Part shown: piece after piece, positions 1 through 64,000 of the stretch
How positions within the stretch are numbered: the stretch's first letter is position 1
How the letters are laid out: every line of letters starts with the position of its first letter
Origin: Methanobacteriota archaeon
GTDB lineage: Archaea > Thermoplasmatota > Thermoplasmata > UBA10834
DNA length: 64,000 bases
Direction of reading: 5' to 3'
NCBI GenBank assembly: GCA_020725925.1
Contig: DYTN01000002.1
Coordinates: 44,621 to 108,620, forward strand
The notes under the pieces: generated by a model
Databases searched by the model: none
The model's input: the letters and a program-made list of their open reading frames with translations, nothing else
Told to the model about the DNA's origin: nothing
Translations under genes and position numbers: made by a program

Positions 1-63
1 GCACACATAGACGCCTATGCGTTCCTCTTTCTCCTTCGCCTTCTTCTCAGGTTTCTCGGCCAT
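1..63 (-). CDS. N-terminus of a gene running off the window start (MAEKPEKKAKEKEERIGVYVC...). Identity undetermined.
   Basis: An ATG at 61-63 on the minus strand opens a frame that continues to position 1. The peptide is Lys/Glu-rich. Only 21 codons are visible. Confidence 0.3.
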   Translation of the reverse strand, partial: MAEKPEKKAKEKEERIGVYVC

Positions 64-340
64 GTCCCAGACGGTCAGGAATGATTAACAGGGTAATTGT
101 TCCTTTTGGCGAAGCGCACATGGTCCCGCGGCGCTCGCAGACGGGCGAGGGCGCAGGCGCGCATAATAAGCTATGTGCCCGCGTCCTGTCCAGCATCGAT
201 TCCCATTTGGGTAACTATAAATATTCCGACTCTTCTATTTAGACAGGACGGGACGATGCGCAGGGCCCGACTTGGCCCTGGAACGCAACGGACTTATTCG
301 GGTCCCGTGCTCCCCCAACGAGCCAGGCATAGGAGAGCGG

Positions 341-2755
341 ATGCCGAAGGACGAGTCAGGAAAGGTCACTTGCCCCATCTGCGGCTACGAATCACCGGAA
401 GGTTCCGCCAGGTGCGAGCACTGCTACAGCTCGCTTCTCCCTGTCGCCACCGAGAACGAGGGGCGGGGGAAGGACTCCAAGACGGTTCCAGACGAGAAGG
501 AGTTGGACGAGCTCAAGCTCGTTCCCGGCGTCGGAGAGGCGAAGGCGGAGGCCCTCCACGAGGCAGGCTATCGATCGATCAAGGACCTCAAGAGCGCGCG
601 CGTCGACGACCTCGCGTCCGTCAAGGGCATCGGCGAGAAGCTCGCGACCAAGATCCTCGAGAGCGTGCACAGGATGTCGACAGGGACGACGGATTCGTCC
701 CTCGCGAACTGGCTCTCGGGCGAGGACGACGGCCTGTCGGACTGGCTCTCGGGAGACGAGAGAGCGCGGCCGGAGGCCACGGTCGCCAACAGAGAGCGGC
801 CGCGGGACGATTCGCTCGCGCGCTGGCTAGCCGGCGATGAGGAGGACGTGAGCGTCTGGCTCGACGAGACGAGGACGGCCGAGGTCGAGCCGCACGAGAT
901 CGGTCCGAACGAGCTGCTCGCCCGCGAGGCCGAGCTCATCCAGCTCAGGGAAACCCTGAGGGAGAAGCTGAGGCAGCTCGACATCGGGGATTTCGACGCC
1001 CAGGGCACAATCGAGGAGCTCGCCAAGGTCCGGGGGGACTACGAGCTCGAGAGGAACAAGACGAGGGAGCTCGAGGAAGAGCTGGAGAACGTCAAGCGCG
1101 GGAGCATCGCAGTCATCAAGTTCATCAAGAGCCAGCAGGGCGGCGAGGCCGACCAGGACGCACTCGCCGACAAGCTGGCGTCCGAGATGGCCAACCGTGA
1201 GACGCTCGAGCTGCAAATCATGCAGCTCGAGGAGACCGTCTCGGCACTCAAGGACAAGCTGGACTCGGGCTTGCAGGAGCTGCCCTCGGACGCACAGGCG
1301 CTGAAGCAGCAGGAGATCGCGCTCGCGGAGAGGCAGGCACAGCTGGATGCGATGAAGAAGCAGCTCCTCGCCAAGGAGGAGGCTCTCAGTAGGGGCGCGC
1401 TCGTGGGAGCGCCCGGGGAAGCGGGCGTCGTCGTGGACCCAGGCCTCGTCCAGAAGGTCCAGGAGTATGCGCGCAGGGAGCAGGAGCTACTCGCAAAGGC
1501 CCAGGACCTCGAGTCCAGGCTCGCCCAGGCCAAGCTCGAGACGAAGCAGAAGGAGGAGATGATGAAGCTCTCGAGCGCGCCGGGAAAGACCATGGACAAG
1601 GAGGTCCTGAGGAAGGTCGAGGACGCTCAGCGCATCGAGCGGACGCTCGTCGTCAGGGAACAGGAGGTCCAGCGCCTCAGGGAGGACCTGAAGATCCGCG
1701 AGGAGGAGATCACCAAGCTCAAGGAGCCGATGAAGTACAAGGAGGACGAGATGCTCAGGCGCGAGGAGGACCTCATGTACCGCGAGCGCCTCCTCCAGGA
1801 AGAGCTCAAGAAGGTGAGCCAGGCAAGGGCGGAGCTGACCTCGCAGGACGAGCTCACGCTCAAGAGGCGCCTGGAGGAGCTCCAGGCGGAGGTCACGGTC
1901 AAGGAAGAGGAGATCAGGTCCAAGGAGAAGTACCTCTCGGCCAAGGAGGAGGAGCTGAGGCTCCGCGAGCAGGGCGTCATCACTGAGGAGATCGAGAGGC
2001 GCGAGCAGGAGCGCATGCTCGAGTTCAAGCAGGAGAAGGTGAAGACTGGAACTGCAAGGCTCGACGACCTGCTGCTCGGCGGCGTGCCGTTCGGCTCGAA
2101 CATACTGATCTATGGTCCGCCGTTCACGGGGAAGGAGGTGCTGTTGAGCGCGTTCATCGCCGAGGGGCTCAAGAAGGGCATCCCCGCACTCTGGATACTC
2201 ACCGAGAAGTCCCCCAAGGAGATGCGCGAGGAGATGTCGTACGTCGTGTCTGGGTACGAGGAGTACGAAAAGCTTGGGCTCGTGAGATACGTCGACGCGT
2301 ACTCGAGGAGCATGGGGGACGAGTCCCAGGACCCGTACGCAGAGTACATCGAGTCGCCCACGGACTACGAGTCGATCCAGAAGGCGATTGAGAACGCCAC
2401 GAAGGCGTTCAAGGAGAAGCACGAGTACTACCGCGTGGGCTTCAGGTCGATATCGACGCTCATCGCCTACCTCGACCCGGGCACGGCCTTCAGGTTCCTC
2501 AGCCCCGTCGTGGGCAGGAGGAAGAGGGACAGGGCCGTGGCGGTGTACACCATCGAGAAGGGCGTTCACGGCGAGCAGGAGATACAGATGATAGGCTCGC
2601 TCATGGACGGCATGATCGAGTTCAAGGTGGAGAACCTGAACACGTTCCTGTCCGTGAGGGGCATATGCGACGTCCAGTCCAGGGCATTCATCAGATACTC
2701 CGCAACGAAGACCGGGGTGTCGATCGGCTCGTTCTCGCTCGACCACATTCGGTGA
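341..2755 (+). CDS. Multidomain protein: N-terminal zinc ribbon, helix-hairpin-helix pair, ~450-aa coiled coil, C-terminal KaiC/RecA-like P-loop domain.
   Basis: - ORF 272..2755; preferred start ATG 341 after GGAGAG.
- N-terminal zinc ribbon CPICGY..CEHC.
- HhH motifs (LVPGVGEAKAEALHEAGY, VKGIGEKLATKILESV).
- Long Glu/Leu/Lys/Arg heptad-rich region.
- C-terminus GGVPFGSNILIYGPPFTGKEVLL..VDAY, typical of KaiC-family single domains.
- Walker A is variant (GKE instead of GKT/S). Confidence 0.7.
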   Translation: MPKDESGKVTCPICGYESPEGSARCEHCYSSLLPVATENEGRGKDSKTVPDEKELDELKLVPGVGEAKAEALHEAGYRSIKDLKSARVDDLASVKGIGEKLATKILESVHRMSTGTTDSSLANWLSGEDDGLSDWLSGDERARPEATVANRERPRDDSLARWLAGDEEDVSVWLDETRTAEVEPHEIGPNELLAREAELIQLRETLREKLRQLDIGDFDAQGTIEELAKVRGDYELERNKTRELEEELENVKRGSIAVIKFIKSQQGGEADQDALADKLASEMANRETLELQIMQLEETVSALKDKLDSGLQELPSDAQALKQQEIALAERQAQLDAMKKQLLAKEEALSRGALVGAPGEAGVVVDPGLVQKVQEYARREQELLAKAQDLESRLAQAKLETKQKEEMMKLSSAPGKTMDKEVLRKVEDAQRIERTLVVREQEVQRLREDLKIREEEITKLKEPMKYKEDEMLRREEDLMYRERLLQEELKKVSQARAELTSQDELTLKRRLEELQAEVTVKEEEIRSKEKYLSAKEEELRLREQGVITEEIERREQERMLEFKQEKVKTGTARLDDLLLGGVPFGSNILIYGPPFTGKEVLLSAFIAEGLKKGIPALWILTEKSPKEMREEMSYVVSGYEEYEKLGLVRYVDAYSRSMGDESQDPYAEYIESPTDYESIQKAIENATKAFKEKHEYYRVGFRSISTLIAYLDPGTAFRFLSPVVGRRKRDRAVAVYTIEKGVHGEQEIQMIGSLMDGMIEFKVENLNTFLSVRGICDVQSRAFIRYSATKTGVSIGSFSLDHIR

Positions 2756-2783
2756 GCGCCGGGCCGTTGCCGAGCATGCTTTC

Positions 2784-3230
2784 TCAGGCGACTTCCATCG
2801 AGGACTTGTGGTCCTTCGCGCCCGGGGCCTTCGCTCCCCCTTTCACCTGGATCTGCGGGGGAGGGAGAGGCGGCGGGAGCCCAAGGTCCCTGGATATCAC
2901 GACGGCCGCGGGCATGCAGTTCGTGAAGATGGCGCCGAGGATTGGGTTGAACACCTCGTTCGGAAGCGCCTTGTTCTGAGGCCACTGCGAGGCAATGCTC
3001 TTCGCGTCGCCGTCCCACACGACTCTGCCCTCGATCGTTATCATGCCCATCCCGACATAGCTGATCGTGAACCGGAAATCAATCTGCGCATCCTTGTCTG
3101 AGAGAGCAGAGACGTTGGTCACGTTCGTGGTGTGGTCCACCCTGATCTGCGGAGGACGCTCGCCGAGCTTGGAGTATCTCTTGGCGTCGACGGACGTGAG
3201 TTCGAAGGACTTGATCGGCATATGGTGCAA
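2784..3230 (-). CDS. Hypothetical protein (beta-rich, Pro-rich C-terminus).
   Basis: 148-aa ORF with coding-like composition. No recognisable family. The promoter-like AT-rich stretch and direct repeats lie upstream (3231-3300). Confidence 0.4.
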   Translation of the reverse strand: MHHMPIKSFELTSVDAKRYSKLGERPPQIRVDHTTNVTNVSALSDKDAQIDFRFTISYVGMGMITIEGRVVWDGDAKSIASQWPQNKALPNEVFNPILGAIFTNCMPAAVVISRDLGLPPPLPPPQIQVKGGAKAPGAKDHKSSMEVA

Positions 3231-3269
3231 CCTCTCGTCTACGGCACTAACCGCGTCATGTCAATTTAA

Positions 3270-3294
3270 GCTATCTGTGTTTAGGCTATCTGTG
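3270..3294. repeat. Tandem direct repeat GCTATCTGTG (x2, 15-nt period) between the tRNA-Phe 3' end and the 2784..3230 gene start.
   Basis: Read directly from the sequence. Confidence 0.5.
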
Positions 3295-3328
3295 GCCCGG
3301 CTGCCCAGGCTCACAGATGACAGACGAG

Positions 3329-3401
3329 TGCCGTGGGCCGGACTTGAACCAGCGACTTCAAGATCTTCAGTCTTGCACTCTCCCAACTGAGTTACCACGG
3401 C
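3329..3401 (-). tRNA. tRNA-Phe (anticodon GAA), CCA not encoded.
   Basis: - The reverse complement folds as a cloverleaf.
- Acceptor GCCGUGG / CCACGGC.
- D-arm ACUCAGUUGGGAGAGU.
- Anticodon stem CAAGA/UCUUG with loop CUGAAGA.
- T-arm GCUGG-UUCAAGU-CCGGC.
- Discriminator A. Confidence 0.8.
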
Positions 3402-3675
3402 TCGCCGGAGCAAAAAGGCAGTTACGCGTTTCCTATATTAAACCTCTGCACGCGATGCGAGGAGCGGATGCCTCTCGCAAGAACGTGCAGGGATGCGCTC
3501 GCAGCGTGCGGGGAGGAGGTCGTCAGAGGAGTCAACGAAAGGCATCCGGAAGGAGCGGCTCTCGGGCGTTTTTTTCGCAATCCACAGGCGTTTTCGCCAC
3601 GATAGCAAAAACAATAGTATTAAATATGTTCCAGACGCTGATTAGGTTGCTTCGAAACTCTTGTTTGGTGGTAGG

Positions 3676-4680
3676 ATGACGTCGTCCCCCCAGTACACTC
3701 ACTACTCTACTGACTCGACCGCCGACCGTATCAAGAAATCACCTAGATGGGGCAACGATGAGGGGGTCGCCGCGACGGTCGGCACCATCATGGCGCTCCT
3801 TGTCTTCCTGACCTTCTTCGGCATGTTCACGAACCAATTCGTCCCCGTTTGGATGGGCGACAACGAGAGCGCTCACATGTCGACTGCGATCCAACAGGTC
3901 ACGACGCTCAAGTCGTCAATCGACACCTCGATCTCGATCTACGCGAACAGCCTGGTCGCTGCGGCGCCGATGTCCGTGCCAATCACTCTAAGCGCGTCAG
4001 GCATACCCGTCTTCGCCGCTCCCACTGCGGGCATTCTGCAGTTCACACCCGAGGGAGTCCTTGTGCGCCCAATGTTCAATGTCACATACACCTACCAGTC
4101 CACGGGCGGGTATACGAACACGCTCAGCCCGGCCAACGACGGAAGGTCCGGGGGGATGCTCGACCTGTACTGTCCGAACAGGTACTATGTGGAGCAGCAC
4201 CTGACCTGGGAGAACGGCGCGGTGATACTGAACCAGAGCGACGGCGAGTTCGTCATCGCGGGACCGCAGTTCTCGGTCAGGGACCTGGGCACCGCGGGCT
4301 CGCCCAACAGGGCCGTGATGCTGACCCAGATCTCGCTCCAGGGCACCAACAAGACGATAGGGGGGACTGGCTCGAAGCTCGTCACGGCCGAGATGCAGTT
4401 CGCGGACACGAAGTCCTACGAGAACGCCAACGGTGCCTCGCTGACGATCACCATAGTCACGAAGCACGGCATGGCGTGGGCGAGGTACTTCAACTCGTCG
4501 CTCCAGAGCTCCCCCGCCGGCCTCGACTACGGGACGGACTTCTGGGTCAACTGGACCCTCCACGAGCAGACCAACAAGCTCGACAACTACTACACGGTCA
4601 CAATCACGATAGGCCAGGTCATGATACTCGACCACACGAAGGCGACAGTCAAGCTGTCAGTCGGCGAGCTGGGGGTCTAG
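3676..4680 (+). CDS. Membrane-anchored extracellular beta-rich protein, candidate (minor) pilin or pilus-associated protein of the downstream pilus operon.
   Basis: - ATG at 3676 (the ORF-track TTG at 3661 is less likely).
- A charged N-region is followed by a single hydrophobic helix VAATVGTIMALLVFLTFFGMF.
- A Thr/Ser/Gly/Asn-rich beta-rich ectodomain follows.
- Stop is 12 nt before the secretion ATPase start.
- An AT-rich TTAAATAT box lies ~45 nt upstream. Confidence 0.5.
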   Translation: MTSSPQYTHYSTDSTADRIKKSPRWGNDEGVAATVGTIMALLVFLTFFGMFTNQFVPVWMGDNESAHMSTAIQQVTTLKSSIDTSISIYANSLVAAAPMSVPITLSASGIPVFAAPTAGILQFTPEGVLVRPMFNVTYTYQSTGGYTNTLSPANDGRSGGMLDLYCPNRYYVEQHLTWENGAVILNQSDGEFVIAGPQFSVRDLGTAGSPNRAVMLTQISLQGTNKTIGGTGSKLVTAEMQFADTKSYENANGASLTITIVTKHGMAWARYFNSSLQSSPAGLDYGTDFWVNWTLHEQTNKLDNYYTVTITIGQVMILDHTKATVKLSVGELGV

Positions 4681-4691
4681 GGAGGAAGACG

Positions 4692-6446
4692 ATGGCCGAA
4701 ACACATCCGAAACCGAAGCATGAAGTGCCCGTCAGCGCCCCGAAGATGCCGCTGGGTTCGAGAATCTACCAGGGCTGGGTGGGCGCGCTGAGCAAGATGA
4801 AGTCCTCGCCCGTGGAGGTCAGACAGCCCAGGGGAGCCGCTGCCAGGAAGCGCGACTGGAGCCAGGGCAGGGGTTCGGTGTACACTCAGGTCCCGCCGAT
4901 AACCGACATCGACATCCAGGAGATGGGGTTCTACGGGGTCGAGGAGCCGTTCAGCTACGTCAGGGCCACATACAACGGCGCCACCAGCGAATACCTCCTT
5001 AACGTGATCGAGCCCGCGCTGACCGAGGAGGAGGAAGAGCTGCTGAGGCTGATTAAGGAGACCCTCGAGAAGACCCTCGAGTACGACTGGGAGAAGCTCA
5101 CGGTGATGGACAAGAAGACCTACATCGAGAGGAGCGTGGACAGCTACATCAAGTCCAGGGGGATGGCGATCGAGCCCATCTCCAAGGACAAGGTCTCATA
5201 CTTCATCGCAAGGGACTTCGTCGGCTATGGGCCAATTGACGCCCTGATGAACGACCACCACATCGAGGACGTTTCTTGCGACGGCGTTGGCATCCCGCTG
5301 TTCGTGTTCCACAGCAAGTTCGAGTCGATCAAGACGAACATCATGTTCGAGGACGAGAACGACCTGAACTCGTTCGTGGTCAACCTGGGCCAGAGGTGCG
5401 GGAAGCAGCTCTCGGTCTCAAACCCGATCCTGGACGGCACCGCACCGGAAGGGCACAGGGTCCAGGCGACGTACGCCAGGGAGGTCACGACCAGGGGCGC
5501 ATCGTTCACCATCAGGCGGTTCAAGGAGAAGCCCTTCACCCCCGTCGAGCTCATCAAGTACGGCACCGCATCTCCCGAGATCGTGGCGTACATGTGGCTC
5601 AGTGTGGAGCACGGCGAATCCGCGATCATATGCGGGGGAACAGCGAGCGGCAAGACCGCGACCTTGAACGCCATGGCACTTTTCATACCGCCCGGCGCGA
5701 AGGTCGTCACGATGGAGGACACCAGGGAGATCAACCTGCCCCACGAGAACTGGATCCCCGGCACCACCAGGTCAGGTGTGGGAGAGCGCGGGCCCGACGG
5801 CAAGGCCGCGGGCGAGATAGACATGTACGACCTGGTGAGGGCCTCGTTGAGGCAGAGGCCCAACTACATCATCGTCGGTGAGGTCAGGGGCAAGGAGACC
5901 TACACGATGTTCCAGGCGATGGCCACGGGCCACACAACATTCTCGACGATGCACGCGGACAGCGTCAAGGGCATGGTCAACAGGCTCGAGAACCCCCCCA
6001 TCAACTGCCCGAGGATACTGCTCACCGCCCTGAGGAACGTCATCATACAGACCCATGCCAGGGTGGGCATGGACATGGTCAGGCGCATAAAGCAGCTCAT
6101 AGAGATCGTGGGGTTCGAGCCCGAGACGAACGAACTGATCTCGAACACCGTCTACGAGTGGGACCAGGCAACTGACAAGTTCATCTTCAAGGGGCACAGC
6201 TTCCTGTTCGACAAGATCATGGAGATGAAGAACCTGACGCACGAGGAGCTCCTGCAGGAGTTCGAGCGGAGGGTGGACGTCGTGAAGTACATGGTCGCGA
6301 AGGACATCACTGACCACAGGGAGATCTGGGGGCTCATCAGGGAGTACTACAAGGACTCGAAGGTCACCTCGGAGCGAATCAGGAAGGAGCTCTATGGCTC
6401 CGCCCCCAGGCCCACGATGATACCCGGAGGTGAGGTCGCTGCCTGA
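4692..6446 (+). CDS. Type IV pilus/archaellum-type assembly ATPase (FlaI / TadA / GspE-VirB11 superfamily), paralog 1.
   Basis: - ATG 4692 preceded by GGAGG.
- Walker A GGTASGKTATLNA.
- Asp box TMEDTREINLPHENW.
- Walker B/His box region IIVGEVRGKETYTMFQAMATGH.
- Full-length FlaI-like N-terminal domain. Confidence 0.9.
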   Translation: MAETHPKPKHEVPVSAPKMPLGSRIYQGWVGALSKMKSSPVEVRQPRGAAARKRDWSQGRGSVYTQVPPITDIDIQEMGFYGVEEPFSYVRATYNGATSEYLLNVIEPALTEEEEELLRLIKETLEKTLEYDWEKLTVMDKKTYIERSVDSYIKSRGMAIEPISKDKVSYFIARDFVGYGPIDALMNDHHIEDVSCDGVGIPLFVFHSKFESIKTNIMFEDENDLNSFVVNLGQRCGKQLSVSNPILDGTAPEGHRVQATYAREVTTRGASFTIRRFKEKPFTPVELIKYGTASPEIVAYMWLSVEHGESAIICGGTASGKTATLNAMALFIPPGAKVVTMEDTREINLPHENWIPGTTRSGVGERGPDGKAAGEIDMYDLVRASLRQRPNYIIVGEVRGKETYTMFQAMATGHTTFSTMHADSVKGMVNRLENPPINCPRILLTALRNVIIQTHARVGMDMVRRIKQLIEIVGFEPETNELISNTVYEWDQATDKFIFKGHSFLFDKIMEMKNLTHEELLQEFERRVDVVKYMVAKDITDHREIWGLIREYYKDSKVTSERIRKELYGSAPRPTMIPGGEVAA

Positions 6447-7470
6447 GGTATCTGACGTATTTAGGAAGGTCGAGGTGAAGCCGGCTCAGTACCTCAAGAC
6501 CAAGATCACCATGGGCGAGGGGACCATCGGGCCGCACTCGGTCAGGCTCGTGAAGGGGACGGTGCCGGAGTACATCAAGCTCTCTCCGTTCCAGGACCTC
6601 GCCTGGAGGACCATGGGCAAGCGCGCCAAGACGAAGACCGCGCTCCTGCAGCAGCTCGAGGAGTCGCTCCTGAAGGCCCACATGAAGATCCGGCCGGAGG
6701 AGTACCTGGCGTATGTCCTCATGGCGACACTGGTGACCGCCGTCGTGGGGGTCGTGATAGCCATCGTGGTCGGCGTGCTGATCTTCGGCCTGATGGATGT
6801 CAACATCATGCTCAGGATAATGGTCTCGGTGGCAGCGATTCTGCTCCTTCCGATCATGACCTACTTCCTTCTGTTGGGCTCCCCCGGCTCGAAGGCGAAG
6901 TCCAGGAGCAGGGACATAGACAAGCGCATTGCGGCCGCGATGAGCTTCATATCCGCGATGGCGTCTGCGGACGTCAACATCGATGTCATCTTCAAGGAGC
7001 TGTCGAGGCAGAAGGTGTACGGGGAGATAGCCCACGAGTCCGCCTGGATCACGAGGGACACGGAGCTCCTCGGGTCCGATATCCTGTCCGCCATCAAGAA
7101 GGCCGCCAGGAGGTCCCCATCCGCGAAGTTCCAGGACTTCCTACAGGGCGTCATCACAACCTCCACCTCGGGCGGGCAGCTCAAGCCGTACTTCCTGCTC
7201 AAGGCGGAGGAGTTCCAGAAGGAGAACAAGCTCGCCCTCAAGTCCCAGATGGAGACCCTCGGGATGCTTGCTGAATCCTTCGTGACGGTCGTGGTGGCGT
7301 TCCCGCTGTTCCTCGTGCTCATCCTGGCGATCATGGCAATCGTCGGCGGCGGAGGCGACCCGGACTTCATGGTCATGATGCTCTATCTGATCGTCCTGGG
7401 GATGATCCCTGTGTCCCAGTTCGGCTTCGTGTTCGTCATCTGGAACATGTCAAAGGAGGCTTCGATGTAG
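6430..7470 (+). CDS. Pilus platform membrane protein with a single T2SSF domain (TadB/TadC/FlaJ-like), half 1.
   Basis: - Several TM helices.
- The cytoplasmic helical domain RDIDKRIAAAMSFISAMASA..QDFLQGV is typical of GspF/TadC family domains.
- Overlaps the upstream ATPase stop, indicating operon coupling. Confidence 0.75.
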   Translation: MRSLPEVSDVFRKVEVKPAQYLKTKITMGEGTIGPHSVRLVKGTVPEYIKLSPFQDLAWRTMGKRAKTKTALLQQLEESLLKAHMKIRPEEYLAYVLMATLVTAVVGVVIAIVVGVLIFGLMDVNIMLRIMVSVAAILLLPIMTYFLLLGSPGSKAKSRSRDIDKRIAAAMSFISAMASADVNIDVIFKELSRQKVYGEIAHESAWITRDTELLGSDILSAIKKAARRSPSAKFQDFLQGVITTSTSGGQLKPYFLLKAEEFQKENKLALKSQMETLGMLAESFVTVVVAFPLFLVLILAIMAIVGGGGDPDFMVMMLYLIVLGMIPVSQFGFVFVIWNMSKEASM

Positions 7471-8406
7471 ATGCCGCCGCAGAGGAAGATGTCGGAGCAG
7501 GAGCGGGAGAGGGCCCTCAAGAGGATCCTCGCGACTGAGCGGGCCGACAAGACCAGGACTATCGTGGGCGGCTCCATCGGAGTGGCTGCGGTCCTCATAT
7601 TCGCGGGCGTCGTGGACTACATAGGCAGTGCTGACCTGCCGCTGGACGCCATCGACTGGATCATATTCGCCATAGCCGCGATCATCGGCCCGTACGGCTT
7701 CTACGTGAGCGCCAGGGAGAAACGCGTGAGGGAGATTGAGATGAGGCTGCCCGACTTCCTCAGGGATGTCGCAGAGGCCGGGAGGTTCGGCATGACCCTC
7801 GCGGATGCCATCGTCGTCGCGAGCACCGGCAGGTACGGCAGGCTCACGCCGGAGATAAAGAAGATGGCCGCGCAGATAGAGTGGGGCGTGCCCGCCTCGG
7901 AGGCCATCAGGCTGTTCTCCGAGAGGGTCAAGACGCCCCTGGTGACGAGGATGGCATCCATCATCATGAAGGCGAACGATGCGGGCGGCAACGTCGCCGA
8001 CGTGCTGAGCATGGTCTCGCACGACGCGAAGGAGACCATCCTGACGCAGGAGGAGCGGGGCGTGACGATGCAGACCTATGTGCTCGTCGTGTACATCGCC
8101 TTCTTCGTGTTCATCGCGACAATCCTGATCCTGCAGGGCCAGTTCCTCCCGAAGATGGAGGAGGCGGGCACGCAGGTGAGCGAGGCGGCGGAGGCCCAGG
8201 GCGTCGGGGAGATACCGGGAGTGAGCATACAGGTCGACATCATACCAACAGTGGGGTTCATCTTCCTGCTGTCCGTGCTCGTACATGCGATTGGCGACGG
8301 GCTCCTGGCGGGCGTGATACAGAAGGGGAGCATCCCGATAGGCATGAGGCACAGCTTCATCATGCTGCTGGCCGGCTTCGTGTCCCTGAGGATCATAGGA
8401 GGCTGA
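7471..8406 (+). CDS. Pilus platform membrane protein with a single T2SSF domain (TadC-like), half 2.
   Basis: - Start codon abuts the previous stop (TAGATG).
- TM helices.
- T2SSF-like cytoplasmic domain LPDFLRDVAEAGRFGMTLADAI..RLFSERV. Confidence 0.75.
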   Translation: MPPQRKMSEQERERALKRILATERADKTRTIVGGSIGVAAVLIFAGVVDYIGSADLPLDAIDWIIFAIAAIIGPYGFYVSAREKRVREIEMRLPDFLRDVAEAGRFGMTLADAIVVASTGRYGRLTPEIKKMAAQIEWGVPASEAIRLFSERVKTPLVTRMASIIMKANDAGGNVADVLSMVSHDAKETILTQEERGVTMQTYVLVVYIAFFVFIATILILQGQFLPKMEEAGTQVSEAAEAQGVGEIPGVSIQVDIIPTVGFIFLLSVLVHAIGDGLLAGVIQKGSIPIGMRHSFIMLLAGFVSLRIIGG

Positions 8407-8410
8407 CAGG

Positions 8411-10126
8411 ATGACAGCAGAGACTGCGCAACCAAGGATCGTGCCTCTGGAGGCCCCGACGGAGGAGGCCAAGGAGAAGAAGAAGGGGCCTGGCCTGAAG
8501 TCCGCGTACTACAACTTCCTGCTCAAGCTCAAGCCCAAGCCCCTCATGGTCGCGCTCCCGAAGACGGAAGCGACCGTGGACATGTCCAGGATAACGGAGA
8601 TACCGAAGCTGACCGAGCCGAACATCGACGAGGTGGAGACGGCCCCGGTCAAGCAGAACTACTCCTATGTCAGGATCAAGTACGACAACAAGTCGAACGA
8701 GTACCTCTACGAGGTGATCGAGCCGCGGCTCTCAGAGGACGAGCGGGACGTGCTGAGCCTGCTCAAGGAGACGCTCGTCGCCTCCGTCGAGCACATGACG
8801 GAGGTCTCGACTGAGGAGAAGGAGAAGTACCTGAGGAGAATAGTCGAGCAGCTGATGCTCCAGCTGGCCGTCACCCTCAACCCCGTCTCGAAGGAGAGAG
8901 TGATGTACTACATAGCCAGGGACTTCATCGGGTACGGCGTCATCAACGTGATGATGATGGATCCGAACGTCGAGGACTGCTCCTGCGATGGCGTCGACAT
9001 CCCGTTCTACATATACCACAGGAAGTACGGTTCGATCAGGTCCAACCTCAGGTTCGCGGCCGAGGTGGAGCTTGACGGATTCGTCGTCTGGCTGGCCCAG
9101 AAGTGCGGCAAGCACATATCCGTGGCGAGCCCGCTCCTGGACGCCACCATCCCCGACGGCTCGAGGCTCCAGGCAACCCTGGGCAAGCACGTGACCAAGA
9201 GGGGCTCCTCGTTCACCATCAGGCGGTTCAAGGAGAACCCCTTCACGCCCCTGGACCTGCTCAAGTTCAAGACCATGGGCACCGAGATGATGGCCTACCT
9301 GTGGATCGCCATCGAGCACGGGCAGTCGATGCTCGTGTGCGGAGGCACCGCGAGCGGCAAGACGACCACGCTCAACGCCGTCCTGCTGTTCATCCCGCCC
9401 CAGATGAAGATAGTCTCGATAGAGGACACTAGGGAGCTCAACCTCCCGCATGAGAACTGGGTCCCGGGCCTGACTAGGGAGGGCTTCGGCGGCAAGAGCG
9501 CGATCACCGGCCGCGCCACGGGCGAGATAGACATGTTCGACCTGCTCACATCGGCCATGAGGCAGAGGCCCCAGTACCTGATGGTCGGAGAGGTCAGAGG
9601 CAAGGAGGCGTACGTCGTCTTCCAGGCCATGGCCACGGGCAAGACCTGCTACTCCACCTTCCACGCAGAGGATGTCCAGGCGATGGTGCACAGGATGGAG
9701 AACGACCCCATCAACCTCCCCAGGGCGCTCATCACGGCGCTCAATGTCGTGCTCCTCCAGGCGCAGGTCAAGGTCGGCACGAAGATGACCAGGCGGGTCA
9801 AGTCGCTCACTGAGATCGTCGGGTTCGACCCCGAGACCAACGAGCTCATCACCAACTCTGTCTACACCTGGAACCCGGCGGACGACACCTTCAACTACAG
9901 CGGCCACAGCTATGTCTACGAGAAGGTCAGGATGGCCAGGAACTGGTCCCCCAGGGAGATGGAGAGGGAGCTCAAGAGGCGCGTGGACATCCTGGAGTAC
10001 ATGAAGAAGATAGGCATGGACAGCCACAGGAAGGTCGCGACGATCATCTCGGCGTACTACAAGGACCCCGAGAAGGTCATGAAAGAGGTCCGGGCGAAGC
10101 TGGCCGAGGGCGCGGAGAGGATCTGA
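8411..10126 (+). CDS. Type IV pilus assembly ATPase (FlaI/TadA family), paralog 2.
   Basis: - AGGAGG 8 nt upstream of the ATG.
- Walker A GGTASGKTTTLNA.
- Asp box SIEDTRELNLPHENW.
- MVGEVRGKEAYVVFQAMATG.
- Roughly 50-55% identical to the 4692..6446 product over its full length. Confidence 0.9.
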   Translation: MTAETAQPRIVPLEAPTEEAKEKKKGPGLKSAYYNFLLKLKPKPLMVALPKTEATVDMSRITEIPKLTEPNIDEVETAPVKQNYSYVRIKYDNKSNEYLYEVIEPRLSEDERDVLSLLKETLVASVEHMTEVSTEEKEKYLRRIVEQLMLQLAVTLNPVSKERVMYYIARDFIGYGVINVMMMDPNVEDCSCDGVDIPFYIYHRKYGSIRSNLRFAAEVELDGFVVWLAQKCGKHISVASPLLDATIPDGSRLQATLGKHVTKRGSSFTIRRFKENPFTPLDLLKFKTMGTEMMAYLWIAIEHGQSMLVCGGTASGKTTTLNAVLLFIPPQMKIVSIEDTRELNLPHENWVPGLTREGFGGKSAITGRATGEIDMFDLLTSAMRQRPQYLMVGEVRGKEAYVVFQAMATGKTCYSTFHAEDVQAMVHRMENDPINLPRALITALNVVLLQAQVKVGTKMTRRVKSLTEIVGFDPETNELITNSVYTWNPADDTFNYSGHSYVYEKVRMARNWSPREMERELKRRVDILEYMKKIGMDSHRKVATIISAYYKDPEKVMKEVRAKLAEGAERI

Positions 10127-10236
10127 GCCTGCCGAACGCGGTTGAGCATAGTTTCCCGATAGCGTGAGCTCTCAGAACATTGGGAAATGAAAGACCGGAA
10201 AGGTGTTTCGTAGGGTTTGCCGATGCCCAGGAGCGC

Positions 10237-13200
10237 CTACTGGTTCTCCTCGTCGCCGCCTTCCTCGCCCTCTTTCTTCTCCTCGGCGCCCAACGGCGTC
10301 TTTATGATCTTCTTGGGCACGACCTTGCGGTCGATCGGTCTCCTGATGACCATCCTCGGAGCGGCTGCCGGGGGCACTGCCGGTGGCGCACCAGCCTCCC
10401 TCTCCGCTGGAGCTGCTGGCTCCACTGCAGCCGGTGCCGTGGGCGGTGGGCCCCTGCGCACAGGCGGTGGGGCGGCTCTCTCGGCGCCGAACACGGTGCC
10501 GCACTTGTGGCACACGGTGGCCTCCTTCGGGTTTAGCGTTCCGCAGACCGGGCACGGGATCGGCCCCTCCTTCTTCTTCTCCTCTTCCTTGGCGAGCCAG
10601 TCCTCGAAGCTGATGTACGCCGGCTGTCTCCTCCACCACTCCTCGAAGGCCCTGTCGGTGAACTTCTTGCCCAGCTCCGGCTTGGCGAGCTCACGGTACT
10701 TGGAGACCATGTCGTCGTACTGCTTCCTCATGCGCTCCAAGTAGTCCGCCTCCTCCTCGACCTCGCCGATGAACTTCACGCCACAGTTCGGGCACTCAGC
10801 GGACTCGGCGGGTATCCATGCGCCGCACTCGGAGCACTTCATCGTACCAGCTTCGAACTCCACGCCACACTTCGGGCACCTCTTGCTCGCAGCGGGTATG
10901 AACGCGCCGCACTCGCCGCACTCGACGAGCTTGCCGAGGCCATACACGTACGTGTATATGGTGAAGCCCGCGACGACGCCGACCACCGCCACTATGATCA
11001 CGATCCAGACCCACCACGGGAACAGGCCGCCCTCGACGGCCGCGCTGATGGTGACCGTCGTGGTGGCATCGTAGTTCTGGCCCAGCACGACCGTCCTCAC
11101 GGCATACGAGCCCGAGTCCAGCTCAGCGGGTATCCTCAGGAAGACTATGATGCTCCCGTCGGCGTCGGTCGTCTCGACCGTGCTGTTGGAGTAGGGCACG
11201 ACCAGCGGGTTGTCGGGGTCGCTCGGATCGATCAGCCAGAAGACCACTCCCGGCAGGCCCACCACGCCTTGGGACGTCCCCTGGTAAGTTATCGTGGCCG
11301 TGATGATCATGATGTCGCCGGCGTCGTACTCGTTCGCGTCGGTGGTCACGGTGACCGAGACCTGCAGCTGCTGTATCGTGAAGGTGTGGTTGGCGAAGTT
11401 GTTGGTCTCGTATGGCTCCGACACGGAGTAGGCCGGATCGAGCCAGACCCACAGCTCGTATTCTCCTGGCGTTGTGAGGTTGATCAGCCAGCTCACGGAG
11501 ATCAGAAGCACGTTGTCAGTCGCGTTGGCGGAGATGTTGTACTCCAGGCCGGTGTGTATCGTGTGGTTGTAGCCCGCAGCGTTCCTCACGCCGATCCGCA
11601 CCTCAAAGACGCTGACGACGCTGCCGCCCAGGTTGCGCACCCTGGCATTGACGGTCACGTTCCTCCCGAAGGTCTCGCCCGTGGTGTTGCTCCCGCCGCG
11701 CTGGACGAATATCTCGTCACCGTCGATCGACAGGTCCGCCCTGATGTCCAGCACGGTGATCGACCCTGTGAGGATGTTGTCCGCATAGGACTCCTCGATG
11801 CGGGACTGCTCGGGGTTGACTATCACGACGATGCTGGCAACGACACTCTGGGTGAGCACTGGGGCAGGGAACTCTATCTTGACCGGCCACTTCCCACTCT
11901 CAGATGTCAGGCTCACGATGACGGTCGTTGTCTTGAGCTCCGAGATGCCCGAGTAGTTGAAGTACACCCAGACCTCCGGGTTGGAGAACGGCATTGGGTT
12001 GGAGTTGCTGAGGTTCACTTCGACTGTGATTGTCTGGCCGCCAGCGACCGAGCCGGCAGGGGATATCTTGAGGTCCGTCAGCTTCAGGTCCGGATGCTCG
12101 TACACGTCGATGTAGACGTAGTCCCAGTTGTTCGTGGTGTACAGCTCCTCGACCCCGTCGGGCAGGCTGGCCACTACTGTGATCCAATGCAGCTCGGGCG
12201 TGGAAGGTGTCCACGGCATTGAGACGAACGTATAGGAGCCAGGAGCGATGCTCGGGATCGTCGTCGTCCCGACCAAGTCCCCTCCGTCGAAGATGTCCAC
12301 AGTCACATCGTAGCTGGTGTTGCTGCCGATGTTGCTTATCTTCGCGACCAGGGTCGTGGGAACATCGACTTCGACGTAGGTATCAGTCGCATAGATCCAT
12401 GGGTCCCACGGGTAGCCATCAGACACGTAGACGTCCGGGAGGCTCTTGACAGTGACGAACCCAGACCCAGTAGCTGGTGCTGTGTTGTTGAGCTCAGGGA
12501 TCGTGTCCAGCGGGTCGACGACAACGATGATTCTGTGCGCATTTGGGTCCAACGGGCTGTCAGCAGTCCAATACCACACAGCGGTGGCATTCGAGCCCGG
12601 CTCGATGACGGGTATCACCGTGGATCCGAAAAGCTCGTCCGACTCAGGGATTCCGTTGTCCCAAGCGTCGTCGTAGAAGTCCACCCTGACATCATATGCC
12701 CTCGCGATACCGTCATTGTGAATGTTGGCGTACACGGTGACGTTCTGCCCAATCCTGGGGTACACAGGGTCAGTCCAAACAGGCACCGGAGGATCATGCA
12801 CTGCCAAGTCCGGCAACGCATCCTCGATGGTCACTGTCAGGTAGGTCACGTTTCTCCCGAGGGGAGTCGTGTAGGGCAGGACGCTCGTCGAAACCTCGCC
12901 GTCGGGGTAGTAGTTCTGCGAGTTGAACGTGTAGGTCACGTTCACCCAGTAGTTGCCCACGTAGCCTTCTGTCGGTCCTGCGCTCGTCAATCTCTGCGCG
13001 AGCGCGTTCACCTTGGCGACACCAAGCGCATCAGGTGCGGAGCTGCTCACAGCAGAGCTTGCGTTTATGCCACTGATGTAGTACCTCGCGGTCACCAAGG
13101 CGCCTGGCAAAGGCTTGCCGACACCGTCCAGGACGGTGACATGTATCCATCTGTATATCAGAGCCGCTGCGTCGCGCTCGACTGTTATGGAGGGAGCGCT

Positions 13201-15408
13201 TGTGTTCGTGAACTCGCCGACTGTGGTTCCAGACAGGATGGGAGCGGCCTGAAGGTCAGAGTCCTTGACGATGATGCTTGCATTGGAGTCCCATTCGGAA
13301 GTGATGACCTTGTCAATCGCCGAGTTCACGATCAGGACTTGAGCGTTCTCGCGGGCCACGATGCTCACACCGACCAGCGATGAATTCAGCACCTGGAGCC
13401 TGCCCTCACCCTGGACGATTATGTCGATCGGCAACGCACTAGACATCGTGGATCCTTCGAACACGAGGAGTGCGGGGTTCGACAGAGTCCCGTCGACGTA
13501 GACCGTCCTCTGGTTCGCGGAGGTCTGCACTATCTGGAAGACCGCGTTCGTGAACCTGAGCGTGCCACCTGCGGCGACGATCGTGTCGCCAGCGTGGTAG
13601 TACGTCATATCGTATATGTGCAAGGAGGGCGGGACAACCAGCCACCTGGCTGGGTCAGGGCTCTCAGCGGATGCCCCCAGCAATGACACGGTTACATCAT
13701 CGCTCTGATCCGAAGCTGTCATAGCTGGATAAGCGTCAAGAGAGAAGGTTTCTGTCGACGAGTAGTTGATAACGCCAATCATTGCACTTCCCGTGATAGC
13801 ATAGGAGCCGACGTAGAGCGATTCGGGGATACCGGCATTCGTGATTATGTCAGAGAGATACGGTATCGCGGCTCTACCATCTGACTTTGTGACGTTGAAT
13901 GTTAGGGCAGTCTCTCCCATATAGCCAAGGACCTCAGGAGGCGGGCTCATGGACAGCCCCGTCGGAGTATAATAGAAGGCTTGCTCGCCCTGGAGCTCGG
14001 TGATTCCCGTGAAATGAGCAACAACGGAGGCACCTTCAATTGGAACGCCATACTCATCTCCCACGGTGACATTCAACCATCTGTAGATGAAGGCATCAGC
14101 ACCGACGGTGAACTCGACTCCGATCCAGTCAAACTCCACGAAACCAGTGCCGACACCGCCGTTGTTCTCGAACCGCACATTGAGTTCCATTATGTCTGCG
14201 ACAGTTGGCACAGCTCCCAACGGTAGGTCAAAGGACATCAGAGTCCCAGGTGGGTCAGTCACACGCGGGATAACGCTAGAATCAGAGTAGACCCCTGACT
14301 CCGGACTCCACTGAATGGCAGCAGTCCCAGCATATGTAGGGGCGACAGAGTACTCCCCAATGACGGAGGCGGAACTCACTGAAAGCGCCGGAGCTAGAGT
14401 GCCGATATCCCATGTGTCAACCTCAAGTATCATTGTCGGCTGCACTTGGATTGTAGAACCGTCGTCGAGCCTGATATTTCCGATTGGCTGACCGGTGTTG
14501 TCATCTCCTCCTTGAGCAAGAGGAACTGCCGTTTGTAGACTACCACCAAGAGAAACCACTGCTGGCGCCCGGTCCGCAAGAGCGCCTGCATACGTCTCGA
14601 AAGATGTGCCATACAAATACGCGTGAGACAGATCATCCAACGCGAGGGTGTTGTGCACATACCAGTGCCCAAGCGTTATCGCAGGTCCGAAGTCCACAGC
14701 GAGGAAACTGTTGACTGCCAACAGGGTCGAGTCCCCGTTCAGCGTGATGTTCTTGGCGAACTGGGCATTCGTCGGATACTCGGGAAGGTCCAATATGCTC
14801 GAGTCGTACAGCTCCAACGTCGAGTCCGTGAGCGTTATCGCCGGCCCGTCATCCGCCGAATCGTAGGTTATGGCACCGCTCGACCCGACGACATACTGGG
14901 AGACGAGCTCTCCCGGCAACGCATGAATCGTGCACTCGTCCAGGGACATCGTGCCGCCGTTCACCAGGGTGATGTTCCCGGGGAACATGAACTCCGATAG
15001 GGCAGAAGCCTCTACCACACCGCCGTCCACAGTGAGCTCGAGGAACGGCCACGGGTTGATCTGGTCCAAGTAAGTGGTTATGACGCCGTGGTCCAGAGTG
15101 AGCGTCCCACCTGCGAACACGGTGATGGAGTGCTTCAATGTCGGGTCGTTGTTGCTGATGACGCTCAGGGTGGCGTCCCTGACTATCAGCGTACCCCCGC
15201 TCCTGACCTCCACGTCGCCGTCGATGGGCTGTTCGATGTTCTCGATGACGTAGGTCTCGTTCTCGACGATCAGGTCGCCCTCGGCGGCTTCCGTTGTCGG
15301 GGCGCCCGAGAGGAACAACAGCCCCGCGAACGCAGAGAACACAAGACTCACGACAACCAAAGCACTCAGAGTTCTATTGGCAAGGAGCATGTCAGCTTTG
15401 CCCTTCAT
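10237..15408 (-). CDS. Giant cell-surface protein (~1720 aa): signal peptide, right-handed beta-helix-like region, several CARDB-like Ig-fold domains, C-terminal TM helix, and a cytoplasmic tail carrying three zinc-ribbon motifs, a Pro/Ala-rich stretch and an acidic tail.
   Basis: - ORF 10237..15480; likely start ATG 15408 (MKGKADMLLANRTLSALVVVSLVFSAFAGLLFL).
- Repeated NxT sequons and beta-strand-rich repeats.
- CARDB-like blocks (PDLAVHDPPVP..VTVYANIHNDG..; PDVYVSDGYPW..; ADLSIDGDEIFVQRGG..).
- C-terminal TM helix WWVWIVIIVAVVGVVAGFTIYTYV.
- Cytoplasmic tail: CGECGAFIPAASKRCPKCG, CSECGAWIPAESAECPNCG, CPVCGTLNPKEATVCHKCG. Confidence 0.8.
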   Translation of the reverse strand: MKGKADMLLANRTLSALVVVSLVFSAFAGLLFLSGAPTTEAAEGDLIVENETYVIENIEQPIDGDVEVRSGGTLIVRDATLSVISNNDPTLKHSITVFAGGTLTLDHGVITTYLDQINPWPFLELTVDGGVVEASALSEFMFPGNITLVNGGTMSLDECTIHALPGELVSQYVVGSSGAITYDSADDGPAITLTDSTLELYDSSILDLPEYPTNAQFAKNITLNGDSTLLAVNSFLAVDFGPAITLGHWYVHNTLALDDLSHAYLYGTSFETYAGALADRAPAVVSLGGSLQTAVPLAQGGDDNTGQPIGNIRLDDGSTIQVQPTMILEVDTWDIGTLAPALSVSSASVIGEYSVAPTYAGTAAIQWSPESGVYSDSSVIPRVTDPPGTLMSFDLPLGAVPTVADIMELNVRFENNGGVGTGFVEFDWIGVEFTVGADAFIYRWLNVTVGDEYGVPIEGASVVAHFTGITELQGEQAFYYTPTGLSMSPPPEVLGYMGETALTFNVTKSDGRAAIPYLSDIITNAGIPESLYVGSYAITGSAMIGVINYSSTETFSLDAYPAMTASDQSDDVTVSLLGASAESPDPARWLVVPPSLHIYDMTYYHAGDTIVAAGGTLRFTNAVFQIVQTSANQRTVYVDGTLSNPALLVFEGSTMSSALPIDIIVQGEGRLQVLNSSLVGVSIVARENAQVLIVNSAIDKVITSEWDSNASIIVKDSDLQAAPILSGTTVGEFTNTSAPSITVERDAAALIYRWIHVTVLDGVGKPLPGALVTARYYISGINASSAVSSSAPDALGVAKVNALAQRLTSAGPTEGYVGNYWVNVTYTFNSQNYYPDGEVSTSVLPYTTPLGRNVTYLTVTIEDALPDLAVHDPPVPVWTDPVYPRIGQNVTVYANIHNDGIARAYDVRVDFYDDAWDNGIPESDELFGSTVIPVIEPGSNATAVWYWTADSPLDPNAHRIIVVVDPLDTIPELNNTAPATGSGFVTVKSLPDVYVSDGYPWDPWIYATDTYVEVDVPTTLVAKISNIGSNTSYDVTVDIFDGGDLVGTTTIPSIAPGSYTFVSMPWTPSTPELHWITVVASLPDGVEELYTTNNWDYVYIDVYEHPDLKLTDLKISPAGSVAGGQTITVEVNLSNSNPMPFSNPEVWVYFNYSGISELKTTTVIVSLTSESGKWPVKIEFPAPVLTQSVVASIVVIVNPEQSRIEESYADNILTGSITVLDIRADLSIDGDEIFVQRGGSNTTGETFGRNVTVNARVRNLGGSVVSVFEVRIGVRNAAGYNHTIHTGLEYNISANATDNVLLISVSWLINLTTPGEYELWVWLDPAYSVSEPYETNNFANHTFTIQQLQVSVTVTTDANEYDAGDIMIITATITYQGTSQGVVGLPGVVFWLIDPSDPDNPLVVPYSNSTVETTDADGSIIVFLRIPAELDSGSYAVRTVVLGQNYDATTTVTISAAVEGGLFPWWVWIVIIVAVVGVVAGFTIYTYVYGLGKLVECGECGAFIPAASKRCPKCGVEFEAGTMKCSECGAWIPAESAECPNCGVKFIGEVEEEADYLERMRKQYDDMVSKYRELAKPELGKKFTDRAFEEWWRRQPAYISFEDWLAKEEEKKKEGPIPCPVCGTLNPKEATVCHKCGTVFGAERAAPPPVRRGPPPTAPAAVEPAAPAEREAGAPPAVPPAAAPRMVIRRPIDRKVVPKKIIKTPLGAEEKKEGEEGGDEENQ

Positions 15409-15521
15409 AAGTTCACCAACCCAGAGATGCTGGGTACTGCGGGAGAAGTAAGCAGTTCGGCCATATAAAAAGGTATTCACCAGGTTTTCATGTCGGAGCA
15501 GACTGTTTTTCGGCAGTCTGG

Positions 15522-16517
15522 CTAACCGCTTTTTCGCTTCACTATTTTCTTGACAAATATCTGCGGTTTCCTCGTCTCCGAGGGCTTGTCAGAGACATCT
15601 TCCGAGCCGACCTTCACCTCGAGCTTCGTCAGCGATTCCTTGATGTTCACGCCGCAGGCGTAGCACATCAGGGCGTCCCGGCTGACCATCGTCTTGCAGT
15701 TGAGGCAGGGGATCTCTTCATCCTCGGACCCCTCCTCTGCCTTCACGGGCTCGCCGAACTCCTCCTCGCGTATCTTCTGCCCGCAGGCGTAGCACATGAT
15801 CGCGTCCTTGCTGATCACGGTCCTGCAGCCGGGGCAGAGCATCTCGTCCTCGCTCAGCGTGGCTGCGAGCGCGGGCTCGGGCTCAATCCTGACCGGCGCG
15901 GCTGCCACCTTGGTCAGCATGTCCTTCTGGCGGTCCAGGAGCTTCCTCGCGTCCTCCGAGAGCTTCTCCCTGTCGCGCCTGAGGGACTCCTCCTCCTCCG
16001 CGAGCGCGCGCTCCCTCGCGACGAGCGTGTCCCTCCGGGCAGTGATCTGCTCGAGCACCCGCTGGATCTCCTCCTCGGACTTCTTCAGCAGGTCCTCCCT
16101 GCTCAGGAGCCTCTTCCGCCTTTCGGTCACATCCGCCTGGAGGGTGTTGATCTCCGCAAGCCTGTCCGAGGCGTCCTTCTCCCTCGCCTCCGCAGACGTG
16201 ACCGCCGCCTTCGATACCGCCTCGAGCTTGGCTAGCTCGGCGGCCCTCGAATCAAGCTGGCCCGCCCTCTCCTTAAGGGATGACTCCTGTCTCTTGAGTT
16301 CCTCAACGCGCGCCTCGACCGAGGATTCCTTCTGCCTGATCGAATCCTCCTTCTCCCTGAGGCGCTGCTCGAGCGCCTCGACCTCGGACTTCTGCTTCAG
16401 GACGTCCTCGCGCTCCGCCTTGAGCTCGAGGTCCTTCTTCCTGACCTCGGCCTCCTGGGTCTTGAGGCGCTTGACCGCGTCCTCGATTATCTGGGAGATC
16501 GTCTGGTCTTCTGCCAT
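15522..16517 (-). CDS. Coiled-coil protein with two C-terminal zinc ribbons (DZR-type).
   Basis: - ~230 aa of Glu/Lys/Arg/Leu-rich heptads.
- Then CPGCRTVISKDAIMCYACG and CLNCKTMVSRDALMCYACG.
- Followed 80 nt later, on the same strand, by a KaiC-like gene. Confidence 0.7.
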   Translation of the reverse strand: MAEDQTISQIIEDAVKRLKTQEAEVRKKDLELKAEREDVLKQKSEVEALEQRLREKEDSIRQKESSVEARVEELKRQESSLKERAGQLDSRAAELAKLEAVSKAAVTSAEAREKDASDRLAEINTLQADVTERRKRLLSREDLLKKSEEEIQRVLEQITARRDTLVARERALAEEEESLRRDREKLSEDARKLLDRQKDMLTKVAAAPVRIEPEPALAATLSEDEMLCPGCRTVISKDAIMCYACGQKIREEEFGEPVKAEEGSEDEEIPCLNCKTMVSRDALMCYACGVNIKESLTKLEVKVGSEDVSDKPSETRKPQIFVKKIVKRKSG

Positions 16518-16596
16518 CGCTCACCACTTGGGATGGTTCGGGCGAACGCTTCCTCACGCATATACGTTGTGGACTACTACAAAGTTTTGCCGCGCG

Positions 16597-17313
16597 CTAC
16601 GGCGCGCTCATGAGCGGGCCGAGCACCTGGATGCCGTTCCTCCCGACCTCGATCGCGTGCCTTTCCATCGAGTGCTCCGAAGCCCTCATCTTCTCCACCT
16701 GCAGGAACCTCACGAGCTTCCCACGCTGCCTGTCCAGGCCGAGCATCAGTATGCCGTCCGCGAGGAAGCCCTCGTTGCCCAGGAGCTGGCTCTCGCCCGA
16801 GAGCGAGCGCTCCATTATGATGAAGCATGTCAGGTTGTTGTCCCTGATCATCTTGAAGAAATAGAACATCTTCTTGCGCATGTCGCTCACGTTCTCCATG
16901 AGCGAGTAGAGCGCGCCGAGCGAGTCGAGGACGAATATCGAGAACTTGTCCCCGTGGGTCTTCTTGAAGCGCTGGATCATCTTCTCGATGAAGAGGACGT
17001 AGTCGGTCTGCGCCTCCTGGCCTATGACCTCGTCTATCTGGTCGACCTCCCTGAGGTCGGTCAGGTCCGAGATCTGCATCTTCATCGAGAGCTTCGCGCC
17101 TACGCTGTCCATGTTCTTCAGGTGGCTGTCGACCGTCTCCTCCAGGGTGGTGTACAGCCCGAACTCGTTCTTGTCTTTGAGGTAGCTGCTCATGAGAGAA
17201 TAGCAGAATGTGGTCTTCATCGAGCCCGGGGGTCCAGTGACCAAGACGACCTTCGGCCGGTCGATGTCGTTCTTGAAGACCTTCTCCAAGCCCGGAACAG
17301 AATCCTTGAACAA
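16597..17313 (-). CDS. KaiC/RecA-superfamily single-domain (pseudo)ATPase (COG0467-like).
   Basis: - TTG start 7 nt after AGGAGG.
- VVLVTGPPGSMKTTFCYSL..FVLDSLGALY..CFIIMER matches the KaiC-like fold.
- P-loop has Met in place of the second Gly. Confidence 0.75.
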   Translation of the reverse strand: MFKDSVPGLEKVFKNDIDRPKVVLVTGPPGSMKTTFCYSLMSSYLKDKNEFGLYTTLEETVDSHLKNMDSVGAKLSMKMQISDLTDLREVDQIDEVIGQEAQTDYVLFIEKMIQRFKKTHGDKFSIFVLDSLGALYSLMENVSDMRKKMFYFFKMIRDNNLTCFIIMERSLSGESQLLGNEGFLADGILMLGLDRQRGKLVRFLQVEKMRASEHSMERHAIEVGRNGIQVLGPLMSAP

Positions 17314-17437
17314 AGTCGAAACCTCCTGAGGGGGGAACGATGCTCAGACGCTTGCGCTTTTCAATGGAATCGTGTCTATTAAACCTTTCCGGGCCATTAT
17401 CATAACTGAAACGATTGCCAGGAGCTGTGCCAGGACC

Positions 17438-20036
17438 TCACTCAGCGTCGTCCTCGGAGCCCTCATCCCCGTCGTCTGACCCCTTCTCTCCGGGCTCGTC
17501 CTCGTCAACCATGTCGCCGTTCGGCGCAGGGCAGCTGGTCAGCGTGCGCCCCGACTCTATCGTCCGCTCCTCCTCGGATGCGCCGACGAGGCGGGCGACG
17601 GCACTGATGGTGTCCCCCTCCTTGAGCTTCATCAGGCGCACGCCCATGGTGTTCCTGCCGAGGACGCTGATTCCCGAGACAGGCATGCGGATGACCATCC
17701 CGTAGACGCTCGTGACGATGAGCTCGTTCTCGTCCTTCACGGCCTTGACGGTGACGACGTCCCCGTTCCTGCCGCCCGTCTTGATCGTGATGACGCCCTT
17801 GCCGCCCCTGCGTATCTTCCTGTACTCCTCCACTGTGGAGCGCTTCCCGTAGCCGTTCTCAGTCACCGTCAGGAGCTGGTCCTTCGAGTCGACCACGGCC
17901 ATGCTGACGACCTCGTCGCCCTTCTGGAGCCTGACGCCCCTGACGCCGTACGTGGCCCGCCCGGTCGGCCGGACATCGCTCTCCATGAACCGCGCGGCGA
18001 GGCCCTTCTTGGTGGCCAGTATGATCTCCTTCGACCCGTCCGTGATGGACGTGTCGACGACCGAGTCGCCCTCGTCCAGCTTGATGGCGATTATGCCGCT
18101 CTGCCGGACGTGCGAGTACGCCGAGAGCCTCGTCTTCTTGATGGTCCCGTTGGCCGTGGCGAACACGAGGTAGCTGTCGTCCGTGAAGAGCTTCACGGGT
18201 ATCGTGTTCACGACCTTCTCGCCGTCCTCTAGGTGCTCGAGCAGGTTCACGACGGGCTTGCCCTTGGCGTGCCTGCCGGCCGCGGGGATCTTGTACGCCT
18301 TGAGCCAGTAGACCCTGCCCTTGTTGGTTATGTACATCACGTAGTCGTGAGAGCATGTGATGAACAGGTCGACGACGTAGTCCTCTTCCTTGGTCTCCAT
18401 ACCCATGAGCCCCACGCCGCCCCTGTGCTGGCGCTCGTATGTGTCGAGCGGTAGGCGCTTGATGTAGCCTGTGTTGCTGATCATCACGACCACGTCCTCG
18501 ACCGGTATGAGGTCCTCGATGTCCATGTCGATCGCGTTGGCCTCGATGGTCGTGCGCCTGGCGTCCCCGAACTGCTTCTTGACAGCCAGCACCTCGTCCT
18601 TGATGACGCCCAGGATCTTCTTCTCGTCCTTGAGTATCGATTTGAGCTCGTCTATCAGCTTCTTCGTGGCGTCGGCCTCGTCCCTGACTGCCTGCATCTC
18701 CATCCCCGTCAGCCGCTGCAGCTGCATCTCGAGGATTGCCTTGGTCTGCTCCTCCGACAGGAGGTACTTGGCCATCAGGGAGTTCCTGGCCTCGTCCCGA
18801 GTCTTGGCCTTCCTGATGATCCTGATGACATCGTCCAGGTGGTCGAGCGCGGTCATGAGGCCCGCGAGGATGTGCGCGCGCTTCTCCGCCTCCCTGAGCC
18901 TGTGCTCCGTCCTCCGCTTGACGACATCGAACCTGTGCTCGACGTAGTACTCGAGCATCTCCTTGAGCGAGAGCACCCTGGGCTGGTTGTTCACGAGCGC
19001 GAGGTTGAATTATGCCGAAGGTCGTCTGGAGCTGCGAGTGCGCGAACAGCTGGTTCAGCACGACCTCCTCGATCGCGTCCTTCTTCAGCTCGATGACTAT
19101 CCGCATGCCCTCCTTGTCGGACTCGTCCCTGAGGTCGGAGATGCCTTCGATGCGCTTCGACTTCACCAGCTCGGCGATCTCCTCGAGCAGGGTGGACTTG
19201 TTGACCATGTAAGGTATCTCCGTGACCACCAGTTGCGCCTTGCCGGAGTCCTCGTCCCTCTCGATGGAGTACCTGGCGCGGATGCGCATCCTGCCCTTGC
19301 CGGTGGCGTACGCCTCCGCAATCCCCTGGGCACCGTAGATGACGCCCCCAGTGGGGAAGTCCGGGCCCTTCACGATCTCCATGAGGTCCCTGAGCTCCGG
19401 GTCCTTGCCCTGGATCTGCATGTCGACCATGAGCGCGACCGCGTCCACGACCTCGCCGAGGTTGTGCGGCGGGATGTTCGTGGCCATCCCGACGGCGATG
19501 CCCTGGGAGCCGTTCACGAGCAGGTTGGGGAGCTTCGCAGGCAGCACGAGCGGTTCCTTGAGGGTGCCGTCGAAGTTGTCTGTGAAGTCGACCGTCTCCT
19601 CGTCGACGTCCTTGAGCATCTCCGCGGCGATGGCCGAGAGCCTGCACTCGGTGTACCTCATCGCGGCGGCGGAGTCGCCGTCCACGCTCCCGAAGTTCCC
19701 TTGGCCGTCAATGAGCGGGTAGCGCATGGAGAACTCCTGGGCCATGCGGACGAGGGTGTCGTAGATGGCCATGTCGCCGTGCGGGTGGAACTTGCCCAGC
19801 ACCTCACCGACGACCCGCGCGGACTTCTTGTGGGCCTTGTTGTGGCCCAGGCCCATCTCGTTCATCGCGAACAGGATGCGCCTGTGGACCGGCTTGAGCC
19901 CGTCGCTGACATCGGGGAGCGCGCGACCGACTATGACGCTCATGGCATAGTCGATGTACGACTTCTTCATCTCGATCTCGATGGGCCTCTGGACAAGCCT
20001 GGTCGCGATGTGTGGCTCCTCGGTTGCGTCGACCAT
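17438..20036 (-). CDS. gyrA: DNA gyrase subunit A, interrupted by a single-nucleotide frameshift near 19005-19012.
   Basis: - N-terminal part (from 20036) carries the GyrA catalytic region: AAMRYTE, GNFGS, PHGD.
- This frame ends at ..TTFGII.
- The remainder ([20 protein letters not shown].. through the six-bladed beta-pinwheel C-terminal domain) is in another frame, ORF 17438..18994. Confidence 0.9.
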
Positions 20037-20046
20037 CCGATATCAC

Positions 20047-22191
<2,145 letters not shown>

Positions 22192-22332
22192 TCAGCCCAC
22201 CCTTGACAGGAATTGACATGATGCCTCTAGCGCGCACGGGGCCCCGGAACGCATCCTGCTGGCCAAGGGCATCTCCATCGCCCTCAATCAAAGGCTTTAT
22301 ACCGACGAGGCAATTAGTGGCCCAGGACACTG

Positions 22333-23598
22333 ATGAGAGGCGCCAAGGGCAGTTCTTTTCCACAGGAAATGAAGGGGATTTCGAAAGACGAGGGGGTTGA
22401 GCCAGACAAGCTAGCCCGACTACTAAAGGCCGGGAGGGCCGTAGTTCCTTCGAACCCGAGGCACAGGGGCCTCAGACCCTGCGCGATAGGCGAGGGGCTC
22501 AGGGTGAAGGTCAACGCGAACATAGGCACCTCGCGGGACTACATCGACCTGAAGGAGGAGCTGGAGAAGCTCAGGGTGGCCGTGAGGTATGGCGCTGACG
22601 CGGTCATGGACCTCAGCACGGGCGGTGACATCCGGGAGATCCGACGGAACATCGTCAAGAACAGCAGGGTGCCTGTCGGGACAGTGCCCATCTACGAGGC
22701 TGTGTGCAAGAGCTCCTCGAAGGGCGGGGCGATGAACATGACGGGGGACGACCTGTTCTCGGCCATTGAGCGACACGCGAAGGACGGTGTCGACTTCATG
22801 ACCGTCCACTGCGGGGTCACGAAACGGACCGCTGGCTCGTTGAAGAAGCACAAGAGGGTCACGGGCGTGGTCTCGAGGGGCGGGGCGATGCTCATCGCTT
22901 GGATGCGGGAGAACGGCAAGGAGAATCCCCTGTTCGAGGACTACGGCTACCTGCTCGAGCTGGCGAAAGAGCACGAGTTCGCCCTGAGCCTGGGCGACGG
23001 GCTCAGGCCGGGCAGTGTCCACGATGCCACCGACGTTCCCCAGCTGCACGAGCTGCTCGTCTTGGGGAAGCTGGTCGAGAGGGCCAGGAAGGCTGGGGTC
23101 CAGGTGATGGTCGAGGGGCCAGGGCACGTGCCGTTGAACCAGATCGAGGCCAACGTCCGGGTGGAGAAGGTGCTGTGCAAGGGTGCGCCGTTCTACGTCC
23201 TCGGGCCGCTGGTGTGCGATGTTGGCGCGGGCTACGACCACATCACCGGTGCGATAGGAGGGGCCCTTGCGGCGTACTTCGGGGCCGATTTCCTGTGCTA
23301 CGTGACGCCCTCGGAGCACCTCTCGCTTCCCACGGTAGAGGACGTGCGCCAGGGGGTCGTGGCGAGCAAGATCGCCGCCCACGCGGCCGACCTTGCGAGG
23401 GGCAGGGAGATGGCCTGGGACCTCGAGATGTCGAAGGCGAGGAAGGCCTTCGACTGGCAGAAAATGTACAGGCTATCGGTCGACCCGGAGAGGGCAAAAG
23501 AGGTCCGGACCAGACGAGGTTCGAAGAGCCCTCAGGTCTGCTCGATGTGCGGCGACCTCTGCGCGATGAAGATCGTGGACGACATGCTCGGACAATGA
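22333..23598 (+). CDS. thiC: Phosphomethylpyrimidine synthase ThiC (short archaeal form).
   Basis: Full-length match to ThiC signatures: GTVPIYEA, HCGVT, EGPGHVPLNQI, DVGAGYDHITGAIGGA, CSMCGDLCAMK. Confidence 0.9.
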   Translation: MRGAKGSSFPQEMKGISKDEGVEPDKLARLLKAGRAVVPSNPRHRGLRPCAIGEGLRVKVNANIGTSRDYIDLKEELEKLRVAVRYGADAVMDLSTGGDIREIRRNIVKNSRVPVGTVPIYEAVCKSSSKGGAMNMTGDDLFSAIERHAKDGVDFMTVHCGVTKRTAGSLKKHKRVTGVVSRGGAMLIAWMRENGKENPLFEDYGYLLELAKEHEFALSLGDGLRPGSVHDATDVPQLHELLVLGKLVERARKAGVQVMVEGPGHVPLNQIEANVRVEKVLCKGAPFYVLGPLVCDVGAGYDHITGAIGGALAAYFGADFLCYVTPSEHLSLPTVEDVRQGVVASKIAAHAADLARGREMAWDLEMSKARKAFDWQKMYRLSVDPERAKEVRTRRGSKSPQVCSMCGDLCAMKIVDDMLGQ

Positions 23599-23603
23599 GC
23601 CGT

Positions 23604-24554
23604 TCAGAGCGACAGGCCCATCGGGAGGCGCATGACGGCTCCGACCAGGAGGTACACGATCCCGGCCGCGATGACGGCCAGGATCTCTGAAAGCACGGCC
23701 TCCCCCGTGGAGATGTCGTTCGCAACGCTGATGGCTCTGCTTGCGATTGTGACGAGCCACACCAGGCCGACCAGGGCGATGAGCAACAGGACGCCGCCCG
23801 CGGCGATTGCCTGGTCGAGCTCATCAGGGGTCCAATCCTGGACATCTGTCATGTCGAGGCCCTGGAACCCCACGGTGAACAGCACCAAGAGCACGATCTC
23901 CAGGAACACGTATGCAGGGTAGACGTAGCCGAGGAGGGTGAGGGTGGCCGTACGCTCACCCCTCCCGCCGAAGATGTTCTTGGCGATTACCGCGGCAGCG
24001 ACGCCGAACAACAGGAAGGCGAGCAGCGAGATCACCCAGCTGACGAATCCCTGGAATGCAACCTCCAGCGCGTCGCCCGTGCTGTATCCCAGCACCTCGC
24101 CCATGTCGGCCGTCACGAGCGTGCTCACCACTGCGGACAGGATCGAGAACACGACGACGATGGCCAAAGCCCTCTGGAGGTTGGTGGACAGGTAGAGCGA
24201 CACGCAGGCCTTGGTGGGAGAGTACAGGATCCTGACGAGGTCCGCGAAGTCCGGCCTCGGCGCGTGCTTCGGCTGCATGTAGAGCCCGGGGTAGTGGCTG
24301 ATGTGGACGTGCGGATGCGCGGGCGAATGGAAATCCGAAGGCGGTATCTGTTCGACGAAGTGCGCGGGGAGCGCCTGCCTGATGGTGGTGCCGCACCTCG
24401 GGCAGTTCGTGACGCCGGTCCCATCCCCCAACGACTGGAGATAGCCAGACGCTCTGAACCCGCACGACGGACATGCGATGTCGTGCGCATACACGACGGA
24501 CTCTGGGATCATGCCTTGGGCCAATCGTGTCCAGAGGATATGATTGTTGCCCAC
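23604..24554 (-). CDS. Yip1-family multi-pass membrane protein with an N-terminal double zinc ribbon.
   Basis: - N-terminus CPSCGFRASG...CPRCGTTI.
- Then 5 TM helices with a Yip1-like pattern. Confidence 0.65.
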   Translation of the reverse strand: MGNNHILWTRLAQGMIPESVVYAHDIACPSCGFRASGYLQSLGDGTGVTNCPRCGTTIRQALPAHFVEQIPPSDFHSPAHPHVHISHYPGLYMQPKHAPRPDFADLVRILYSPTKACVSLYLSTNLQRALAIVVVFSILSAVVSTLVTADMGEVLGYSTGDALEVAFQGFVSWVISLLAFLLFGVAAAVIAKNIFGGRGERTATLTLLGYVYPAYVFLEIVLLVLFTVGFQGLDMTDVQDWTPDELDQAIAAGGVLLLIALVGLVWLVTIASRAISVANDISTGEAVLSEILAVIAAGIVYLLVGAVMRLPMGLSL

Positions 24555-24573
24555 GGCCGTCGGGGAAAATCAA

Positions 24574-24675
24574 TGGAGCCACTGGAGGGTATTGAACCCC
24601 CGGCCTGCGGTTTACGAAACCGCCGCTCTTTAGCGGCACGCGCGAGAGCGTGTGCAACCGCTGAGCTACAGTGGC
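24574..24675 (-). tRNA. tRNA-Thr (anticodon CGU) with encoded CCA and a ~29-nt insertion (putative intron) in the D-loop region.
   Basis: - Reverse complement: acceptor GCCACUG/CAGUGGC + U + CCA.
- Anticodon arm GCGGU-UUCGUAA-ACCGC.
- T-arm GGGGG-UUCAAUA-CCCUC.
- D-stem GCUC...GAGC is interrupted by a GC-rich hairpin (GCACACGC-UCUC-GCGCGUGC). Confidence 0.55.
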
Positions 24676-24814
24676 AGGCAGGTTGTTGTGAAGATTGTCT
24701 TGCTAGTTAAGGCTTTTGACATTTGACTTGTTCGATTGGGCGCATCCAGTCACGCCGCGGGAGAAACGAATGTCTTTTTATGAGTGGCACATTATCTACC
24801 ACGGGTCGCCCTGA

Positions 24815-26974
24815 ATGGTCACAGACCTCCGCATACCTGAGGGAATCGTCGTCCGGACCGCAAAAGGCGGTTCGGAGTCGCTCAAGACGATATTGGCAGA
24901 CCTCAAGCAATACAGCTTCACCGGCTACGTCAAGGTCACTCTGGAGAAGGAGATAATGAGCTCCATCGGATACCTTGTCGTGGAGCAAGGCGTCCCCGTG
25001 ATGGCCATATACGAGTTCGAGAAGTCGAAGCCGAGGGAGCTCAAGAGGATATACACTGGTGAGAAGTCGCTCAGGTTCATCCTGGAGGATTCCCAGGACA
25101 AGGCATCGAACATCGAGCTGCACAGCAGGGTCCCGAGCGAGGAATTCGAGAGGCGGTTCCCAGACTCCCGCCTTGCCGAGGCCCCAGTGGCCGCAAGGCC
25201 CTCTAGGGCCGAGACCGAGCGCGTCATCGAGGAGGCCGTGGAGGAGCCGGAGCAGGTGGACGCGCAGCGCGAGATCATCGAGCTCTGGCGCAGGAAGGGC
25301 TTCAAGGTCGACACTCTGGAGGAGGCGCTTGAGGAGGGGCCGCAGGCGCTGACGACGGAGCTATCAGCGTTCGAGCAGGACGCCCAGAGGCTGAAGCAGT
25401 TCGAGGTCGTGCTCAACAACTTCCCCGTGCTCGGGCACGAGGAGGAGATCCAGGAGATCAGGACGAAGCTCGACGACCGCACGAGGATAGCGGAGATCGA
25501 ATCGGACGTCGAATTCCTCCAGGAGAAGATCCGCCGGAAGATCCAGAAGCGCAAGGCCGATGAGGAGTCCATCCGGCAGGAGATGGAGAAGAAGAGGCAG
25601 GAGGAGAAAGCTGCCGATGTCTACGACCTGATCCTGCGCTACCAGACGCAGCCCGAGGAACAGGTCGAGAAGAGGTGCCCGAGGTGCGGGGGGCCCGTGG
25701 GCCCGGACGGCAAGTGCCCGAAGTGCAGCGTGGCAGAGGAGGCGCCCGCGCCCAGCTTCGTGAAGCCCTTGCCGGAGGGCATGAGGTTCGACAACTTCGT
25801 CGTCGGCCCGGGCACCAAGTTCCCCGTGGCCGCAGCCGTCGCCGTCGCCGAAGCTCCCAGCAAGACCTACAACCCGCTGCTGCTGTTCGGAGGCTCGGGC
25901 CTGGGGAAGACCCACCTCATCACCGCGATCGGCATCCAGGTGAAGCAGAGGTCTCGGAACGCCAAGGTGAACTACGTGCCCGCGGACAGGTTCGTCGAGG
26001 CGATCGGGCAGGCCCAGGACGACGCCCTGAGGAAGAGGATCCGGGAGGACCTGAAGCGCTCGGACCTCCTGCTGGTCGACGACATGCAGTTCCTCGCGGC
26101 CAACGAAAACGCCCAGCTGGAGATGGCGCAGGTCATCGAATACCTGATAGATGCAAAGAGGCAGGTCGTGTTCGCGAGTGACAGGCTCCCGGCGCAGCTG
26201 CCTGGCTTCAGCGACAGGCTCAACTCCCGCATAATGCTCGGGCTAACAACGGACCTCCCACCGCCCGACATGGACACGAGGGTGAAGATACTGAGGATGA
26301 AGGCCCAGGAGAAGGGCCTGAAGCTCAGCGACGAGATCATCGGCTACATCGCCGAGAGGGTCACGACGAACGTCAGGGAGCTGGAGAGCACGCTCACCAA
26401 GATTGTCGCCTTCTCATCGATAATGAAGCTCGACGTGGACCTGAACCTCGTCTCCGACATACTGAAGCCCTTGGCCCCCGTCCAGGAGACGAGGAAGGAG
26501 ATCATGAAGGAGGTCAAGGCGTCGCCAGGGCACTGCTACATGATAGAGGAGGAGAGGCCGCTGTACAGCAACGTCCTCCTCGGCAGGAAGATGGACGAGG
26601 GCTGTGCCGGCCTGGTCATCACCCGCCTCAACCCCAAGCGCCTGAGGGACGAGTTCAAGGTCGCCCCCGAGATACTCTGGCTCACGGACAAGGAGAGCTC
26701 CCAGGAGAAGACCGTCCCACCGTCGCTCGAGATGCTCATCCACACGATCCAGGAGTTCATGGAGACCGAGGAGAAGGGCATGATCGTCCTGGACGGCCTC
26801 CAGTACCTCGTCAGCAGCACCAACTTCGAGGCCGTGCTCAGGTTCCTCAGGAGCCTGATTGACGAGATCTCGGAGTCGAACTGCATACTCGCGCTGTCGA
26901 TCAGCCCCGAGACCCTGAAGCCGCAGGAGGTCTCCATCCTCGAGCGGGAGATGGAGGTCCTCAACCTCACTTGA
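24815..26974 (+). CDS. DnaA-family AAA+ ATPase (domain III/IIIb complete; no DnaA domain IV) embedded in a novel archaeal architecture: DUF4388-like N-terminal domain, acidic linker, internal zinc ribbon, DnaA-like AAA+, C-terminal DUF835/KaiC-like P-loop-less domain.
   Basis: - Walker A NPLLLFGGSGLGKTHLITAIG.
- Walker B LLLVDDMQFL.
- SDRLP..FSDRLNSRIMLGL, with the arginine-finger Arg retained.
- Box VIII/sensor II TTNVRELESTL.
- Collinear with E. coli DnaA residues ~130-370 at roughly 35-40% identity.
- Zinc ribbon RCPRCGGPVGPDGKCPKCS lies just N-terminal of the AAA+ core.
- C-terminal 170 aa (HCYMIEEERP..GLVITRLNP..IVLDGLQYLV..) resembles the DUF835-like gene at 46785..47381. Confidence 0.8.
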   Translation: MVTDLRIPEGIVVRTAKGGSESLKTILADLKQYSFTGYVKVTLEKEIMSSIGYLVVEQGVPVMAIYEFEKSKPRELKRIYTGEKSLRFILEDSQDKASNIELHSRVPSEEFERRFPDSRLAEAPVAARPSRAETERVIEEAVEEPEQVDAQREIIELWRRKGFKVDTLEEALEEGPQALTTELSAFEQDAQRLKQFEVVLNNFPVLGHEEEIQEIRTKLDDRTRIAEIESDVEFLQEKIRRKIQKRKADEESIRQEMEKKRQEEKAADVYDLILRYQTQPEEQVEKRCPRCGGPVGPDGKCPKCSVAEEAPAPSFVKPLPEGMRFDNFVVGPGTKFPVAAAVAVAEAPSKTYNPLLLFGGSGLGKTHLITAIGIQVKQRSRNAKVNYVPADRFVEAIGQAQDDALRKRIREDLKRSDLLLVDDMQFLAANENAQLEMAQVIEYLIDAKRQVVFASDRLPAQLPGFSDRLNSRIMLGLTTDLPPPDMDTRVKILRMKAQEKGLKLSDEIIGYIAERVTTNVRELESTLTKIVAFSSIMKLDVDLNLVSDILKPLAPVQETRKEIMKEVKASPGHCYMIEEERPLYSNVLLGRKMDEGCAGLVITRLNPKRLRDEFKVAPEILWLTDKESSQEKTVPPSLEMLIHTIQEFMETEEKGMIVLDGLQYLVSSTNFEAVLRFLRSLIDEISESNCILALSISPETLKPQEVSILEREMEVLNLT

Positions 26975-26998
26975 CCGGCAAAGAACACAGCTGAGGGT

Positions 26999-28630
26999 TC
27001 ACGCGGCCTTCTTCATCATCTCTTTGAACTCGCGCATCTCCCTGACGGCCTGGGCGTAGTCCCCTGACTTCATGAGGTTCGTGGCGGACTTGAGGACGGT
27101 GAGCATCGGGGTGATGTTCACGTTCCTGACCTTGGCCTCGAGGAGGTCGTCCCTTGCCTTCTTCATCTCCTCGTTCATGCGCGAGGGGATGGCCTTGCCC
27201 AGGCTCTCGTTGGCCGCCCTGACCGTGTTGTCCATCTTGTCAAAGTCCTTCTGGTCGAGGGCCTTCTGGGCGTCCAGGAGCAACCGCCTGGCCTCCTTCG
27301 TGTCGACGATGAACAGCTCGCAGTCCGAGACGAACTGCCTCAGGCCGGTGATCTTCTTCTTCGATTCGTTGTACCTGCCCGTGATCGGCAACAGCTCCTT
27401 CGAGACCTTGTCGGCGTAGACGAACGCGGCCTCGATGTCCCCCGAGGAGCGGGCCCTCGCGACCTCTTGGATGTATGTGGTCGCCCTGGAGATGTCCCCT
27501 CCGAAATCACGGGCTATCTTGATCTCCTCGTTCAGTTGGATTATGCTCTGCGCGAGATGCGCATCGATCCTCCCCATGAGGACCGTCTTGGATTTCTGAA
27601 CGAGCTCGATGGCCTTGTCTATCTGCCTGTCCCTTCCCGCCTCGGCCGCCTCGTCAATGAGCTGCTTGCTCTCCCCGATCTCGACCTCCTTCTCCCTGGC
27701 GACGGCGAGAAGCGGTTTCATCTCTGCGACCATCCTCGCGAGGTCCCTGCCCTTATCCCTGACAGGGGGCGCGGCTGGGACGGCAGGGGCGGGCGCCGGC
27801 GTCGGAGCCTCCTTGACAACTCTCACGGCAGGCGCAGGTGGTGCTGGTGCAAGTGCCGGAGCGGGCTTCTCCTTCACGACGGGCTTCTCTGGCTTCGCAG
27901 GCGCAGGCTTCGGTGCCGGCTCTGGCTCCTTCTTGCCCAGCTTCCACCGGCCGAACAGTCCCTTCTTCTCCTCGGCCTTGGGCTCCGGGGGAGCGGCTTT
28001 CTCCACCCTCTTCGGCGGCGCCTTCACCTCTTCGACGGGCGCCTCGATCTCCATCTTCGGAGTGGGTGCGGCAGGCGCGGCCTCCTCGGGCTCGACAAAC
28101 ACCGCCCCGCAGCCAGGACATGACTCCGCATCCATGCTGACGAGCGTGTTGCACGCGGGGCACTGGAACATGTCGGCCCCCTCCTCCGCGAAGAGCACTC
28201 CGCACTTGGGGCACGCGGTCGCCGTGGTCTCGACGGTAGCGCCACACTGCGGGCACTCGAAATACTCGACCGCAGCCGGCTCCTCGACGGGCTTCTCCTC
28301 GGCCACGGGTGCGACCTGCACGACCGGAGCAGGCTTCGGGGGCTCGGCTCTCACGAGCTCCGGCGGCTTGGGCGGGGGCTGTGCGACAGGAGGCGGTGCC
28401 GGCGCCTCTCGTTGAGGTGGTGGCCTCGAGAGTATCTCGTCCACCCTAGCCTCGACCGACAACTTCGGCGGGGGCGCAGGCGCGGGCGCGGGCTCAGGGG
28501 CCTTCTTAGGTGGCTCTAGGTCTATCTCAAATATGGACAGGTCGGTCCCGCAGAACCCGCATTTCTTCGATCCGGGCTGAAGCGGAGAGTCGCAGATCGG
28601 ACAGAGCCTATCTCCGCTGGATTCTGGCAA
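26999..28630 (-). CDS. Multi-zinc-ribbon protein with Pro/Ala-rich linkers and a C-terminal alpha-helical repeat domain.
   Basis: - TTG start 9 nt after AGGAGG.
- N-terminus CPICDSPLQPGSKKCGFCG, CPQCGATVETTATACPKCG, CPACNTLVSMDAESCPGCG.
- (PAPA)n low-complexity stretches.
- C-terminal ~270 aa of helical repeats. Confidence 0.65.
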   Translation of the reverse strand: MPESSGDRLCPICDSPLQPGSKKCGFCGTDLSIFEIDLEPPKKAPEPAPAPAPPPKLSVEARVDEILSRPPPQREAPAPPPVAQPPPKPPELVRAEPPKPAPVVQVAPVAEEKPVEEPAAVEYFECPQCGATVETTATACPKCGVLFAEEGADMFQCPACNTLVSMDAESCPGCGAVFVEPEEAAPAAPTPKMEIEAPVEEVKAPPKRVEKAAPPEPKAEEKKGLFGRWKLGKKEPEPAPKPAPAKPEKPVVKEKPAPALAPAPPAPAVRVVKEAPTPAPAPAVPAAPPVRDKGRDLARMVAEMKPLLAVAREKEVEIGESKQLIDEAAEAGRDRQIDKAIELVQKSKTVLMGRIDAHLAQSIIQLNEEIKIARDFGGDISRATTYIQEVARARSSGDIEAAFVYADKVSKELLPITGRYNESKKKITGLRQFVSDCELFIVDTKEARRLLLDAQKALDQKDFDKMDNTVRAANESLGKAIPSRMNEEMKKARDDLLEAKVRNVNITPMLTVLKSATNLMKSGDYAQAVREMREFKEMMKKAA

Positions 28631-28805
28631 CTAGAAATGCCTCCTCTGGGGTGGTAGCTCCACTCTACGATATGCCTGGATAAATAGTTAATCGTTTTGA
28701 TTTCTCGATTCGATAATGATTCGACCGCAGGCATTGACTCGCCTGGCTGGCTCGGGGAGAAACCTATTTCCATCAGAGCGTTGATGCGAGCCCGAGGGGG
28801 TCGAG

Positions 28806-29288
28806 ATGGAACTGAAATCGGTGAAGGTGGAGTTCCCCGAGACCGCGAACGTGATCATCGGTCAGACGCACTTCATCAAGACGGCGGAGGACCTGTACGA
28901 GGCGATCGTCACTGCCGTCCCTCAGGCGAAGTTCGGCCTCGCGTTCTGCGAGGCGTCAGGACCATGCCTCATCAGGACGGAGGGCAACGACGACAGGCTG
29001 ACGAGGATCGCTGCGGATAACGCCGAGAGGATAGGTGCAGGGCACACTTTCGTGGTGGTCATGGAGAACTCGTACCCGATCAATGTGCTCAACAGGATCA
29101 AGGGCGTCCAGGAGGTCTGCTCGATATTCTGCGCGACCTCGAACCCTGTTGATGCCATCGTGGCGGAGAACGAGCGCGGCAGGGGGGTCGTCGGCGTCAT
29201 CGATGGCGAGAAGCCGAAGGGGATAGAGACTGCGAAGGACGCCGAGGACAGGAAGGCCTTCCTGAGGAAGATTGGCTACAAGAGATAG
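28806..29288 (+). CDS. Conserved small archaeal protein, possibly COG1839/PF04008 (annotated in databases as adenosine-specific kinase-like).
   Basis: 160-aa ORF beginning MELKSVKVEFPETANVIIGQTHFIKTAEDL. The family assignment is from memory and should be checked. Confidence 0.45.
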   Translation: MELKSVKVEFPETANVIIGQTHFIKTAEDLYEAIVTAVPQAKFGLAFCEASGPCLIRTEGNDDRLTRIAADNAERIGAGHTFVVVMENSYPINVLNRIKGVQEVCSIFCATSNPVDAIVAENERGRGVVGVIDGEKPKGIETAKDAEDRKAFLRKIGYKR

Positions 29289-30165
29289 CCCCTCGCCAAG
29301 GATGCCGGCTGCGATGAAATTCGAGACGCGCATAGCCCCGCTCGACCTGGACATCACTCTCGGATGCGGCCAGACATTCAGGTGGCGGAGGAGGGAGGAT
29401 GGTGCCTGGCAGGGCGTTCTGGGCGACCAGCTGGTGAGCTTGGCCATGGGCGCCTACGGCCTGGTCGTGGATTCGTCACCTGGCAGGCATGATGTCGAGG
29501 CGATGGTCAGGGAGTACCTGCGCGCGGAGGACGACATCGCGAAGATCCAGCGCAGGCTTGGCAGGGACGCGGTCCTGGCGAGGGGGATGCGCGAGGTCAA
29601 GGGCCTCAGGATAGTCAAGATGGATGAGTGGGAGTGCCTCGTGAGCTACCTGCTCGCAACCTATGCCAACATCCCCAGGATAGCGAGGATGATCGAGTCC
29701 GTGTCCAGCACGTGGGGCGCACAGATAGCCGATAGGGTCCATGAGTTCCCGTCGCGCGACGATCTCTCAGGCGCTAGTGAGAGCGAGCTGAAGCGCTGCG
29801 GCCTCGGCTATCGGGCGAGATACGTCCGGGAGCTCTGCGACGCGGTCGACATGAGCTCGATGAGACGGTTCAGGCGCCTCGGATACGAGGACCTCCGAGA
29901 GGCCCTCAAGGAGCTGCCCGGCGTGGGAGACAAGGTGGCGGATTGCGTCTGCCTGTTCGGCTTCGGCAGGCTCGAGGCGTTCCCGATCGATGTCTGGATG
30001 GAGAGGGCCCTGGCAAGGCTGTACAAAGCGAAAGGGTCGTACCGGAAGCTGAGGATGTTCGCGCTGGAGAAATTCGGTCCGTTCGCCGGCTACGCCCAGG
30101 AATACCTCTACTACAACGAGCGCCTGCGCGCGCCCGATGGTACGTGCGTGTTCTCACACAAATGA
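29272..30165 (+). CDS. ogg: 8-oxoguanine DNA glycosylase / AP lyase (Ogg, HhH-GPD superfamily).
   Basis: - GCGQTFRWRR motif.
- HhH-GPD LPGVGDKVADCVCLFGF..D.W with catalytic Lys/Asp.
- Real start probably at the internal Met at 29302 or 29314. Confidence 0.8.
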   Translation: MATRDSPSPRMPAAMKFETRIAPLDLDITLGCGQTFRWRRREDGAWQGVLGDQLVSLAMGAYGLVVDSSPGRHDVEAMVREYLRAEDDIAKIQRRLGRDAVLARGMREVKGLRIVKMDEWECLVSYLLATYANIPRIARMIESVSSTWGAQIADRVHEFPSRDDLSGASESELKRCGLGYRARYVRELCDAVDMSSMRRFRRLGYEDLREALKELPGVGDKVADCVCLFGFGRLEAFPIDVWMERALARLYKAKGSYRKLRMFALEKFGPFAGYAQEYLYYNERLRAPDGTCVFSHK

Positions 30166-30705
30166 CAGGATGGACCTGTCGAGCAGCAGCAGGATGCCCT
30201 CTGCGACCGCAGCGAGCCCGACGACTACCATCGTGGGCTTCCACTGCAGGACCATGGTGGCAATCGTCAGCAGGTCCTCGAGGAAATGGAAGATGACGGC
30301 CACGATGCCTCCGACGACGAAGAAGACTATGAGCAGTATGATCCACTCGTCGATCCCGAAGACGTGCGACGGAAGCACGAGGGACGCGGCGAGGGACGCG
30401 GCGCTCCCCACGACCGCGCCTATCACGCCCGACCAAGGTATCTCCCGCATTGGCTTCAGGAACAGCGTCAGAGCGACGATCACGAGTATGGTGAGGGACA
30501 GCCAGTTGACCGTGCCCTCGGTGCCTGCGAGGAACGCGAGCACTATCATCGCCGCGCCCAGAATGAATGCGAGGAAAGTCCCGACTTCGTCCCAGTAGGA
30601 GTCATCCCGCACCCCGTAGACCGCGATGGCCATCGACAGAAGCCCGCCTACCACGAGCGCGAGCGCGGGCACGGGCTCTTCAGCCAGGGCTGATAAGTCG
30701 ACCAC
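30154..30705 (-). CDS. Hypothetical integral membrane protein (5-6 TM).
   Basis: Hydrophobic 183-aa ORF. No recognisable family. Confidence 0.45.
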   Translation of the reverse strand: MVDLSALAEEPVPALALVVGGLLSMAIAVYGVRDDSYWDEVGTFLAFILGAAMIVLAFLAGTEGTVNWLSLTILVIVALTLFLKPMREIPWSGVIGAVVGSAASLAASLVLPSHVFGIDEWIILLIVFFVVGGIVAVIFHFLEDLLTIATMVLQWKPTMVVVGLAAVAEGILLLLDRSILSFV

Positions 30706-30732
30706 GGGGCCCGGAAGGAGAGACCGTGCTCA

Positions 30733-33700
30733 TTATGCTTGCCCCTTCCTGACGCTCTTGACGCCCGGGTGGGTCCTCTGGTAGAAGTCCATGATCTCCC
30801 AGTCCGAAACCCTGCCCGCCTCCTTGCCTGCGAGGGCGAGGCCGAGGGTCCTGGCGTAGCCTGCTATGATCTCCTCGCAGCCGGGTTCGCCCTGGACATC
30901 GGAGACCTCGAGCTTTCCCTTCACCACCCTGCCCAGGAACGAGCCGATCGGCTCGATCCCGCGGAAGATTGCATAGCGGCCCGTCTCCGGCAGCAGCTCC
31001 CTGTAGGTCGCGCGCAGATAGGGCACGACGTAGTCGAGCGGCGTCAGGACGACCGTGGCTGAGAACCTCCGCCTCCCCAGAGCCTCGTACGTCTCCCTGG
31101 AGGCCCAGTAGAGAGTGCCCGACCCGCGCAAGAGGAACCCCTTCACCAGGAAGCCCTCGTCCTCGAGCGCGCGCAACGAGCGCCTGATCTCGCGCATGCG
31201 TATCTCGTGCCCGAGGATCGACGCCACCGTCTCCGCGTTGACCACGCCGTAGGTCTCGAACAGGCGCTTGACTATGCGGGTCCACGCAGCCCGCCTTGAT
31301 GTCCTCATCCGCTTTGTGACCACGTAGGCCAGCGCCTCGTCCCAGTAGACCCTCGAGGACTCGTAGAGCGATGCCAGGGCCACGAGAGTGTCCTCCCTTC
31401 CGAGCGGGGACAGCTCCAGCAGGCGGGAGCGTCTCACGGGCTCCTGATCGGCGACTATGCGCATCACGAGCTTCTCGTCCGGGGTGAGGTCCTTGGCCCT
31501 GGCCGACCTGTAGAGGCTCGCGTCCTCCATACTGCAGTACCCGTGCCTGTCCGGGACGAGCCGCCCCCTGACGACCTCGCCCTTTCGCTGGAGCTTCTGG
31601 AGGGAGACGAACTTCTTGACCCGGACGAGGGCCTCCGCATTCGACCGGAACCCTCCGTACCGCTCCAGGGCATCGGCCATGTCCCTGAGCTTCTCCGACT
31701 CCTCAAGGTTCTGCATGGAGAAGACGACGTGCAGGATGTCCTGGTCGTCGAAGCACTCCGTGACGAGCCTGCCCTTGACCAGCATGCCGTTCGCCTCCAC
31801 ATACCCTCTGCTGATGAACGGCGCTTTGAGGTCGTCTTGGAGCTGGTCTATGTCGGTCCCCAGCACGCGCCTCACGCGGTCGATCTCCACTCCCTGGGCG
31901 TTGTAGAACGGCATGATCGCGTCCACGGAGTCTATGGCCTGGCCGAGCATCTCGGGCTCGTCGAGCTGCATCTCGCGGATCTCGACGGAGCCTGCCATGA
32001 GCCACTTCTCCATCATCCCCACTATCCTGCCGTTCTTGACCAGCGGGAAGATCCAGCCCTCGCCGTACCTGGAGGTGACTTCGGTCCACTTGTCGCTCAG
32101 GAACGGATCGTACAGGGAGAGGATGTGTAGCCTGTCGTCCGCCTTGTGCGCATGCTCCAGCTCGCGCAGCTCTTCTGGCATGAGGAACATCTCGGTCTTC
32201 TCCAAGCCCACGAAGACGCTCTTCGTGCCTATCTTCCGGAGAAGCGCCCTCGCGTCCTCCGGCTCGATGTCCAGGTATTTCGCCGCCTGGCTGGCTGTGG
32301 CCGGCCCGAAGCCCCTGAGGTACCGTCTCAGGACCCTCTCGAAGGGCGAGTCGGTCTCCGGCTCGATCTCGCACGGGGCGTACACGCTCCTGGCGCTCCA
32401 CGATTCTGCCTCATCGTACTCCCTGAGGAGGAGGCCCTTCCTGTCCAGCGTGTCGAAGTTCTCCCTCATGATGTCCGGGGGGAAGCCGGTCGCCTCCGCG
32501 AGCTGTTGATATGTGCCCGACCCGAGCTTCCGGAGCGTGTGCAGTATCTCCGCCTCGTACTTGTCCAGCCTGCCTTCTCTGTACACGCCGAGGTAGTAGG
32601 GCGCATCCTCGGCGAGCACGTACCTGAGCCTCCCGCGCACGAACCTCCCGAGGAGGATCTCGCCCTTCCTGCGCATCTCCCCGAACTCCTCCATGTCGAA
32701 CCCATCGACCCTCTGGAAGATGTCGTAGATCATGCCGGCCTCGCCGAACTCCTCGAAGTACTCCCGTATCGACTGGACCTTGGCGAACTGCTTCCTCTCG
32801 CTGTACGCCCTGACGGTCTCTCGGTCGAAGACGGCCTGGTCCTTGGACCTCAGCCTCAGGTAGTCCCTGGCCAGCATGTACTGCTGCTGCTCGCCCACGA
32901 CGAACCGCCCTGAAACGACCGCCTCCTTCGAGACCAGCTCCCGGAGAGCCTCCTCCGCTTCAGGCTCCGTCACGCCGACCTCGTACGCGAGGTCCTCGAC
33001 CGTGATGGGCGCATGATACGCGATGTGTCGCAGGACCGCCTCCTGAAGGCAGTCTCTGTGCGAGCCCTGCTCTTGGCCTACCAACGCGAACAGGAATGTG
33101 TCGCCCCTGATGTCCGACCTGCATATCTCGTTCGCAGTCTCGAGCCTTCGGAGCGACTCCCGCAGGTCGGCGGCCTCGACATGGAGCGCCTCCGCAAAGG
33201 AGTGCGCGCTCCTGCCGGCCTTCGAGAGTCCCTTCAGGATCCCTCCCTCGATCTCGGAGTGCTTGACCCTCTTCCGGTGCAGGCAGACATACAGCGGATG
33301 GTCCTCTGCGGCGACGTAGACGTCCTCCCCTATCCAGACGGACCTGACCCCGCCCTCGTGCAGGAGCTCGGAGCTCCAGCCCTTAAGTATGTCGAAGGGC
33401 TCCGACGAGTGGGCGAAGACGCTCTCCCCCTTCTCCCTGAACAGGTTCATGGGGCCGACCAGCCTGACGGCTCGAAGGACGTCCTCCTTCGATTCTATCC
33501 TGGGGAACTTGGCCGCGAAATACTCCTCCACGGAGTCGGCGTCGAACTGGTACTCCACGATGGCCTCCTCGCCAAGAGCACGCGCGAGCACCTTCCTGTG
33601 GAGCTCCCTGAGCAGCATGCTCCTGTCCTCCATCAGGACTATGTCCGAGACGCCCACGAGGATCGCGTTGTGGGCGAACGGGGACGGCACGCTCGAGAAC

Positions 33701-36138
33701 GGGACGAACTCGACCTTCCTCTCGCCCTTCTCTATGCTGGCCAGCACCTCCTTGGCGTGCTCGAGATCCATGACATCCGTGAGTATCTCCTGATAGGTTT
33801 CGGCCATCACGGGGAAGTCGTCGAGCTCGTGCAGCGCGTCGAGCAGCCTTCCTGACCGCAGCTGCTGCCTCGCGACCGAGAGCTCCTTGCCCTTGTAGTT
33901 CCTCAGTATCATGAAGCTGCGCGTGGCCGTGTGCCTGAACCGCTGCGAGAAAAGCTCCGACCCGCGTATGGCGCTCCTGAGGACGCGCTCCAGGTCCGAG
34001 GACCTGAGCATGACCTCGAGCTCCTCCAGCCTGAAGCTCCTGGGGGCGGTCAGCATGAAGTTGTCGTCGGTGACGGAGACGGTGACATTGCACTTCAGCC
34101 TCTCGGTCAGGACGGCTGCGTAGGCCCTGGACAGAGCATCGTTCGCGCGTCTGCCGAACGGGAAGTGGAATATCGCGCTCTTGTTGCCGGACGCATCCAC
34201 ATAGCCCTCAATCAGGAGCCTCGAGTTGGTCGGGATCTTGGCGACCGTCGCCTGCTCCTTGAAGTAGTTGATGATGGTGGTGGCGGAGCCCTCGTCGACG
34301 GCGAACTCCGACCTGAGCCACGAGGTGATTTCCCCGTCAGGCATGCTTCCCAAGCGCCGTTCCATCTCCCCTCTGAACTTGCCGACGAGGACCGATAGGT
34401 CGAAGCTCCGCGGGAGCAGCTCTCCGGTCCATGATGGCACGGTCGGCTTCCTCCCGCTGGCGCTCTTCACGAAGGCCTTGGTGACCTTCGACTTGACGAA
34501 CTCGTAGCTCCTGCCACCGAGAACGAATATGTCTCCCTGGGAGAGCCTCTCGACGAACTTCTCAGACAAGGAGCCTATAAGCGACCCGCGCTCGGAGAAG
34601 ACCTCGTAGTCCGCCTCCTCTGGGATAGTCCCCTGGTTCAGGTAGTAGATCATCCGCGAGCCACGCTTCCTCCCGAACGTGCCCTCCTTCTCGTCGTACC
34701 AGAGCTTCGAGTAGATGCCCTCGAACTCCTCCTTGCCCCCGAGGAACCTGAGCACGCTCTTCATCTGCTCCAAGGTCAGGTCCCTGTAGCAGTAGGAGCG
34801 CCTGACGAGGCCGAAGGCCTCGTCGACCTTCCACTTGCGCTCAATCGACATGCCGACCAAGAGCTGCGCGAGCACGTCCAAGGAGCACATGGGGATTGTG
34901 ACCCGGTCGATCATCTTCCTGTGGGCCGCCCGGCACAGGACCGCGCACTCGACAAGGTCGTCGTTCTCGAAGACCACTATCCGCCCCTTCGAGGTGCCGC
35001 CGTACTTGTGCCCCGCCCTGCCAATCCTCTGGAGGCCCTTCGCGACGGACTTCGGGGAGCCTATCTGCACTACCAGGTCGATGTATCCGATGTCTATTCC
35101 AAGCTCGAGCGAGGTGGACGACACCACGGACCTGAGGGACCCGTTCCTGAGGCCGCCCTCGACGTCCATGCGGGTCTCCCGGCTGAGGCTCCCGTGGTGC
35201 GTGCCTATGTTCTCGACGCCGCGCTCCTTCAGCTTGTAGACGACGCTCTCCGCGCCGCTCCTGGTGTTCGTGAAGACCAGCGTGGTCCTGTGCTGTCCGA
35301 TCATCTCCCTCAGCAGGTCGTACATCTTCGAGTTGACGACCTCGAACGACAGCGCGGTCATGTCCTTCGCCGGGCACAGCACCTCCAGGTCGAGCCCCCG
35401 CTGGCCGAACACCTCGACGATGTCGATCTCCCGGGGGATGCCGCCCTTGAGGCCCGCGAGGTACTCCGCCACCTGCTCGAGGGGCGCGACGGTGGCGGAG
35501 AGCCCTATCCTCACGAACTCCTTCAGACAGAAGCTCTGCAGACGCTCGAGCGCGACCGAGAGCGCGACGCCCCTCTTCGAATCGCAGACCTCGTGGACCT
35601 CGTCAACTATCACATAGTCGACGCTCTCGAACTTCGTGCTGAACACGGGTGTGGAGAGTACGAGCGACAGCGACTCCGGGGTCGTGATGAATATGTGGGG
35701 CGGGGACCGGGCCTGCCGCTGCCTCTCGCTGGGCAGCGTGTCGCCCGTGCGCACCGCCACCTTGACCTTCGGCGCCTCCAGGCCTTTCGATTCGAAGAGT
35801 GCCGAGATCTCCCCAAGGGGCTTCAGGAGGTTCTCGTTGATGTCGTTCGCGAGGGCCTTCAGGGGCGAGACATAGACCGCGAATATCCTGTCCTCGAGCT
35901 CCCCCTGCTCCGCGAGCAGGATCAGCTCGTTCAGTATGGACAGGAACGCCGTCAGGGTCTTTCCCGAACCCGTGGGGGAGGAAACGAGAACGCTCCGCTT
36001 GGCGTGGATGAGCGGGACTGCCATTGACTGTGCCTGGGTGACCTCTCCGAACTTCGAGCGGAACCACTCGGAGACGACTGGATGCATCGCCGAGAGGGCC
36101 TCGCCCGTGGTCCGACCGTTGCTTACCTTGTTGACCAT
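30733..36138 (-). CDS. lhr: Lhr-family ATP-dependent DNA helicase, unusually long (1801 aa), with ~900 aa of C-terminal winged-helix-like repeat modules.
   Basis: - N-terminal ~900 aa: SF2 motifs (SSPTGSGKT, DEVHE).
- Lhr-core WH/domain-4 order.
- C-terminal half holds repeated GRLV/WH-like blocks (EILLGRFVRGRLRYVLAEDAPYY; EVVRGRLVPDRHGY; GFLLRGSGTLYWASRE). Confidence 0.85.
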   Translation of the reverse strand: MVNKVSNGRTTGEALSAMHPVVSEWFRSKFGEVTQAQSMAVPLIHAKRSVLVSSPTGSGKTLTAFLSILNELILLAEQGELEDRIFAVYVSPLKALANDINENLLKPLGEISALFESKGLEAPKVKVAVRTGDTLPSERQRQARSPPHIFITTPESLSLVLSTPVFSTKFESVDYVIVDEVHEVCDSKRGVALSVALERLQSFCLKEFVRIGLSATVAPLEQVAEYLAGLKGGIPREIDIVEVFGQRGLDLEVLCPAKDMTALSFEVVNSKMYDLLREMIGQHRTTLVFTNTRSGAESVVYKLKERGVENIGTHHGSLSRETRMDVEGGLRNGSLRSVVSSTSLELGIDIGYIDLVVQIGSPKSVAKGLQRIGRAGHKYGGTSKGRIVVFENDDLVECAVLCRAAHRKMIDRVTIPMCSLDVLAQLLVGMSIERKWKVDEAFGLVRRSYCYRDLTLEQMKSVLRFLGGKEEFEGIYSKLWYDEKEGTFGRKRGSRMIYYLNQGTIPEEADYEVFSERGSLIGSLSEKFVERLSQGDIFVLGGRSYEFVKSKVTKAFVKSASGRKPTVPSWTGELLPRSFDLSVLVGKFRGEMERRLGSMPDGEITSWLRSEFAVDEGSATTIINYFKEQATVAKIPTNSRLLIEGYVDASGNKSAIFHFPFGRRANDALSRAYAAVLTERLKCNVTVSVTDDNFMLTAPRSFRLEELEVMLRSSDLERVLRSAIRGSELFSQRFRHTATRSFMILRNYKGKELSVARQQLRSGRLLDALHELDDFPVMAETYQEILTDVMDLEHAKEVLASIEKGERKVEFVPFSSVPSPFAHNAILVGVSDIVLMEDRSMLLRELHRKVLARALGEEAIVEYQFDADSVEEYFAAKFPRIESKEDVLRAVRLVGPMNLFREKGESVFAHSSEPFDILKGWSSELLHEGGVRSVWIGEDVYVAAEDHPLYVCLHRKRVKHSEIEGGILKGLSKAGRSAHSFAEALHVEAADLRESLRRLETANEICRSDIRGDTFLFALVGQEQGSHRDCLQEAVLRHIAYHAPITVEDLAYEVGVTEPEAEEALRELVSKEAVVSGRFVVGEQQQYMLARDYLRLRSKDQAVFDRETVRAYSERKQFAKVQSIREYFEEFGEAGMIYDIFQRVDGFDMEEFGEMRRKGEILLGRFVRGRLRYVLAEDAPYYLGVYREGRLDKYEAEILHTLRKLGSGTYQQLAEATGFPPDIMRENFDTLDRKGLLLREYDEAESWSARSVYAPCEIEPETDSPFERVLRRYLRGFGPATASQAAKYLDIEPEDARALLRKIGTKSVFVGLEKTEMFLMPEELRELEHAHKADDRLHILSLYDPFLSDKWTEVTSRYGEGWIFPLVKNGRIVGMMEKWLMAGSVEIREMQLDEPEMLGQAIDSVDAIMPFYNAQGVEIDRVRRVLGTDIDQLQDDLKAPFISRGYVEANGMLVKGRLVTECFDDQDILHVVFSMQNLEESEKLRDMADALERYGGFRSNAEALVRVKKFVSLQKLQRKGEVVRGRLVPDRHGYCSMEDASLYRSARAKDLTPDEKLVMRIVADQEPVRRSRLLELSPLGREDTLVALASLYESSRVYWDEALAYVVTKRMRTSRRAAWTRIVKRLFETYGVVNAETVASILGHEIRMREIRRSLRALEDEGFLVKGFLLRGSGTLYWASRETYEALGRRRFSATVVLTPLDYVVPYLRATYRELLPETGRYAIFRGIEPIGSFLGRVVKGKLEVSDVQGEPGCEEIIAGYARTLGLALAGKEAGRVSDWEIMDFYQRTHPGVKSVRKGQA

Positions 36139-36176
36139 GCTGACTGACCGTCTATTCCGCTTCGTTATCCAGTGAG

Positions 36177-36188
36177 CGTATTAATACG
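36177..36188. promoter_or_regulatory. Perfect 12-bp AT-rich palindrome CGTATTAATACG between the divergent lhr and surface-protein genes; candidate shared TATA/BRE element or operator.
   Basis: Read directly. It is 40 nt upstream of the lhr start and 85 nt upstream of the 36273 start. Confidence 0.3.
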
Positions 36189-36272
36189 TTTTCAGCAGGG
36201 ACCGCGAAATTCGAGGGGAGCGGCAAACGTATTTACCTGCCCGAGCCAATGGTGGGCAACAGCGGATGACTG

Positions 36273-37958
36273 ATGGCCAGACCTCTAGTTCCAGCGCTCA
36301 GGTTGCTACCACTCGCACTCGTCCTTCTGTCGCTCTCCGCCTTCGTCTTCTGCCCGCTCACAGTCTGTCCCGGGGCCGAGACGCAGAGAGCGCAGACCAT
36401 GCAGGCACCTGGCACTGGGAACGTGAATGTGACGGTCACGGACAACTCGGGAAGGCCCGTCTCCGACGCACGCGTGATGTTCAATGGCTCCGCCGCTGGC
36501 ATCACTGACAGCGACGGGACGTTGACCATCCACGATGTGATTCCGAACGAGACCGGGAGACCGTACCTCGTATGGGCGAACAGAAGCGGGTATCTGAACA
36601 GCACGGTCGAGCTGTGCATTGTCTCGGCAGACGCCACGACCAATGTGACCCTTGAGCTCGAGGGAAGCACCATCCTCGGCACCGTCACGGGTCCCTCCGG
36701 AGGGCTCGTCGGGGCTACGGTCTCCATCTTCGAGCTCGGATTGTCGGTCGTCATCACGAACGCTGACGGCAGCTACGGTTTGGTGGGAGTCAGGGGCGGT
36801 CCCAGGTCCGTGATGGCAAACGCCACGGGCTACATCCAACAGACCAAAGACGTCGTGCTTCCCGTCGGGGAGAGCCTGCTCCTCAACTTCGTCCTGAGCT
36901 CGCTGCAGGGATCGGTCTCGGGGCACGTCTATCACTCCGCCCTTCTGACGCCCCTGAACAACACCAACATATCCATCCAGATCGGTGCTACAACGCTCAC
37001 CGTTGTCAGCGACTCGGCAGGGAGCTACAACATCACCAACGTCCCTGAGGGGACCTACTCGCTCACGGCCTCCAGGGAGGGATTCTTCTCCTCCACGCTG
37101 GCGAACGTCGCGGTCACGAGGGGCAACGAGACCGAGGACGTGGACTTCTACCTGCAGGAGAGGCCAACGCGCCTATACGGGGTCGTCAGGTCGGGCACGC
37201 TCCTGCTCGCCGGCGTCAACGTGACCATCGAGGCGACGACATACTACAACATATCTGGGGCGGACGGCAGCTATGAGATACGCAACCTGACCGCTGGAGC
37301 GTACACAGTGAAGGTTGCAGTCACCGGGTATGAGACCGCCTTGGTCACAGGTGTCGTGATACCATCAGGGGGCGAGGTGCAGGTGAATATCAACCTGGTC
37401 GCCCTTCCCGGTGCGATACTCAGGGGAGTCGTCACCGCCAGTGACTCTGGCGACCCGCTGGCGAACGTGTTCATCACAATCGTGGACTCGGAGCCGAGCG
37501 TGCGCTCCACGCTCACCAACATCATGGGCGAGTTCGAGTTCACTGGGCTCTCGGCGGGGAACTACACACTCAGGTTCGAGAGGACGGGGTACAGGCCGAT
37601 GGAGGTCTCCAAGATACTGGTCCAGGAGGATGCGGTCACCAACAGGACCTTCGAGATGACCCCCCTCAGGAGGGGCTTCGAGGGGTTCATCTTCGGGTTC
37701 GACATGGCCCATTCGATGATGATCCTGGCGCTGTTCCTCACCATTGTGATCCTGGCGATGGCCGTCTACCTGCGCATAAGGACCTTCCAGGCCCCGGAGA
37801 CCGCGCCTGCCGTGTACGACCAGGCGGAGGAGGAGGCGGTCGAGGGCGGTGAGAAGAAACCTTCGGAGGAGGTTCCACCAGCCGCCGAGAGCGAGGACAG
37901 CGACAGCTCTAGCCAACAGACAAATAAGGTGAGAAGGATCCGGCAGGGTGGCACGTAG
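36273..37958 (+). CDS. Secreted/anchored surface protein with ~5 carboxypeptidase-regulatory-like (CarboxypepD_reg/PEGA-type) beta-sandwich repeats, C-terminal TM helix and acidic tail.
   Basis: - Signal peptide LRLLPLALVLLSLSAFVFC.
- Repeats with the G.Y.L......GY signature (GTYSLTASREGF, GAYTVKVAVTGY, GNYTLRFERTGY).
- C-terminal TM helix MMILALFLTIVILAMAVYL.
- Glu/Ser-rich tail. Confidence 0.7.
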   Translation: MARPLVPALRLLPLALVLLSLSAFVFCPLTVCPGAETQRAQTMQAPGTGNVNVTVTDNSGRPVSDARVMFNGSAAGITDSDGTLTIHDVIPNETGRPYLVWANRSGYLNSTVELCIVSADATTNVTLELEGSTILGTVTGPSGGLVGATVSIFELGLSVVITNADGSYGLVGVRGGPRSVMANATGYIQQTKDVVLPVGESLLLNFVLSSLQGSVSGHVYHSALLTPLNNTNISIQIGATTLTVVSDSAGSYNITNVPEGTYSLTASREGFFSSTLANVAVTRGNETEDVDFYLQERPTRLYGVVRSGTLLLAGVNVTIEATTYYNISGADGSYEIRNLTAGAYTVKVAVTGYETALVTGVVIPSGGEVQVNINLVALPGAILRGVVTASDSGDPLANVFITIVDSEPSVRSTLTNIMGEFEFTGLSAGNYTLRFERTGYRPMEVSKILVQEDAVTNRTFEMTPLRRGFEGFIFGFDMAHSMMILALFLTIVILAMAVYLRIRTFQAPETAPAVYDQAEEEAVEGGEKKPSEEVPPAAESEDSDSSSQQTNKVRRIRQGGT

Positions 37959-37979
37959 CCCCGCACCACGACTCGCTTC

Positions 37980-38568
37980 TCAGCTCAGCCCGAGCTTCGC
38001 CCTGGCCTTCTTCTCGTTCTCCTTGACCTTGGCATCAACGTCGGCGAACAGGCTGTTCCCGTGAGAGTCGATCGCGACGGTCAGGGGCCCGAAGTTGTCC
38101 GCGTCCAGGATCCAGATTGCTTCTGGCATGCCAAGCTCGAACCACTCGACGCCCTCGACGCTCTTGATGCCCTTGGCCGCTAGCACCAGTGATGGCCAGG
38201 TAGACGCACCCGAACTTCTTCATCGCGTCCACCGTGGGCTGTGACATGCCCCCCTTGCCGATGATCGCCCCTGGCCTGAACTTCTCGATGAACTGAGGCT
38301 CGAGCGAGTTCATCCTGGAGGAGGTCGTGGGCCCCGCAGCCACGGCGACCCACCTCTCGCCCACCTTCTTCATGATGGGCCCGCAGTGGAACAGGGCCGA
38401 GCCCTTGAACTCGACGGGCACCTTCTTCCCCTTCTCGAGGCACTCGAGGGCATGTATGTGGACCTCGTCCCTGCCAGTGTAGATGATGCCGTCCAGATAG
38501 ATCGTCTCTCCCAGCTTCAACGCGCGCACATCGCTCTCCGGCAGCGGCGTCTTCAACCTCTTGGGCAT
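37980..38568 (-). CDS. Fumarate hydratase class I beta subunit (Fe-S hydro-lyase beta), interrupted by a frameshift near 38186-38196.
   Basis: - N-terminal part ([46 protein letters not shown]) is in one frame.
- C-terminal part ([46 protein letters not shown]) is in another.
- SD GAGGTGA precedes the ATG at 38568. Confidence 0.75.
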
Positions 38569-38573
38569 CTTGG

Positions 38574-39509
38574 TCACCTCTCGTGCGTCGGATAGGATGT
38601 CTTCCCGTCCGGCCCTATCCTGACGGTCCCCCGCCTCCCGGCCCAACACTGCACGTTTATCCCGACCGGCAGGCTGGCCGTGTGGCAGAATGCGTACTCG
38701 ATGTTCAGGCCCAGACACGTGGTCTTGCCCCCGAGGCCCATGGGACCGATGCCGAGCATGTTGATCGCCTCGAGCAGCTCCGACTCGAGCTTGGCTATCT
38801 CCGGGTCCTTGTGTCTCTGGTTGATTGGCCGGAGCAGCGCCTCCTTGGCCAGCTTCATGGCGATGTCGCTGGAGCCGCCGATCCCGACGCCGAGGATCGT
38901 TGGCGGGCACGGGTTGCTCCCGGCCCTCACGACTGTGTTGAGCACGAACTCCTTGATGCCCTTCAGGCCCTGGCTGGGAGTGAGCATCGCGAGGGCGCTC
39001 ATGTTCTCCGAGCCCGCGCCCTTGGTCATCACGGTGATCTCGATGTAGTCCTTGTCGTGGACCTTCCAGTTGATGTAGGGCATCCTCTCGCCGACGTTGT
39101 CGCCGGGGTTCTTGCGGGTGATCGGGTGCACGGCGTTGGGTCTGAGAGGGACCTCCTTGGTCGCCTTTCTGACGCCCTCCACGATGCCCCTGCCCACATC
39201 GACCTTGCAGTCCTTCGGCAGCGCCGCATAGAATATCGTCACGCCCGTGTCCTGGCACATGGGCGTATTGCCCTTGATTGCCATGTCTATGTTGTCCACA
39301 ATCGTCTTGAGCTGCATCCTGGGGACCTCGTCCGTCTCCGCGGCGTATGCCTTCCTCAAGGCCTCCTCGACGTCAGTCGGGAGCTTCACGACGGTCTTCC
39401 TGAGCAGCTCGACCGTGGCATTGGCTATGTCCGCTTCGGTGACCATTTCTAACAGACCTCTCCGGCCTGGGAAAGGCTCGACGGAATTAATGCCTTTCGG
39501 GGGAACCAT
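38574..39509 (-). CDS. Fumarate hydratase class I alpha subunit (Fe-S hydro-lyase, tartrate/fumarate subfamily).
   Basis: Full-length alpha-subunit match, including the Cys ligand region (NTPMCQDTG, NVQCWA). Confidence 0.85.
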   Translation of the reverse strand: MVPPKGINSVEPFPGRRGLLEMVTEADIANATVELLRKTVVKLPTDVEEALRKAYAAETDEVPRMQLKTIVDNIDMAIKGNTPMCQDTGVTIFYAALPKDCKVDVGRGIVEGVRKATKEVPLRPNAVHPITRKNPGDNVGERMPYINWKVHDKDYIEITVMTKGAGSENMSALAMLTPSQGLKGIKEFVLNTVVRAGSNPCPPTILGVGIGGSSDIAMKLAKEALLRPINQRHKDPEIAKLESELLEAINMLGIGPMGLGGKTTCLGLNIEYAFCHTASLPVGINVQCWAGRRGTVRIGPDGKTSYPTHER

Positions 39510-39524
39510 GCGGGAACGGGACGA

Positions 39525-40559
39525 CTACCAGCTGTCGCTCAGGACGAACGCTCCGAGCTTCGTCTTCACGAGCCTGACCTGCTCTCCCTTTCGAGAGAAT
39601 CCGGGTGGCTTTGGCACGTCCAGCGGGGCGCTCGTCTCGGGGTCGAGCACCTGCAGCTCCCGGTCCTTGTCCACGAGGACGACCGCCTTGCGGATCCCTG
39701 CCTTCGCCTCCACCAGCGCGCACTCGCCCGCGTCCCTGACCCTGATCGGGTGGTCCTCTCCGGTCCTGAGATCTATGCCGTGCACGACCCCCCGGGACAT
39801 GCCCCTCACGAAGTAAAGCTTCCCAGCGCTCTCGACTATGTCCCCCTTTGAGAACCCTGGGAGGCGCACCAGGAACGTCATCCTGTATATCTCCTGGCCC
39901 GCCCGCCTGCCCCACAGGCTAGAGGACTCCTTGTACTCGGCGCACCTGCTCTCCTGCAACTCGCGCGCGACGGACCTGGCGGATGAAATCGTGCTGAAGT
40001 AGAAGTCCAGGCCGCCCTTGACCCTCTCGGCCTTGCTCAGGAACACCTCCCTGCTGGACTTCCTCATGGACGCGACCCTCTCCCTGACGAGGCGCTCCAT
40101 GTCCGCCTCCGCCTGCCTGCCCAGAGAGCGCTCCGGCCCGCGCACCTGCAGGATGGCCTCGTAGTACTTCCCCTGCTGCTTCGAGCACTCGGTACACGAC
40201 CCGCGCTTGACCCGCACGATGGTCCCCAGCTCGCGCCTGAACTCGTGGCCTTCGACCGAGAGCAGGAGGTCGACCTTCGCCGCGAGATTCCTCTCGTCCC
40301 TCTCTGAGAGCTGCACGGAAATGTCCAGGAGCTTCGACTCCTTGGGCATGGCCAATGCGCTCTCGACCGCCAGCTCGGCCGCCTCGCGCACGGAGCCGAT
40401 GTCCTCCCAGCCCTTGGCCGTCTGCATGGCCGAGCAGTGCGCGCACAGCGTGAGGTCGACATGGTCCGGGAGAGTGGGATGCACGTGCTTCTTCGCATAG
40501 CAGACGCTGCACAGAGAGCCTATCAGCTCCTCCTCGCGCCCGCACTCGACACAGAACAC
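39525..40559 (-). CDS. Archaeal NMD3-family protein (60S export adaptor homolog).
   Basis: N-terminal Cys clusters MFCVECG..CSVC..CAHC..C.EC followed by an NMD3-like OB/SH3 region. Length 344 aa is typical. Confidence 0.7.
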   Translation of the reverse strand: MFCVECGREEELIGSLCSVCYAKKHVHPTLPDHVDLTLCAHCSAMQTAKGWEDIGSVREAAELAVESALAMPKESKLLDISVQLSERDERNLAAKVDLLLSVEGHEFRRELGTIVRVKRGSCTECSKQQGKYYEAILQVRGPERSLGRQAEADMERLVRERVASMRKSSREVFLSKAERVKGGLDFYFSTISSARSVARELQESRCAEYKESSSLWGRRAGQEIYRMTFLVRLPGFSKGDIVESAGKLYFVRGMSRGVVHGIDLRTGEDHPIRVRDAGECALVEAKAGIRKAVVLVDKDRELQVLDPETSAPLDVPKPPGFSRKGEQVRLVKTKLGAFVLSDSW

Positions 40560-40856
40560 CTAGACCATCCTCGCCATCTGCGCGTGAGGGACCTCGCCTA
40601 TCCTGATGACGCACCCGGGGTCGATGAAGCCGCGCCTGACGGCTATCTCGAGCGTCTTCTCCCCCACGAGGTTGGCGATCGTGGCCATCTCCAGCCTGTT
40701 GACGAGCATCTCCTCGTCCGCCCTCTCGCCCCTGTAGAAACCCTCGGAAACCTGCAGCTTCAGGTCCCTGGACCTGAAGGTCTTGCCGACTATGTCCTCG
40801 TCGCACGCGGCCACCAGGACCTCGACCCCTTTCCTGTACACCTTGACTGTGATCAT
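40560..40856 (-). CDS. DUF424-family small archaeal protein.
   Basis: 98 aa. Overlaps the MCM stop and abuts the NMD3 start. Family call from memory. Confidence 0.5.
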   Translation of the reverse strand: MITVKVYRKGVEVLVAACDEDIVGKTFRSRDLKLQVSEGFYRGERADEEMLVNRLEMATIANLVGEKTLEIAVRRGFIDPGCVIRIGEVPHAQMARMV

Positions 40857-42976
40857 CCGATGCGCTCCTCGCTCGCCAGCTTGAAGTATCCCGGCTGCGG
40901 GGAGTACACCTCACCGGCGTCGCTGAGGCGCTTGAGGAGCGCCCGCACGCGGTCCTCCGCGATGTTCTCCGAGCCCGCCTTCTGTATGAGCTCCTCGGCG
41001 CTCACGCCCCTCCTCGGGTCCGAGAGCGTCTGTATCAAGCTCCTGAGCACGTAGATCTGCTCCCTCTGGCTCCTGCTGGTGCCGGTGGCTATGAGGTCTA
41101 TGTCCCTTCTCCCGCCCTCACTGGCGACCTTGGCCAGGTAGTACTCGACGATCTTGATCGCGCGGCTGGCATCCTCCGAGTTGATTATGGGGCTGAGGCG
41201 CGCGCGTGCGCTCGCCTCCGACAGCCGGATGAGTGCCTCCAGCTGCCTGGCCGTGATGGGGACCGAGGCCTCCTCGCCCTCTCCCAGCTTCCTGATGGAG
41301 ATGTAGTACCCCTCGAGCGTGCGCGTGGCCTCGTCGCTGAGGATGGGCGTGATGCGCTTGCTGTACGCGACGTACTTCCTCAGGAACTCCCGGTCCATCG
41401 CCGGGACAAGGCCCGTGCTGTCCCGGAGTATCTCGGCCGTGTCCACGGCCGTGATCTGCTCGGGCGCCTCGTGGAGCTTCACCTCTCCCCGCCTGTGCGC
41501 CTTGAGTATGTGCGCCGCGACGTTCCTGTCCTGCTCTGCATCCGGCCTGTCCGTCATGGTGAATATGGCGTCGAACCTGGACAGGAGCGCGGGCGGGAGG
41601 TCGATCTGCTCCGCGATGTTCCTGCTCTCGTCGAACCTGCCGTACTTCGGGTTCGCGGCCCCGAGCACGGCGCACCTCGACTGGAGCGTGGCCGTGATGC
41701 CGGCCTTCGCGACTGATATCGTGCCCTGCTCGAGGCTCTCGTGTATGCTCGACCTGTCCTGGTCGTTCATCTTGTCCAGCTCGTCTATGCATGCCAGACC
41801 CTTGTCCGCGAGCACGAGCGCGCCCGCCTCGAGGGTCCATCTGCCCTCGCCGAACTCGTCCTTGACTGCCGCTGCGGTGAGCCCGGCGGCGGAGGACGAC
41901 TTCCCGGAGGTGTAGATGCCTCTGGGGGCGAGCTGCGACATGTAGCGGAGTATCTGGGACTTGGCCGTGCCAGGGTCGCCGATCAGAGCTATGTGTATGT
42001 CCCCCCGGATGCGCGTGCCGTCGTCCATGACCTTGCCCACGCCCCCGAAGAGCTGCAGCGCGAGGGCCTCCTTCTCCTGGTCGTACCCGTAGATGGTCGG
42101 GGAGATGGACGCGATTACCTTGTCGAAGGCGTCCGGGCTTCCTGCGAACTCGCGGATCCTGACCTCGTCCTCCGGGGTGATGAGCACCTCCTCGTACTCC
42201 TTCTCCTCGTACTCGATCGAGTTGAGGTCCAGCTGGATCTCGAAGAGCGTGGACTTGACCTGCCCGCCCTTCTGCGTGCTCCTCAGGATCCCGTTCAGTA
42301 TGACCCTGTCGCCCGGGGAGATGCGCCCGGAGAGATCGTCCTCGATGTAGCCTACTAGGCGCTCAGGCTGCGCCCCGCCCCTTAGGCCCTCCGGGGGCTC
42401 CTGGATCTCTATCTTCTGTGTGTCCACGAACCTGGACGGGTCCGTGAGAAGCCTGAACTTGGTCGAGCCCGTGCCCCTGCCGCACCCGCCCTCCTCCTTC
42501 GAGCACTCGAGAGGCTCATGGAACAGCATCCCCTCCTGCTCCACCGTGATCCTGTGCCCGCACCTGGCGCACTCGAACTCTGCCACGGTGACCCTCGGCC
42601 TGACCTCGGTCGCCTTCCGGACGAGCCCCTCGATGGACACGAAATTCCCGAGGTGCTTCGCCCTCAGCTTCCGTATCTCTATGCGGGAGTCCCGCGGAAG
42701 GTCCTTGATCCTGAAGTGGACGAACGGGTTCGTCAGGGCGTGAGAGACCATGCGCCTCAGGGCCTCTTCTGCAGAGCGGATCGACTGCGTCGGGTTGACG
42801 AGGATGTAGTTCGCGAGGTCGGGGTCGAACTTCTCGACGGCAGAGAAGTCGATGTAGATGCTCCTGACATCCGGGTACAGGTCAGCTATCGCTGATACAT
42901 GGTGCCTGTGCTCCTGCCCTCCCAGGAACTCTTCCCAGATGGCGACGAGGTCCTCGGGAGTATACTCCTTGGGCGT
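40853..42976 (-). CDS. mcm: MCM replicative helicase. The N-terminal domain A is encoded in frame upstream of the first ATG; the putative start position holds ACG.
   Basis: - AAA+ motifs IHIALIGDPGTAKSQ and SRFDAIF.
- Zinc finger CARCGH..C..GGCG.
- The 75 in-frame codons upstream of ATG 42751 (PKEYTPEDLVAIWEEFL..YPDVRSIYIDFSAVEKFDPDLANYILVNPTQSIRSAEEAL) match MCM domain A.
- The codon after the upstream TGA is ACG (42976-42974), preceded by AAGGAG. Confidence 0.85.
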   Translation of the reverse strand, partial: TPKEYTPEDLVAIWEEFLGGQEHRHHVSAIADLYPDVRSIYIDFSAVEKFDPDLANYILVNPTQSIRSAEEALRRMVSHALTNPFVHFRIKDLPRDSRIEIRKLRAKHLGNFVSIEGLVRKATEVRPRVTVAEFECARCGHRITVEQEGMLFHEPLECSKEEGGCGRGTGSTKFRLLTDPSRFVDTQKIEIQEPPEGLRGGAQPERLVGYIEDDLSGRISPGDRVILNGILRSTQKGGQVKSTLFEIQLDLNSIEYEEKEYEEVLITPEDEVRIREFAGSPDAFDKVIASISPTIYGYDQEKEALALQLFGGVGKVMDDGTRIRGDIHIALIGDPGTAKSQILRYMSQLAPRGIYTSGKSSSAAGLTAAAVKDEFGEGRWTLEAGALVLADKGLACIDELDKMNDQDRSSIHESLEQGTISVAKAGITATLQSRCAVLGAANPKYGRFDESRNIAEQIDLPPALLSRFDAIFTMTDRPDAEQDRNVAAHILKAHRRGEVKLHEAPEQITAVDTAEILRDSTGLVPAMDREFLRKYVAYSKRITPILSDEATRTLEGYYISIRKLGEGEEASVPITARQLEALIRLSEASARARLSPIINSEDASRAIKIVEYYLAKVASEGGRRDIDLIATGTSRSQREQIYVLRSLIQTLSDPRRGVSAEELIQKAGSENIAEDRVRALLKRLSDAGEVYSPQPGYFKLASEERIG

Positions 42977-43067
42977 TCAGCTCCCCCCACAGTTCAGTGT
43001 CGATGCCCCTGCCCTTCCCTGACGACTTGGCAAAAGGGGAAGAGGAATCGACAATGTGATACTAAAG

Positions 43068-43610
43068 CTACGTGGTCCGTTCATCTTTGCTCCTTTGGAC
43101 TGCACGTAGCATTCGCTGCTGCGCAGCGACGACCTCGGCGCTCGTCTCGACAGAAGCGTACTCTTCGAGCCTCTCCCTGTTCATCGATATGAAAGTCGGC
43201 CCCCACTTGAACCTGCTCATCAGATGCTCCGCCCGCTGCTTCTCGCCCAGGATGTAGAGCGATGCTGCGAGCGCCTCGGCGCTCGAGAGCTTCTGGGCCT
43301 TGCCGAAGTTCGTGGGGTTCGCGGCCACAAGGAACGGCAGCGCCCTGTGCCTGAGCCCTGCCCTCACCCTCGGGAACCTGTCGAGCTTGTTCCACGAGCA
43401 GTCGAGCACGAGCAGGCCCGCTCGGACGGACGCCCCGAGGTCCTCCCTGGACAACGCCTTCTCCGCCTCAGGGTCGAGCACCACGGCTCCCCTGGGTATC
43501 CTGGGGGCCTTCACCTCATGCAGGTCGCCGAGCCTCACGAGCTTCGCCGCTGTGCACTTCTTCGGGTCGTCCTCGCGCTCCATCAGGGCTAGGAGCCTAA
43601 CGTCAGCCAT
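43068..43610 (-). CDS. tsr3: Tsr3/DUF367 18S(16S) rRNA aminocarboxypropyltransferase.
   Basis: Conserved LDCSW and FGKAQKLSSAEA motifs. Size 180 aa. Confidence 0.75.
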   Translation of the reverse strand: MADVRLLALMEREDDPKKCTAAKLVRLGDLHEVKAPRIPRGAVVLDPEAEKALSREDLGASVRAGLLVLDCSWNKLDRFPRVRAGLRHRALPFLVAANPTNFGKAQKLSSAEALAASLYILGEKQRAEHLMSRFKWGPTFISMNRERLEEYASVETSAEVVAAQQRMLRAVQRSKDERTT

Positions 43611-43705
43611 CGCTATGACAAGTACAGGCGGCAGTATAAAGGCGTGGCTGGGGGCACAGCGAATCTGGCCCGATGGTTCTTAAGGGCGGGAGTGCGATAC
43701 GCTCC

Positions 43706-43765
43706 CGCCACGATGACGAGAAGAACCCAGCTGACCTGTGATGAGTGATGGGCGATCCGAGTGGC
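43706..43765 (+). ncRNA. Candidate C/D-box sRNA (weak): variant C box CGAUGA, D' CUGA, C' UGAUGA, variant D CCGA, with terminal stem CCAC/GUGG. A GC hairpin sits immediately upstream.
   Basis: Box spacing fits archaeal C/D sRNAs (about 12-14 nt guides, 4 nt D'-C' spacer). Two boxes deviate from consensus. Confidence 0.2.
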
Positions 43766-43832
43766 ATTCCGCACTTGAAGGAAAGAAATATACCAGCGTG
43801 AGGCATCGAGGGTGCGGGAGCTGTGAGCTGAC

Positions 43833-44249
43833 ATGGTGACAGGGTTCGACTACCTGGGCCAGGACAAGGCTCTGCAGGAGCATTGGTTGAGGAGGCTCAT
43901 CGCCATAGTCGTCGACGCCGTCCTGATCTACGCGCCTGTGCTGATCCTCCTACGGATACTCGGCACTCCGATCCTGTTCCCCGGGTTCCTTACGGGCGCG
44001 CTGTTTTTCTTCTACTGCGCCCTGTTCGACCTCGCCATAGGCGGCACTGTCGGCAAGATGCTCATGCGGCTGAAGACGGTCTCTGTCACCGGGCAGGTGA
44101 ACGTCTCGCAGGCACTGATGAGGAACGTGTCGAAGGTCTTCGGGCCGCTGCTGCTCCTGGACTGGATAATAGGGATGGCGGTGGACACGCACGACCCGAG
44201 GCAGAAGTGGACCGATCAGGTAGCCCGGACCTCGGTGATGCTCCACTAG
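43833..44249 (+). CDS. RDD-family membrane protein.
   Basis: R..IA..VD, 3 TM helices and GTVGKMLMRLK, as in RDD domains. Confidence 0.7.
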   Translation: MVTGFDYLGQDKALQEHWLRRLIAIVVDAVLIYAPVLILLRILGTPILFPGFLTGALFFFYCALFDLAIGGTVGKMLMRLKTVSVTGQVNVSQALMRNVSKVFGPLLLLDWIIGMAVDTHDPRQKWTDQVARTSVMLH

Positions 44250-44485
44250 GGCACCCACCAGACCCAGCCGCGCTTCTCGAGCGAGGCCTCGCCCCTGATC
44301 AGGCCCCTCCTCTTCATCTTGGTCAGGAAGATGACAGTCTGGTCAGGGCAGCGCTTGTGCTCCTTCCTCGCGCGCCTCTCGATCTCCATGGTGCTCATCG
44401 AGCCTTCGAGCTTGAGCAGGTCGATGACGAACCTCTCGGCCGAAGAGACGTCCATGACCACGATATCAGGGCCTGAGTCCTTCAT
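44246..44485 (-). CDS. Small winged-helix-like protein (hypothetical regulator).
   Basis: 79 aa with a basic, helix-rich composition. Overlaps the RDD stop by 4 nt. Confidence 0.4.
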   Translation of the reverse strand: MKDSGPDIVVMDVSSAERFVIDLLKLEGSMSTMEIERRARKEHKRCPDQTVIFLTKMKRRGLIRGEASLEKRGWVWWVP

Positions 44486-44553
44486 CGCCCGGCGTATTGC
44501 CCGGGCTCTGAATAATCCCTTCCCTCGCGGAGAGGACCGGGGCCAGACGGCGC

Positions 44554-45117
44554 CTAGTCTCCCTGGAAGATCAGCGAGTAGATCTCCGAGCTTGTGGGGT
44601 CGTGCATGAGGAAGAGCTGGTAGGTCACCGTGTTATCGAACTCTCCCCCGCTGGTGGTGAGCGTGAAGCTGTCCCCCTGGTTCACGAGGCCGTTCCCGGC
44701 AAGGTCCGTGATGTTGATGAACACCGTCAGCGAACCCAGGGTCTGGCTCCCGAAGCTCTTGACGACCGGCGCGGAGCCGGTCATGACAGTCGTCGTGATG
44801 TTGGTGAAGGCGATTGCGTTGGTCCCGTCCGTGAGCATGACGCTGATGTCGCTCCAGACGGTCTCCCGCGAGAAGGGCGTGAATGTGAACTTGAAGCCAT
44901 CCGTGACAGACGCCTTGGTGAGGCTCGCGACGGGCGGGGAGTTGCTGGAGCCCAGTCCGAGCCCGAAGACCATGACATACAGCGTCGCGGCGAGCACGAC
45001 GGTGATGCCGACGAGGAGGATCGTCGCTATGACGGGTGAAACGGCGGGTGTGTCGAGTCTCCTTCGGCACCAGACCTTCTTCATGGCACTCATCCCAGCG
45101 GGGGACGGGACGGGCAA
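44554..45117 (-). CDS. Archaeal type IV pilin (class III signal peptide, DUF1628-like), paralog A.
   Basis: - ...MKKVWCRRRLDTPAVSPVIATILLVGITVVLAATLYVMV.
- Then a beta-rich Thr/Ser-rich domain.
- Likely start is the internal Met at 45084. Confidence 0.75.
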   Translation of the reverse strand: MPVPSPAGMSAMKKVWCRRRLDTPAVSPVIATILLVGITVVLAATLYVMVFGLGLGSSNSPPVASLTKASVTDGFKFTFTPFSRETVWSDISVMLTDGTNAIAFTNITTTVMTGSAPVVKSFGSQTLGSLTVFINITDLAGNGLVNQGDSFTLTTSGGEFDNTVTYQLFLMHDPTSSEIYSLIFQGD

Positions 45118-45293
45118 TCCCTTGGGACGTTCATAAACGCTTGTGAATATAAAAATAGTTGCATTCCAGATTCATCGGAAGCAAGACGTTCGGAATGCAA
45201 GAACTCAGGCCATGGCTCGCCCACGACCTATGCAGAAAAGGAAGAAGTTGGAAAGGGTTTTTGGGTCTTCCATCAGGCAATGATGCCGCTCGA

Positions 45294-45857
45294 CTAGCCG
45301 TTGAAGCTTGCGTGGCAGATCTCAGCGGATGTCGGGTCGTGCATTATGGTGACGGTGTAGGTCACCGATGCCGAGAAGGTTGTCGCGCCCGTCTGGAAGG
45401 TCATGTAGTCTCCCTGGTTCACATAACCGTTGCCCGCGAGGTCCGTGAGGTTGCACCAGACCGTCAACGAGCCGAGAGCCCTACCGGCCGTGGTCGGGTC
45501 GTCGTACTCCGCTGGGGGCGTCGAGTCAGTCAGTGCGGCTGTCGTCGGTGCCCATGTCAGCGTGTTCGTCCCGTCCGTGAGCTGGATCGTGATGTCACCC
45601 CATGGGGTGTCCTTGCTCATCGGGGCGAAGGTGTACTTCACGCCGTAGTTCACCGTCGTCTTCGTAATGCTCGACGTTGGGGTTTGAGACGTTGTCCCGC
45701 CGAATCCCAGGACCATGACATACAGCACGGCCGCTAGAACGACGGTGATGGCAACCATTAGAATGGTCGCGATCACAGGGGACACTGCCTCGGCATCCTT
45801 GCGGATTGCCCAGATCTTCTTCATGTTTTGTCCTCCTGCAGGCCTTTCGGCCCGCAC
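45294..45857 (-). CDS. Archaeal type IV pilin (class III signal peptide), paralog B.
   Basis: - ...MKKIWAIRKDAEAVSPVIATILMVAITVVLAAVLYVMV.
- Same architecture as paralog A.
- Likely start is the Met at 45824.
- TATA-like CTATTTAAA on the minus strand ~45880. Confidence 0.75.
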   Translation of the reverse strand: MRAERPAGGQNMKKIWAIRKDAEAVSPVIATILMVAITVVLAAVLYVMVLGFGGTTSQTPTSSITKTTVNYGVKYTFAPMSKDTPWGDITIQLTDGTNTLTWAPTTAALTDSTPPAEYDDPTTAGRALGSLTVWCNLTDLAGNGYVNQGDYMTFQTGATTFSASVTYTVTIMHDPTSAEICHASFNG

Positions 45858-46057
45858 GGGATGTAATACGCCGGTGCTGAGTTTAAATAGCTTTGCGGCT
45901 GGTTCTCATAGACGAGCGTTATCGCTTTCGATAACTGCCGAATTGGACCATCTGGCTATGTCGCATTCCTTAGGGGACACAAGAAGACTATGTCTTCTTG
46001 GGCCTGTGAGGCCAGTACTAGAAACGACGACATTCCCGGAAGAGGCGACACACCGGC

Positions 46058-46783
46058 CTAGCCGGGCTTGATGCCCGTCCTGTCGTAGATCGCTGGTATT
46101 ATGCCCACCATCGCGGGCCTGTTCCTGACCTTCTGCACTACTATGTACTTCTTGAACTCGTGCCCGACCTTCTCCCTGTCGAGCTCTATTATCACGTCCG
46201 CGAGGTCCTCAAGGCTGCTCTGGATCTTCGAGTCATGCACGCCCTTCAGCATCGTGTTCAGCGTGACGCTCTCGGAGTGCTGCGTGTGGGCCTTGATCGT
46301 GCGCATGGCCATGAGCACCTCCTGGCTCTCGTAGTTCTCGAGGTAGAAGTCCAGCGAGTTGATCACGACCCTGAAGGGCGGGTTCAGCTTCGATATCTCA
46401 TACGCCAGGAAGGTGAGGAAGTTCTCCTCCTTGGCGGCGTCCTGGTCCCTGAACTTCCTGATGTCGCTGAGCGTGATGCCCTCCTGCCTGAACCTGCTCA
46501 CCTCGAGCTTCCTGGCGAGGACCTTCTCGTAGTACTTCCTTCCGATGTTGACTATCTTGATATCCGTCCTCCAGCCGTACTCGCGCATGACTGCCAGGAC
46601 ATCCTCGTCCCGCTCCGTGGACGTGAAGTAGGTCACGGGCTCGGTGCCCGCGGAGGCGAACTGCTTCGCGAAGAACTCCGTGCCGGAGCCCGGGCCGCCC
46701 ATCACGAGCAGGGTCGAGCCCTTCAGGATTCCTCCTCCGAGGTGCTCGTCCAGGGCAGGTATCCCTATGCTCGTGAACTGCAT
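46058..46783 (-). CDS. KaiC/RecA-like protein with degenerate P-loop (GGPGSGTE, Lys missing); likely pseudo-ATPase.
   Basis: Domain pattern GIPALDEHLGGGILKGSTLLVMGGPGSGTEF..VVINSLDF. Confidence 0.7.
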   Translation of the reverse strand: MQFTSIGIPALDEHLGGGILKGSTLLVMGGPGSGTEFFAKQFASAGTEPVTYFTSTERDEDVLAVMREYGWRTDIKIVNIGRKYYEKVLARKLEVSRFRQEGITLSDIRKFRDQDAAKEENFLTFLAYEISKLNPPFRVVINSLDFYLENYESQEVLMAMRTIKAHTQHSESVTLNTMLKGVHDSKIQSSLEDLADVIIELDREKVGHEFKKYIVVQKVRNRPAMVGIIPAIYDRTGIKPG

Positions 46784-46784
46784 G

Positions 46785-47381
46785 TCAGCCCTCCCGCAGC
46801 TTGCCCGCGTGGATGCCGTGGTCGCACACGAGGTTGACCATGTTGCTTATGTCCGGGGTCGAGTGCTCCTCGACTGTGAGTATCACGGTGTACGCGTCCC
46901 TGGACCTCAGCCCGGACACCAGTATGTGGAGGAGCTCAGACAAGATCCAGTTGTTGTTGTGTATGGCCAGGGAGTTGATGGAATCGATCACGACGACCTT
47001 GCCCTCGGACTGCGACCGCCTGATCAGGTACTCGACCTTGAGCATCAGGTTCTCCAGCATCGTCGGGCTCTCGACCAGGGTGGTCTTCTCGTCCTGCGCT
47101 GCGGTCGAGGCGCCCATCATGATGTGCGATATGCAGTCGACGAAGAAGACCCTCTCGGAGTCTATGTCCAGGGCCTCGAGCACGCGCTTGATGGCCTCGG
47201 AGGATATCGTCGCGGTGACGTATATCGTGTCCATCTTCTTCTTGTTCGCGAACAGGTCCACGACGCCTCGGATGACATCAAGGTAGTTGTCCACGCTCAT
47301 CTGCAGGGAGACCGCCGAGGCCTCGGGCATCTCGAGGAGTTCGTCCGCGATCTGTTGCGCGCTGGCCAGCTCCGGGCTCAT
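46785..47381 (-). CDS. P-loop-less KaiC-like/DUF835-like domain protein.
   Basis: - No Walker A.
- ..TIYVTATIS..VVVIDSINSLAI..TVILTVEEH pattern.
- Resembles the C-terminal domain of the DnaA-like protein. Confidence 0.6.
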   Translation of the reverse strand: MSPELASAQQIADELLEMPEASAVSLQMSVDNYLDVIRGVVDLFANKKKMDTIYVTATISSEAIKRVLEALDIDSERVFFVDCISHIMMGASTAAQDEKTTLVESPTMLENLMLKVEYLIRRSQSEGKVVVIDSINSLAIHNNNWILSELLHILVSGLRSRDAYTVILTVEEHSTPDISNMVNLVCDHGIHAGKLREG

Positions 47382-48208
47382 TGCGTGCTACCTCCTTTCA
47401 GGAGCGGCACCAGGAGGACACCCATGGGCGTGAGGTCCAGCACGTACTTGGCCCTCGAGTGCATCGTGCCCCTCATCTTGATCACCTGGAGCGTCCTGAG
47501 CAGGTCGCCCCTCCGCTCCATGTTCGCCATGAGCACGATCCCGTCTGCGATGGCCTCCTCGACCCCGAAGCTGGAGTACGATGTGGAATCGGCTGGCACC
47601 TCACCGACCAGGATGGATGTGCAGCCCAGGTCGGAGAGCGCCTTGCTGAGCTTGAGTATGAAGTCCCTGATCTTCTCGGATGTCTTCAGCTTGTAGCAGA
47701 CGGAGGTGATGGAGTCTATCACGAGCCTCTTGCTTCCGAGCTCCTTGGCCAGGCTGGCCAGGGCGGACACCAGCAGGTCTATCTCCTCCATGCTCAGGTC
47801 TGGCTTCGTGAGCCCGAGCCGCTCGTACATGATGGGCATGTCCACGAACACGAGCCTGCCGGACCTGACCAGGGTCCTGTCGAAGAACCTGTAGGGGATG
47901 ATGTTCGCCAGGAGCTTCTCTGAGTTCTCCGTGACGGATATGAAGAGGGAGTTTTCCCCCCTGATGGCGCCATGGATCAGGAACTCGAGCGCGAGCGAGG
48001 TCTTGCCCGTCCCGCAGCTGCCCGTGAGCAGGACCGTGTTCGTCCTCGGTATCCCGCCGTACAGGATGGTGTCGAGCCCCTCCACGCCAGTCGCGCAACG
48101 TTCCCTGTCGCCAGGCTTCAGAGGCATCGTTCCTTGAGAATGACCTGTTCCACTTATTATGGTTTCTTCTTGGACGTGCGAGCGCACATACGCGCCAGTC
48201 AGTACCAT
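47378..48208 (-). CDS. KaiC/RecA-like ATPase with intact Walker A (GSCGTGKTSLALEF).
   Basis: - GIPRTNTVLLTGSCGTGKTS.
- Walker B LVIDSITSV.
- Overlaps the downstream gene by 4 nt (operon). Confidence 0.75.
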   Translation of the reverse strand: MVLTGAYVRSHVQEETIISGTGHSQGTMPLKPGDRERCATGVEGLDTILYGGIPRTNTVLLTGSCGTGKTSLALEFLIHGAIRGENSLFISVTENSEKLLANIIPYRFFDRTLVRSGRLVFVDMPIMYERLGLTKPDLSMEEIDLLVSALASLAKELGSKRLVIDSITSVCYKLKTSEKIRDFILKLSKALSDLGCTSILVGEVPADSTSYSSFGVEEAIADGIVLMANMERRGDLLRTLQVIKMRGTMHSRAKYVLDLTPMGVLLVPLLKGGSTQ

Positions 48209-48246
48209 TCGTTCGACATGTTTTTAGCCGAGGAAGGAGGTCTTCG

Positions 48247-49545
48247 ATGCCGATGAAGCCCGTGCTCCAGGTCGCGCTCGACCTCGTCCATGCTGAGCGG
48301 GCGCTCAAGATAGCAGCCGATGCCGTCAAGGGCGGCGTCGACTGGATAGAGGCCGGCACTCCACTGATAAAGAGCGAGGGCATGGAGGTCGTGCGCCAGC
48401 TCAAGAAGACTTTCCCGAGGCACACCATCGTCGCGGACATGAAGACGATCGATGTCGGAGGCGCCGAGGTCGAGATCGCGGCGAAGTCGGGCGCGGATGT
48501 CGTGGTCGTCCTCGGTGTGTCATCGGACCCCACTATCACGGAGGCGATCCTGAGCGCAAGGCAGTACGGAGCCAAGGTCATGGTCGATCTCTTCAATGTC
48601 CATGGCATCAAGGCCCGGGCGAAGGAGGTCGAGTGCATGGGCGCGGACTACCTGTGCGTGCACATCGGCGTGGACGAGCAGATGGTGGGCGGCACGCCCC
48701 TTTCAGAACTCAGGACGCTCGCGAAAGCGACAAGACTGCCAATCGCTGTTGCAGGGGGCATCAACAGCGAGACCGCTCAGGACGTGGTCAAGGCCGGGGC
48801 GTCGATTGTCATAGTCGGCGGGGCCATCATCAAGGCGAAGGACGTCGCTGCGGCAGCAAGGTCGGTCAAGCGGGCGATGACCACGGGCAAGAAGGTCAAA
48901 ACCGAGCTGTTCAAGAAGTACGGCGAGAAGGACCTCTTTGAGGCCTTCTCGAAGGTGTCCTCGCCCAACGTCGCGGACGCCCAGCACAAGAAGGGCTCGA
49001 TGAAGGGCATCCACCCGAGGATCGCTCACGGCGTCAAGATGGTCGGGAAGGCGCTGACGGTGCACACAGTCAACGGCGACTGGGCCAAGTCCGTCGAGGC
49101 GATCGACCGGGCGAAGCCAGGCGATGTCATCGTCATCGACGCCTGCGCGGGCGACATCGCCGTCTGGGGAGAGCTTGCCTCTTGGAGCTGCAAGACCAAG
49201 GGTGTCGCGGGCGTGGTAATCGATGGCGCGGCTAGGGACATCGACTCGATCATCGAGATGGGCTTCCCGCTCTTCTCGAGGCATGTGACCTCCAACGCGG
49301 GGGAGCCCAAGGGCTACGGGGGCATAGGGCACGAGATCGTCTGCGGCGGAGTCACCGTCAGGACGGGCGACTGGATCATCGGAGATGAGAGCGGGGTGGT
49401 CGTCGTCCCGCAGGAGCACGCAGTCGAGGTAGCCAACAGGGCCCTGGACGTGATGGAGCGGGAGAACAGGCTCAGAGAGGAGATCAAGAAGGGCGGCACC
49501 CTCTCGAGCGTGATGAACCTCGAGAAATGGGAAAAGGTCGGTTGA
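48247..49545 (+). CDS. Bifunctional 3-hexulose-6-phosphate synthase (HPS, OMPDC-like barrel) fused to an RraA/MenG-like domain.
   Basis: - N-terminal ~210 aa: LQVALDL..DWIEAGTPLIK..VADMKTID..VAGGI (HPS).
- C-terminal ~210 aa: RraA-family pattern (GDVIVIDA..AVWGELAS..KGVAGVVIDGAARD). Confidence 0.8.
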   Translation: MPMKPVLQVALDLVHAERALKIAADAVKGGVDWIEAGTPLIKSEGMEVVRQLKKTFPRHTIVADMKTIDVGGAEVEIAAKSGADVVVVLGVSSDPTITEAILSARQYGAKVMVDLFNVHGIKARAKEVECMGADYLCVHIGVDEQMVGGTPLSELRTLAKATRLPIAVAGGINSETAQDVVKAGASIVIVGGAIIKAKDVAAAARSVKRAMTTGKKVKTELFKKYGEKDLFEAFSKVSSPNVADAQHKKGSMKGIHPRIAHGVKMVGKALTVHTVNGDWAKSVEAIDRAKPGDVIVIDACAGDIAVWGELASWSCKTKGVAGVVIDGAARDIDSIIEMGFPLFSRHVTSNAGEPKGYGGIGHEIVCGGVTVRTGDWIIGDESGVVVVPQEHAVEVANRALDVMERENRLREEIKKGGTLSSVMNLEKWEKVG

Positions 49546-49557
49546 AGGGCCTCCCGG

Positions 49558-50472
49558 TCAGCCGATGAAACCGGTCTGGTCGGCGAGCTGCTCCAGCCTC
49601 TTGACCCTCGACTCGATCGACGGGTGCGTCATGAATAGCGTTACGAGCCCGCTGCCCCTGAACGGGTTCACGATGAAGAGCGAGGCCGATGCGGGGCTGC
49701 CCCTCTGGAGAGGACGCCTCCGGTTGCCCTCCTCGAGCTTCTCGAGCGCGCGGGCCAGTGCCAGTGGTTTCTGGATCATGAGCGCGCCCTCCTTGTCCGC
49801 CTTGTACTCGCGGCTCCTCGAAATCGCGAGCCGCAGCAGCATGGCGGCCAGAGGGGCCGTGATGGCGACCACCAGGAGCAGCAGCGCGTTGTTATTGCTC
49901 CTCCTGCTGCCCATGGAGGCATACCACGCGTACCTAGCTGCGAAGGATATCGCGCCCGCAACTGTAGCAGCTATGGACATCACGAGCATGTCCCTGTCCT
50001 TGATGTGAGCCATCTCGTGGGCAAGGACGCCTTCGAGCTCGTCGTCAGTGAGCTGAGACATCAGTCCCTCGGTCGCCGCCACGACGGCGTTGTTCTTGTT
50101 CCTTCCAGTGGCGAACGCGTTCGGGGTCTGGGTCGACACGATGGCGATCCTCGGCATGGGCATGTCCCCCTTGAGGCAGACCTTGTTGACCACGTTGTAG
50201 AGCCTTGGGGCCTCCGCCTGAGAGGCGATCTTGGCCTTGTAGGACCAGAGCACTATCCTGTCGCTGAAGAAGTAACTGATGAAGTTGATTATCGCCGCGA
50301 GAACGAGGAACACGAGAGCTCCTGTGACCCAGTCGTTGAAGAACACGCCGCCCAGGACCCAGCCTATGACCATGAACAGGGCTATCAGGGCGCCGAAAAG
50401 CGCGGCTATCCTCAATGTGGCCTGCATTAGGTCTACTCCCCCTCTTCGTGCATGTCGGTGTGCAGGTCCCAT
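49558..50472 (-). CDS. htpX: HtpX-like M48 zinc metalloprotease.
   Basis: - HEMAHIKDRD (HExxH).
- TM helices.
- GTHPSIESR-like C-terminus.
- Real start probably the Met at 50427. Confidence 0.85.
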   Translation of the reverse strand: MGPAHRHARRGGVDLMQATLRIAALFGALIALFMVIGWVLGGVFFNDWVTGALVFLVLAAIINFISYFFSDRIVLWSYKAKIASQAEAPRLYNVVNKVCLKGDMPMPRIAIVSTQTPNAFATGRNKNNAVVAATEGLMSQLTDDELEGVLAHEMAHIKDRDMLVMSIAATVAGAISFAARYAWYASMGSRRSNNNALLLLVVAITAPLAAMLLRLAISRSREYKADKEGALMIQKPLALARALEKLEEGNRRRPLQRGSPASASLFIVNPFRGSGLVTLFMTHPSIESRVKRLEQLADQTGFIG

Positions 50473-50643
50473 TTACTCCAATGTCGGATAAGAAGCTTTC
50501 GACGTGAGTCCTACGCAAGTCGACGAATCTGATCGTCCTCCTTCGAGACCCGCATGAGAACGGAAGTAAGGGTTTATTGGGAATGAGAGCTTACCATCCG
50601 CGGGGGAGAATTCTCCGCCCTGACTCTCGAAGCACCCCAGCAG

Positions 50644-52122
50644 GTGTTCAAGATGGAGACGACAGACGACAAGATGGAAAGAAGGCTGTACAGCCATGAC
50701 CTCGCACCGCTTCCGAAGGAGATGGACCTCATCTTCAAGACCATGCCCGACCACGTCGACAGGCCGCAGTACGCCCAGGATGTCGCGCAACTGGTCAAGA
50801 AGGCCATAAACACGAACACGCCCCTCGTTCCGAGGGGGGCGGGCACCTGGGGCCTCGGGGGCTCGGTCCCGGTCAAGGGCGGGCGCGTCCTGGACATGAC
50901 CGCCATGAACAAGATCCTCAGCATCGATGAGGTGAATCTAATCGTCACCGTCCAGCCAGGGGTGACGTGGAAGGCGCTCGCTGATGCTCTGGACGCGAAG
51001 GGCCTCTTCCTGCCGTGCTATCCCAGCAGCTTCCCATCGGCCACGCTCGGCGGGTGGATCAACACTGGAGGCACGGGCATTGGTGCGTTCAAGTACGGCA
51101 GCGCGGGCGACCTCATCAGAGACCTCGAGGTCGTGCTTCCAACGGCCGAGATAATCCACACCGGGGACAAGTACGTCCCGCAGAACGGCGGAGGGCCCAA
51201 CCTGAACTGGCTGTTCGTTGGCTCGGAGGGCACGCTCGGCGTCGTAACAGAGATCACCTTCGCAGTCCTGCCGAAGCCCGAGGAACTCAGGCCGGTCACA
51301 TATTCCTTCGACGACCTCAGGAGTTTCCAGCCAGCCCTCAAGAGGCTCGTCAGGAGCGGCGTCGCACCGATGCACATCATGTTCGGTGACAGGCTGCACT
51401 ACGAGTACCTCAGGGCCATAGGCAAGCACGCGCCCGATGTCGGGGCACTGGTCACGATGTCCCTCACGGGCACGAAGGCCCAGGTGGACATGGACGAGAA
51501 GACGATAGATGAGATCATGACCGCCGCGGGCGCGAAGAAGGAGCCCAAGGAGCTCGCGCAGCACGAGTGGACTGAGCGAAGCTACGAGTTCCGGGTCCGG
51601 GAGCTCGGCGTGGGTGCCATTCCCGGCGAGATACTCGTGCCCATAGAGAACCTGAACAAGGTCCTGGACGGCACGGCGAAGCTGATCCAGCAGCTCAAGC
51701 TCAAGGCGCCCTTGATCGGCACCGTCGTGGACAACAACACGGCCATGCTCATGCCGTACTATCTGACGGACGAGCACAAGCTCGTTGCGTCGACTGCAGC
51801 TATGGGCTTCGCCAAGAGGCTCGGGGACCTGGCCTTCGAGAACGGCGGGAGGCCAGTGGGCCTGGGCATATTCTTCGCCGGGAACCTGGCGAAGTACAGG
51901 GGCAGGGACGGCGCGATGCTCATCCGGAAGCTCAAGGACACGATGGACCCGTACGGCATCATGAACCCAGGCAAGATGGTGGAGACTGGCACTCGGTTCG
52001 GCATATCCATGCCCGCGTTCCTGATGAACTTCGGCATGCACTTGATGGGCTCTGTGAAGAGGATCCTCCCCAGGGACAAGATGGGCGAGAGGGAACTCTC
52101 GAAGCTGAAGAAGGGCCACTGA
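50644..52122 (+). CDS. FAD-linked oxidase (PCMH-type FAD-binding; GlcD/D-lactate dehydrogenase family).
   Basis: PRGAGTWGLGGSVP and GSEGTLGVVTEIT FAD-binding signatures, plus a C-terminal FAD-oxidase_C domain. Confidence 0.8.
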   Translation: MFKMETTDDKMERRLYSHDLAPLPKEMDLIFKTMPDHVDRPQYAQDVAQLVKKAINTNTPLVPRGAGTWGLGGSVPVKGGRVLDMTAMNKILSIDEVNLIVTVQPGVTWKALADALDAKGLFLPCYPSSFPSATLGGWINTGGTGIGAFKYGSAGDLIRDLEVVLPTAEIIHTGDKYVPQNGGGPNLNWLFVGSEGTLGVVTEITFAVLPKPEELRPVTYSFDDLRSFQPALKRLVRSGVAPMHIMFGDRLHYEYLRAIGKHAPDVGALVTMSLTGTKAQVDMDEKTIDEIMTAAGAKKEPKELAQHEWTERSYEFRVRELGVGAIPGEILVPIENLNKVLDGTAKLIQQLKLKAPLIGTVVDNNTAMLMPYYLTDEHKLVASTAAMGFAKRLGDLAFENGGRPVGLGIFFAGNLAKYRGRDGAMLIRKLKDTMDPYGIMNPGKMVETGTRFGISMPAFLMNFGMHLMGSVKRILPRDKMGERELSKLKKGH

Positions 52123-52128
52123 AGGGCT

Positions 52129-52698
52129 TCACGCTGCCGCCAGGGAAGGGTACGACCTCTTGACATAGTACGACAGCAGGGCGCCTATGGTGCCGCCGAG
52201 CACCACCTGGGCCACATTGATTGGAACCTCGGCCAGGGCCTTCCCCAGGCCGACGTTGAGCACCAGCAATTCGCCCACGAAGTATGTCGTTATCATGCAC
52301 AGGCCGCCGACGGCAATCCCAGCGACCACAGCCCATAGCTGCCCGCCACGGAGCCTGCCAATCACTCCGGCCACATAGCCCTCTGCGCCCTTCGCCACCA
52401 GCGTTATCGGCGCGTATATCCCGGAGCCCAGGAGTATGTCCGCGGCTGCGGAGCCTATCCCTCCGCAGATCATGCCCGCCCTCCACCCGAAGGCGAGCGC
52501 GGAGAAGAACACCATCGACTCCCCGAGGTTGAAGTAGCCCTTGGTGGGCGAGAAGGGCGTGTACGAGGCGTACGTGACCGCCGCGGTGAGTGCCGTGAGG
52601 ACGCCATAGACAGCTACCACCTTGGGCGAGACGAACTTGGCCGGCTTCGACTGCGCCAGCGCTGGTCGTCCTTCGGGTTCAATGCTTGGCTCCGCCAT
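52129..52698 (-). CDS. ECF transporter S (substrate-capture) component, substrate unknown.
   Basis: Small 6-TM protein immediately downstream of ecfA-ecfA-ecfT on the same strand. Confidence 0.55.
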   Translation of the reverse strand: MAEPSIEPEGRPALAQSKPAKFVSPKVVAVYGVLTALTAAVTYASYTPFSPTKGYFNLGESMVFFSALAFGWRAGMICGGIGSAAADILLGSGIYAPITLVAKGAEGYVAGVIGRLRGGQLWAVVAGIAVGGLCMITTYFVGELLVLNVGLGKALAEVPINVAQVVLGGTIGALLSYYVKRSYPSLAAA

Positions 52699-52759
52699 GT
52701 TCCCCGAGGCTACACTACGACCCCGTACTTAAACTATGATGTCGCAAGGGGACGAGGGC

Positions 52760-53551
52760 TCATATCTGGACATGGAGAAGGAACTTGGCCACGGCCGGGA
52801 GCACCAGCAGCGCCACAAGGACAGTCAGCGCGACATAGTCCGCCGGGCGCATCGAAAGCTCGCGCAAGTACGTTCTGTCGGCCCTCGCGCCGTAGGCCCT
52901 CGATTGCAGCGCGAGGGAGAGAGTGTCGGCAGTGCGGAGAGCGGACACGATGGTGGGGACGAGGACTGCCACGTAGTTCTTCGACCGCCTGACCAGACCG
53001 CCCTTGCTCAGCTCGAGGCCCCGTGCGCGCTGGGCGTCCTTGATGGATTCTATGAGGACGCCGAACGTCGGCAGAAACCGCAGGGAGATCGCGAGTGTCA
53101 GACCATAGTCGAACCTGAGCCCCAGCTTCACGAGTGCTCGGACGAGATCGCGCTGCGACGTCGTGAACATGAGTATGTACCACACCGTGGCGAGGCAGCC
53201 GACGCGCACGGCTGAGGTGACGCCGCGCCAGATCGCTGGCTCAGTGATCTTCACTGGCCCGAGCTCCGCCAAGACCGGAGTGCCCGACGGGTCGAACAGC
53301 GGCCACAGGACCACTATCAGCACCATGAACCGGACGACGAACTTGAGGGCGAAGAGGGTCCTCGAGAGGGTCGCCCTCGCAAGGAACAGCAGCAGGAAGA
53401 TGAAGCCCAGCAGCAGAAGGAGCGAGTCCAGATTGGAGAGGATGAACGCCAGGACGCTAAGCAGCAGCACCGCTATGATCTTGACCCTGGGATCGAGCCT
53501 GTGGAGGAACGTGTCGGCCGGTGTGAAGAGATCCACGAAACCGCCCGTCAT
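52760..53551 (-). CDS. ecfT: ECF transporter T component (EcfT/CbiQ family).
   Basis: CbiQ-like TM pattern with conserved ARG..L...R motifs. Confidence 0.8.
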   Translation of the reverse strand: MTGGFVDLFTPADTFLHRLDPRVKIIAVLLLSVLAFILSNLDSLLLLLGFIFLLLFLARATLSRTLFALKFVVRFMVLIVVLWPLFDPSGTPVLAELGPVKITEPAIWRGVTSAVRVGCLATVWYILMFTTSQRDLVRALVKLGLRFDYGLTLAISLRFLPTFGVLIESIKDAQRARGLELSKGGLVRRSKNYVAVLVPTIVSALRTADTLSLALQSRAYGARADRTYLRELSMRPADYVALTVLVALLVLPAVAKFLLHVQI

Positions 53552-54405
53552 TTGATCCCCCCTGCCCTCAGAACTTGGAACACCAGCTCCTGTGGCGATA
53601 TGATGTCCTTCGGAATCCCTCTCTCGACGAGCCTGTGGGCCAGCTGCGTCACTGCGGGCGGCTGCAGGTTGCTCTGGCGCAACAGGTCCAGGTCGGAGAA
53701 GGCGCCCCTGGGGTCGGAGTCGAGGAGCACCCTTCCTTGGGAGAGCACAATCACGCGCTTCGCGTGGTCGGCGACCAGCCTCATGTCATGAGTGATGAGT
53801 ATGATGGTCTTGCCCTCGTCGTTGAGCACCTTGAGCTTGGCCATGAGCTCCTCGGTCTCCTCGTTGTCGAGGCCCGTGCTGGGCTCGTCGAGTATCAGCA
53901 CCTCGGGGTTCATGGCAATCACTGAGGCAATCGACACCCTCCGCCTCTCGCCGAGTCTGAGCGAAAGCGGCGCAACGGCCCTCAGCTTGCCGAGGGCCAT
54001 TGCCTCGACGGCGCGATCGACGTTCTTCCTGACCTCGTCCTCGGGATAGCCGAGGTTCTGAGGCCCGAACCTGATCTCCTCCTCCACCGATGAGCAGAAC
54101 AGCTGGTGGTCTGGGTTCTGGAAGGCGTACCCCACAGTCTTGGCCAGCTCAGCGACGGTCATCTGGGACGCGTCCCTCTCCTCGATGAGCACCTGCCCGC
54201 TCGTCGGCCTCAGCAGGCCGTTGAGAGTTTTGGCAAGCGTGGTCTTCCCCGAGCCGTTCCCTCCGACGATTGCGGCGTACTCGCCGCGCTTGAAGTCCAA
54301 AGATACTTCCACCAGCGCGGTCACGCCGCCCTCGTAGACGTACTTCAGGTTTCGGATGGTGATGACCTTCCCCTCGTGCAGGGGCGAGACGATGCTGGGG
54401 ATCAC
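53548..54405 (-). CDS. ecfA: ECF transporter ATPase component (EcfA/CbiO).
   Basis: Walker A GGNGSGKTT, LSLGERRRV signature, ILDEPSTGLD. Confidence 0.85.
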   Translation of the reverse strand: MIPSIVSPLHEGKVITIRNLKYVYEGGVTALVEVSLDFKRGEYAAIVGGNGSGKTTLAKTLNGLLRPTSGQVLIEERDASQMTVAELAKTVGYAFQNPDHQLFCSSVEEEIRFGPQNLGYPEDEVRKNVDRAVEAMALGKLRAVAPLSLRLGERRRVSIASVIAMNPEVLILDEPSTGLDNEETEELMAKLKVLNDEGKTIILITHDMRLVADHAKRVIVLSQGRVLLDSDPRGAFSDLDLLRQSNLQPPAVTQLAHRLVERGIPKDIISPQELVFQVLRAGGIK

Positions 54406-55271
54406 CTCCGACCCCTCCCGACTTTCGAGAACACATTTCCGGCAATGGCGGCTTCGGCTTCGTCAACCGTGAGGAAGGAGAACTCTGAGGTCATCAGTCT
54501 GGTGTTGAGCAGATCCGCGACCTCGGAGACCTGCGGCGGACTGATGCCCAGCGTGCGAAGCCGTTCGGACTTGCGAAGTATCAGCCTTGGAGGACCCGCC
54601 TCCAGGACCCTTCCGGCCTTCATCAGGACGAGCCTGTCGGAGAACGCCGCTGCCTCCTCTGCGTCCCTCTCGGCCAGTACTACCGTCATGCCATGGCGCT
54701 CCTTGAGGTCCTCGAGGACCGAGTAGAGCTCCATACGGCCGACTGGATCAAGGGCGTATGCGGGCTCGTCCAGGACGAGGATTTGAGGGCGCATGGAGAG
54801 CGCAGCGGCGATGGCGACGCGCTGTTTCTGCCCGCCCGACAGGCTGAAGGGAGAGCGGTCGTTGTATCCCTTCATGCCCACGAGCTCTAGCGCCCACTCG
54901 ACTCTGTCCCGCAACTCCTCCCTGGGCACCGCGAGGTTCTCCGGCCCGAACGCGACCTCCTCCTCGACGCTCATGCAGAACAGTTGGCTCTCTGGCTCCT
55001 GAAAGACCATCCCCACGATCGTCGACAGCTCAGCCACTGAGTGCTCGACGACGTCGTACCCGAACACGCTCACCTTTCCCTGGAGCTCCCCCGGGAGCGC
55101 GTGCGGTATGAGGCCGTTCGCGAGCATGCAGAGGGTCGACTTGCCCGAGCCATTCGCCCCCAGGAGGGTGACGAACTCGCCCTTCTCGACCTCCAGGGAC
55201 ACCTTCTCCAGAGCCCATTCCTTGGAGCCCAGGTGCTTGAAACTGACATCCCTCAGGTCGAGCGCGCGCAT
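54402..55271 (-). CDS. ecfA: ECF transporter ATPase component (second EcfA).
   Basis: GANGSGKST, LSGGQKQRVAIA, LVLDEPAYALD. Confidence 0.85.
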   Translation of the reverse strand: MRALDLRDVSFKHLGSKEWALEKVSLEVEKGEFVTLLGANGSGKSTLCMLANGLIPHALPGELQGKVSVFGYDVVEHSVAELSTIVGMVFQEPESQLFCMSVEEEVAFGPENLAVPREELRDRVEWALELVGMKGYNDRSPFSLSGGQKQRVAIAAALSMRPQILVLDEPAYALDPVGRMELYSVLEDLKERHGMTVVLAERDAEEAAAFSDRLVLMKAGRVLEAGPPRLILRKSERLRTLGISPPQVSEVADLLNTRLMTSEFSFLTVDEAEAAIAGNVFSKVGRGRR

Positions 55272-55355
55272 GGACGGCCTCTTGAATGGCGCTCAATCGG
55301 GAGGTTCTGTATTAAACCTTTGTAACCTTAGCCAGCAGCGCGCCCGATGCGAGAA

Positions 55356-56234
55356 TCAGGCGCAGCAGTAGAACTCCTTCTTGGCCTTCCGGACCAACTT
55401 GACCTTTCCCTGCTTCATCAACGCGTCCAATGCCTGCACGAACTGCTCCTTGGGCAGCCTGACGGCGCGCACGAGGTCCCTGGAAGACAGTTCGCCGCCT
55501 AGCAGCGACTCAAGGATCCTGGCCTGAGCTTCCTGCTCGTCCTTGGCCGGGACCATCTGCAGAGTCTTCCTGACGACCGGCGCTGGGGGCGGTATCAGGC
55601 AGTAGAGTTCCGTCCCGTCCCTCAGCAGCCGCCTGGCGCTCTCGGACGATATGAGCCTGCCGAGCGAGAGGGTTATCTGGTCCTCGGAGTAGCCGGTCCT
55701 CGCCTTGAGCTCGTCTATGGTCCTGCCCTGCTCGTCCAGGAGCGCGAGTATCTCGCCATCGACCTGGTTGTCCGATGGCCTCCTGTCCTTCACCACCGAG
55801 AGCTGGTCCAGATGGGTCCTCAGGAACTCCTTGCTGGCTTCCTTGAAGTGGTCCAGGTCCCTCTCCAGAAGGACCTCGAGCTCGGCCACGTCGAGCCCCA
55901 TGTCCCTCCACCGCTCCAGCTTCGCCTTGTACACGGACTTCTTCAGCTCCGCGGGCCTCAGGTCGACATAGTGAGTGACCTCGTGCCTGGTCCTGGCGGA
56001 TGTCTCCTCGTCGGCATCCGTCCTCGTCGTGAGAGTGTACCTGACCTTCGCCCCCTTGAGCGCGTGATGGATCTCCTCGAGCTTGTCGAACAGCCGCTCG
56101 TCCTCCACGAGGCTGAGCTCGAAATCGTAGTCGCCGACCACGGGCACTGCGCCGATCCTGCGCAGGCGCTCGATGACCTGCTTGGGCGACTCCCCCTCGC
56201 TGCTGAGCTCCACTCGGATGTAAGTCTTGATCAT
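55356..56234 (-). CDS. Hypothetical protein with two winged-helix-like modules.
   Basis: 292 aa. wH-like segments GEILALLDEQGRTIDELKARTGYS and ARILESLLGGELSSRDLVRAV. Divergent from priS. Confidence 0.45.
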   Translation of the reverse strand: MIKTYIRVELSSEGESPKQVIERLRRIGAVPVVGDYDFELSLVEDERLFDKLEEIHHALKGAKVRYTLTTRTDADEETSARTRHEVTHYVDLRPAELKKSVYKAKLERWRDMGLDVAELEVLLERDLDHFKEASKEFLRTHLDQLSVVKDRRPSDNQVDGEILALLDEQGRTIDELKARTGYSEDQITLSLGRLISSESARRLLRDGTELYCLIPPPAPVVRKTLQMVPAKDEQEAQARILESLLGGELSSRDLVRAVRLPKEQFVQALDALMKQGKVKLVRKAKKEFYCCA

Positions 56235-56358
56235 CCTTCCGACCTGTCTGGAGCAGTTGATGGGGGTGGGGGGTTTTTATGGTTTCTGAATTGATGCTAC
56301 TAGCAGCTGTCAGGCAGATAACAGCTTAATATACAGGTCAAGGCACTGACTCGCTGAC

Positions 56359-57588
56359 ATGCCCTTGGACGAGTCGACCAGGTTTGTCATGAGGATGTTC
56401 TCGAAGCACTACAGGGAGGCGCCGCTCCATATGCCGGACCGGTTCTCCAAGCGCGAGTTCGGGTTCATGTTCTTCGACAGGCAGGGCATGGTCAGGCACG
56501 TCGGGTTCCCCCAGAGAGCGCAGCTGAAGAACTACCTCGTCGAGCAGGTGCCCGCGCATGTGTACTACTCATGTGCGTACTACGAAAAGCCAGATGCGCA
56601 GACGATGGCCGAGAAGAGCTGGCAGGGCGCGGATCTGATCTTCGATCTTGATGCGGATCACGTGGAAGGAGCCCAGGACCTTCCATACGCAAAGATGCTG
56701 GTGAGGGTGAAGGAGGAGGTCATCAGGCTCATCGACGAGTTCCTCCTGGGAGACCTCGGGTTCGACCAGGATGACCTCAGGATCGTCTTCTCCGGAGGCA
56801 GGGGATACCATGTGCACATCAGCGACCCCAAGGTGCTCAAGTTGAGCAGCCACGAGCGACGAGAGATCGTCGACTACATCACTGGCACGGACCTCGACAT
56901 AGACTGGGTGTTCCCATCGACAACCTTCGAGATCGGCAGGTTCAAGGACAGGGTGGACGCGGATAGGAAGCGCGCGATGCCCCTGGCATCGGAAGGTGGC
57001 TGGAGGGCGAGGATGAGGAAGGGAATAGACTCGCTCCTCGAGGAGCTGGAGAGGCTCACAAACACGGAGGCAACGATGCGCCTGGCCGAGATGTTCAAGG
57101 ACTCCAAGCGCGAGATAGGCAAGAAGACAATCGAGGGGTTGTACAAGGACCTCTTCGGAGGCAGAAAAGGAAGACGCGGAGTGGACAGGATGAGGGACGA
57201 GAACACCTTCGAGGTGTTCTCCGAGAAGAGACACGCTGATGCCTTCATGGACCTGGTGGACATGCGCGTGAGGGTCAAGATGAAGGGGGAAACGGACGAG
57301 CCCGTCACCTCGGACATCAAGAGGCTCATCAGGCTTCCGAGCTCCCTTCACGGCAAGACGGGGTTCGAGGTCGTGCCACTCGACAGGGACAGGTTGGACG
57401 AGTTCGACCCGTTCAGAGACGCTGTGCCCGAAACACTCGGGGATGAGGCCGTCGAGATCGTGCTCGAGAATCCCGTGCAGCTGGATCTACGGGATGAGCG
57501 GTTCGACCTCGGGCCCGGCAAGGCCGAGGTTCCAACGTTCGCCGCGGTCCACCTCATCTGCAGGAAGCAGGCGAGGATCGGACCGTGA
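56359..57588 (+). CDS. priS: DNA primase small (catalytic) subunit PriS.
   Basis: Prim-Pol signatures FGFMFFD, DLDADH and RLPSSLHGKTG. TATA-like CTTAATATAC ~30 nt upstream. Confidence 0.8.
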   Translation: MPLDESTRFVMRMFSKHYREAPLHMPDRFSKREFGFMFFDRQGMVRHVGFPQRAQLKNYLVEQVPAHVYYSCAYYEKPDAQTMAEKSWQGADLIFDLDADHVEGAQDLPYAKMLVRVKEEVIRLIDEFLLGDLGFDQDDLRIVFSGGRGYHVHISDPKVLKLSSHERREIVDYITGTDLDIDWVFPSTTFEIGRFKDRVDADRKRAMPLASEGGWRARMRKGIDSLLEELERLTNTEATMRLAEMFKDSKREIGKKTIEGLYKDLFGGRKGRRGVDRMRDENTFEVFSEKRHADAFMDLVDMRVRVKMKGETDEPVTSDIKRLIRLPSSLHGKTGFEVVPLDRDRLDEFDPFRDAVPETLGDEAVEIVLENPVQLDLRDERFDLGPGKAEVPTFAAVHLICRKQARIGP

Positions 57589-57682
57589 GCTGGGTCCTGG
57601 CCCGCGATTGCCCAGCTTGTCGTCCACCTTGAGATTCCAGCGCGCAAAACTATTTATCAAGTACCACTCATTTAAACACGCG

Positions 57683-58522
57683 ATGCCGACATCAGGCAAG
57701 GTCCTCGAAGACTCCATCCGTCTGAGCAGGATCAGGAAGATCAAGCTCACGCTCTACCTCGTCCAGGCGGTGATGCTGGTGGTCCTCGCCATCGTGGTGG
57801 TGTTCGTCGTCGGTGGGGCGCAGCTCCAGCCCGTCCTGTTCATGCCTTTCGACTCGTTCCTAGCGGTCGTGGTGCTTCTCCTGCTGATCATATGCCTCGA
57901 GAGCTTCTTCTTCCGGATACTCGAGATCAGGTTCGCCAGGAGCTCGAGCGCGAGACATCTGATGGCCAAGAACTCGATGAAACGGGCTCTGCTGATCGCA
58001 ATCGTCACAGGCGTCCTGGCGGCCGTGCTAGCAGTCCCTGCAATCAGGGGTGCGCTCGAGGGAACGGGCAGCAGCTCGACAGACATCACCGCGAGCAATG
58101 TTCCACCATCCTTCTGGGCATCAGACCCACTCGCCCTCATGAGCGCAAAAGAGGTGGTGGTCTCCTCAACGAGGACGGTCCAGATCTACCTGCTCGACGA
58201 CGAAGTGTTCGACATGTACTGGGGCACGGAGAACGCGATGAACGCCCTGTACTCCTTCAGGCTCAACAAGGACAACTACATCGTGGAGGACCAGCTGGTA
58301 ATCGATGTGCCCGACCAGGGCTATGTGAAGTACCACGTCGTCCTCAACGACATGGACAACCCGACCACGTCCGCGACGGTGGAGGTGGTCAGGGAGATGT
58401 CCGGGACCTTCACGGGCATCGTCTCCCTCCTACTGATTTCGTTCGTGGCGGCGAACGTGGCGTGGTTCGCGTACCTGATCCCGATCGAGCGCAAGTACTC
58501 CGCGGGATCGATCTACAAGTGA
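57683..58522 (+). CDS. Hypothetical membrane protein (3-4 TM with extracytoplasmic domain).
   Basis: ATG 57683 after an AT-rich box (TTTAAACA). Confidence 0.5.
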   Translation: MPTSGKVLEDSIRLSRIRKIKLTLYLVQAVMLVVLAIVVVFVVGGAQLQPVLFMPFDSFLAVVVLLLLIICLESFFFRILEIRFARSSSARHLMAKNSMKRALLIAIVTGVLAAVLAVPAIRGALEGTGSSSTDITASNVPPSFWASDPLALMSAKEVVVSSTRTVQIYLLDDEVFDMYWGTENAMNALYSFRLNKDNYIVEDQLVIDVPDQGYVKYHVVLNDMDNPTTSATVEVVREMSGTFTGIVSLLLISFVAANVAWFAYLIPIERKYSAGSIYK

Positions 58523-59368
58523 TCAGACGAGCGAGCAGCACACGGACCTCTTCTTCACCGAGTACCCTGCATCCTTGAGCCTGTCCACGGTTGCGCTCGC
58601 CGGGAGCACGATGCCGTCCAGGCCGGCGGTGACGAGGTCGAATTCGGGGCTCCTGTCGAGCTTCGAGCGCATGCAGCCTAGCAGCAATCTCGCGGCCGGC
58701 AGTTCCTCCCTCGCCTTCTTCACGACTGAAATCATCGATCCAGCGTCAGGAGCGGCGACGGACTGGAACTCGGTCCCCTTCGTGGGGATGAGGGATATCA
58801 GGATGAGAGCCCGAGTCTCCAGCTTCCGCAGGCTCTCGACGGCCGCGAACTCGCCCTTCAGCTTCCCAGCGTGGACGCCGACGCATATGTGCGGCGCCAC
58901 GATGTCGGCTCCCGCCTCCATCAGCCGCTTCACCACGCCGAGGTAGTCTTCAGTCGTCGCGTTCAAGCCGAGCACTTCCCTGATCGTCTCGTCGGAGCCG
59001 TACACGTCGACGGAGAAGGAGTCGATGCCGCTCTTGACCAGACGCTCGATCTCGTCCTTCGTCGCGAGCCCGATGTGCGCGTTGATCCTCAGATCTGTAG
59101 TGCTCTTGATTTCGCTGATGGCGTCAGCGAAACCAGCCATCCGGACCCTGCCTGTGCTGTCCGCGCCACCGCTGAGAAGGAATCCGCTTGCGCCCCTCTC
59201 AGCCAGCGCTTCTGCTACCTCCAGAAGGTCGCCGGGCGTCGTGGCGGGGATCATGCCCTCGAGGTACTTCCTCGAGCAGTGCTTGCAGTTGAGGGCGCAT
59301 GACGCACCCGTGATGGAGATCGCGGGGAATCCCTTCCCCGGGTAGAAGCATTCGACCGTCCTAGCCAC
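58523..59368 (-). CDS. Radical SAM protein (CxxxCxxC), subfamily undetermined.
   Basis: CALNCKHC cluster near the N-terminus, a GGE-like SGGAD motif, and a TIM-barrel-sized 281 aa. Confidence 0.7.
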   Translation of the reverse strand: MARTVECFYPGKGFPAISITGASCALNCKHCSRKYLEGMIPATTPGDLLEVAEALAERGASGFLLSGGADSTGRVRMAGFADAISEIKSTTDLRINAHIGLATKDEIERLVKSGIDSFSVDVYGSDETIREVLGLNATTEDYLGVVKRLMEAGADIVAPHICVGVHAGKLKGEFAAVESLRKLETRALILISLIPTKGTEFQSVAAPDAGSMISVVKKAREELPAARLLLGCMRSKLDRSPEFDLVTAGLDGIVLPASATVDRLKDAGYSVKKRSVCCSLV

Positions 59369-59483
59369 AGACCGTTCTCATTGTGACCGTCGGTTAAGAA
59401 CCTTGTGCATCGCATTTATCGTCTGCCAGGGCACCAGGCAAAAGCTTTATCTCAAGTACCCACTTAGGGCGGTGCTGGTCAGG

Positions 59484-59717
59484 ATGAAAGCTTTCGAAGT
59501 CAGCGGACAGCTCATGACATCTCACAGGCGTTGGACGCCTTTCGCCATCGAGGTTGCCGCGGCGGACGAAAGCGCTGCCCGCGAGAAGACCTTGGCCCTC
59601 ATGGGGTCGAGGCACAAGGTCAAGCGGAAGTTCGTGCAGATAGAGGGCATCAAATCGCTGCGGCCCGAGGAGATCACGGACCACTTGGTCAAGCACCTGG
59701 TGGAGGCGAAGAAGTGA
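59484..59717 (+). CDS. rplX: Ribosomal protein LX (archaeal family, related to eukaryotic eL20).
   Basis: MKAFEVSG..AREKTLALMGSRHKVKRKFVQIEGI matches the LX family. Conserved LX-pfdA-ftsY order. Confidence 0.7.
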   Translation: MKAFEVSGQLMTSHRRWTPFAIEVAAADESAAREKTLALMGSRHKVKRKFVQIEGIKSLRPEEITDHLVKHLVEAKK

Positions 59718-60160
59718 GCCCGCAGGATTCGCCCGTCGAGCAGCAGCTGAGGGACAACTACGTGCTGCTCGAGACCGCGAAGGCGCAGCTGGACGGGCTG
59801 GTCAAGCAACAGCAGCTCATCCAGATGGCCGTCGAGGAGCACGTCCGCGCGAGAGAGACCATAAAGCGGATGGCTGCGAGCGCGCAGGGGGACGAGATCC
59901 TCGTCCCGGTCGGCGCGGACTCATACGTCCACGCCAAGGTCTCCGACAACAAGGATGCCGCAGTGGGCGTGGGTTCGGGCGTGGCGATCCGCAAGGCGCC
60001 TGATGAAGCTGAGAAGAGCCTGGACCTGAAGATAGACGAGCTGTCGCGGGCGTTCAAGGCGGTCACCGACAAGGCGGCTCAGACAGAGGCGCTCATCGGC
60101 GAGTTGACGGAGAAGGTCCAGACGCAGTACGACCAGCTACAGTCCGATGGCAAGGCTTGA
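59714..60160 (+). CDS. pfdA: Prefoldin alpha subunit.
   Basis: - GTG start overlapping the LX stop.
- Two coiled-coil arms flank a beta-hairpin region (ILVPVGADSYVHAKV).
- 148 aa. Confidence 0.7.
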   Translation: MSPQDSPVEQQLRDNYVLLETAKAQLDGLVKQQQLIQMAVEEHVRARETIKRMAASAQGDEILVPVGADSYVHAKVSDNKDAAVGVGSGVAIRKAPDEAEKSLDLKIDELSRAFKAVTDKAAQTEALIGELTEKVQTQYDQLQSDGKA

Positions 60161-60169
60161 GGGCTGGCC

Positions 60170-61135
60170 ATGTTCAAGGCGCTCAGGGAGAAGTTTTCGA
60201 GGGTCTCCAAGGAGGCGCAGGAGAAGTCCATCGAGGACATCTCCGAGGTTGTTGACGATTCTGGGAGACGGCTCAAGGAGGGCGTCCTCGACGACCTGCT
60301 CCACGAGCTCGAGCTCGGGCTACTGGAGGCCGACGTCGCGCTCCCCGTGGCTGAGGATCTCACCAAACACGTGAAGACGGAACTCTTCGGCAGACGGATT
60401 GACAAGGCGTTCGACATCGACGAGGCGGTGAGGCTGGCCCTCAAGGCTGCAGTCAAGGAGGTGCTGACGCAGCAGTCCCTTTCGCTCAACGACCGGATCA
60501 AGGCCAAGCCGAAGCCGTTCGTCATCATGTTCGTGGGGATCAACGGAGGCGGGAAGACCACGGCGATCGCCAAGCTCGCGCACAGGATGCAGAAGCACAA
60601 CCTGAGCTGCGTCCTCGCGGCTGGGGACACCTTCCGGGCGGGTGCGATCGAGCAGCTCACGCTCCACTCGGAGAGGCTCGGATGCAAGATCATCAAGCAC
60701 CAGGAGGGGAGCGACCCGGCAGCGGTGGCCTACGATGCCATAGAGCACGCGAAGGCCAGGAAGAAGGACATCGTACTCATTGACACGGCCGGGCGCATGC
60801 AGACCAACATCAACCTCATGGACGAGATGAAGAAGATCAAGCGCGTGGCGAAGCCCGACCTCGTGTTCTTTGTCGGGGACGCGCTCGCAGGCTCAGACGC
60901 GGTCGAGCAGGCGAGGAGGTTCGACGATGCGGTCGGGATTGACGGCGTCATCCTGACGAAGATTGACGCTGACGCGAAGGGCGGGGCCGCGCTGTCGATA
61001 GCCAGGACCATAGGCCGCCCGATCGCGTATGTCAGCATGGGCCAGGAGTACGACGAGTTCATGAGGTTCGATGCCGACTGGATGGTCGACCGGATCTTCG
61101 GCGACACGAAGGGCAGGGCGGCCCAGGACCTCTAG
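60170..61135 (+). CDS. ftsY: Signal recognition particle receptor FtsY.
   Basis: GINGGGKTTAIAKLA, DTAGR and TKIDADAKGG SRP-GTPase motifs. Confidence 0.9.
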   Translation: MFKALREKFSRVSKEAQEKSIEDISEVVDDSGRRLKEGVLDDLLHELELGLLEADVALPVAEDLTKHVKTELFGRRIDKAFDIDEAVRLALKAAVKEVLTQQSLSLNDRIKAKPKPFVIMFVGINGGGKTTAIAKLAHRMQKHNLSCVLAAGDTFRAGAIEQLTLHSERLGCKIIKHQEGSDPAAVAYDAIEHAKARKKDIVLIDTAGRMQTNINLMDEMKKIKRVAKPDLVFFVGDALAGSDAVEQARRFDDAVGIDGVILTKIDADAKGGAALSIARTIGRPIAYVSMGQEYDEFMRFDADWMVDRIFGDTKGRAAQDL

Positions 61136-62370
61136 ACTCGACCGAGGTTCTTCCCAGCGAACAGGACGGCGTACACCTGAGCGTCGGACACGGGGTCTCT
61201 GATCCTCGCGTACTCGTTCGCGTCATGGGCGTTACCTGGTGCCGTGGACCACACCGCCGCATCGATGCCCATCCGCCTGAACGGGGCGGCGCATGTGCCG
61301 CCGCCTATGCCGACCGGGCGCGGCTTCACACCCTTGACGGCCATGATGGCCGCGCTCAGACGCACCACGACCTCCGAATCCACGCTGGTTTTCGGAGCGG
61401 CAACCGCCTTCTGGATGTAAGACAGCTTGATCTTCGCCCCTGTCTTCTTCTCGAGACCATCGGCGATTGCCCTCATGTCGGCCATGATGACGCGGATCTT
61501 GTGTCGGGGCAGGACCCTGAAGTCGAACGAGAAGACCTGCCTCCCGGGGATCGTGTTCACGTTCAGGCCGTTGGCCTCGCAACTTGTCGGGGCGAATGTG
61601 CTCACGGGGGGATCGAACAGCTCGTCCGTGGCCTTGTACTTCGACCGCAACCTGTCGACGACCGCAATCATGTACCGCGCGGCAACTTCGAATGCATTGA
61701 TGCCGTGCGCTGGCGTGCTGGCGTGCGTCTGCTTGCCGATGACCTCGACCTTGACCCACGCCAGGCTCTTCTCCACCACTTCTATCGCCGAACCGTCAGG
61801 ATCTCCATGGTCGGGAACGACCACCAGGTCGCCCTTTCTGAAAAGGCCCTTGCTGATGAGGAAGTCGATTCCGTGCGTGTTCCCGTGCTCTTCGTCGGCC
61901 ACGAACACGAGCCCGACGTTGAACTCAGGAGCGATGCCGCACCTGAGCAGCGCGCGCAGACCGTACAGGGACGCGATCAGCTCCTGCCCGTTGTCCTCGG
62001 CACCCCTTCCATATATCTTGCCCGAGACGACCTTCGGCTCGAAGGGCGGGTTCTTCCATGCGTCCGCATCTCCCTCGGGGACGGTGTCCATGTGGGAGAT
62101 CACCCACAGCCGCTTCTTGCCAACACCATCGAGCCTGACGATCACGTTCGGCCTCCTGCCAGTGGGCACTGAAGGGTCGTGCGATTCGAAGACTTCGATG
62201 GACTTGAATCCGAGTCGTTTCGCGAGGGCCACCAGGTATTTCCCTCTCTCTGCTTCGCCTGGGCCCTTGCTCTCTGGTCCCACGGCGACTATCCTCAGCA
62301 TGTCGCAGAGGCTCTGGACCATCTCGTCCCTGTCATCCGCGACTGCCTTCTTTAGTTCGCTTGCGTTCAT
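61132..62370 (-). CDS. M20-family metallopeptidase (ArgE/DapE/succinyl-diaminopimelate desuccinylase-like).
   Basis: HMDTVP, GRGAEDNG, metal-ligand Glu/His pattern and a dimerisation domain. Start at the Met at 62370. Confidence 0.8.
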   Translation of the reverse strand: MNASELKKAVADDRDEMVQSLCDMLRIVAVGPESKGPGEAERGKYLVALAKRLGFKSIEVFESHDPSVPTGRRPNVIVRLDGVGKKRLWVISHMDTVPEGDADAWKNPPFEPKVVSGKIYGRGAEDNGQELIASLYGLRALLRCGIAPEFNVGLVFVADEEHGNTHGIDFLISKGLFRKGDLVVVPDHGDPDGSAIEVVEKSLAWVKVEVIGKQTHASTPAHGINAFEVAARYMIAVVDRLRSKYKATDELFDPPVSTFAPTSCEANGLNVNTIPGRQVFSFDFRVLPRHKIRVIMADMRAIADGLEKKTGAKIKLSYIQKAVAAPKTSVDSEVVVRLSAAIMAVKGVKPRPVGIGGGTCAAPFRRMGIDAAVWSTAPGNAHDANEYARIRDPVSDAQVYAVLFAGKNLGRV

Positions 62371-62440
62371 GTTCTCAGGCCCCGAATGAGGCGGACGAGA
62401 GTATCCACTCCTCAGATAAGTGATTTTTAAGCGGACGCCC

Positions 62441-63616
62441 TTACCGCTCGATGAGCATCGCGACCGCGTTCCCGCCGCCGAGACACAGAGTGGCAACCGC
62501 GCGTCTCGAGTCGCGCGCGCGCATTGCATACAACAATGTGGTCAGCACCCTCGCACCACTGCATCCGATCGGGTGCCCGAGGGCGATGGCCCCGCCGTTG
62601 ACGTTGAACTTCGATTCTGGGACGCCAAGGGCCTTCATCACCGCAATCGATGCCGTGGAGAAGGCCTCGTTGTGCTCGAAGAGGTCTATGTCCTTCATGG
62701 TCAGCTTGTTCCTGCTGAGGAGCTTCTGCGTGGCACCAATAGGAGCCTCCATGATGAGCTCCGGCTTCACCCCGGTGGTCACATAGTCGACGACCCGCGC
62801 CATGGGCTTGATGCCCTTCTCCTCCGCCAGCTCGGAGTCCATCACCACCAGAGCCGACGCCCCGTCGTTGATGCTCGACGAATTCCCCGCCGTGAGGACG
62901 CCGTCGTTCTTGAAGACGGGCTTGAGCTTGGCCAGCGCCTCGAGCGAGGTGTCCTCCCTCGGGCCCTCGTCCACGGAGAACAGCTGGGGCTCCTTCTTCG
63001 ACGGAAGCTCGACAACAACGGTCTCTTCCTTGAAGGCGCCGGATTTGATTGCGGCGACTGCCTTCTGGTGGCTCCATAGGGCGAACTTGTCAGCCTCCTG
63101 GCGCGTGATGCCGTTCCTCTCGGCGACGATCTCGCCGGTGTTGCCCATGTGGAAGTTGTTGAACGCCTCCCAGAGCCCGTCCCTGACCATGGAATCTACG
63201 AGCGTGGAGTCGAACAGCTTGTACCCGAACCTCGCCTTCTCGAGCAGGTAGGGGGCGTTGGTCATGCTCTCCATTCCGCCAGCCACAACGATCCTCTCCT
63301 TGCCCGCGAGTATGGCATCCGCCGCCAGCATCACTGCCTTGAGGCCCGACCCGCAGACCTTGTTAATCGTGAGGGCGGCGACCTCGTCCGCGAGCCCACC
63401 CAGCAGCGCGGCCTGCCGGGCCGGGTTCTGGCCCAAGCCGGCGGAGACCACGTTGCCCAGGATGCACTCATCGACTTCCTTGGGATCTATCCCGGCGCGC
63501 CTCACGGCTTCCCTCACGGCCACAGCGCCGACCTTGGGGGCGCTGAGGTCCTTGAGAGCGCCACCGAACCTCCCGACGGGCGTCCTTGTGGCGCTCACAA
63601 TGACAGCTTCTCTCAT
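62441..63616 (-). CDS. Acetyl-CoA C-acetyltransferase (thiolase).
   Basis: MREAVIVSATRTPVGRFGG, active-site Cys (NKVCGSGL) and C-terminal GGGNAVAMLIER signature. Confidence 0.85.
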   Translation of the reverse strand: MREAVIVSATRTPVGRFGGALKDLSAPKVGAVAVREAVRRAGIDPKEVDECILGNVVSAGLGQNPARQAALLGGLADEVAALTINKVCGSGLKAVMLAADAILAGKERIVVAGGMESMTNAPYLLEKARFGYKLFDSTLVDSMVRDGLWEAFNNFHMGNTGEIVAERNGITRQEADKFALWSHQKAVAAIKSGAFKEETVVVELPSKKEPQLFSVDEGPREDTSLEALAKLKPVFKNDGVLTAGNSSSINDGASALVVMDSELAEEKGIKPMARVVDYVTTGVKPELIMEAPIGATQKLLSRNKLTMKDIDLFEHNEAFSTASIAVMKALGVPESKFNVNGGAIALGHPIGCSGARVLTTLLYAMRARDSRRAVATLCLGGGNAVAMLIER

Positions 63617-63687
63617 CACATACCACACACCCAGCACTCAGATAACAGCCGTGCTGATGCCTGGTGCGAAGATTCCGTGAACCGTAT

Positions 63688-64000
63688 TTATAGATTGTCT
63701 ATGTCCACCCTCGACATCCGCCGTATGGGCTTGTGAAGGTGCCGGCGTGAGGCCACGGGAGGCTCGTACCAACCCGGTCGGACCGAGCGCGGGAAGGTCT
63801 TGAATGTCGCCGCATGAGCGGAGGACTTGGAGCCGCATATCTTGCACCTGTACCCCTGGCCCCTGCCCAGGGAGCCCATGCTCTTCCGGCACTTCTTGCA
63901 CACGGGATTGTGCACCTTTCGGACATCCTCCACAAGCCCCCTGACCGACATCTTCTCCACGTTGAGGCTGCGGGGGGTTTCTCTGACAGACCCCTGGAGG
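63688..64000 (-). CDS. C-terminal part of a zinc-ribbon protein (CKKC...CKIC) whose 5' end lies beyond the window.
   Basis: The open frame continues past position 64000. Cys pairs CKKCRKSM..CKICG. Identity not established. Confidence 0.35.
   Translation of the reverse strand, partial: LQGSVRETPRSLNVEKMSVRGLVEDVRKVHNPVCKKCRKSMGSLGRGQGYRCKICGSKSSAHAATFKTFPRSVRPGWYEPPVASRRHLHKPIRRMSRVDIDNL

Follow-up and report, generated by a model that had tools for sequence, protein, structure and literature searches.

A giant surface protein with a conserved zinc-ribbon tail probably ties the cell surface to cytoplasmic machinery in Thermoplasmata archaea

The giant protein described here probably ties the surface of an archaeal cell to machinery in its cytoplasm. 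It is encoded on the minus strand (10237..15408, stop codon at 10237-10239; 1,723 aa according to the open reading frame list and translation) of a window of 64,000 nt, the whole stretch of DNA analysed, which covers positions 44,621-108,620 of contig DYTN01000002.1 (GCA_020725925.1) from an uncultured Thermoplasmata archaeon (GTDB UBA10834). From its N-terminus the protein consists of a signal sequence, two beta-helix-like heads, beta-sandwiches, four CARDB domains, one transmembrane (TM) helix and a 235-aa tail, and the tail is its best-conserved part. We document the architecture, the conservation pattern and the gene linkage of this protein, and infer binding and function: with a probability of about one half, the tail docks the giant surface protein to the cytoplasmic scaffold encoded by its gene cluster. 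A preliminary description of the same DNA had noticed the giant protein and its zinc-ribbon tail, an observation that is confirmed here; the present analysis adds the strong conservation of the tail, the large family that it marks and the conserved pilus-type surroundings of the gene.

An identical entry already exists at NCBI, without a name, and 70 full-length homologs (coverage 98-100%) have the same architecture. The ATG at 15408 is preceded, at a distance of 4 nt, by GGTGA (15417-15413, minus strand), and a TATA-like box, TTTTATAT, read from the sequence and putatively a promoter element, lies ~55 nt upstream of it (15463..15470, minus strand). A longer gene starting with GTG at 15480 was judged unlikely and rejected, because the TATA-like element would then fall within the beginning of the added stretch, and because GGTGA stands before the ATG.

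The first 40 residues (15289..15408; here and below, all parts of the giant gene lie on the minus strand) form, by their hydropathy, a Sec-type signal sequence or an uncleaved signal anchor: a basic n-region and a 21-residue hydrophobic core are followed by SGAPTTEAAEG, and the n/h/c layout is kept in homologs, in agreement with the signal peptide read earlier. AlphaFold gives residues 1-41 a pLDDT <50. A class III (pilin) signal, taken as [KRDE][GA][ALIFQMVED][ILMVTAS] followed directly by a hydrophobic stretch and conserved in the family, was rejected, since KADM (aa 4-7) fits the pattern but is split off from the hydrophobic core by the charged segment ANR and is not conserved in four relatives (P0074, P0075, L044 and L059).

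The first beta-helix-like head (aa 41-300, 14509..15288; AlphaFold strand pattern and Foldseek), with a mean identity of 54% among homologs, is followed by a hypervariable insert (aa 301-440, 14089..14508; alignment occupancy 0.6, mean identity 23%) and by a beta-sandwich of CarboxypepD_reg/transthyretin-like type (aa 441-590, 13639..14088; motif IYRWLNVTV..D..G.P, mean identity 58%), assigned from the AlphaFold model and from the CarboxypepD_reg domains detected in relatives. A second beta-helix-like module (aa 591-745, 13174..13638; AlphaFold strands at 589-735 with pLDDT >90, mean identity 55%) and a second beta-sandwich (aa 746-865, 12814..13173; AlphaFold model, motif IYRWIHVTV, weak Big_1 match) lead to a stalk of four tandem CARDB domains (aa 866-1345, 11374..12813), which at 35% mean identity is the least conserved folded part of the protein. 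Between stalk and membrane lies a further putative beta-sandwich (aa 1346-1461, 11026..11373), assigned by analogy with the neighbouring domains and with a weak PITM beta-sandwich match.

The AlphaFold model of aa 1-950 (pLDDT 85.8; like the other model of this protein, a single chain) shows beta structure throughout, the strands at 46-300 and 589-735 being short and regular, and Foldseek matched it weakly to tailspikes, pertactin, Ag43 and pectate-lyase-type proteins (E 1e-9 to 1e-2), the low TM-scores being due to the multi-domain nature of the model. These weak matches to beta-helix folds are compatible with the parallel beta-helix-like repeats noted before; for the heads, Pfam and NCBIfam yielded no family. 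Domain parsing with Pfam, which had been proposed as a check, matched CARDB, DZR and Zn_Ribbon_1. For CARDB (PF07705; E = 5.5e-33; score 113.6 bits, cutoff 22.7), three domains lie above threshold (aa 866-985, 1010-1095 and 1240-1340) and a fourth, at 1106-1212, matches weakly (E = 0.018), which fits the earlier count of at least three.

A single TM helix (about aa 1462-1488, 10945..11025; hydropathy maximum 2.66, AlphaFold helix with pLDDT up to 97) separates this ectodomain from the tail, and in 138/139 relatives it stands immediately before the ribbons. Its sequence, FPWWVWIVIIVAVVGVVAGFTIYTYV, lacks a PGF motif and is followed by 235 more residues, and a PGF-CTERM/archaeosortase substrate was therefore rejected. 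Strong, albeit indirect, rules predict that the tail lies in the cytoplasm, because the distributions of sequons, cysteines and positive charges all agree. The protein has 27 N-x-S/T sites, 26 of them in the ectodomain and 0 in the tail; the many glycosylation sequons of the preliminary description are an excess in the sense that 5,000 shuffles gave 12.4 +/- 3.1 for the ectodomain, with 2 shuffles reaching 26. Across 139 representative relatives the density is 2.1 per 100 aa in the ectodomain (3,407/162,394 aa) and 0.12 in the tail (37/32,022 aa). Following the positive-inside rule, Lys and Arg are enriched on the tail side of the helix in 107/137 relatives and on the opposite side in 4, and 12/13 cysteines of the giant protein are CxxC ligands of the tail, the ectodomain having one. 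Zinc sites of the CxxC type are typical for the reducing cytoplasm. The evidence thus favours the cytoplasmic side, on which the ribbons had been placed at first reading. An inverted topology with extracellular ribbons, or an ORF fused by an assembly error, is close to refuted: the assembly does contain at least one indel (a frameshift in gyrA), but the same architecture recurs in the 70 homologs, which are independent, and the three distributions are concordant.

The tail begins with a double zinc ribbon (aa 1489-1546, 10771..10944) of four CxxC pairs, which matches Pfam DZR (PF12773) at aa 1497-1543 (C1497-C1542) with 34.2 bits against a cutoff of 27.3, and whose eight cysteines are all invariant in relatives, distant ones included. 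It is followed by a three-helix domain (aa 1547-1615, 10564..10770; AlphaFold pLDDT ~95) with the signature ..YxxKYRELAKxELGKKF..F..WW..QP.YISF.DWLAKEEE, in which the aromatic residues are invariant; Pfam, NCBIfam and PDB searches returned no match to it, and this unit between the ribbons is a conserved domain without a family in the Pfam copy searched. A third ribbon (aa 1616-1641, 10486..10563; CPVCGTLNPKEATVCHKCG, C1619-C1636), matched by Pfam Zn_Ribbon_1, resembles those of ArnA and L40e, and the ribbons of the tail are of a generic type. Next come a Pro/Ala-rich linker that is disordered by its composition and pLDDT (<50) and variable in length and sequence (aa 1642-1689, 10342..10485), a conserved basic-hydrophobic peptide motif (aa 1690-1711, 10276..10341; APRMVIRRPIDRKVVPKKIIKTP), of a kind present in 124/139 relatives, and a variable acidic end (aa 1712-1723, 10240..10275). 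The structured tail of zinc ribbons, Pro/Ala spacer and acidic end behind a single TM helix was thus described correctly.

Mean identity among the 70 homologs is 95% for the double ribbon, 92% for the third ribbon, 79% for the basic motif, 76% for the helical domain and 44% for the ectodomain, and that of the double ribbon exceeds the identity of GyrB (76-91%) in the same genomes. Judged from these alignments, the tail appears to be under the strongest selection within the protein.

A promoter-like element of its own precedes the giant gene, which runs convergently towards a pilus-type operon and lies outside it. Directly upstream of it, a partner gene (15522..16517, minus strand) encodes a protein of 331 aa with a 200-aa coiled coil, two zinc ribbons (Pfam DZR and Zn_ribbon_3) and the C-terminal sequence ..PQIFVKKIVKRKSG, and beyond this gene stands one for a KaiC/ArlH-like single-domain ATPase (16597..17313, minus strand; 238 aa, Walker A GPPGSMKT, Pfam KaiC 2.3e-33, NCBIfam KaiC and FlaH matches below their cutoffs), which has an identity of 81-93% within the clade and whose linkage to the giant gene extends to distant lineages. 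The genes on the other side are all on the plus strand. They encode FlaI/PilB-type secretion ATPase 2 (8411..10126; Pfam T2SSE and PilB3_C, NCBIfam FlaI 427 bits, synteny), two half-size TadC/ArlJ-type platform proteins (6430-7470 and 7471-8406; one Pfam T2SSF domain each) that match the N-half and the C-half of ArlJ, respectively, FlaI/PilB-type secretion ATPase 1 (4692..6446; Pfam/NCBIfam, synteny) and a pilin-like protein (3676..4680; 334 aa). The N-terminus of the last, NDEG followed by VAATVGTIMALLVFLTFF, fits the archaeal class III signal pattern; Pfam gave no match for it, and its ortholog has a weak DUF7289 match. At the far end of the cluster, where it is also kept among relatives, a gene (341..2755) combines a zinc ribbon, HhH, acidic WL repeats, a ~380-aa coiled coil and a KaiC-like domain (Pfam, NCBIfam and sequence).

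This order (KaiC-like, coiled-coil/ribbon, tail gene, then convergent PilB-TadC-TadC-PilB-pilin-like-p148-HhH/KaiC) is held in nearly every locus with enough flank, and the linkage persists in lineages in which tail identity has dropped to 45-50%, the protein has 920-2,097 aa and the gyrase neighbours are gone. In nearer relatives gyrB and gyrA are linked to the tail gene just as tightly, and the cluster linkage could partly be vertical inheritance. Some tail-bearing paralogs (L005, L006) lie in unrelated contexts, therefore the tail does not require the cluster in cis.

The cluster resembles the archaellum with its scaffold and stator (ArlH, ArlX/ArlCDE, ArlF/ArlG) in its FlaI-type ATPase, ArlJ/TadC platform, single-domain KaiC-like ATPase (ArlH) and cytoplasmic coiled-coil proteins, and each has extracellular proteins that may connect its motor with the envelope. 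Nevertheless, a bona fide archaellum was rejected, as the FlaI model scored 427 and 413 bits against an NCBIfam equivalog cutoff of 550. A Pfam/NCBIfam scan of the cluster found no archaellin and no ArlF/ArlG, nor does it have homologs of ArlC, D, E or X; it has two ATPases and a split platform, and in place of small periplasmic stators the link to the envelope would be one transmembrane giant protein.

A closer likeness is offered by archaeal type IV pilus loci, which often encode large "S-layer-like" proteins with a C-terminal TM helix, KaiC ATPases and a coiled-coil protein (PMC4858521). The giant protein shares with them the N-terminal signal and the single C-terminal TM helix seen in hydropathy and AlphaFold, as well as a locus with VirB11/FlaI-type ATPase and TadC, both in the window and in nearly all flanked loci; unlike them, as they are described with a bare C-terminal anchor, it continues into a folded tail of 235 aa that is its best-conserved part and shares a motif with a neighbour (PMC4858521). 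The protein would be a variant of this known class, set apart by its folded zinc-ribbon tail.

Alternatively, the protein might be the main S-layer-like envelope glycoprotein of these wall-less archaea, with a tail that fixes the lattice to the membrane or to a cytoskeleton-like layer of coiled coils, and the pilus cluster might be a mere neighbour. We regard this as unlikely, though it accounts for several features: the gene has its own TATA-like element, is usually single in a genome and keeps a constant place among housekeeping genes, beside gyrBA and thiC; a large glycosylated ectodomain with Ig-like stalk and C-terminal TM helix is found in other archaeal S-layer proteins; Foldseek weakly matched SlaB; and the distal heads (54-58%) are better conserved than the stalk (35%), as lattice contacts would predict. 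However, the linkage to KaiC, coiled-coil and FlaI/TadC genes survives where the housekeeping neighbours differ, and a 150-residue tail at 86% identity would be superfluous for a simple anchor. In addition, cultured Methanomassiliicoccus genomes surveyed by Makarova, Koonin & Albers (2016, PMC4858521) are reported to have no secretion (pilus-type) ATPases, and the giant-gene cluster is therefore absent from that survey; since the named homologs include no cultured organism either, the protein would not be a universal envelope component of the order.

The connection that we prefer, between the tail and the cytoplasmic scaffold, is suggested by the upstream coiled-coil protein, whose C-terminus carries the basic motif of the tail (..KKI[IV]K..). 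An ortholog with the same C-terminal motif stands directly upstream of the tail gene in 33/33 related loci in which this region is present, and within the window an 8-residue pattern, defined post hoc, occurs only in the giant tail and in the C-terminus of its neighbour, with 0.18 expected. In both proteins the motif is Arg-rich in Methanomassiliicoccaceae and Lys-rich in the clade of the window, a co-variation that we do not use as evidence because it represents about four independent lineages. The upstream protein also resembles HP0958 (FlgZ) of Helicobacter and arCOG07564, which Makarova et al. liken to each other (PMC4858521), in that its zinc ribbons come after a coiled coil and its gene belongs to a filament-type locus; compared by description, it differs from them in its two ribbons and in a basic C-terminal motif common with a membrane protein.

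We envisage that a Sec signal would export ~1,420 residues, giving a type I membrane glycoprotein in whose ectodomain four CARDB domains and one beta-sandwich would carry two right-handed beta-helix heads, with a transthyretin-like sandwich behind each head; one helix would span the membrane, and 235 residues would remain in the cytoplasm. Directly beneath the membrane, the double ribbon, the three-helix domain and the third ribbon would act as a docking module, from which a flexible Pro/Ala linker would extend the short basic-hydrophobic peptide motif. The protein would be the surface component of a type-IV-filament-like cluster that is conserved across Methanomassiliicoccales-related Thermoplasmata, with a predicted machine of two FlaI-type ATPases, a split TadC/ArlJ platform and a pilin-like protein, and with putative cytoplasmic KaiC-like ATPases and zinc-ribbon coiled-coil proteins, and its tail would fasten it to this cytoplasmic scaffold. 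Because the C-terminal motif is common to both, the tail and the upstream protein probably bind one receptor, and the first candidate for this is the KaiC-like ATPase encoded next to them. The part outside the cell, whether adhesive or envelope-forming, would thereby sit at the machine, have a mechanical or signalling link to it, and serve as an anchor/stator or as a contact sensor.

A ligand or contact sensor proper, in which a surface or polymer is perceived by the ectodomain and reported by the tail to a KaiC-like signalling hub that switches the pilus machine on or off, overlaps with this explanation, differing only in the use of the coupling, and we find it quite doubtful. KaiC-like ATPases have been proposed as regulators of archaeal pili and archaella (PMC4858521), the tail is far better conserved than the part that would sense, and the third ribbon finds its best PDB match in ArnA, which regulates archaellum expression. 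Indeed, ArnA of Sulfolobus (PDB 5a8i, 8s05), whose ribbon binds a partner protein and which regulates a type IV filament, is the only PDB similarity of the tail profile (E = 3.5e-6, over the third ribbon and low-complexity linker). On the other hand, only ~25 ordered residues align, and the soluble ArnA joins an N-terminal ribbon to a C-terminal FHA domain that the membrane-anchored tail lacks, which places the tail outside the ArnA family. The tail also has no enzymatic or known signalling domain, and a glycosylated multi-domain stalk of 1,400 aa would be unusual for a sensor.

Acidic lipids or nucleic acid are other conceivable ligands of the basic motif. We consider it highly improbable that the tail attaches the chromosome or the divisome to the envelope by binding nucleic acid or proteins of division or segregation, despite the combination of zinc ribbons with a Lys/Arg-rich motif and despite neighbours such as gyrase, a DnaA-type ATPase fusion, an HhH protein and SMC-like coiled coils. 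A precedent exists in Haloferax, where a zinc-ribbon protein anchors FtsZ1 and of which distant multi-ribbon relatives were reported in Thermoplasmatota (bioRxiv 10.64898/2026.07.16.738847). Yet distant lineages lose the gyrase linkage and keep the pilus-type genes, the SMC/Rad50 coiled-coil matches are generic (E about 1e-4), and the tail has no specific likeness to DNA-binding ribbons or, as compared by description only, to CdpC. The latter, a Haloferax volcanii protein that combines multiple zinc ribbons with a long disordered linker and attaches a cytoplasmic polymer to the membrane, nonetheless illustrates, by its description, that archaeal ribbons can serve as membrane docking modules (bioRxiv 10.64898/2026.07.16.738847), the role that we propose for the tail.

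Other proteins, of 1,000-4,500 aa, end in the same TM-plus-tail module, with 201 representatives at E <= 1e-30 and >200 clusters at 50% identity. A further possibility is that it is a sorting or assembly signal by which the FlaI/TadC or KaiC-like ATPases insert, position or extract the giant protein. The module is invariably at the extreme C-terminus, is borne by ectodomains of ~700-4,200 aa and in some loci (L043, L072, L078) by tandem paralogs beside one machine, and other secretion systems have C-terminal sorting domains. We nevertheless hold it very unlikely: the N-terminus is of ordinary Sec type, so no further export signal is needed, PGF-CTERM and class III signals are absent, known C-terminal sorting signals are short where the tail has three folded units, and the presence of the motif in the soluble coiled-coil neighbour fits docking better than export.

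Most descriptions of archaeal surface proteins give them a bare helix or a lipid as anchor. The adhesins of wall-less bacteria (Mycoplasma P1, Gli349) and the integrins are giant surface proteins with one C-terminal TM helix and a Pro-rich cytoplasmic tail, and their tails connect to internal coiled-coil and ATPase structures in a wall-less cell; the resemblance to the giant protein is an analogy only, with no homology. Following this analogy, one might speculate that wall-less Thermoplasmata possess an unrecognised trans-envelope machine, comparable in archaea to focal adhesions or to the gliding legs of Mycoplasma, with the giant protein as its outer limb; in it a FlaI/TadC motor, KaiC-like ATPases and zinc-ribbon coiled-coil struts would be coupled mechanically through the tail to a glycosylated beta-helix/CARDB "leg" that would transmit force or contact signals between surface and cytoplasm. 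We give this bold extension little credence; we know of no motility or cytoskeleton in such Thermoplasmata archaea. The more restrained reading, docking to the cytoplasmic scaffold, is a testable hypothesis of a physical surface-to-cytoplasm link, with named candidate partners and short motifs.

In species-representative genomes, 255 tail matches were found, essentially all in Thermoplasmata, and the TM-plus-tail module defines a Thermoplasmata-wide family, in which a cytoplasmic tail more conserved than gyrase stands in fixed genomic partnership with a pilus-type motor and KaiC-like ATPases. Such a family bears on the communication between envelope and cytoplasm, especially in lineages without a rigid wall. 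The idea of a "variable payload" of unrelated ectodomains was discarded, as a Pfam scan found CARDB and N-terminal head motifs in 25/25 diverse members; only some short members (P0076, P0077 and the soil "EA" group) have no detectable CARDB or alignable ectodomain. A full-text literature search found no description of the tail or of the gene cluster. The carriers are Thermoplasmata of soil, sediment and groundwater, relatives of Methanomassiliicoccales included, and protein searches and a genome scan for a cultured carrier gave metagenome-assembled genomes only; one 2-kb contig labelled "Paceibacterota" among them is probably mis-binned. Finally, fragments of the tail are mislabelled in JGI records as "ribosomal protein L40E" or "RNA polymerase subunit RPABC4", annotations that are corrected by the present analysis.

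The gene for the giant surface protein lies on the minus strand, from an ATG at 15408 to 10237 (stop included), and translates to 1,723 residues, in keeping with the ~1720 aa of the preliminary description. A longer ORF from the GTG at 15480 is unlikely, because a TATA-like box (TTTTATAT, 15470-15463) falls just within that extension and GGTGA stands 4 nt ahead of the ATG. At the N-terminus, a short basic region leads into a hydrophobic core of 21 residues and then a c-region of small residues, consistent with the signal peptide claimed earlier, and residues 1-41 are without structure in the AlphaFold model. Pfam recognized CARDB (E = 5.5e-33), with segments 866-985, 1010-1095 and 1240-1340 above threshold and a weak fourth at 1106-1212 in a segment-wise scan, so that the proposal of at least three such domains holds. 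Besides the N-terminal core, the sole strongly hydrophobic segment is at ~1462-1488, and 12 of the 13 cysteines are located C-terminal of it as six CxxC pairs, corresponding to a Pfam double zinc ribbon (DZR, over the gathering score) and a third ribbon; beyond these the chain turns Pro/Ala-rich and finally acidic, which gives the tail the composition first ascribed to it. The protein contains 27 N-x-S/T sequons, 26 in the ectodomain and none in the tail. The ectodomain number exceeds the 12.4 +/- 3.1 found in shuffles (26 was reached in 2/5,000), and the many N-glycosylation sequons of the preliminary description were thus confirmed.

A protein that begins with a signal or anchor and has just one further transmembrane segment (TM) has its C-terminus in the cytoplasm, and CxxC zinc sites suit a reducing compartment. 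Among representatives of the relatives clustered at 50% identity (n=139), the density of sequons falls from 2.1 per 100 residues ahead of the TM to 0.12 behind it. Counts of Lys+Arg in the 15 residues beside the TM have means of 0.7 for the N-side and 1.9 for the tail side, the latter being richer in 107 relatives and poorer in 4. From the signal and single TM, the sequons, the positive-inside rule and the zinc ligands, the tail is judged to be cytoplasmic; all of these rules place the ribbons inside, as had been proposed, and none outside. Established rules also predict that the protein is exported by Sec and halted at its single TM, that its ectodomain is N-glycosylated and that the ribbons bind zinc in the cytoplasm. 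An inverted topology, or an artefactual gene, is scarcely credible, and the ORF is collinear with 70 homologs. Overall, these results support the observation as real and the interpretation first given to it.

The beta-helix-like repeats of that interpretation are probable. AlphaFold confidently models residues 1-950 (pLDDT 85.8) as all-beta, the strands being short and regular at 46-300 and 589-735, and Foldseek comparisons with the PDB and viral models returned phage tailspikes, pertactin, antigen 43 and pectate-lyase-type proteins, as well as transthyretin- and pilin-type sandwiches. The multi-domain nature of the query keeps these matches weak, and no Pfam match was found for this part of the protein; the modeled heads are therefore graded as a probable, not a proven, beta-helix.

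An identical sequence is already present, unnamed, in NCBI, together with ~70 full-length homologs (43-60% identity), all from Thermoplasmata MAGs and all with CARDB plus DZR. Contrary to expectations, the most conserved part of the protein in the alignment of 70 homologs is the tail: mean identity to the window protein is 95% in the double ribbon, 92% in the third ribbon, 79% in the basic motif near the C-terminus and 76% in the three-helix region between ribbons, compared with 68% in the TM, 53-58% in the heads and sandwiches, 44% in the whole ectodomain, 35% in the CARDB stalk and 23% in an insert at 301-440. As a yardstick, GyrB is 76-91% identical across the same genomes. The AlphaFold model of the tail comprises the TM helix, two ribbons, a three-helix unit (pLDDT ~95) and the third ribbon, with residues 205-284 of the model (aa 1644-1723) disordered; neither a Pfam family nor a solved structure matching the three-helix unit was found.

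An exhaustive HMMER search with the TM and tail retrieved 1,033 cluster representatives at E <= 1e-3 (201 at E <= 1e-30), and among the matches listed the hit lies at the extreme C-terminus of full-size proteins (1,000-4,500 residues). For the 139 double-ribbon representatives among the matches listed, the TM directly precedes the double ribbon in 138, three ribbons are present in 119 and four in 19, the tail measures 114-321 residues (median 226), and at least one basic-hydrophobic motif of the [RK][RK][IVL][IVL][RK] type occurs within the last 80 residues in 124. That a tail of this length and modeled fold is a sorting signal seems very improbable. A scan of one genome per species yielded 255 relatives in Thermoplasmata, Methanomassiliicoccales/-aceae and soil MAGs labeled "Methanobacteriota EA", the single exception being a 2-kb contig binned as Paceibacterota, which is probably a binning error. 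No cultured organism was found as a source of named homologs in the protein database or the genome scan. CARDB repeats and N-terminal head motifs are common to all 25 diverse members scanned, and judged from these sequences the whole architecture is old; a few short members have no detectable CARDB domain or alignable ectodomain. Many tail fragments carry the JGI labels "ribosomal protein L40E", "RNA polymerase subunit RPABC4/Spt4" or "subtilase family serine protease", a systematic mis-annotation due to the ribbons and CARDB repeats.

Upstream of the giant gene and on its strand are the genes for a 238-aa single-domain KaiC/ArlH-like ATPase (16597-17313, minus) and for a 331-aa protein in which a coiled coil of 200 residues is combined with two zinc ribbons and a basic C-terminus (15522-16517, minus). 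Downstream, a convergent plus-strand block encodes a FlaI/PilB-type ATPase (8411-10126), two TadC/ArlJ-type proteins of half size that correspond to the C-half (7471-8406) and N-half (6430-7470) of ArlJ, a second FlaI-type ATPase (ATPase 1, 4692-6446), a 334-aa pilin-like protein (3676-4680) and a 148-aa protein of unassigned function. The pilin-like protein has a class III-type N-terminus (..NDEG|VAATVGTIMALLVFLTFF) and is conserved next to ATPase 1; no Pfam match was found for it, and its ortholog has a weak DUF7289 match. An 804-aa protein (341-2755, plus), conserved at the cluster end, combines a zinc ribbon, a RadA/ComEA-like HhH, four acidic WL repeats (xWL[SA]G[DE]E), a coiled coil of ~380 residues and a KaiC-like domain whose Walker A is odd (GPPFTGKE). 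In helix 3 of the giant's tail, a strongly conserved F(E/D)DWLAKEEE with an invariant Trp resembles those repeats. The Walker A of the 238-aa ATPase is GPPGSMKT, with Met at the canonical Gly; since this is kept in distant lineages (loci L044, L059 and L075), its ATPase activity may be atypical.

Comparison of the cluster proteins with 85 related loci by tblastn revealed that, given enough flank, the KaiC-like gene is upstream and the PilB-TadC-TadC-PilB-pilin-like block downstream of the tail-bearing gene. Between the KaiC-like and tail-bearing genes lies the coiled-coil/zinc-ribbon gene, missed by tblastn in the most distant lineages and recovered there by ORF inspection. The linkage extends to Methanomassiliicoccaceae and the soil EA lineage, where tail identity is 45-50%, the protein has 920-2,097 residues and the gyrase genes are replaced as neighbours. 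Exceptions are tail-bearing paralogs in unrelated contexts (loci L005, L006 and L049). Tandem tail-bearing pairs of ~770-955 aa and ~1,530-1,550 aa occur in three loci (L043, L072 and L078), each beside one pilus-type cluster, so the short and long forms share one tail within one genome. Beside this linkage, it appears unlikely that the giant is a major envelope protein with incidental neighbours.

The upstream coiled-coil protein ends in a motif of the tail type in 33/33 loci capturing its gene, reading ..PQIFVKKIVKKK in the window's clade, ..SIRKIIRRK in Methanomassiliicoccaceae and ..SVKKVLKKKVI in the EA lineage. The pattern [IVLF][IVLF]x[KR][KR][IVLM][IVLM][KR], defined post hoc, matches only the giant and this protein among the 52 window ORF products (0.18 expected). 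Because a soluble coiled-coil neighbour carries the motif of the tail, both probably bind one receptor, and the adjacent, highly conserved KaiC-like ATPase would be the first candidate. Beyond the observed architecture, family, conservation gradient and gene linkage, we infer from conservation and context, with a probability of about 0.5, that the tail docks the surface protein to the cytoplasmic partners of the cluster at a pilus-type machine. The tail would in this reading be a docking module: the folded part next to the membrane (double ribbon, three helices and third ribbon) and the distal peptide motif on the flexible linker would bind cluster-encoded partners, and the surface protein, thus kept at the machine and coupled to it, would serve as envelope anchor, stator or contact sensor. 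That the giant is purely a sensor is improbable.

Large "S-layer-like" proteins with a C-terminal TM are frequent in archaeal type IV pilus loci, as are KaiC-family ATPases, and one pilus subclade has a coiled-coil protein likened to the coiled-coil/zinc-ribbon HP0958 (Makarova, Koonin and Albers, PMC4858521); secretion ATPases were reported absent in the cultured Methanomassiliicoccus genomes surveyed (PMC4858521). The giant gene has both defining features of this class. Unlike the class, its TM bears a large, folded and extremely conserved cytoplasmic tail, a cytoplasmic neighbour has a motif in common with that tail, and the cluster has its own make-up (two ATPases, a split platform and the HhH/coiled-coil/KaiC protein); none of these three was described in the literature searched. 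What adds to the interest of the protein is how strongly its tail is conserved and how constantly it is paired with a pilus-type cluster. In Haloferax, FtsZ1 is tethered to the membrane by CdpC, a zinc-ribbon protein (bioRxiv 10.64898/2026.07.16.738847), which indicates that such ribbons can dock proteins in archaea; a role of the giant's tail as a nucleoid or divisome tether seems very improbable. Other assignments were discarded: for an archaellum, both ATPases score under the FlaI cutoff, and archaellins and ArlF/G are absent from the cluster; for the ArnA family, only ribbon and linker align and the FHA domain is absent; and the giant is neither a PGF-CTERM substrate nor a pilin.

Elsewhere in the window, a stand-alone archaeal type IV pilin (44554-45117, minus; Pilin_N, E = 5e-10), ~35 kb from the FlaI/TadC machine, is a candidate for its major pilin. 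A bacterial-type DnaA ATPase domain is fused to DUF835 in this archaeon (24815-26974, plus), and the adjoining gene (26999-28630, minus) encodes 543 aa with three zinc ribbons, Pro/Ala-rich linkers and a helical C-terminal domain; this pair lies directly upstream of the KaiC-like gene in soil EA lineages and therefore may belong to the giant's cluster. A membrane protein that combines a Yip1 domain and an N-terminal zinc ribbon (23604-24554, minus) is conserved nearby in two related loci (L001 and L002), and CxxC..CxxC ribbons are found in six proteins encoded between 272 and 28630. One extra A near 19000 (GGCATA-A-TTCAAC; ortholog TTFGINNLALV) breaks the gyrA gene (17438-20036, minus) into two overlapping ORFs; the gene is probably not a pseudogene, the indel having arisen in assembly or sequencing, and the assembly contains at least one indel. 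An 1,801-aa protein (30733-36138, minus) fuses an Lhr-type helicase to an AlkZ-like DNA glycosylase domain, and a secreted protein (36273-37958, plus) has five CarboxypepD_reg-like domains, a sandwich type also seen in the giant's ectodomain.

Follow-up and report, generated by a model that had tools for sequence, protein, structure and literature searches.

Zinc ribbons on six proteins of a Thermoplasmata gene block: ordinary representatives of a domain family very common in archaea, each kept independently

Short domains with a pair of CxxC knuckles spaced by about 10 residues, frequently in tandem and located at the termini of many unrelated scaffolds, characterize the Pfam families DZR (PF12773), Zn_ribbon_3 (PF13248) and Zn_Ribbon_1 (PF13240), which belong to the zinc beta-ribbon superfamily. 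The zinc finger motif termed CPxCG-related is very frequent in archaea and is found in 8% of their small proteins; it was described on stand-alone proteins of less than 100 aa, proposed to be regulators (Tarasov et al. 2008, PMC2253796). Six proteins encoded in a window of 64,000 nucleotides from an uncultured Thermoplasmata archaeon (the window being the whole stretch of DNA analysed) carry ribbons of the same type, but as accessories of large multidomain proteins. They also differ from the Pfam families in that the single ribbons of three of them (protein A, a Yip1-domain protein and a DnaA-like protein) match no Pfam ribbon model at threshold, the Yip1 ribbon having a spacer of 19 residues.

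Two archaeal ribbons have been studied experimentally on disordered linkers. In Sulfolobus acidocaldarius, the N-terminal zinc finger of ArnA (PDB 8s05, 5a8i) docks onto ArnB by a weak contact of about 500 Å2 as part of the regulation of a type-IV-pilus-type machine (PMC12852372). It is likewise a CxxC-x10-CxxC ribbon on a long disordered linker, with a ribbon superposition of 1.1 Å over 25 residues, and the adhesin-tail profile described below has no better sequence match in the PDB (E=0.0011, a marginal match driven by the ribbon and a low-complexity linker). Unlike ArnA, the six proteins lack an FHA domain, and no gene for an ArnB/vWA partner was seen in the window. In Haloferax volcanii, CdpC (HVO_0399, DUF7093), whose C-terminal domain binds FtsZ1, docks onto this protein by one ribbon, and its other ribbon has been associated with binding to the membrane; remote relatives of CdpC with several ribbons have been reported in all Thermoplasmatota classes (bioRxiv 10.64898/2026.07.16.738847). 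The same beads-on-a-string layout is found in the protein encoded at 26999-28630. This protein, unlike CdpC, combines three ribbons with a 250-aa helical domain and is not encoded next to cell-division genes; none of the proteins matches the DUF7093 Pfam model at E 0.1 or better. As the ArnA and CdpC ribbons dock onto proteins, a docking role is plausible for the ribbons reported here.

A further point of comparison is the set of cytoplasmic accessories encoded in type IV pilus loci of archaea, which includes KaiC-family ATPases, an N-terminal Zn ribbon membrane protein (arCOG07264), a double Zn ribbon protein (arCOG06883) and a coiled-coil protein (arCOG07564) (Makarova, Koonin & Albers 2016, PMC4858521). 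Components similar in kind (a KaiC-like ATPase, a coiled-coil protein and zinc-ribbon proteins) lie beside ArlI/TadC-like genes in the window. The accessory proteins of this locus can also be likened to HP0958 of Helicobacter pylori, a coiled-coil hairpin plus Zn ribbon, with which protein B has no detectable sequence match in a PDB search.

A regular-expression scan of the translations (CxxC-x(n)-CxxC) identified 13 in-frame C4 ribbons in the window, 11 of them on the six proteins and the others on NMD3 (39525-40559) and the C-terminus of TiaS (63688-63960). These ribbons exceed chance matches, since cysteine represents 1.0% of residues, since all four cysteines are kept in all orthologues, and since the four off-frame matches lack the CPxCG signature and lie in wrong-frame ORFs of lower GC3 (0.22-0.67 vs 0.72-1.00 for in-frame ribbons). 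A spacer of 10 residues and a CPxCG...CxxCG frame are common to nine of the 11 ribbons of the six proteins. The initial annotation had reported six carriers of CxxC-x(8-12)-CxxC double zinc ribbons, always terminal or linker-located. The carriers are indeed six, and their ribbons are all N-terminal, C-terminal or in linkers. The Yip1 spacer falls outside the proposed range, and the gathering scores of DZR, Zn_ribbon_3 or Zn_Ribbon_1 are reached only by the adhesin tail and the proteins encoded at 15522-16517 and 26999-28630; protein A, the Yip1-domain protein and the DnaA-like protein each have a single sub-threshold CxxC...CxxC pair. The interval 15522-28630, under which the six had been reported, spans only four of them.

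Three of the carriers belong to a locus built around a type-IV-pilus/archaellum-like core (3849-10126, + strand) that is itself devoid of ribbons. This core encodes two ArlI/PilB-like ATPases (3849-6446 and 8411-10126; Pfam T2SSE), whose NCBIfam FlaI-like scores of 411 and 427 bits are below the cut-off of 550, and two TadC/PilC-like membrane proteins (6430-7470 and 7471-8406; Pfam T2SSF). Protein A (341-2755, +) successively displays an N-terminal C4 ribbon (nt 371-424, spacer x10) that is also found in the N-termini of the listed metagenome orthologues, an (HhH)2 module, W-acidic repeats (nt 710-868), a long coiled coil and a C-terminal KaiC-like/DUF7504 ATPase domain. The second carrier is a giant CARDB surface protein, or adhesin (10237-15408, - strand; Pfam CARDB), in which a transmembrane helix (10933-11025; hydrophobic stretch, predicted helix with pLDDT about 95) separates the ectodomain from a cytoplasmic tail carrying all three ribbons. 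Ribbons 1 and 2 (nt 10867-10920 and 10783-10836, x10 each) form a double zinc ribbon (10783-10920; DZR 34.2 bits, above the 27.3 cut-off; pLDDT 79-87). They are followed by a helical segment with a conserved ISFEDWLAKEEE motif in the alignment (10570-10752; pLDDT 94-96), by ribbon 3 (CPVCGTLNPKEATVCHKC, 10501-10554, spacer x10, invariant Cys and Asn, weak profile match to the ArnA zinc finger at E=0.0011) and by a disordered C-terminal region with a basic peptide, RMVIRRPIDRKVVPKKIIKTP (10294-10356). All three ribbons are kept in 21 of 21 orthologues, and the basic motif is present in the last 80 aa of 120 of the 137 representatives of the adhesin family. No paper combining CARDB with a zinc ribbon was found in the literature searched, so that a giant adhesin of the CARDB type bearing a ribbon tail appears undescribed there.

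Protein B (15522-16517, -) consists of a coiled coil of about 200 aa, two C4 ribbons (nt 15783-15836 and 15654-15707, x10; Zn_ribbon_3 37.4 bits, DZR 35.7 bits), both kept in the 18 orthologues whose ribbon region lies inside the locus, and a C-terminal basic peptide, KPQIFVKKIVKRK (nt 15531-15569), invariant in the alignment. Directly upstream, a stand-alone KaiC-like ATPase devoid of ribbon (16597-17313, -; Pfam KaiC 116 bits) adjoins B in all loci and in a distant one (L107). The order A-PilB-PilC-PilC-PilB / adhesin-B-KaiC is kept in more than 100 loci and in distant relatives. A, the adhesin and B probably function together, as their genes share a deeply conserved locus that also encodes KaiC-like ATPases and a pair each of ArlI/PilB-like ATPases and TadC-like proteins. 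Furthermore, the adhesin tail and protein B, and no other protein across 106 loci, have in common a basic peptide conserved at the C-terminus (...KKI[IV]K...), which may target a shared partner or the membrane.

The remaining carriers are encoded at higher coordinates. The Yip1-domain membrane protein (23604-24554, -; Pfam Yip1 32.3 bits, above 28.6) has an N-terminal ribbon (nt 24393-24473, spacer 19) kept in 26 of 26 orthologues. The DnaA-like protein (24815-26974, +), an AAA+ ATPase plus DUF835 (Bac_DnaA E=2.7e-48, DUF835 E=9.6e-30), carries its ribbon in the linker that precedes the ATPase (nt 25676-25726, spacer 9; 23 of 23 full-length orthologues). In the Pro/Ala-rich protein (26999-28630, -; Zn_ribbon_3 54.9 bits, DZR 42.7 bits), a disordered linker separates ribbon 1 (nt 28550-28603, x10) from a tandem of ribbons 2 (nt 28202-28255, x10) and 3 (nt 28109-28162, x10), and a further disordered linker leads to a C-terminal domain (aa 293-542) predicted by AlphaFold2 to be all-helical. 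All three ribbons are kept in every orthologue with an N-terminal region in the locus. The family of this protein amounts to 225 clusters, and all the source names that bear a taxon correspond to Thermoplasmata-related MAGs. Beyond adjacency, no link was found between these three proteins and the pilus/KaiC system or among themselves, and gene adjacency in this clade is weak evidence for function because synteny is conserved overall, gyrBA, thiC and lhr being fixed as well.

In all the orthologues examined, which number 18 to 58 per protein, each ribbon retains its position and its four cysteines. No other segments of the host proteins are as conserved as the ribbons, whose non-cysteine identities are 0.70-0.92 vs 0.22-0.41 in linkers (0.71-0.92 vs 0.37-0.41 for the Pro/Ala-rich protein; 0.70-0.72 vs 0.22 for the adhesin tail). 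This difference indicates strong purifying selection on non-cysteine residues, which fits binding surfaces. AlphaFold2 predicts confident hairpin ribbons flanked by low-confidence linkers; they superpose on RanBP2/NZF, L40e and ArnA ribbons (0.7-1.6 Å over about 25 residues), with non-significant Foldseek E-values of 0.77-4.5.

Profile comparison revealed strong similarity (z 7-10) only between tandem ribbons of one protein, i.e. the two ribbons of B (10.4), ribbons 2 and 3 of the Pro/Ala-rich protein (7.1) and ribbons 1 and 2 of the adhesin (7.1). Between proteins, the ribbons match only at generic CPxCG or Pfam consensus positions, and each has retained a distinct signature in its 18 to 58 orthologues. 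The ribbons of the six proteins are ordinary representatives of a domain family very common in archaea, and each has been kept independently. The initial annotation had considered them as one small module forming a lineage-specific docking code. Neither the single module nor the code is supported by this comparison, which found no sign of a shared lineage-specific code, and the family is ubiquitous in archaea, zinc-ribbon and double-zinc-ribbon accessories of archaeal pilus loci being already known. What remains of the proposal is docking itself, with which cytoplasmic, terminal or linker ribbons and conserved non-cysteine residues are consistent.

The preferred explanation, with a probability of about 0.6, is that ordinary Zn_ribbon_3, DZR or CPxCG-related ribbons were each vertically inherited in their own host, where each docks its own partner, A, the adhesin and B forming one group. 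Each ribbon would be an old, fixed part of its host protein in the Thermoplasmata clade, double ribbons arising by tandem duplication inside a protein and not by spread of a cassette between proteins. It would form a knob of roughly 20 residues, two beta-hairpins joined by zinc (whose binding we infer from the motif), displayed on the cytoplasmic side, either terminally or by a disordered tether rich in Pro, Ala and Glu. Its conserved non-cysteine surface would dock weakly and specifically onto the partner of its own protein, probably another protein, nucleic acid being possible for the HhH-bearing protein A. By analogy with ArnA and CdpC, such a zinc-stabilised docking knob is the most likely role of each ribbon.

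Ribbons might instead be so frequent in the lineage that six carriers in 28 kb are uninformative, none being linked through its ribbons. CPxCG-type motifs are very common in archaea, the 18-gene block was picked after the fact, and with a genome-wide frequency of 10%, about 0.7 such blocks would be expected per 2000-gene genome. The block contains six ribbon genes out of 18, vs about 4 of 113 nearby gene families (about 3.5%, from heuristic gene calls; Fisher p=4e-4), but the excess reaches only p=0.027 when the comparison is restricted to the remainder of the window. With a genome-wide frequency of 5% or less, the local excess would be greater than expected for independent generic domains. 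This low local background, the grouping of A, the adhesin and B in one conserved locus, and a second, highly specific peptide, found on the adhesin and B and nowhere else in 106 loci, make pure coincidence unlikely. The local excess would also be compatible with a wider functional connection between the six proteins, the ribbons binding one hub, such as a KaiC-like ATPase, an FtsZ/CetZ-like cytoskeletal filament or nucleic acid, that would gather otherwise unrelated proteins at one site. The spacing and frame identical in nine of 11 ribbons, the KaiC-like or DUF835 P-loop domains on or beside A, B (its upstream neighbour) and the DnaA-like protein, and the CdpC-like multi-ribbon proteins of Thermoplasmatota would agree with such a hub. 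It is nevertheless quite improbable, as conserved non-cysteine residues differ among proteins, the Yip1 (x19) and DnaA-like (x9) ribbons deviate even in geometry, the CdpC family model is not matched and the extra peptide is limited to two proteins.

The ribbons could also contact DNA or RNA, a known activity of zinc ribbons (TFIIB, TFIIS, ribosomal proteins, PriA), and tie their hosts to the chromosome or to transcripts. Protein A combines its ribbon with the DNA-binding (HhH)2 module, gyrBA lies near the DnaA-like ATPase gene, and ribosomal proteins L40e and L32 are among the closest sequence matches of individual ribbons. However, these matches are marginal (E 0.005 or weaker), the adhesin and Yip1 ribbons are membrane-tethered, the flanks are acidic or Pro-rich linkers with no basic patch except the separate basic peptide, and protein binding is what has been observed for the best-studied archaeal analogues with flexible linkers, so that this role is very unlikely. 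Finally, CPxCG knuckles forming a C4 site also constitute the signature of rubredoxin, in which case the sites would hold iron or serve as thiol redox switches, and the Pro/Ala-rich protein has a weak NCBIfam rubrerythrin-like match (E=5e-4, below cut-off). With no rubredoxin Pfam match, aromatic rubredoxin core or redox gene in the context, and with an x10 spacer and short hairpins that fit zinc-ribbon/RanBP2-type geometry (Foldseek E-values being non-significant for such short matches), this idea is hardly credible.

As regards the adhesin gene, its ORF extends over 10237-15480, and its start is likely the ATG at 15408: the protein P0241 (1723 aa) gives Pfam matches at coordinates identical to those of the product from this start, and a TATA-like sequence, TTTTTATAT, judged by eye, lies upstream of it.

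Translation of the window and a regex scan confirmed that ribbons of the C4 type (CxxC-x(n)-CxxC) are present in all six proteins in which the initial annotation had reported them. Protein A (341-2755) and the Yip1 protein (23604-24554) each have one ribbon at their N-terminus. The adhesin (10237-15480), a CARDB-repeat surface protein, carries three ribbons within its last 230 residues, all of them past a transmembrane helix. Protein B (15522-16517), made of a coiled coil and a double ribbon, carries its two ribbons in its C-terminal third. The single ribbon of the DnaA-like protein (24815-26974) is found in the linker preceding the AAA+ domain, and the Pro/Ala-rich protein (26999-28630) combines a ribbon at its N-terminus with a tandem pair located between two Pro/Ala-rich linkers. 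The spacer separating the cysteine pairs is exactly 10 residues long in nine ribbons (hereafter x10 ribbons), 9 in the DnaA-like protein and 19 in Yip1. The range of 8–12 residues proposed at the outset therefore holds for the x10 ribbons and for the DnaA-like protein but not for Yip1. Two other genes of the window, encoding NMD3 and TiaS (at its C-terminus), also have C4 ribbons, which are integral to these well-known enzymes. The CPxCG signature is missing from the four off-frame regex matches, which belong to wrong-frame ORFs whose GC3 is 0.22–0.67 versus 0.72–1.00 for the in-frame ribbons. Hidden small zinc-finger genes were also considered and rejected, as the regex scan of the window found no C4 ORF in intergenic DNA.

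The window has a G+C content of 62% (GC3 of ~0.85–0.9) and includes ~47 genes according to heuristic gene calls. Ribbon carriers account for 6 of the 18 genes in the first 28.6 kb versus 2 of the 29 genes in the rest of the window. As a background, genes were called on all 106 fetched loci and then clustered into families. Ribbons were found in 5 of the 88 families devoid of any window member, but three of these families are fragments of window families or duplicates, leaving 2 out of ~84. Fisher's exact test gives p = 4e-4 against all background (6/18 vs 4/113) and p = 0.027 against the rest of the window only (6/18 vs 2/29). The excess of ribbons relative to the local background is real, though the block was picked after the fact; at an assumed genome-wide frequency of 10%, ~0.7 such blocks would be expected per 2000-gene genome.

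This kind of ribbon domain is well known and the six proteins constitute a new set of members. Pfam gathering thresholds are exceeded by the adhesin tail (DZR 34.2, cut-off 27.3; Zn_Ribbon_1 32.1, cut-off 25; Zn_ribbon_3 27.7, cut-off 27), by B (Zn_ribbon_3 37.4; DZR 35.7) and by 26999-28630 (Zn_ribbon_3 54.9; DZR 42.7; Zn_Ribbon_1 37.1). The Yip1 ribbon falls under the cut-offs (Zn_ribbon_8 16.5 bits for 34.4; Zn_ribbon_3 15.3 for 27), and Pfam ribbon families are absent from A and from the DnaA-like protein at E of 0.1 or better; these three proteins are called ribbon-bearing solely from the conserved C4 pattern. The RanBP2/NZF fingers are described by the PROSITE pattern W-x-C-x(2,4)-C-x(3)-N-x(6)-C-x(2)-C. 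The x10 spacing of nine ribbons and the invariant Asn of adhesin ribbon 3 (CPVCGTLN...) recall these fingers, but the leading Trp is absent from all ribbons, which excludes a match to the pattern. By direct reading of the sequences, all eleven ribbons agree with the definition of the CPxCG-related motif, i.e. two Cys/His pairs 7–40 residues apart including at least one CPxCG, CPxCx or CxxCG (Tarasov 2008, PMC2253796). In the AlphaFold2 models of 26999-28630 and of the adhesin tail, short strand pairs are predicted at each ribbon (pLDDT 77–89). These modelled ribbons superpose on solved ribbons at 0.7–1.6 Å over ~25 residues, with non-significant Foldseek E-values. The Foldseek comparison of both models with the PDB returned nothing at E of 0.001 or better, its output being limited to ribbon superpositions of ~25 residues and designed helical repeats, and PDB profile searches gave only marginal ribbon matches (L32, L40e, ArnA). 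Globally, these data document the heavy use of a common archaeal accessory domain in an uncultured Thermoplasmata lineage, a result that is useful for annotation and unsurprising.

Every orthologue keeps each of the eleven ribbons in place with all four cysteines, and the ribbons are the best-conserved segments of their proteins. The ribbon signature of B, CPxCxT[IVM][IV]SKDA[IV]MCY[AS]C, occurs twice; that of ribbon 1 of the Pro/Ala-rich protein is CPICDSPLQPGSKKCxFC, and those of the adhesin are CGECGAFIPAASKRCPKC, CSECGAWIPAESxECPNC and CPVCGTLNPKEATVCHKC. At non-cysteine positions of 26999-28630, identity to the window sequence reaches 0.71–0.92 within the ribbons and 0.71 within the folded helical domain, versus 0.37–0.41 within the linkers; the corresponding values for the adhesin tail are 0.70–0.72 (ribbons) and 0.22 (Pro-rich linker). 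Such a high identity of the ribbons outside their cysteines argues for functional surfaces over mere zinc staples. Gene order is also kept, in 27 genomes, in 79 metagenome loci and in more distant relatives reached via the adhesin tail. One strand of the syntenic block carries the genes of A, a 148-aa protein, PilB1, PilC1, PilC2 and PilB2; the convergent genes of the adhesin, B, KaiC, GyrA and GyrB come next, and the block continues with those of ThiC, Yip1, the DnaA-like protein, the Pro/Ala-rich protein, adenosine kinase, OGG and Lhr.

The initial annotation had proposed that the same module, present on unrelated scaffolds, provides a lineage-specific docking code. Position profiles of the nine x10 ribbons were derived from orthologues and their 22 non-cysteine columns were compared against column-shuffled nulls. 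The highest similarities link ribbons arranged in tandem within one protein (B1-B2, z = 10.4; PA2-PA3, z = 7.1; Adh1-Adh2, z = 7.1), which indicates internal duplication. Scores between proteins are lower, with z not exceeding 6, and reflect the positions by which the generic family is defined: a Pro following Cys1, a Gly following Cys2 and Cys4, a hydrophobic residue three positions further, and Phe/Leu behind the final Gly. Among these nine ribbons, the comparison thus revealed neither a recently spread cassette nor a shared specificity-determining surface. Therefore, a single module and a lineage-specific code find no support in the sequence comparisons, whereas a docking role stays plausible by analogy and conservation.

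The analogy comes from two experimentally studied archaeal cases whose anatomy matches that of the ribbons described here. In ArnA from Sulfolobus, a disordered linker of ~70 residues bears a CxxC-x10-CxxC ribbon, which docks weakly onto ArnB in archaellum regulation (PMC12852372); ArnA is also the best, albeit marginal, PDB match of the adhesin-tail profile (E = 0.0011). CdpC from Haloferax has two ribbons connected through a 243-residue disordered linker, one ribbon binding FtsZ1 and the other being associated with membrane binding, and its multi-ribbon relatives have been reported in all Thermoplasmatota classes (bioRxiv 10.64898/2026.07.16.738847). With DUF7093, the Pfam model of the CdpC family, the six proteins give no match at E-values up to 0.1. 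By analogy with these precedents, each ribbon would most likely serve its own host protein as a dedicated docking knob stabilised by zinc, with zinc binding, docking and partners all being inferred.

The first 17 kb of the window are a type-IV-pilus/archaellum-like locus. According to Pfam, the genes 3849-10126 (+) encode two T2SSE and two T2SSF proteins, i.e. ArlI/PilB-family ATPases together with TadC/PilC-family membrane proteins; both ATPases are FlaI-like (411 and 427 bits), under the equivalog cut-off of 550. KaiC-like ATPase domains are found on A, which displays successively a ribbon, (HhH)2, W-acidic repeats, a coiled coil and the KaiC-like domain, and on the stand-alone protein encoded by 16597-17313 (-), which adjoins B. 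Among the genes scanned with Pfam, no class III signal-peptide pilin/archaellin gene and no prepilin peptidase were recognised. The cytoplasmic accessories catalogued for archaeal type IV pilus loci include KaiC ATPases, coiled-coil proteins, N-terminal zinc-ribbon membrane proteins and double-zinc-ribbon proteins (PMC4858521). In the literature searched, no paper was found to pair DZR with KaiC. Together, A, the adhesin and B probably act within one pilus/KaiC-associated assembly. The homologue search with B was swamped by coiled-coil words and gave 3 matches; when B was compared with PDB sequences by phmmer, the sole match was to a coiled coil (E = 0.019), and HP0958 (FlgZ-like, a coiled-coil protein with a Zn ribbon) was not retrieved. 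In the same locus, the first PilB-like ATPase is poorly conserved over its N-terminal ~280 residues (3849-4700, +), and tblastn matches start near residue 280 in many loci, which suggests that this ATPase has a variable N-terminal extension. The 148-aa gene located between A and PilB1 (2784-3230, -) is kept in almost every related locus; it has no Pfam match, and NCBIfam gives only a faint GvpA-like match (E = 0.009).

The most interesting by-product of this analysis is the ribbon-bearing tail of the CARDB adhesin, together with the peptide that it has in common with B. Searched against 1.84 billion proteins, a profile of the last 268 residues matched 233 representatives with E-values of at most 1e-30; these proteins are 300–4500 aa long and the match is always C-terminal. 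Of 137 tail-family members, 133 have three or more ribbons, all confined to the last 330 residues, and 120 have a basic [KR][KR][IVL][IVLM][KR] motif, often repeated, in their last 80 residues. The possibility of a portable tail carried by diverse ectodomains was rejected, since 25 of the 26 sampled carriers have CARDB ectodomains and belong to one family. In the literature searched, no paper combines CARDB with a zinc ribbon. The predicted structure of the tail includes, in order, the transmembrane helix, a double ribbon (pLDDT 79–87), a helical bundle (94–96), the third ribbon (85–89) and, at its end, a disordered Pro-rich segment with the basic peptide.

The C-terminal end of B (15531-15569, -; ...IFVKKIVK...) is KKPQ[IV]FVKKIVK[KR]K, invariant in 18 orthologues, and the adhesin tail (10294-10356, -; ...VVPKKIIK...) has [RK]MVIRRPIDRKVVPKKIIKTP in 21/21 orthologues. 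In the six-frame translation of the window, KK[IV][IV]K occurs exactly twice, once in each of these proteins. Sharing of the peptide beyond the adhesin and B was rejected: when a relaxed motif was sought in ORFs of 100 aa or more from all 106 loci, 39 of the 43 matches fell in these two proteins. This peptide is the only sequence evidence for a candidate common docking element, and it links two adjacent proteins only. A W-acidic sequence may be a second short linear motif, common to A and the adhesin tail. A carries 3–4 conserved repeats [GS]L[AS]xWL[SA]G[DE][DE] (710-868, +) and the tail a conserved ISFEDWLAKEEE (10579-10614, -); the resemblance between WL[SA]G[DE][DE] in A and FEDWLAKEEE in the tail is weak.

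A transmembrane coupling device attached to the neighbouring type-IV-pilus-like machine might even be formed by the adhesin tail together with B and the KaiC-like ATPases next to it, the tail being a family-wide signalling module; this reading is rather unlikely, with a probability of about one in five. The ribbons and the shared ...PKK[IV][IV]K... peptide would then be docking sites letting cytoplasmic ATPases sense or control the surface adhesin, through inside-out or outside-in signalling. If true, the tail would be a previously undescribed family-wide cytoplasmic signalling module, represented by at least 233 clusters at 50% identity. The narrower and more useful result is a large family of giant CARDB proteins with a highly conserved cytoplasmic tail made of three ribbons and a basic peptide. 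The adhesin gene adjoins those of the coiled-coil protein B (same ribbon type and peptide), of KaiC-like ATPases and of a pilus-type secretion machine. An interaction between these parts, if it exists, would offer a testable example of an archaeon coupling a surface adhesin to cytoplasmic ATPases and, after ArnA and CdpC, a third functional case for the poorly understood roles of archaeal zinc ribbons.

The adhesin probably starts at ATG 15408 rather than at GTG 15480, as indicated by the match of its product with P0241, a 1723-aa database protein, and by a TATA-like TTTTTATAT ~50 nt upstream of this ATG (15408-15480, -). This element was read by eye, and the adhesin may have its own promoter. 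A stand-alone 276-aa relative of the adhesin tail is encoded in a different context (L108, 10001-10832, from the 4.2-Mb chromosome CP070672.1), near two genes of Arf/Ras/Roc-type small GTPases and an FG-GAP protein; the stored sequence of this locus failed to translate into the query.

The three other ribbon carriers are encoded further along the syntenic block. Yip1 (PF04893) scores 32.3 bits, above the gathering threshold of 28.6. The DnaA-like protein (24815-26974, +) carries a bacterial-type DnaA AAA+ domain (Pfam, E = 2.7e-48), but it is not a full-length bacterial DnaA: it scores 273 bits against TIGR00362, under the cut-off of 343.9, aligns only to positions 74–351 of the 437 of the model, and ends with a DUF835 where DnaA has its DNA-binding domain IV. 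Its orthologues, 65–80% identical, are found in 27 species-level genomes, all from metagenome-assembled Thermoplasmata/Thermoplasmatota archaea. By eye, its N-terminal domain looks PATAN/DUF4388-like. The model of 26999-28630 resembles beads on a string, in which two disordered linkers separate three confidently predicted ribbons and a helical domain (aa 293-542; 26999-27754, -). This domain is predicted with a pLDDT >90, displays a repeating long-short helix pattern and gave no significant match in the PDB, whether with Foldseek or with a sequence profile. The family of 26999-28630 (225 clusters) appears restricted to this Thermoplasmata clade.

The DnaA-like gene, conserved in 27 species, lies ~2.6 kb from gyrB-gyrA. 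In the window, gyrA (17438-20036, -) consists of two overlapping ORFs, 17859-20036 and 17438-18994, with an apparent frameshift just past ...TTFGII, near nt 18990-19010; in the related locus L002, it is a single 869-aa ORF. The split results either from a sequencing or assembly error or from a pseudogene. The related long-read loci L107 and L109 are heavily broken up by frameshifts.

Follow-up and report, generated by a model that had tools for sequence, protein, structure and literature searches.

Gene content of the window

A DnaA-family gene that lies a few kilobases from gyrB-gyrA in an archaeon resembles the bacterial dnaA-dnaN-recF-gyrB-gyrA cluster and raises the question of whether the neighborhood is the relic of a bacterial origin block, a replication locus in its own right, or the product of a later rearrangement. 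The gene map of the window (the whole 64-kb stretch of DNA analyzed here) agrees with the first-pass annotation: gyrA-gyrB, thiC, a membrane protein, a tRNA, and the DnaA-like gene lie where it had placed them, as confirmed by Pfam, NCBIfam, and Rfam, and the ~3 kb that it had given between gyrase and the DnaA-like gene is measured as 2.9 kb from start to start of gyrB and the latter gene.

The gyrB gene (20047-21933, minus strand, 628 aa) scores 976 bits on the NCBIfam gyrB equivalog profile (cutoff 882). Its true start is MEDSAYD, and the longer ORF up to 22179 is an upstream extension. The gyrA gene (17438-20036, minus strand) is broken into two overlapping ORFs (17859-20036 and 17438-18994), whose halves are matched separately by Pfam and NCBIfam. 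Alignment to relatives with an intact gene (866 aa in two of them) attributes the break to a 1-nt insertion, an extra T at ~19008. The genes that separate gyrase from the DnaA-like gene are thiC, encoding the radical-SAM thiamine pyrimidine synthase (22333-23598, plus strand, Pfam 2e-188), a gene for a membrane protein that has a Yip1 domain and, at its N-terminus, a Zn-ribbon (23604-24554, minus strand, Pfam), and an intron-containing tRNA (24577-24675, minus strand, Rfam RF00005, 56.6 bits). The tRNA is missed by default ARAGORN; the intron option returns a tRNA-Arg(CCT) of odd structure and uncertain identity. MCM helicase (40853-42751, minus strand) and the primase small subunit PriS (56359-57588, plus strand), whose presence nearby had also been noted, are both recognized by Pfam, which finds no dnaN, recF, or orc1/cdc6 in the 64-kb window.

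Architecture of the DnaA-like fusion protein

The DnaA-like fusion protein (DnaAfus, 719 aa; 24815-26974, plus strand; Pfam, NCBIfam) is built from an archaeal N-domain (aa 1-125, nt 24815-25189), a coiled coil (aa 126-285), a CPRC..CPKC Zn-ribbon (aa 288-304, nt 25676-25726), DnaA domain III, i.e., AAA+ plus lid (aa 316-560, nt 25760-26494), and a C-terminal DUF835 (aa 575-719, nt 26537-26971), which is classed as an inactivated KaiC (Galperin et al. 2018, PMC5847659). The AF2 model of the N-domain has a pLDDT of 93.7 and no significant match in the PDB. Residues 323-480 match Pfam Bac_DnaA (2.7e-48), residues 488-530 the Pfam Hda lid, and residues 591-713 DUF835 (1e-29, score 103.6 against a Pfam cutoff of 33.1). 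The only P-loop is located at aa 359-366, and none was found in the DUF835 domain.

Judged by its sequence, DnaAfus is not DnaA, of which it retains domain III only. This domain is homologous to that of bacterial DnaA, including the initiator-type insertion and lid, and aligns with residues 115-369 of B. subtilis DnaA (PDB 8btg) over 255 residues without gaps (~45% identity, 210 bits). Walker A (GLGKTHL), Walker B (LVDDMQF), box VII (RLNSR), and sensor II (NVRELE) are kept. The bacterial DnaA profile TIGR00362, however, is covered at positions 74-351 of 437 only, with a score of 273 that falls short of the 343.9 cutoff. DnaAfus lacks the helicase-contacting domain I as well as the DNA-binding domain IV, which reads DnaA boxes, and because of this it cannot serve as a DnaA-type origin recognizer. 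DnaAfus also differs from bacterial DnaA in that its domain III is flanked by archaeal N-domain, coiled coil, Zn-ribbon, and DUF835 modules and that its host is an archaeon with MCM and PriS; DnaA boxes are not enriched (5 found, 4.8 expected), and none lie near its gene. Compared with the corresponding K/R-containing segment of E. coli DnaA, the basic ssDNA-binding motif seems lost in the window's clade, where it is replaced by AANENAQ; if so, the change argues solely against DnaA-like ssDNA binding. The proposed domestication of a DnaA AAA+ domain stands, in that a bona fide bacterial-type AAA+ resides inside an archaeal protein.

Hda and other AAA+-only relatives of DnaA likewise have a DnaA-type AAA+ without domain IV, and some DnaAfus family members are labeled “DnaA/Hda family protein” by NCBI. 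DnaAfus differs from Hda in being much nearer to DnaA proper (209 bits against 38 bits in the PDB), in scoring 104 bits on TIGR03420 (cutoff 194.8), and in its length of 719 aa with four extra modules. Archaeal DUF835 signaling proteins (e.g., REC-DUF835 response regulators, PMC5847659) share the P-loop-less C-terminal DUF835 and the KaiC-like ATPases encoded beside it, but DnaAfus pairs DUF835 with a DnaA AAA+ and not with a receiver or PAS domain. A literature search found no description of this DnaA AAA+/DUF835 architecture.

The family of DnaAfus is large and deeply diverged: it has >1,200 close homologs, its full-length relatives reach down to ~30% identity, and its named members come only from Thermoplasmata, Methanomassiliicoccales, or unclassified “Euryarchaeota” MAGs. 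Walker A/B and sensor II are kept in the family, and the box VII arginine in most members, not all. The N-CC-DUF835 scaffold also occurs as a complete protein that lacks the AAA+ domain (P0189, P0204, P0220, P0258), which implies domain insertion rather than decay of a whole dnaA. The AAA+ domain encoded in the window scores 184-200 bits against bacterial DnaA and 105-206 bits against distant family members. In the AAA+ tree the deep branches are without support, and a bacterial donor clade shared with gyrase is not discernible. Bacillota are the nearest sampled bacteria for GyrB (up to 65% identity) as well as for the AAA+ domain, in a sample that was chosen by DnaA similarity and with Bacillota also scoring highest on a general bacterial profile. 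The distant member P0302 is most like the DnaAs of Patescibacteria, Chloroflexota, and Dormibacterota.

Conserved partner genes and linkage to gyrase

By gene order in a synteny sample of 11 lineages, the stable partners of DnaAfus are a double-Zn-ribbon (DZR) protein, a KaiC-like ATPase, a Zn-ribbon coiled-coil protein (ZnCC), a CARDB giant, and type-IV-pilus-like ATPases. The DZR protein (543 aa; 26999-28630, minus strand; Pfam DZR/Zn_ribbon_3) has Zn-ribbons at its N-terminus, followed by a Pro-rich linker and a conserved helical domain at the C-terminus. Its gene is the most conserved neighbor, convergent with DnaAfus and directly 3′ of it in 7/11 lineages (L001, L003, L083, L084, L086, L088, L092); in an eighth, L090, it lies one gene away. 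The KaiC-like ATPase (238 aa; 16597-17313, minus strand; Pfam PF06745, 2e-33; Walker A variant GPPGSMKT) is 65-69% identical by tblastn in L086, L088, and L090, where DnaAfus is only 32-36% identical. Homologs of the coiled-coil protein with its C-terminal double Zn-ribbon (331 aa; 15522-16517, minus strand; Pfam) adjoin the KaiC-like gene in L001, L003, L084, L086, and L090, and the same lineages have the giant CARDB-repeat protein (1747 aa, Zn-ribbons near the C-terminus; 10237-15480, minus strand; Pfam). The type-IV-pilus-like assembly genes (3849-10126, plus strand; Pfam) encode PilB/T2SSE ATPases and T2SSF membrane proteins, two of each, and a 76% identical PilB homolog adjoins the CARDB gene in L090. 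There the order DnaAfus-KaiC-DZR-KaiC-ZnCC-CARDB-PilB is unbroken and without gyrase; L086 has the same order up to the CARDB gene, again with no nearby gyrase. In the window, the gyrA-gyrB-thiC-Yip1-tRNA block parts the partner set into two halves, a split that is found in its clade and the neighboring clade only. DNA polymerase genes adjoin DnaAfus in two lineages (PolB in L083, PolD DP2 in L089).

In bacteria, gyrB is located 2-9 kb downstream of dnaA on the same strand in 56 of 79 dnaA loci. Among the archaeal lineages, gyrBA lies <10 kb from DnaAfus in 3/11, upstream and divergent in every case, and none of the three has the bacterial dnaA→dnaN→recF→gyrB order, dnaN and recF being absent. 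The linkage that the first-pass annotation had emphasized is kept in three clades, the closest (74-75% identity), the neighboring one (39%), and a distant one (32%, L085), and is missing in seven other lineages, whose upstream flanks, 6.4 kb or longer, hold no gyrase. In L085 the linkage is looser, with 7.3 kb between gyrBA and DnaAfus and different intervening genes. The chance expectation for such proximity is ~1% per lineage (20-kb neighborhood, ~2 Mb genome). Given the unresolved deep tree, a single inherited event could still account for the multi-clade linkage.

The gyrB-thiC spacer

The divergent gyrB-thiC intergenic region (399 nt, 21934-22332), described by its composition and a 10-sequence alignment, had been singled out as AT-rich. 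This does not distinguish it, since its GC content of 54% (60-nt minimum 30%) matches the range of the other intergenic regions (47-63%, minimum 32-55%) in a window of 62% GC. A TATA box (TTTATATA, minus strand, ~22034-22045) is found ~100 nt upstream of gyrB, and a BRE/TATA of thiC (AAAGGCTTTATAC) at ~22293-22306. The gyrB 5′ leader is conserved in the alignment, and an Rfam search of the spacer gave no match, TPP riboswitch included.

Three elements of the locus are putative ORB-like sites by sequence resemblance and offer a lead for an origin or replication-locus reading. Element B (22079-22109, minus strand, TTTCTCGCACCGGAAACGGAGGGGGGTTTCT) has the consensus TGCAGTGGAAAC-N3-GGGG and is kept in 9/10 relatives. 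In the L003 version (TTCCAGTGGAAACGGAGGGGT), the first 12 bases equal the P. furiosus ORB core and a G-string stands at the end (ORBs from PMC1904270), and 19/22 bases match the 22-mer TCTCCACAGGAAACGGAGGGGT (PMC5376975). Element C (22129-22150, plus strand, AATTCCACGTGAAATGTCGGCA), a mini-ORB-like near-palindrome, is the best-conserved non-coding block among the relatives. The 22-mer matched by element B is presumably Aeropyrum ORB4. Element D (22355-22378, plus strand, TTTTCCACAGGAAATGAAGGGGAT) falls within codons 8-15 of thiC in the orientation opposite to B and is near-invariant in 10 relatives, three synonymous sites included. All five TTCC-N4-7-GAAA matches of the window sit in 22022-22369. 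The motif GGAAA[CT]NNNGGGG, its definition partly made after inspection of the spacer region, occurs twice in the window, both times at this locus and inverted (0.39 expected from shuffles), and once in 186 kb of other archaeal loci.

Origin of the gyrase adjacency

DnaAfus is probably a multidomain ATPase of Thermoplasmata with partners of its own, and its proximity to gyrase a secondary, clade-level rearrangement rather than a dnaA-gyrB relic. A later rearrangement is favored because DnaAfus travels with different partner genes, and the proximity appears secondary because the gyrase block splits the partner set only in the window's and the neighboring clades. That the contiguous set is ancestral, and hence the direction of change, is suggested by an unrooted, poorly resolved NJ tree of the family. 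In evolution, a bacterial-type domain III would have been placed inside the archaeal N-domain/coiled-coil/Zn-ribbon/DUF835 scaffold. The kept motifs suggest that DnaAfus would self-assemble ATP-dependently via the DnaA-type AAA+ interface, the coiled coil and Zn-ribbon would serve oligomerization or partner binding, and the P-loop-less DUF835 would dock onto the neighboring KaiC-like ATPase. Combined, the parts would serve the surface-structure locus next to them as a regulatory or assembly switch, a mechanism proposed from neighborhood association and motif conservation. Counterpoints to the rearrangement are the polymerase neighbors, the ORB-like spacer elements, and the gyrBA proximity in the distant L085, which leaves some chance of an ancestral or functional link of DnaAfus to gyrase or a nearby chromosomal landmark.

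The spacer could instead be an Orc1/Cdc6-type origin, or at least a binding region, around which gyrase, DnaAfus, MCM, and PriS are clustered, as replication genes cluster near oriC in other Euryarchaeota. With the origins of Pyrococcus, Sulfolobus, and Aeropyrum it shares inverted elements that have the ORB dyad core and a G-string. Their motif counts and conservation, like the polymerase genes beside DnaAfus elsewhere, speak for this reading; ORB clusters within a coding region have a precedent in dp1 of Pyrococcus (PMC1904270). It is nevertheless unlikely. No orc1/cdc6 is present for 22 kb upstream and 42 kb downstream, and the locus has two or three elements only and no clear or extended AT-rich unwinding element: the G-strings of the inverted elements point outward and flank a segment of 58% GC. 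Local GC skew merely tracks gene orientation, element D falls in conserved ThiC codons, and the motif is in part post hoc. The DnaAfus neighborhoods of the other lineages have no ORB-like elements; in L085, similar TTCC..GAAA motifs lie just upstream of gyrB and distant from DnaAfus. A gyrB regulatory region would explain these positions equally well, as the elements overlap the gyrB/thiC promoter geography at the expected promoter/operator place, with the distance from TATA box to gyrB conserved. Pure coincidence in an arbitrary neighborhood, with neither a historical nor a functional tie, is a still weaker candidate: the linkage is missing in most lineages and thiC, Yip1, and the tRNA are unrelated in function, but the linkage recurs in two or three clades that were sampled separately, once with other intervening genes, which exceeds ~1% per lineage.

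Co-transfer of gyrase and DnaAfus, as put forward in the first-pass annotation, is disfavored and would be very surprising. It supposes a single transfer of a bacterial origin block with dnaA and gyrB-gyrA, after which dnaN and recF were lost and dnaA was trimmed and fused, the adjacency being the remnant. Both gyrase and the AAA+ domain are of bacterial type and nearest to Bacillota in the DnaA-chosen sample, the window's AAA+ scores as high against bacterial DnaA as against its distant family, and the adjacency recurs in three lineages. The order and orientation, however, are opposite to those of the bacterial block with no trace of dnaN or recF, gyrase is not nearby in at least seven lineages, and the set of Zn-ribbon and KaiC-like partners would be contiguous but for the gyrase block. 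The AAA+-less scaffold and the different bacterial affinities of P0302 also speak against it. So does timing: the literature has gyrase acquired at the base of Euryarchaeal group II (PMC9348778), in the ancestor of Thermoplasmatota and Halobacteriota, whereas named DnaAfus members are confined to Thermoplasmata.

Domain architecture of the DnaA-like fusion protein

The DnaA-like gene at 24815-26974 (+) encodes a 719-aa fusion protein (DnaAfus) that is built from five modules: an N-terminal domain, a coiled coil, a Zn-ribbon, DnaA domain III with its lid, and DUF835. The N-terminal domain (aa 1-125, 24815-25189) is predicted by AlphaFold with a pLDDT of 93.7 in the order b-a-b-b-b-b-a-b-a and is the most highly conserved part of the protein within the close clade (~80-90% identity). 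It has no significant Foldseek match in the PDB, and its match to DUF2226 is weak. The CxxC...CxxC Zn-ribbon (aa 288-304) precedes DnaA domain III and lid (aa 316-560). This AAA+ domain matches Pfam Bac_DnaA at 2.7e-48 and aligns without gaps to residues 115-369 of Bacillus subtilis DnaA (210 bits), whereas Hda and DnaC/IstB are far more distant. Walker A, Walker B, the box VII arginine, and sensor II can be located in DnaAfus and are mostly kept across the family. An assignment as Hda was rejected, as TIGR03420 reaches 104 bits (cutoff 194.8) and a protein of 719 aa is not a short AAA+-only protein.

The DnaA equivalog model TIGR00362 scores 273 bits, below its cutoff of 343.9, and covers only profile positions 74-351 of 437. 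DnaAfus has no PF08299 match to domain IV (Bac_DnaA_C), the helix-turn-helix that binds DnaA boxes, and its C terminus is formed by DUF835. It likewise has no PF11638 match to domain I (DnaA_N), which serves helicase and self interaction, and its N terminus is predicted to take on a different fold. By its domain composition, with domains I and IV missing, DnaAfus is not a DnaA ortholog but a mosaic in which the initiator's ATPase engine has been put to new use. DUF835 (aa 575-719) is recognized by PF05763 with 103.6 bits against a gathering score of 33.1, and no Walker A motif (GxxxxGK[ST]) occurs within these residues. DUF835 has been described as an inactivated KaiC-like domain (PMC5847659). 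The first-pass annotation was right to regard the AAA+ domain as domesticated from DnaA, in that a bacterial-type domain III sits within an otherwise archaeal architecture. Among the DnaA-family AAA+ proteins it is best regarded as a new architectural variant, a Thermoplasmata DnaA(III)-iKaiC fusion in a Zn-ribbon/KaiC-like/pilus-like neighborhood, and its biochemical role is one that we infer.

Distribution and origin of the family

More than 1,200 close homologs of DnaAfus are found in the 90% identity cluster database, and a profile search of these clusters returns mostly matches from its own clade. An exhaustive search of the 50% identity representatives, combined with alignment and domain mapping, extends the family to full-length relatives of the same architecture at ~30% identity. 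All named members belong to Thermoplasmata-type archaea (Thermoplasmata archaeon, Methanomassiliicoccales archaeon, Candidatus Thermoplasmatota archaeon, and unclassified “Euryarchaeota” MAGs). To our knowledge, archaea are the textbook non-users of DnaA. Automated annotation labels the family proteins “chromosomal replication initiator protein DnaA,” a name that misleads when metabolism and replication are reconstructed from MAGs. A literature search returned no description of archaeal DnaA-DUF835 proteins, and neither of the two main phylogenomic analyses of replication and gyrase in archaea mentions DnaA (PMC9348778, PMC3914693). The family is widespread, mis-annotated as a “replication initiator,” and appears to be undescribed.

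Four variants (P0189, P0204, P0220, and P0258) possess the complete N-domain, coiled coil, and DUF835 without an AAA+ domain. Because such proteins exist, an insertion of the DnaA module into an archaeal scaffold that was already present is suggested. Giant variants of 1,250-1,420 aa (P0148, P0161, P0164, and P0184) combine the N-domain and many coiled-coil segments with one DnaA-type AAA+ domain. Tandem AAA+-AAA+ proteins of ~640-700 aa (P0165, P0176, and P0377) are bacterial, and the two named members are Gemmatimonadota MAG proteins.

For the AAA+ domain of the window, bit scores are 184-200 with ordinary bacterial DnaAs and 105-206 with distant members of the family. In cross-validated HMM scoring, the fusion-family AAA+ domains favor their own profile by a mean of only 17 bits, and 15 of 61 prefer the bacterial profile. 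Neighbor-joining analysis of 204 AAA+ domains leaves the deep nodes with bootstrap values near 0. The fusion-family domains are thus barely separable from bacterial DnaA by cross-scoring, and neither monophyly nor a donor can be inferred from the scoring and the tree. Both sets of scores point to a slowly evolving domain that resembles DnaA proper. Its retention across a large and deeply diverged Thermoplasmata family shows that the ATPase module of the bacterial initiator was captured and is under selection for another job.

Gene content of the locus

The DNA of the window is archaeal with ~62% GC. The gene order named in the first-pass annotation is present element by element: gyrA (17438-20036, -), gyrB (20047-21933, -), a 399-nt intergenic spacer (21934-22332), thiC (22333-23598, +), a Yip1/Zn-ribbon membrane protein (23604-24554, -), an intron-containing tRNA (24577-24675, -), and the DnaA-like gene. 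The presence of MCM and PriS downstream was borne out as well. No dnaN, recF, or orc1/cdc6 is found among the annotated ORFs of the 64-kb window.

Both subunits match DNA gyrase at the equivalog level (gyrB with 976 bits against a cutoff of 882; gyrA as two TIGR01063 halves of 581 and 545 bits that jointly span the whole model). The gyrA frame is interrupted by one base, an additional T near 19008 (minus strand, 19000-19012; ATAATTCAACC versus ATAATCAACC in relatives), which yields two overlapping ORFs. In the relatives L001 and L003 of the window clade gyrA is intact with 866 aa. The frameshift is probably an assembly error, because gyrase has been argued to be essential for archaea that carry it (PMC3914693). 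The tRNA was found by Rfam and missed by default ARAGORN. With the intron option, ARAGORN models a tRNA-Arg(CCT) whose 8-nt intron is unusually placed and whose extra arm is odd, and the identity and intron geometry of the tRNA are therefore uncertain.

Conserved partner genes

A conserved Thermoplasmata gene set comprises two PilB-like ATPases, two T2SSF proteins, a giant CARDB/Zn-ribbon protein, a coiled-coil Zn-ribbon protein (ZnCC), a KaiC-like ATPase, DnaAfus, and a double-Zn-ribbon protein (DZR). The window holds the whole set (3849-17313 and 24815-28630), split by the gyrase block. Upstream lie the pilus-like ATPases and platform proteins (3849-10126), the CARDB giant (10237-15480, -), ZnCC (15522-16517, -), and the 238-aa KaiC-like ATPase KaiC238 (16597-17313, -); DZR (26999-28630, -) follows DnaAfus. 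The convergent DZR gene is located directly after DnaAfus in seven lineages and one gene further in an eighth. KaiC238 of the window shares 65-69% identity with its counterparts in L086, L088, and L090, where DnaAfus reaches only 32-36%.

In L090 (10001-21887) the order DnaAfus-KaiC-DZR-KaiC238-ZnCC-CARDB giant-PilB runs without interruption, and in L086 (10001-16624) DnaAfus-DZR-KaiC238-ZnCC-CARDB is uninterrupted to the end of the locus. In the window, the gyrA-gyrB-thiC-Yip1-tRNA block separates KaiC238 from DnaAfus, and the DnaAfus-DZR pair has the opposite orientation to that in both loci. The simplest reading is that the gyrase block arrived inside the Zn-ribbon/KaiC-like/pilus-like set in an ancestor shared by the window clade and the clade of P0289, a DnaAfus-family protein. 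DnaAfus, DZR, ZnCC, the CARDB giant, and the Yip1 protein all carry Zn-ribbons, which hints at a shared mode of interaction.

The pilus-like locus starts with an 827-aa protein (272-2755) that carries helix-hairpin-helix DNA-binding motifs at aa 79-131 and a C-terminal KaiC-like/DUF7504 ATPase domain. Elsewhere in the window, 2.4 kb without a Pfam-recognizable gene (45858-48246) lie downstream of two archaeal type IV pilin genes (44554-45857). Within this stretch, a 350-aa ORF (46644-47696) yields no hits, and its GC pattern across codon positions is atypical.

Linkage to gyrase and the bacterial oriC block

Neighborhoods were compared in 11 lineages with mutual identity <50%, with tblastn mapping of the neighbors; identities in this paragraph are those of each lineage's DnaAfus to that of the window. 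gyrBA lies within 10 kb in three lineages. The window clade (L001 75%, L003 74%) and P0289 (L084, 39%) share the gene order of the window. In P0302 (L085, 32%) gyrBA is divergent and located 7.3 kb upstream with six unrelated genes in between, and the DZR and KaiC partners are absent. Seven informative lineages have no gyrBA within 10 kb. Among them, L083 (36%) and L092 (37%) have the convergent DZR downstream, and in L086 (35%) DZR, the KaiC-like gene, ZnCC, and the start of a CARDB gene follow directly. L090 (36% over the C-terminal 400 aa) has KaiC, DZR, KaiC, ZnCC, CARDB, and PilB directly after, L089 (33%) a divergent KaiC-like gene upstream, and L087 (37%) no partners. L091 (P0340, a 90%-cluster member of P0174; ~35% over the C-terminal 430 aa) is followed by a convergent 806-aa gene of unknown type. 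The 1.8-kb upstream flank of L088 (34%) is uninformative for gyrBA; DZR and a KaiC-like gene follow directly. The expected linkage in related genomes thus holds for some of them and is not family-wide. A full-length neighbor-joining tree places the window clade next to the P0289 clade with weak support and the P0302 clade elsewhere; its deep nodes lack resolution. The gyrB of L084 (4883-7021), a Methanomassiliicoccales-like cluster relative, contains an intein (Intein_splicing and Toprim in one ORF), and the many fragmented genes of this contig suggest an error-prone assembly.

The first-pass annotation had read the adjacency of a dnaA-like gene and gyrase as suggesting the echo of a co-transferred bacterial oriC block. 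In such a block, dnaN, recF, gyrB, and gyrA follow dnaA in the same direction. As a baseline, 79 bacterial dnaA loci were collected from a GTDB genome scan with a Walker-A peptide pattern, which also returned one archaeal locus. gyrB lies 2-9 kb downstream on the same strand in 56 of the 79, usually with gyrA next. In all linked archaeal cases, by contrast, gyrBA lies upstream and points away from the DnaA-like gene, and in the window dnaN and recF are absent. Published work infers that gyrase entered archaea by a single ancient transfer into the ancestor of Euryarchaeal group II, that is, Thermoplasmatota and Halobacteriota (PMC9348778; PMC3914693), whereas all named members of the DnaA-like family come from Thermoplasmata-type archaea. 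Given this orientation and distribution, co-transfer would require that an inversion took place, that dnaN and recF were lost, that dnaA was truncated at both ends and fused into an existing scaffold, and that every other gyrase-bearing archaeon lost the DnaA-like gene. With gyrBA proximity also in the distant P0302 clade and a donor tree without deep support, co-transfer is very improbable rather than refuted, and the echo of an oriC block is unsupported by orientation, gene content, and linkage across the family. This tempting but weak account is replaced by the KaiC-like ATPase and DZR partners and by a candidate Orc1-binding or gyrB-regulatory region.

The gyrB-thiC spacer

The spacer, which had been called AT-rich, averages 54% GC, drops to no less than 30% in any 60-nt stretch, and is not exceptional among the intergenic regions of the window. 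Ten related spacers were aligned, of which three came from fetched loci and seven from a metagenome pattern scan. Conserved among them are the gyrB leader, a TATA box ~100 nt upstream of gyrB (TTTATATA, minus strand, ~22034-22045), and a BRE/TATA ~35 nt upstream of the thiC ATG. A TPP riboswitch before thiC was rejected, as no Rfam match appears even at E up to 1 and the position of the promoter leaves no space for it. A repeat finder returned nothing notable in the spacer. A scan for sigma-70 promoters and terminators, which models no archaeal promoters, found none. DnaA boxes occur at chance level and were dismissed.

The alignment further contains three conserved elements that resemble protein-binding sites. 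All five matches to TTCC-N4-7-GAAA in the 64-kb window fall within 22022-22369. With a motif definition that is partly post hoc, GGAAA[CT]NNNGGGG has exactly two occurrences in the window, inverted relative to each other (at 22086, -, and at 22365, +), against 0.39 expected from shuffles, and one in 186 kb of other archaeal loci. The ORB-like elements comprise two with G-strings, B (22079-22109, -) and D (22355-22378, +), and one or two that are mini-ORB-like (C, 22129-22150, +, and A). They are kept in relatives and unique within the window; the cluster, a TTCCA..GGAAA dyad with a G-string, spans 22022-22378 here and 7240-7523 in L003 and recurs in loci L093-L099. Element B has the consensus TGCAGTGGAAAC-N3-GGGG and reads TTCCAGTGGAAACGGAGGGGT on the minus strand of L003. 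One sequence for comparison is the 22-mer TCTCCACAGGAAACGGAGGGGT, which we take to be the Aeropyrum ORB4 duplex. L003 element B matches this 22-mer (sequence in PMC5376975) at 19 of 22 bases. Its first 12 bases are identical to the Pyrococcus furiosus ORB core TTCCAGTGGAAA, and it ends in a G-string (PMC1904270). Element D lies within thiC codons 8-15 and is almost invariant, three synonymous positions included; intragenic ORB clusters are known from Pyrococcus dp1 (PMC1904270).

The identity to the P. furiosus core, the likeness to the 22-mer, the G-strings, and the restriction to this region of the window would fit an origin or Orc1-binding region, but we consider this unlikely. No orc1/cdc6 gene lies nearby, and the G-strings of the inverted elements face outward. 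An AT-rich unwinding element is absent between them, as the B-to-D segment has ~58% GC and the sole AT-rich patch (~22000-22060, 30% GC) lies outside the pair and holds the gyrB TATA box. GC skew was rejected as an origin signal, since at the 64-kb scale it merely mirrors gene orientation. The elements moreover occupy positions expected of gyrB promoter or operator sites, and comparable TTCC..GAAA motifs and a TATA box at similar spacing again immediately precede gyrB in the distant L085, a long way from DnaAfus. A role as a gyrB regulatory region is the more parsimonious interpretation, and the elements could be either Orc1/Cdc6 sites or gyrB operator sites. Beside gyrB, they are a concrete lead.

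It is a long shot that the spacer is a functional Orc1/Cdc6-type origin and that the AAA+ ATPase DnaAfus, encoded 2.5 kb away, acts there or on nascent chromosomes, in a role such as that of an accessory initiator, a remodeler, or an origin-tethering factor working together with KaiC-like ATPases. If true, an archaeal lineage would have taken over the bacterial initiator's ATPase engine to control its own replication or segregation. DNA polymerase genes lie beside the fusion gene in two distant lineages, PolB directly upstream in L083 (6005-8524) and PolD DP2 three genes upstream in L089 (2030-5344), which may be coincidental or may point weakly to a replication-related setting.
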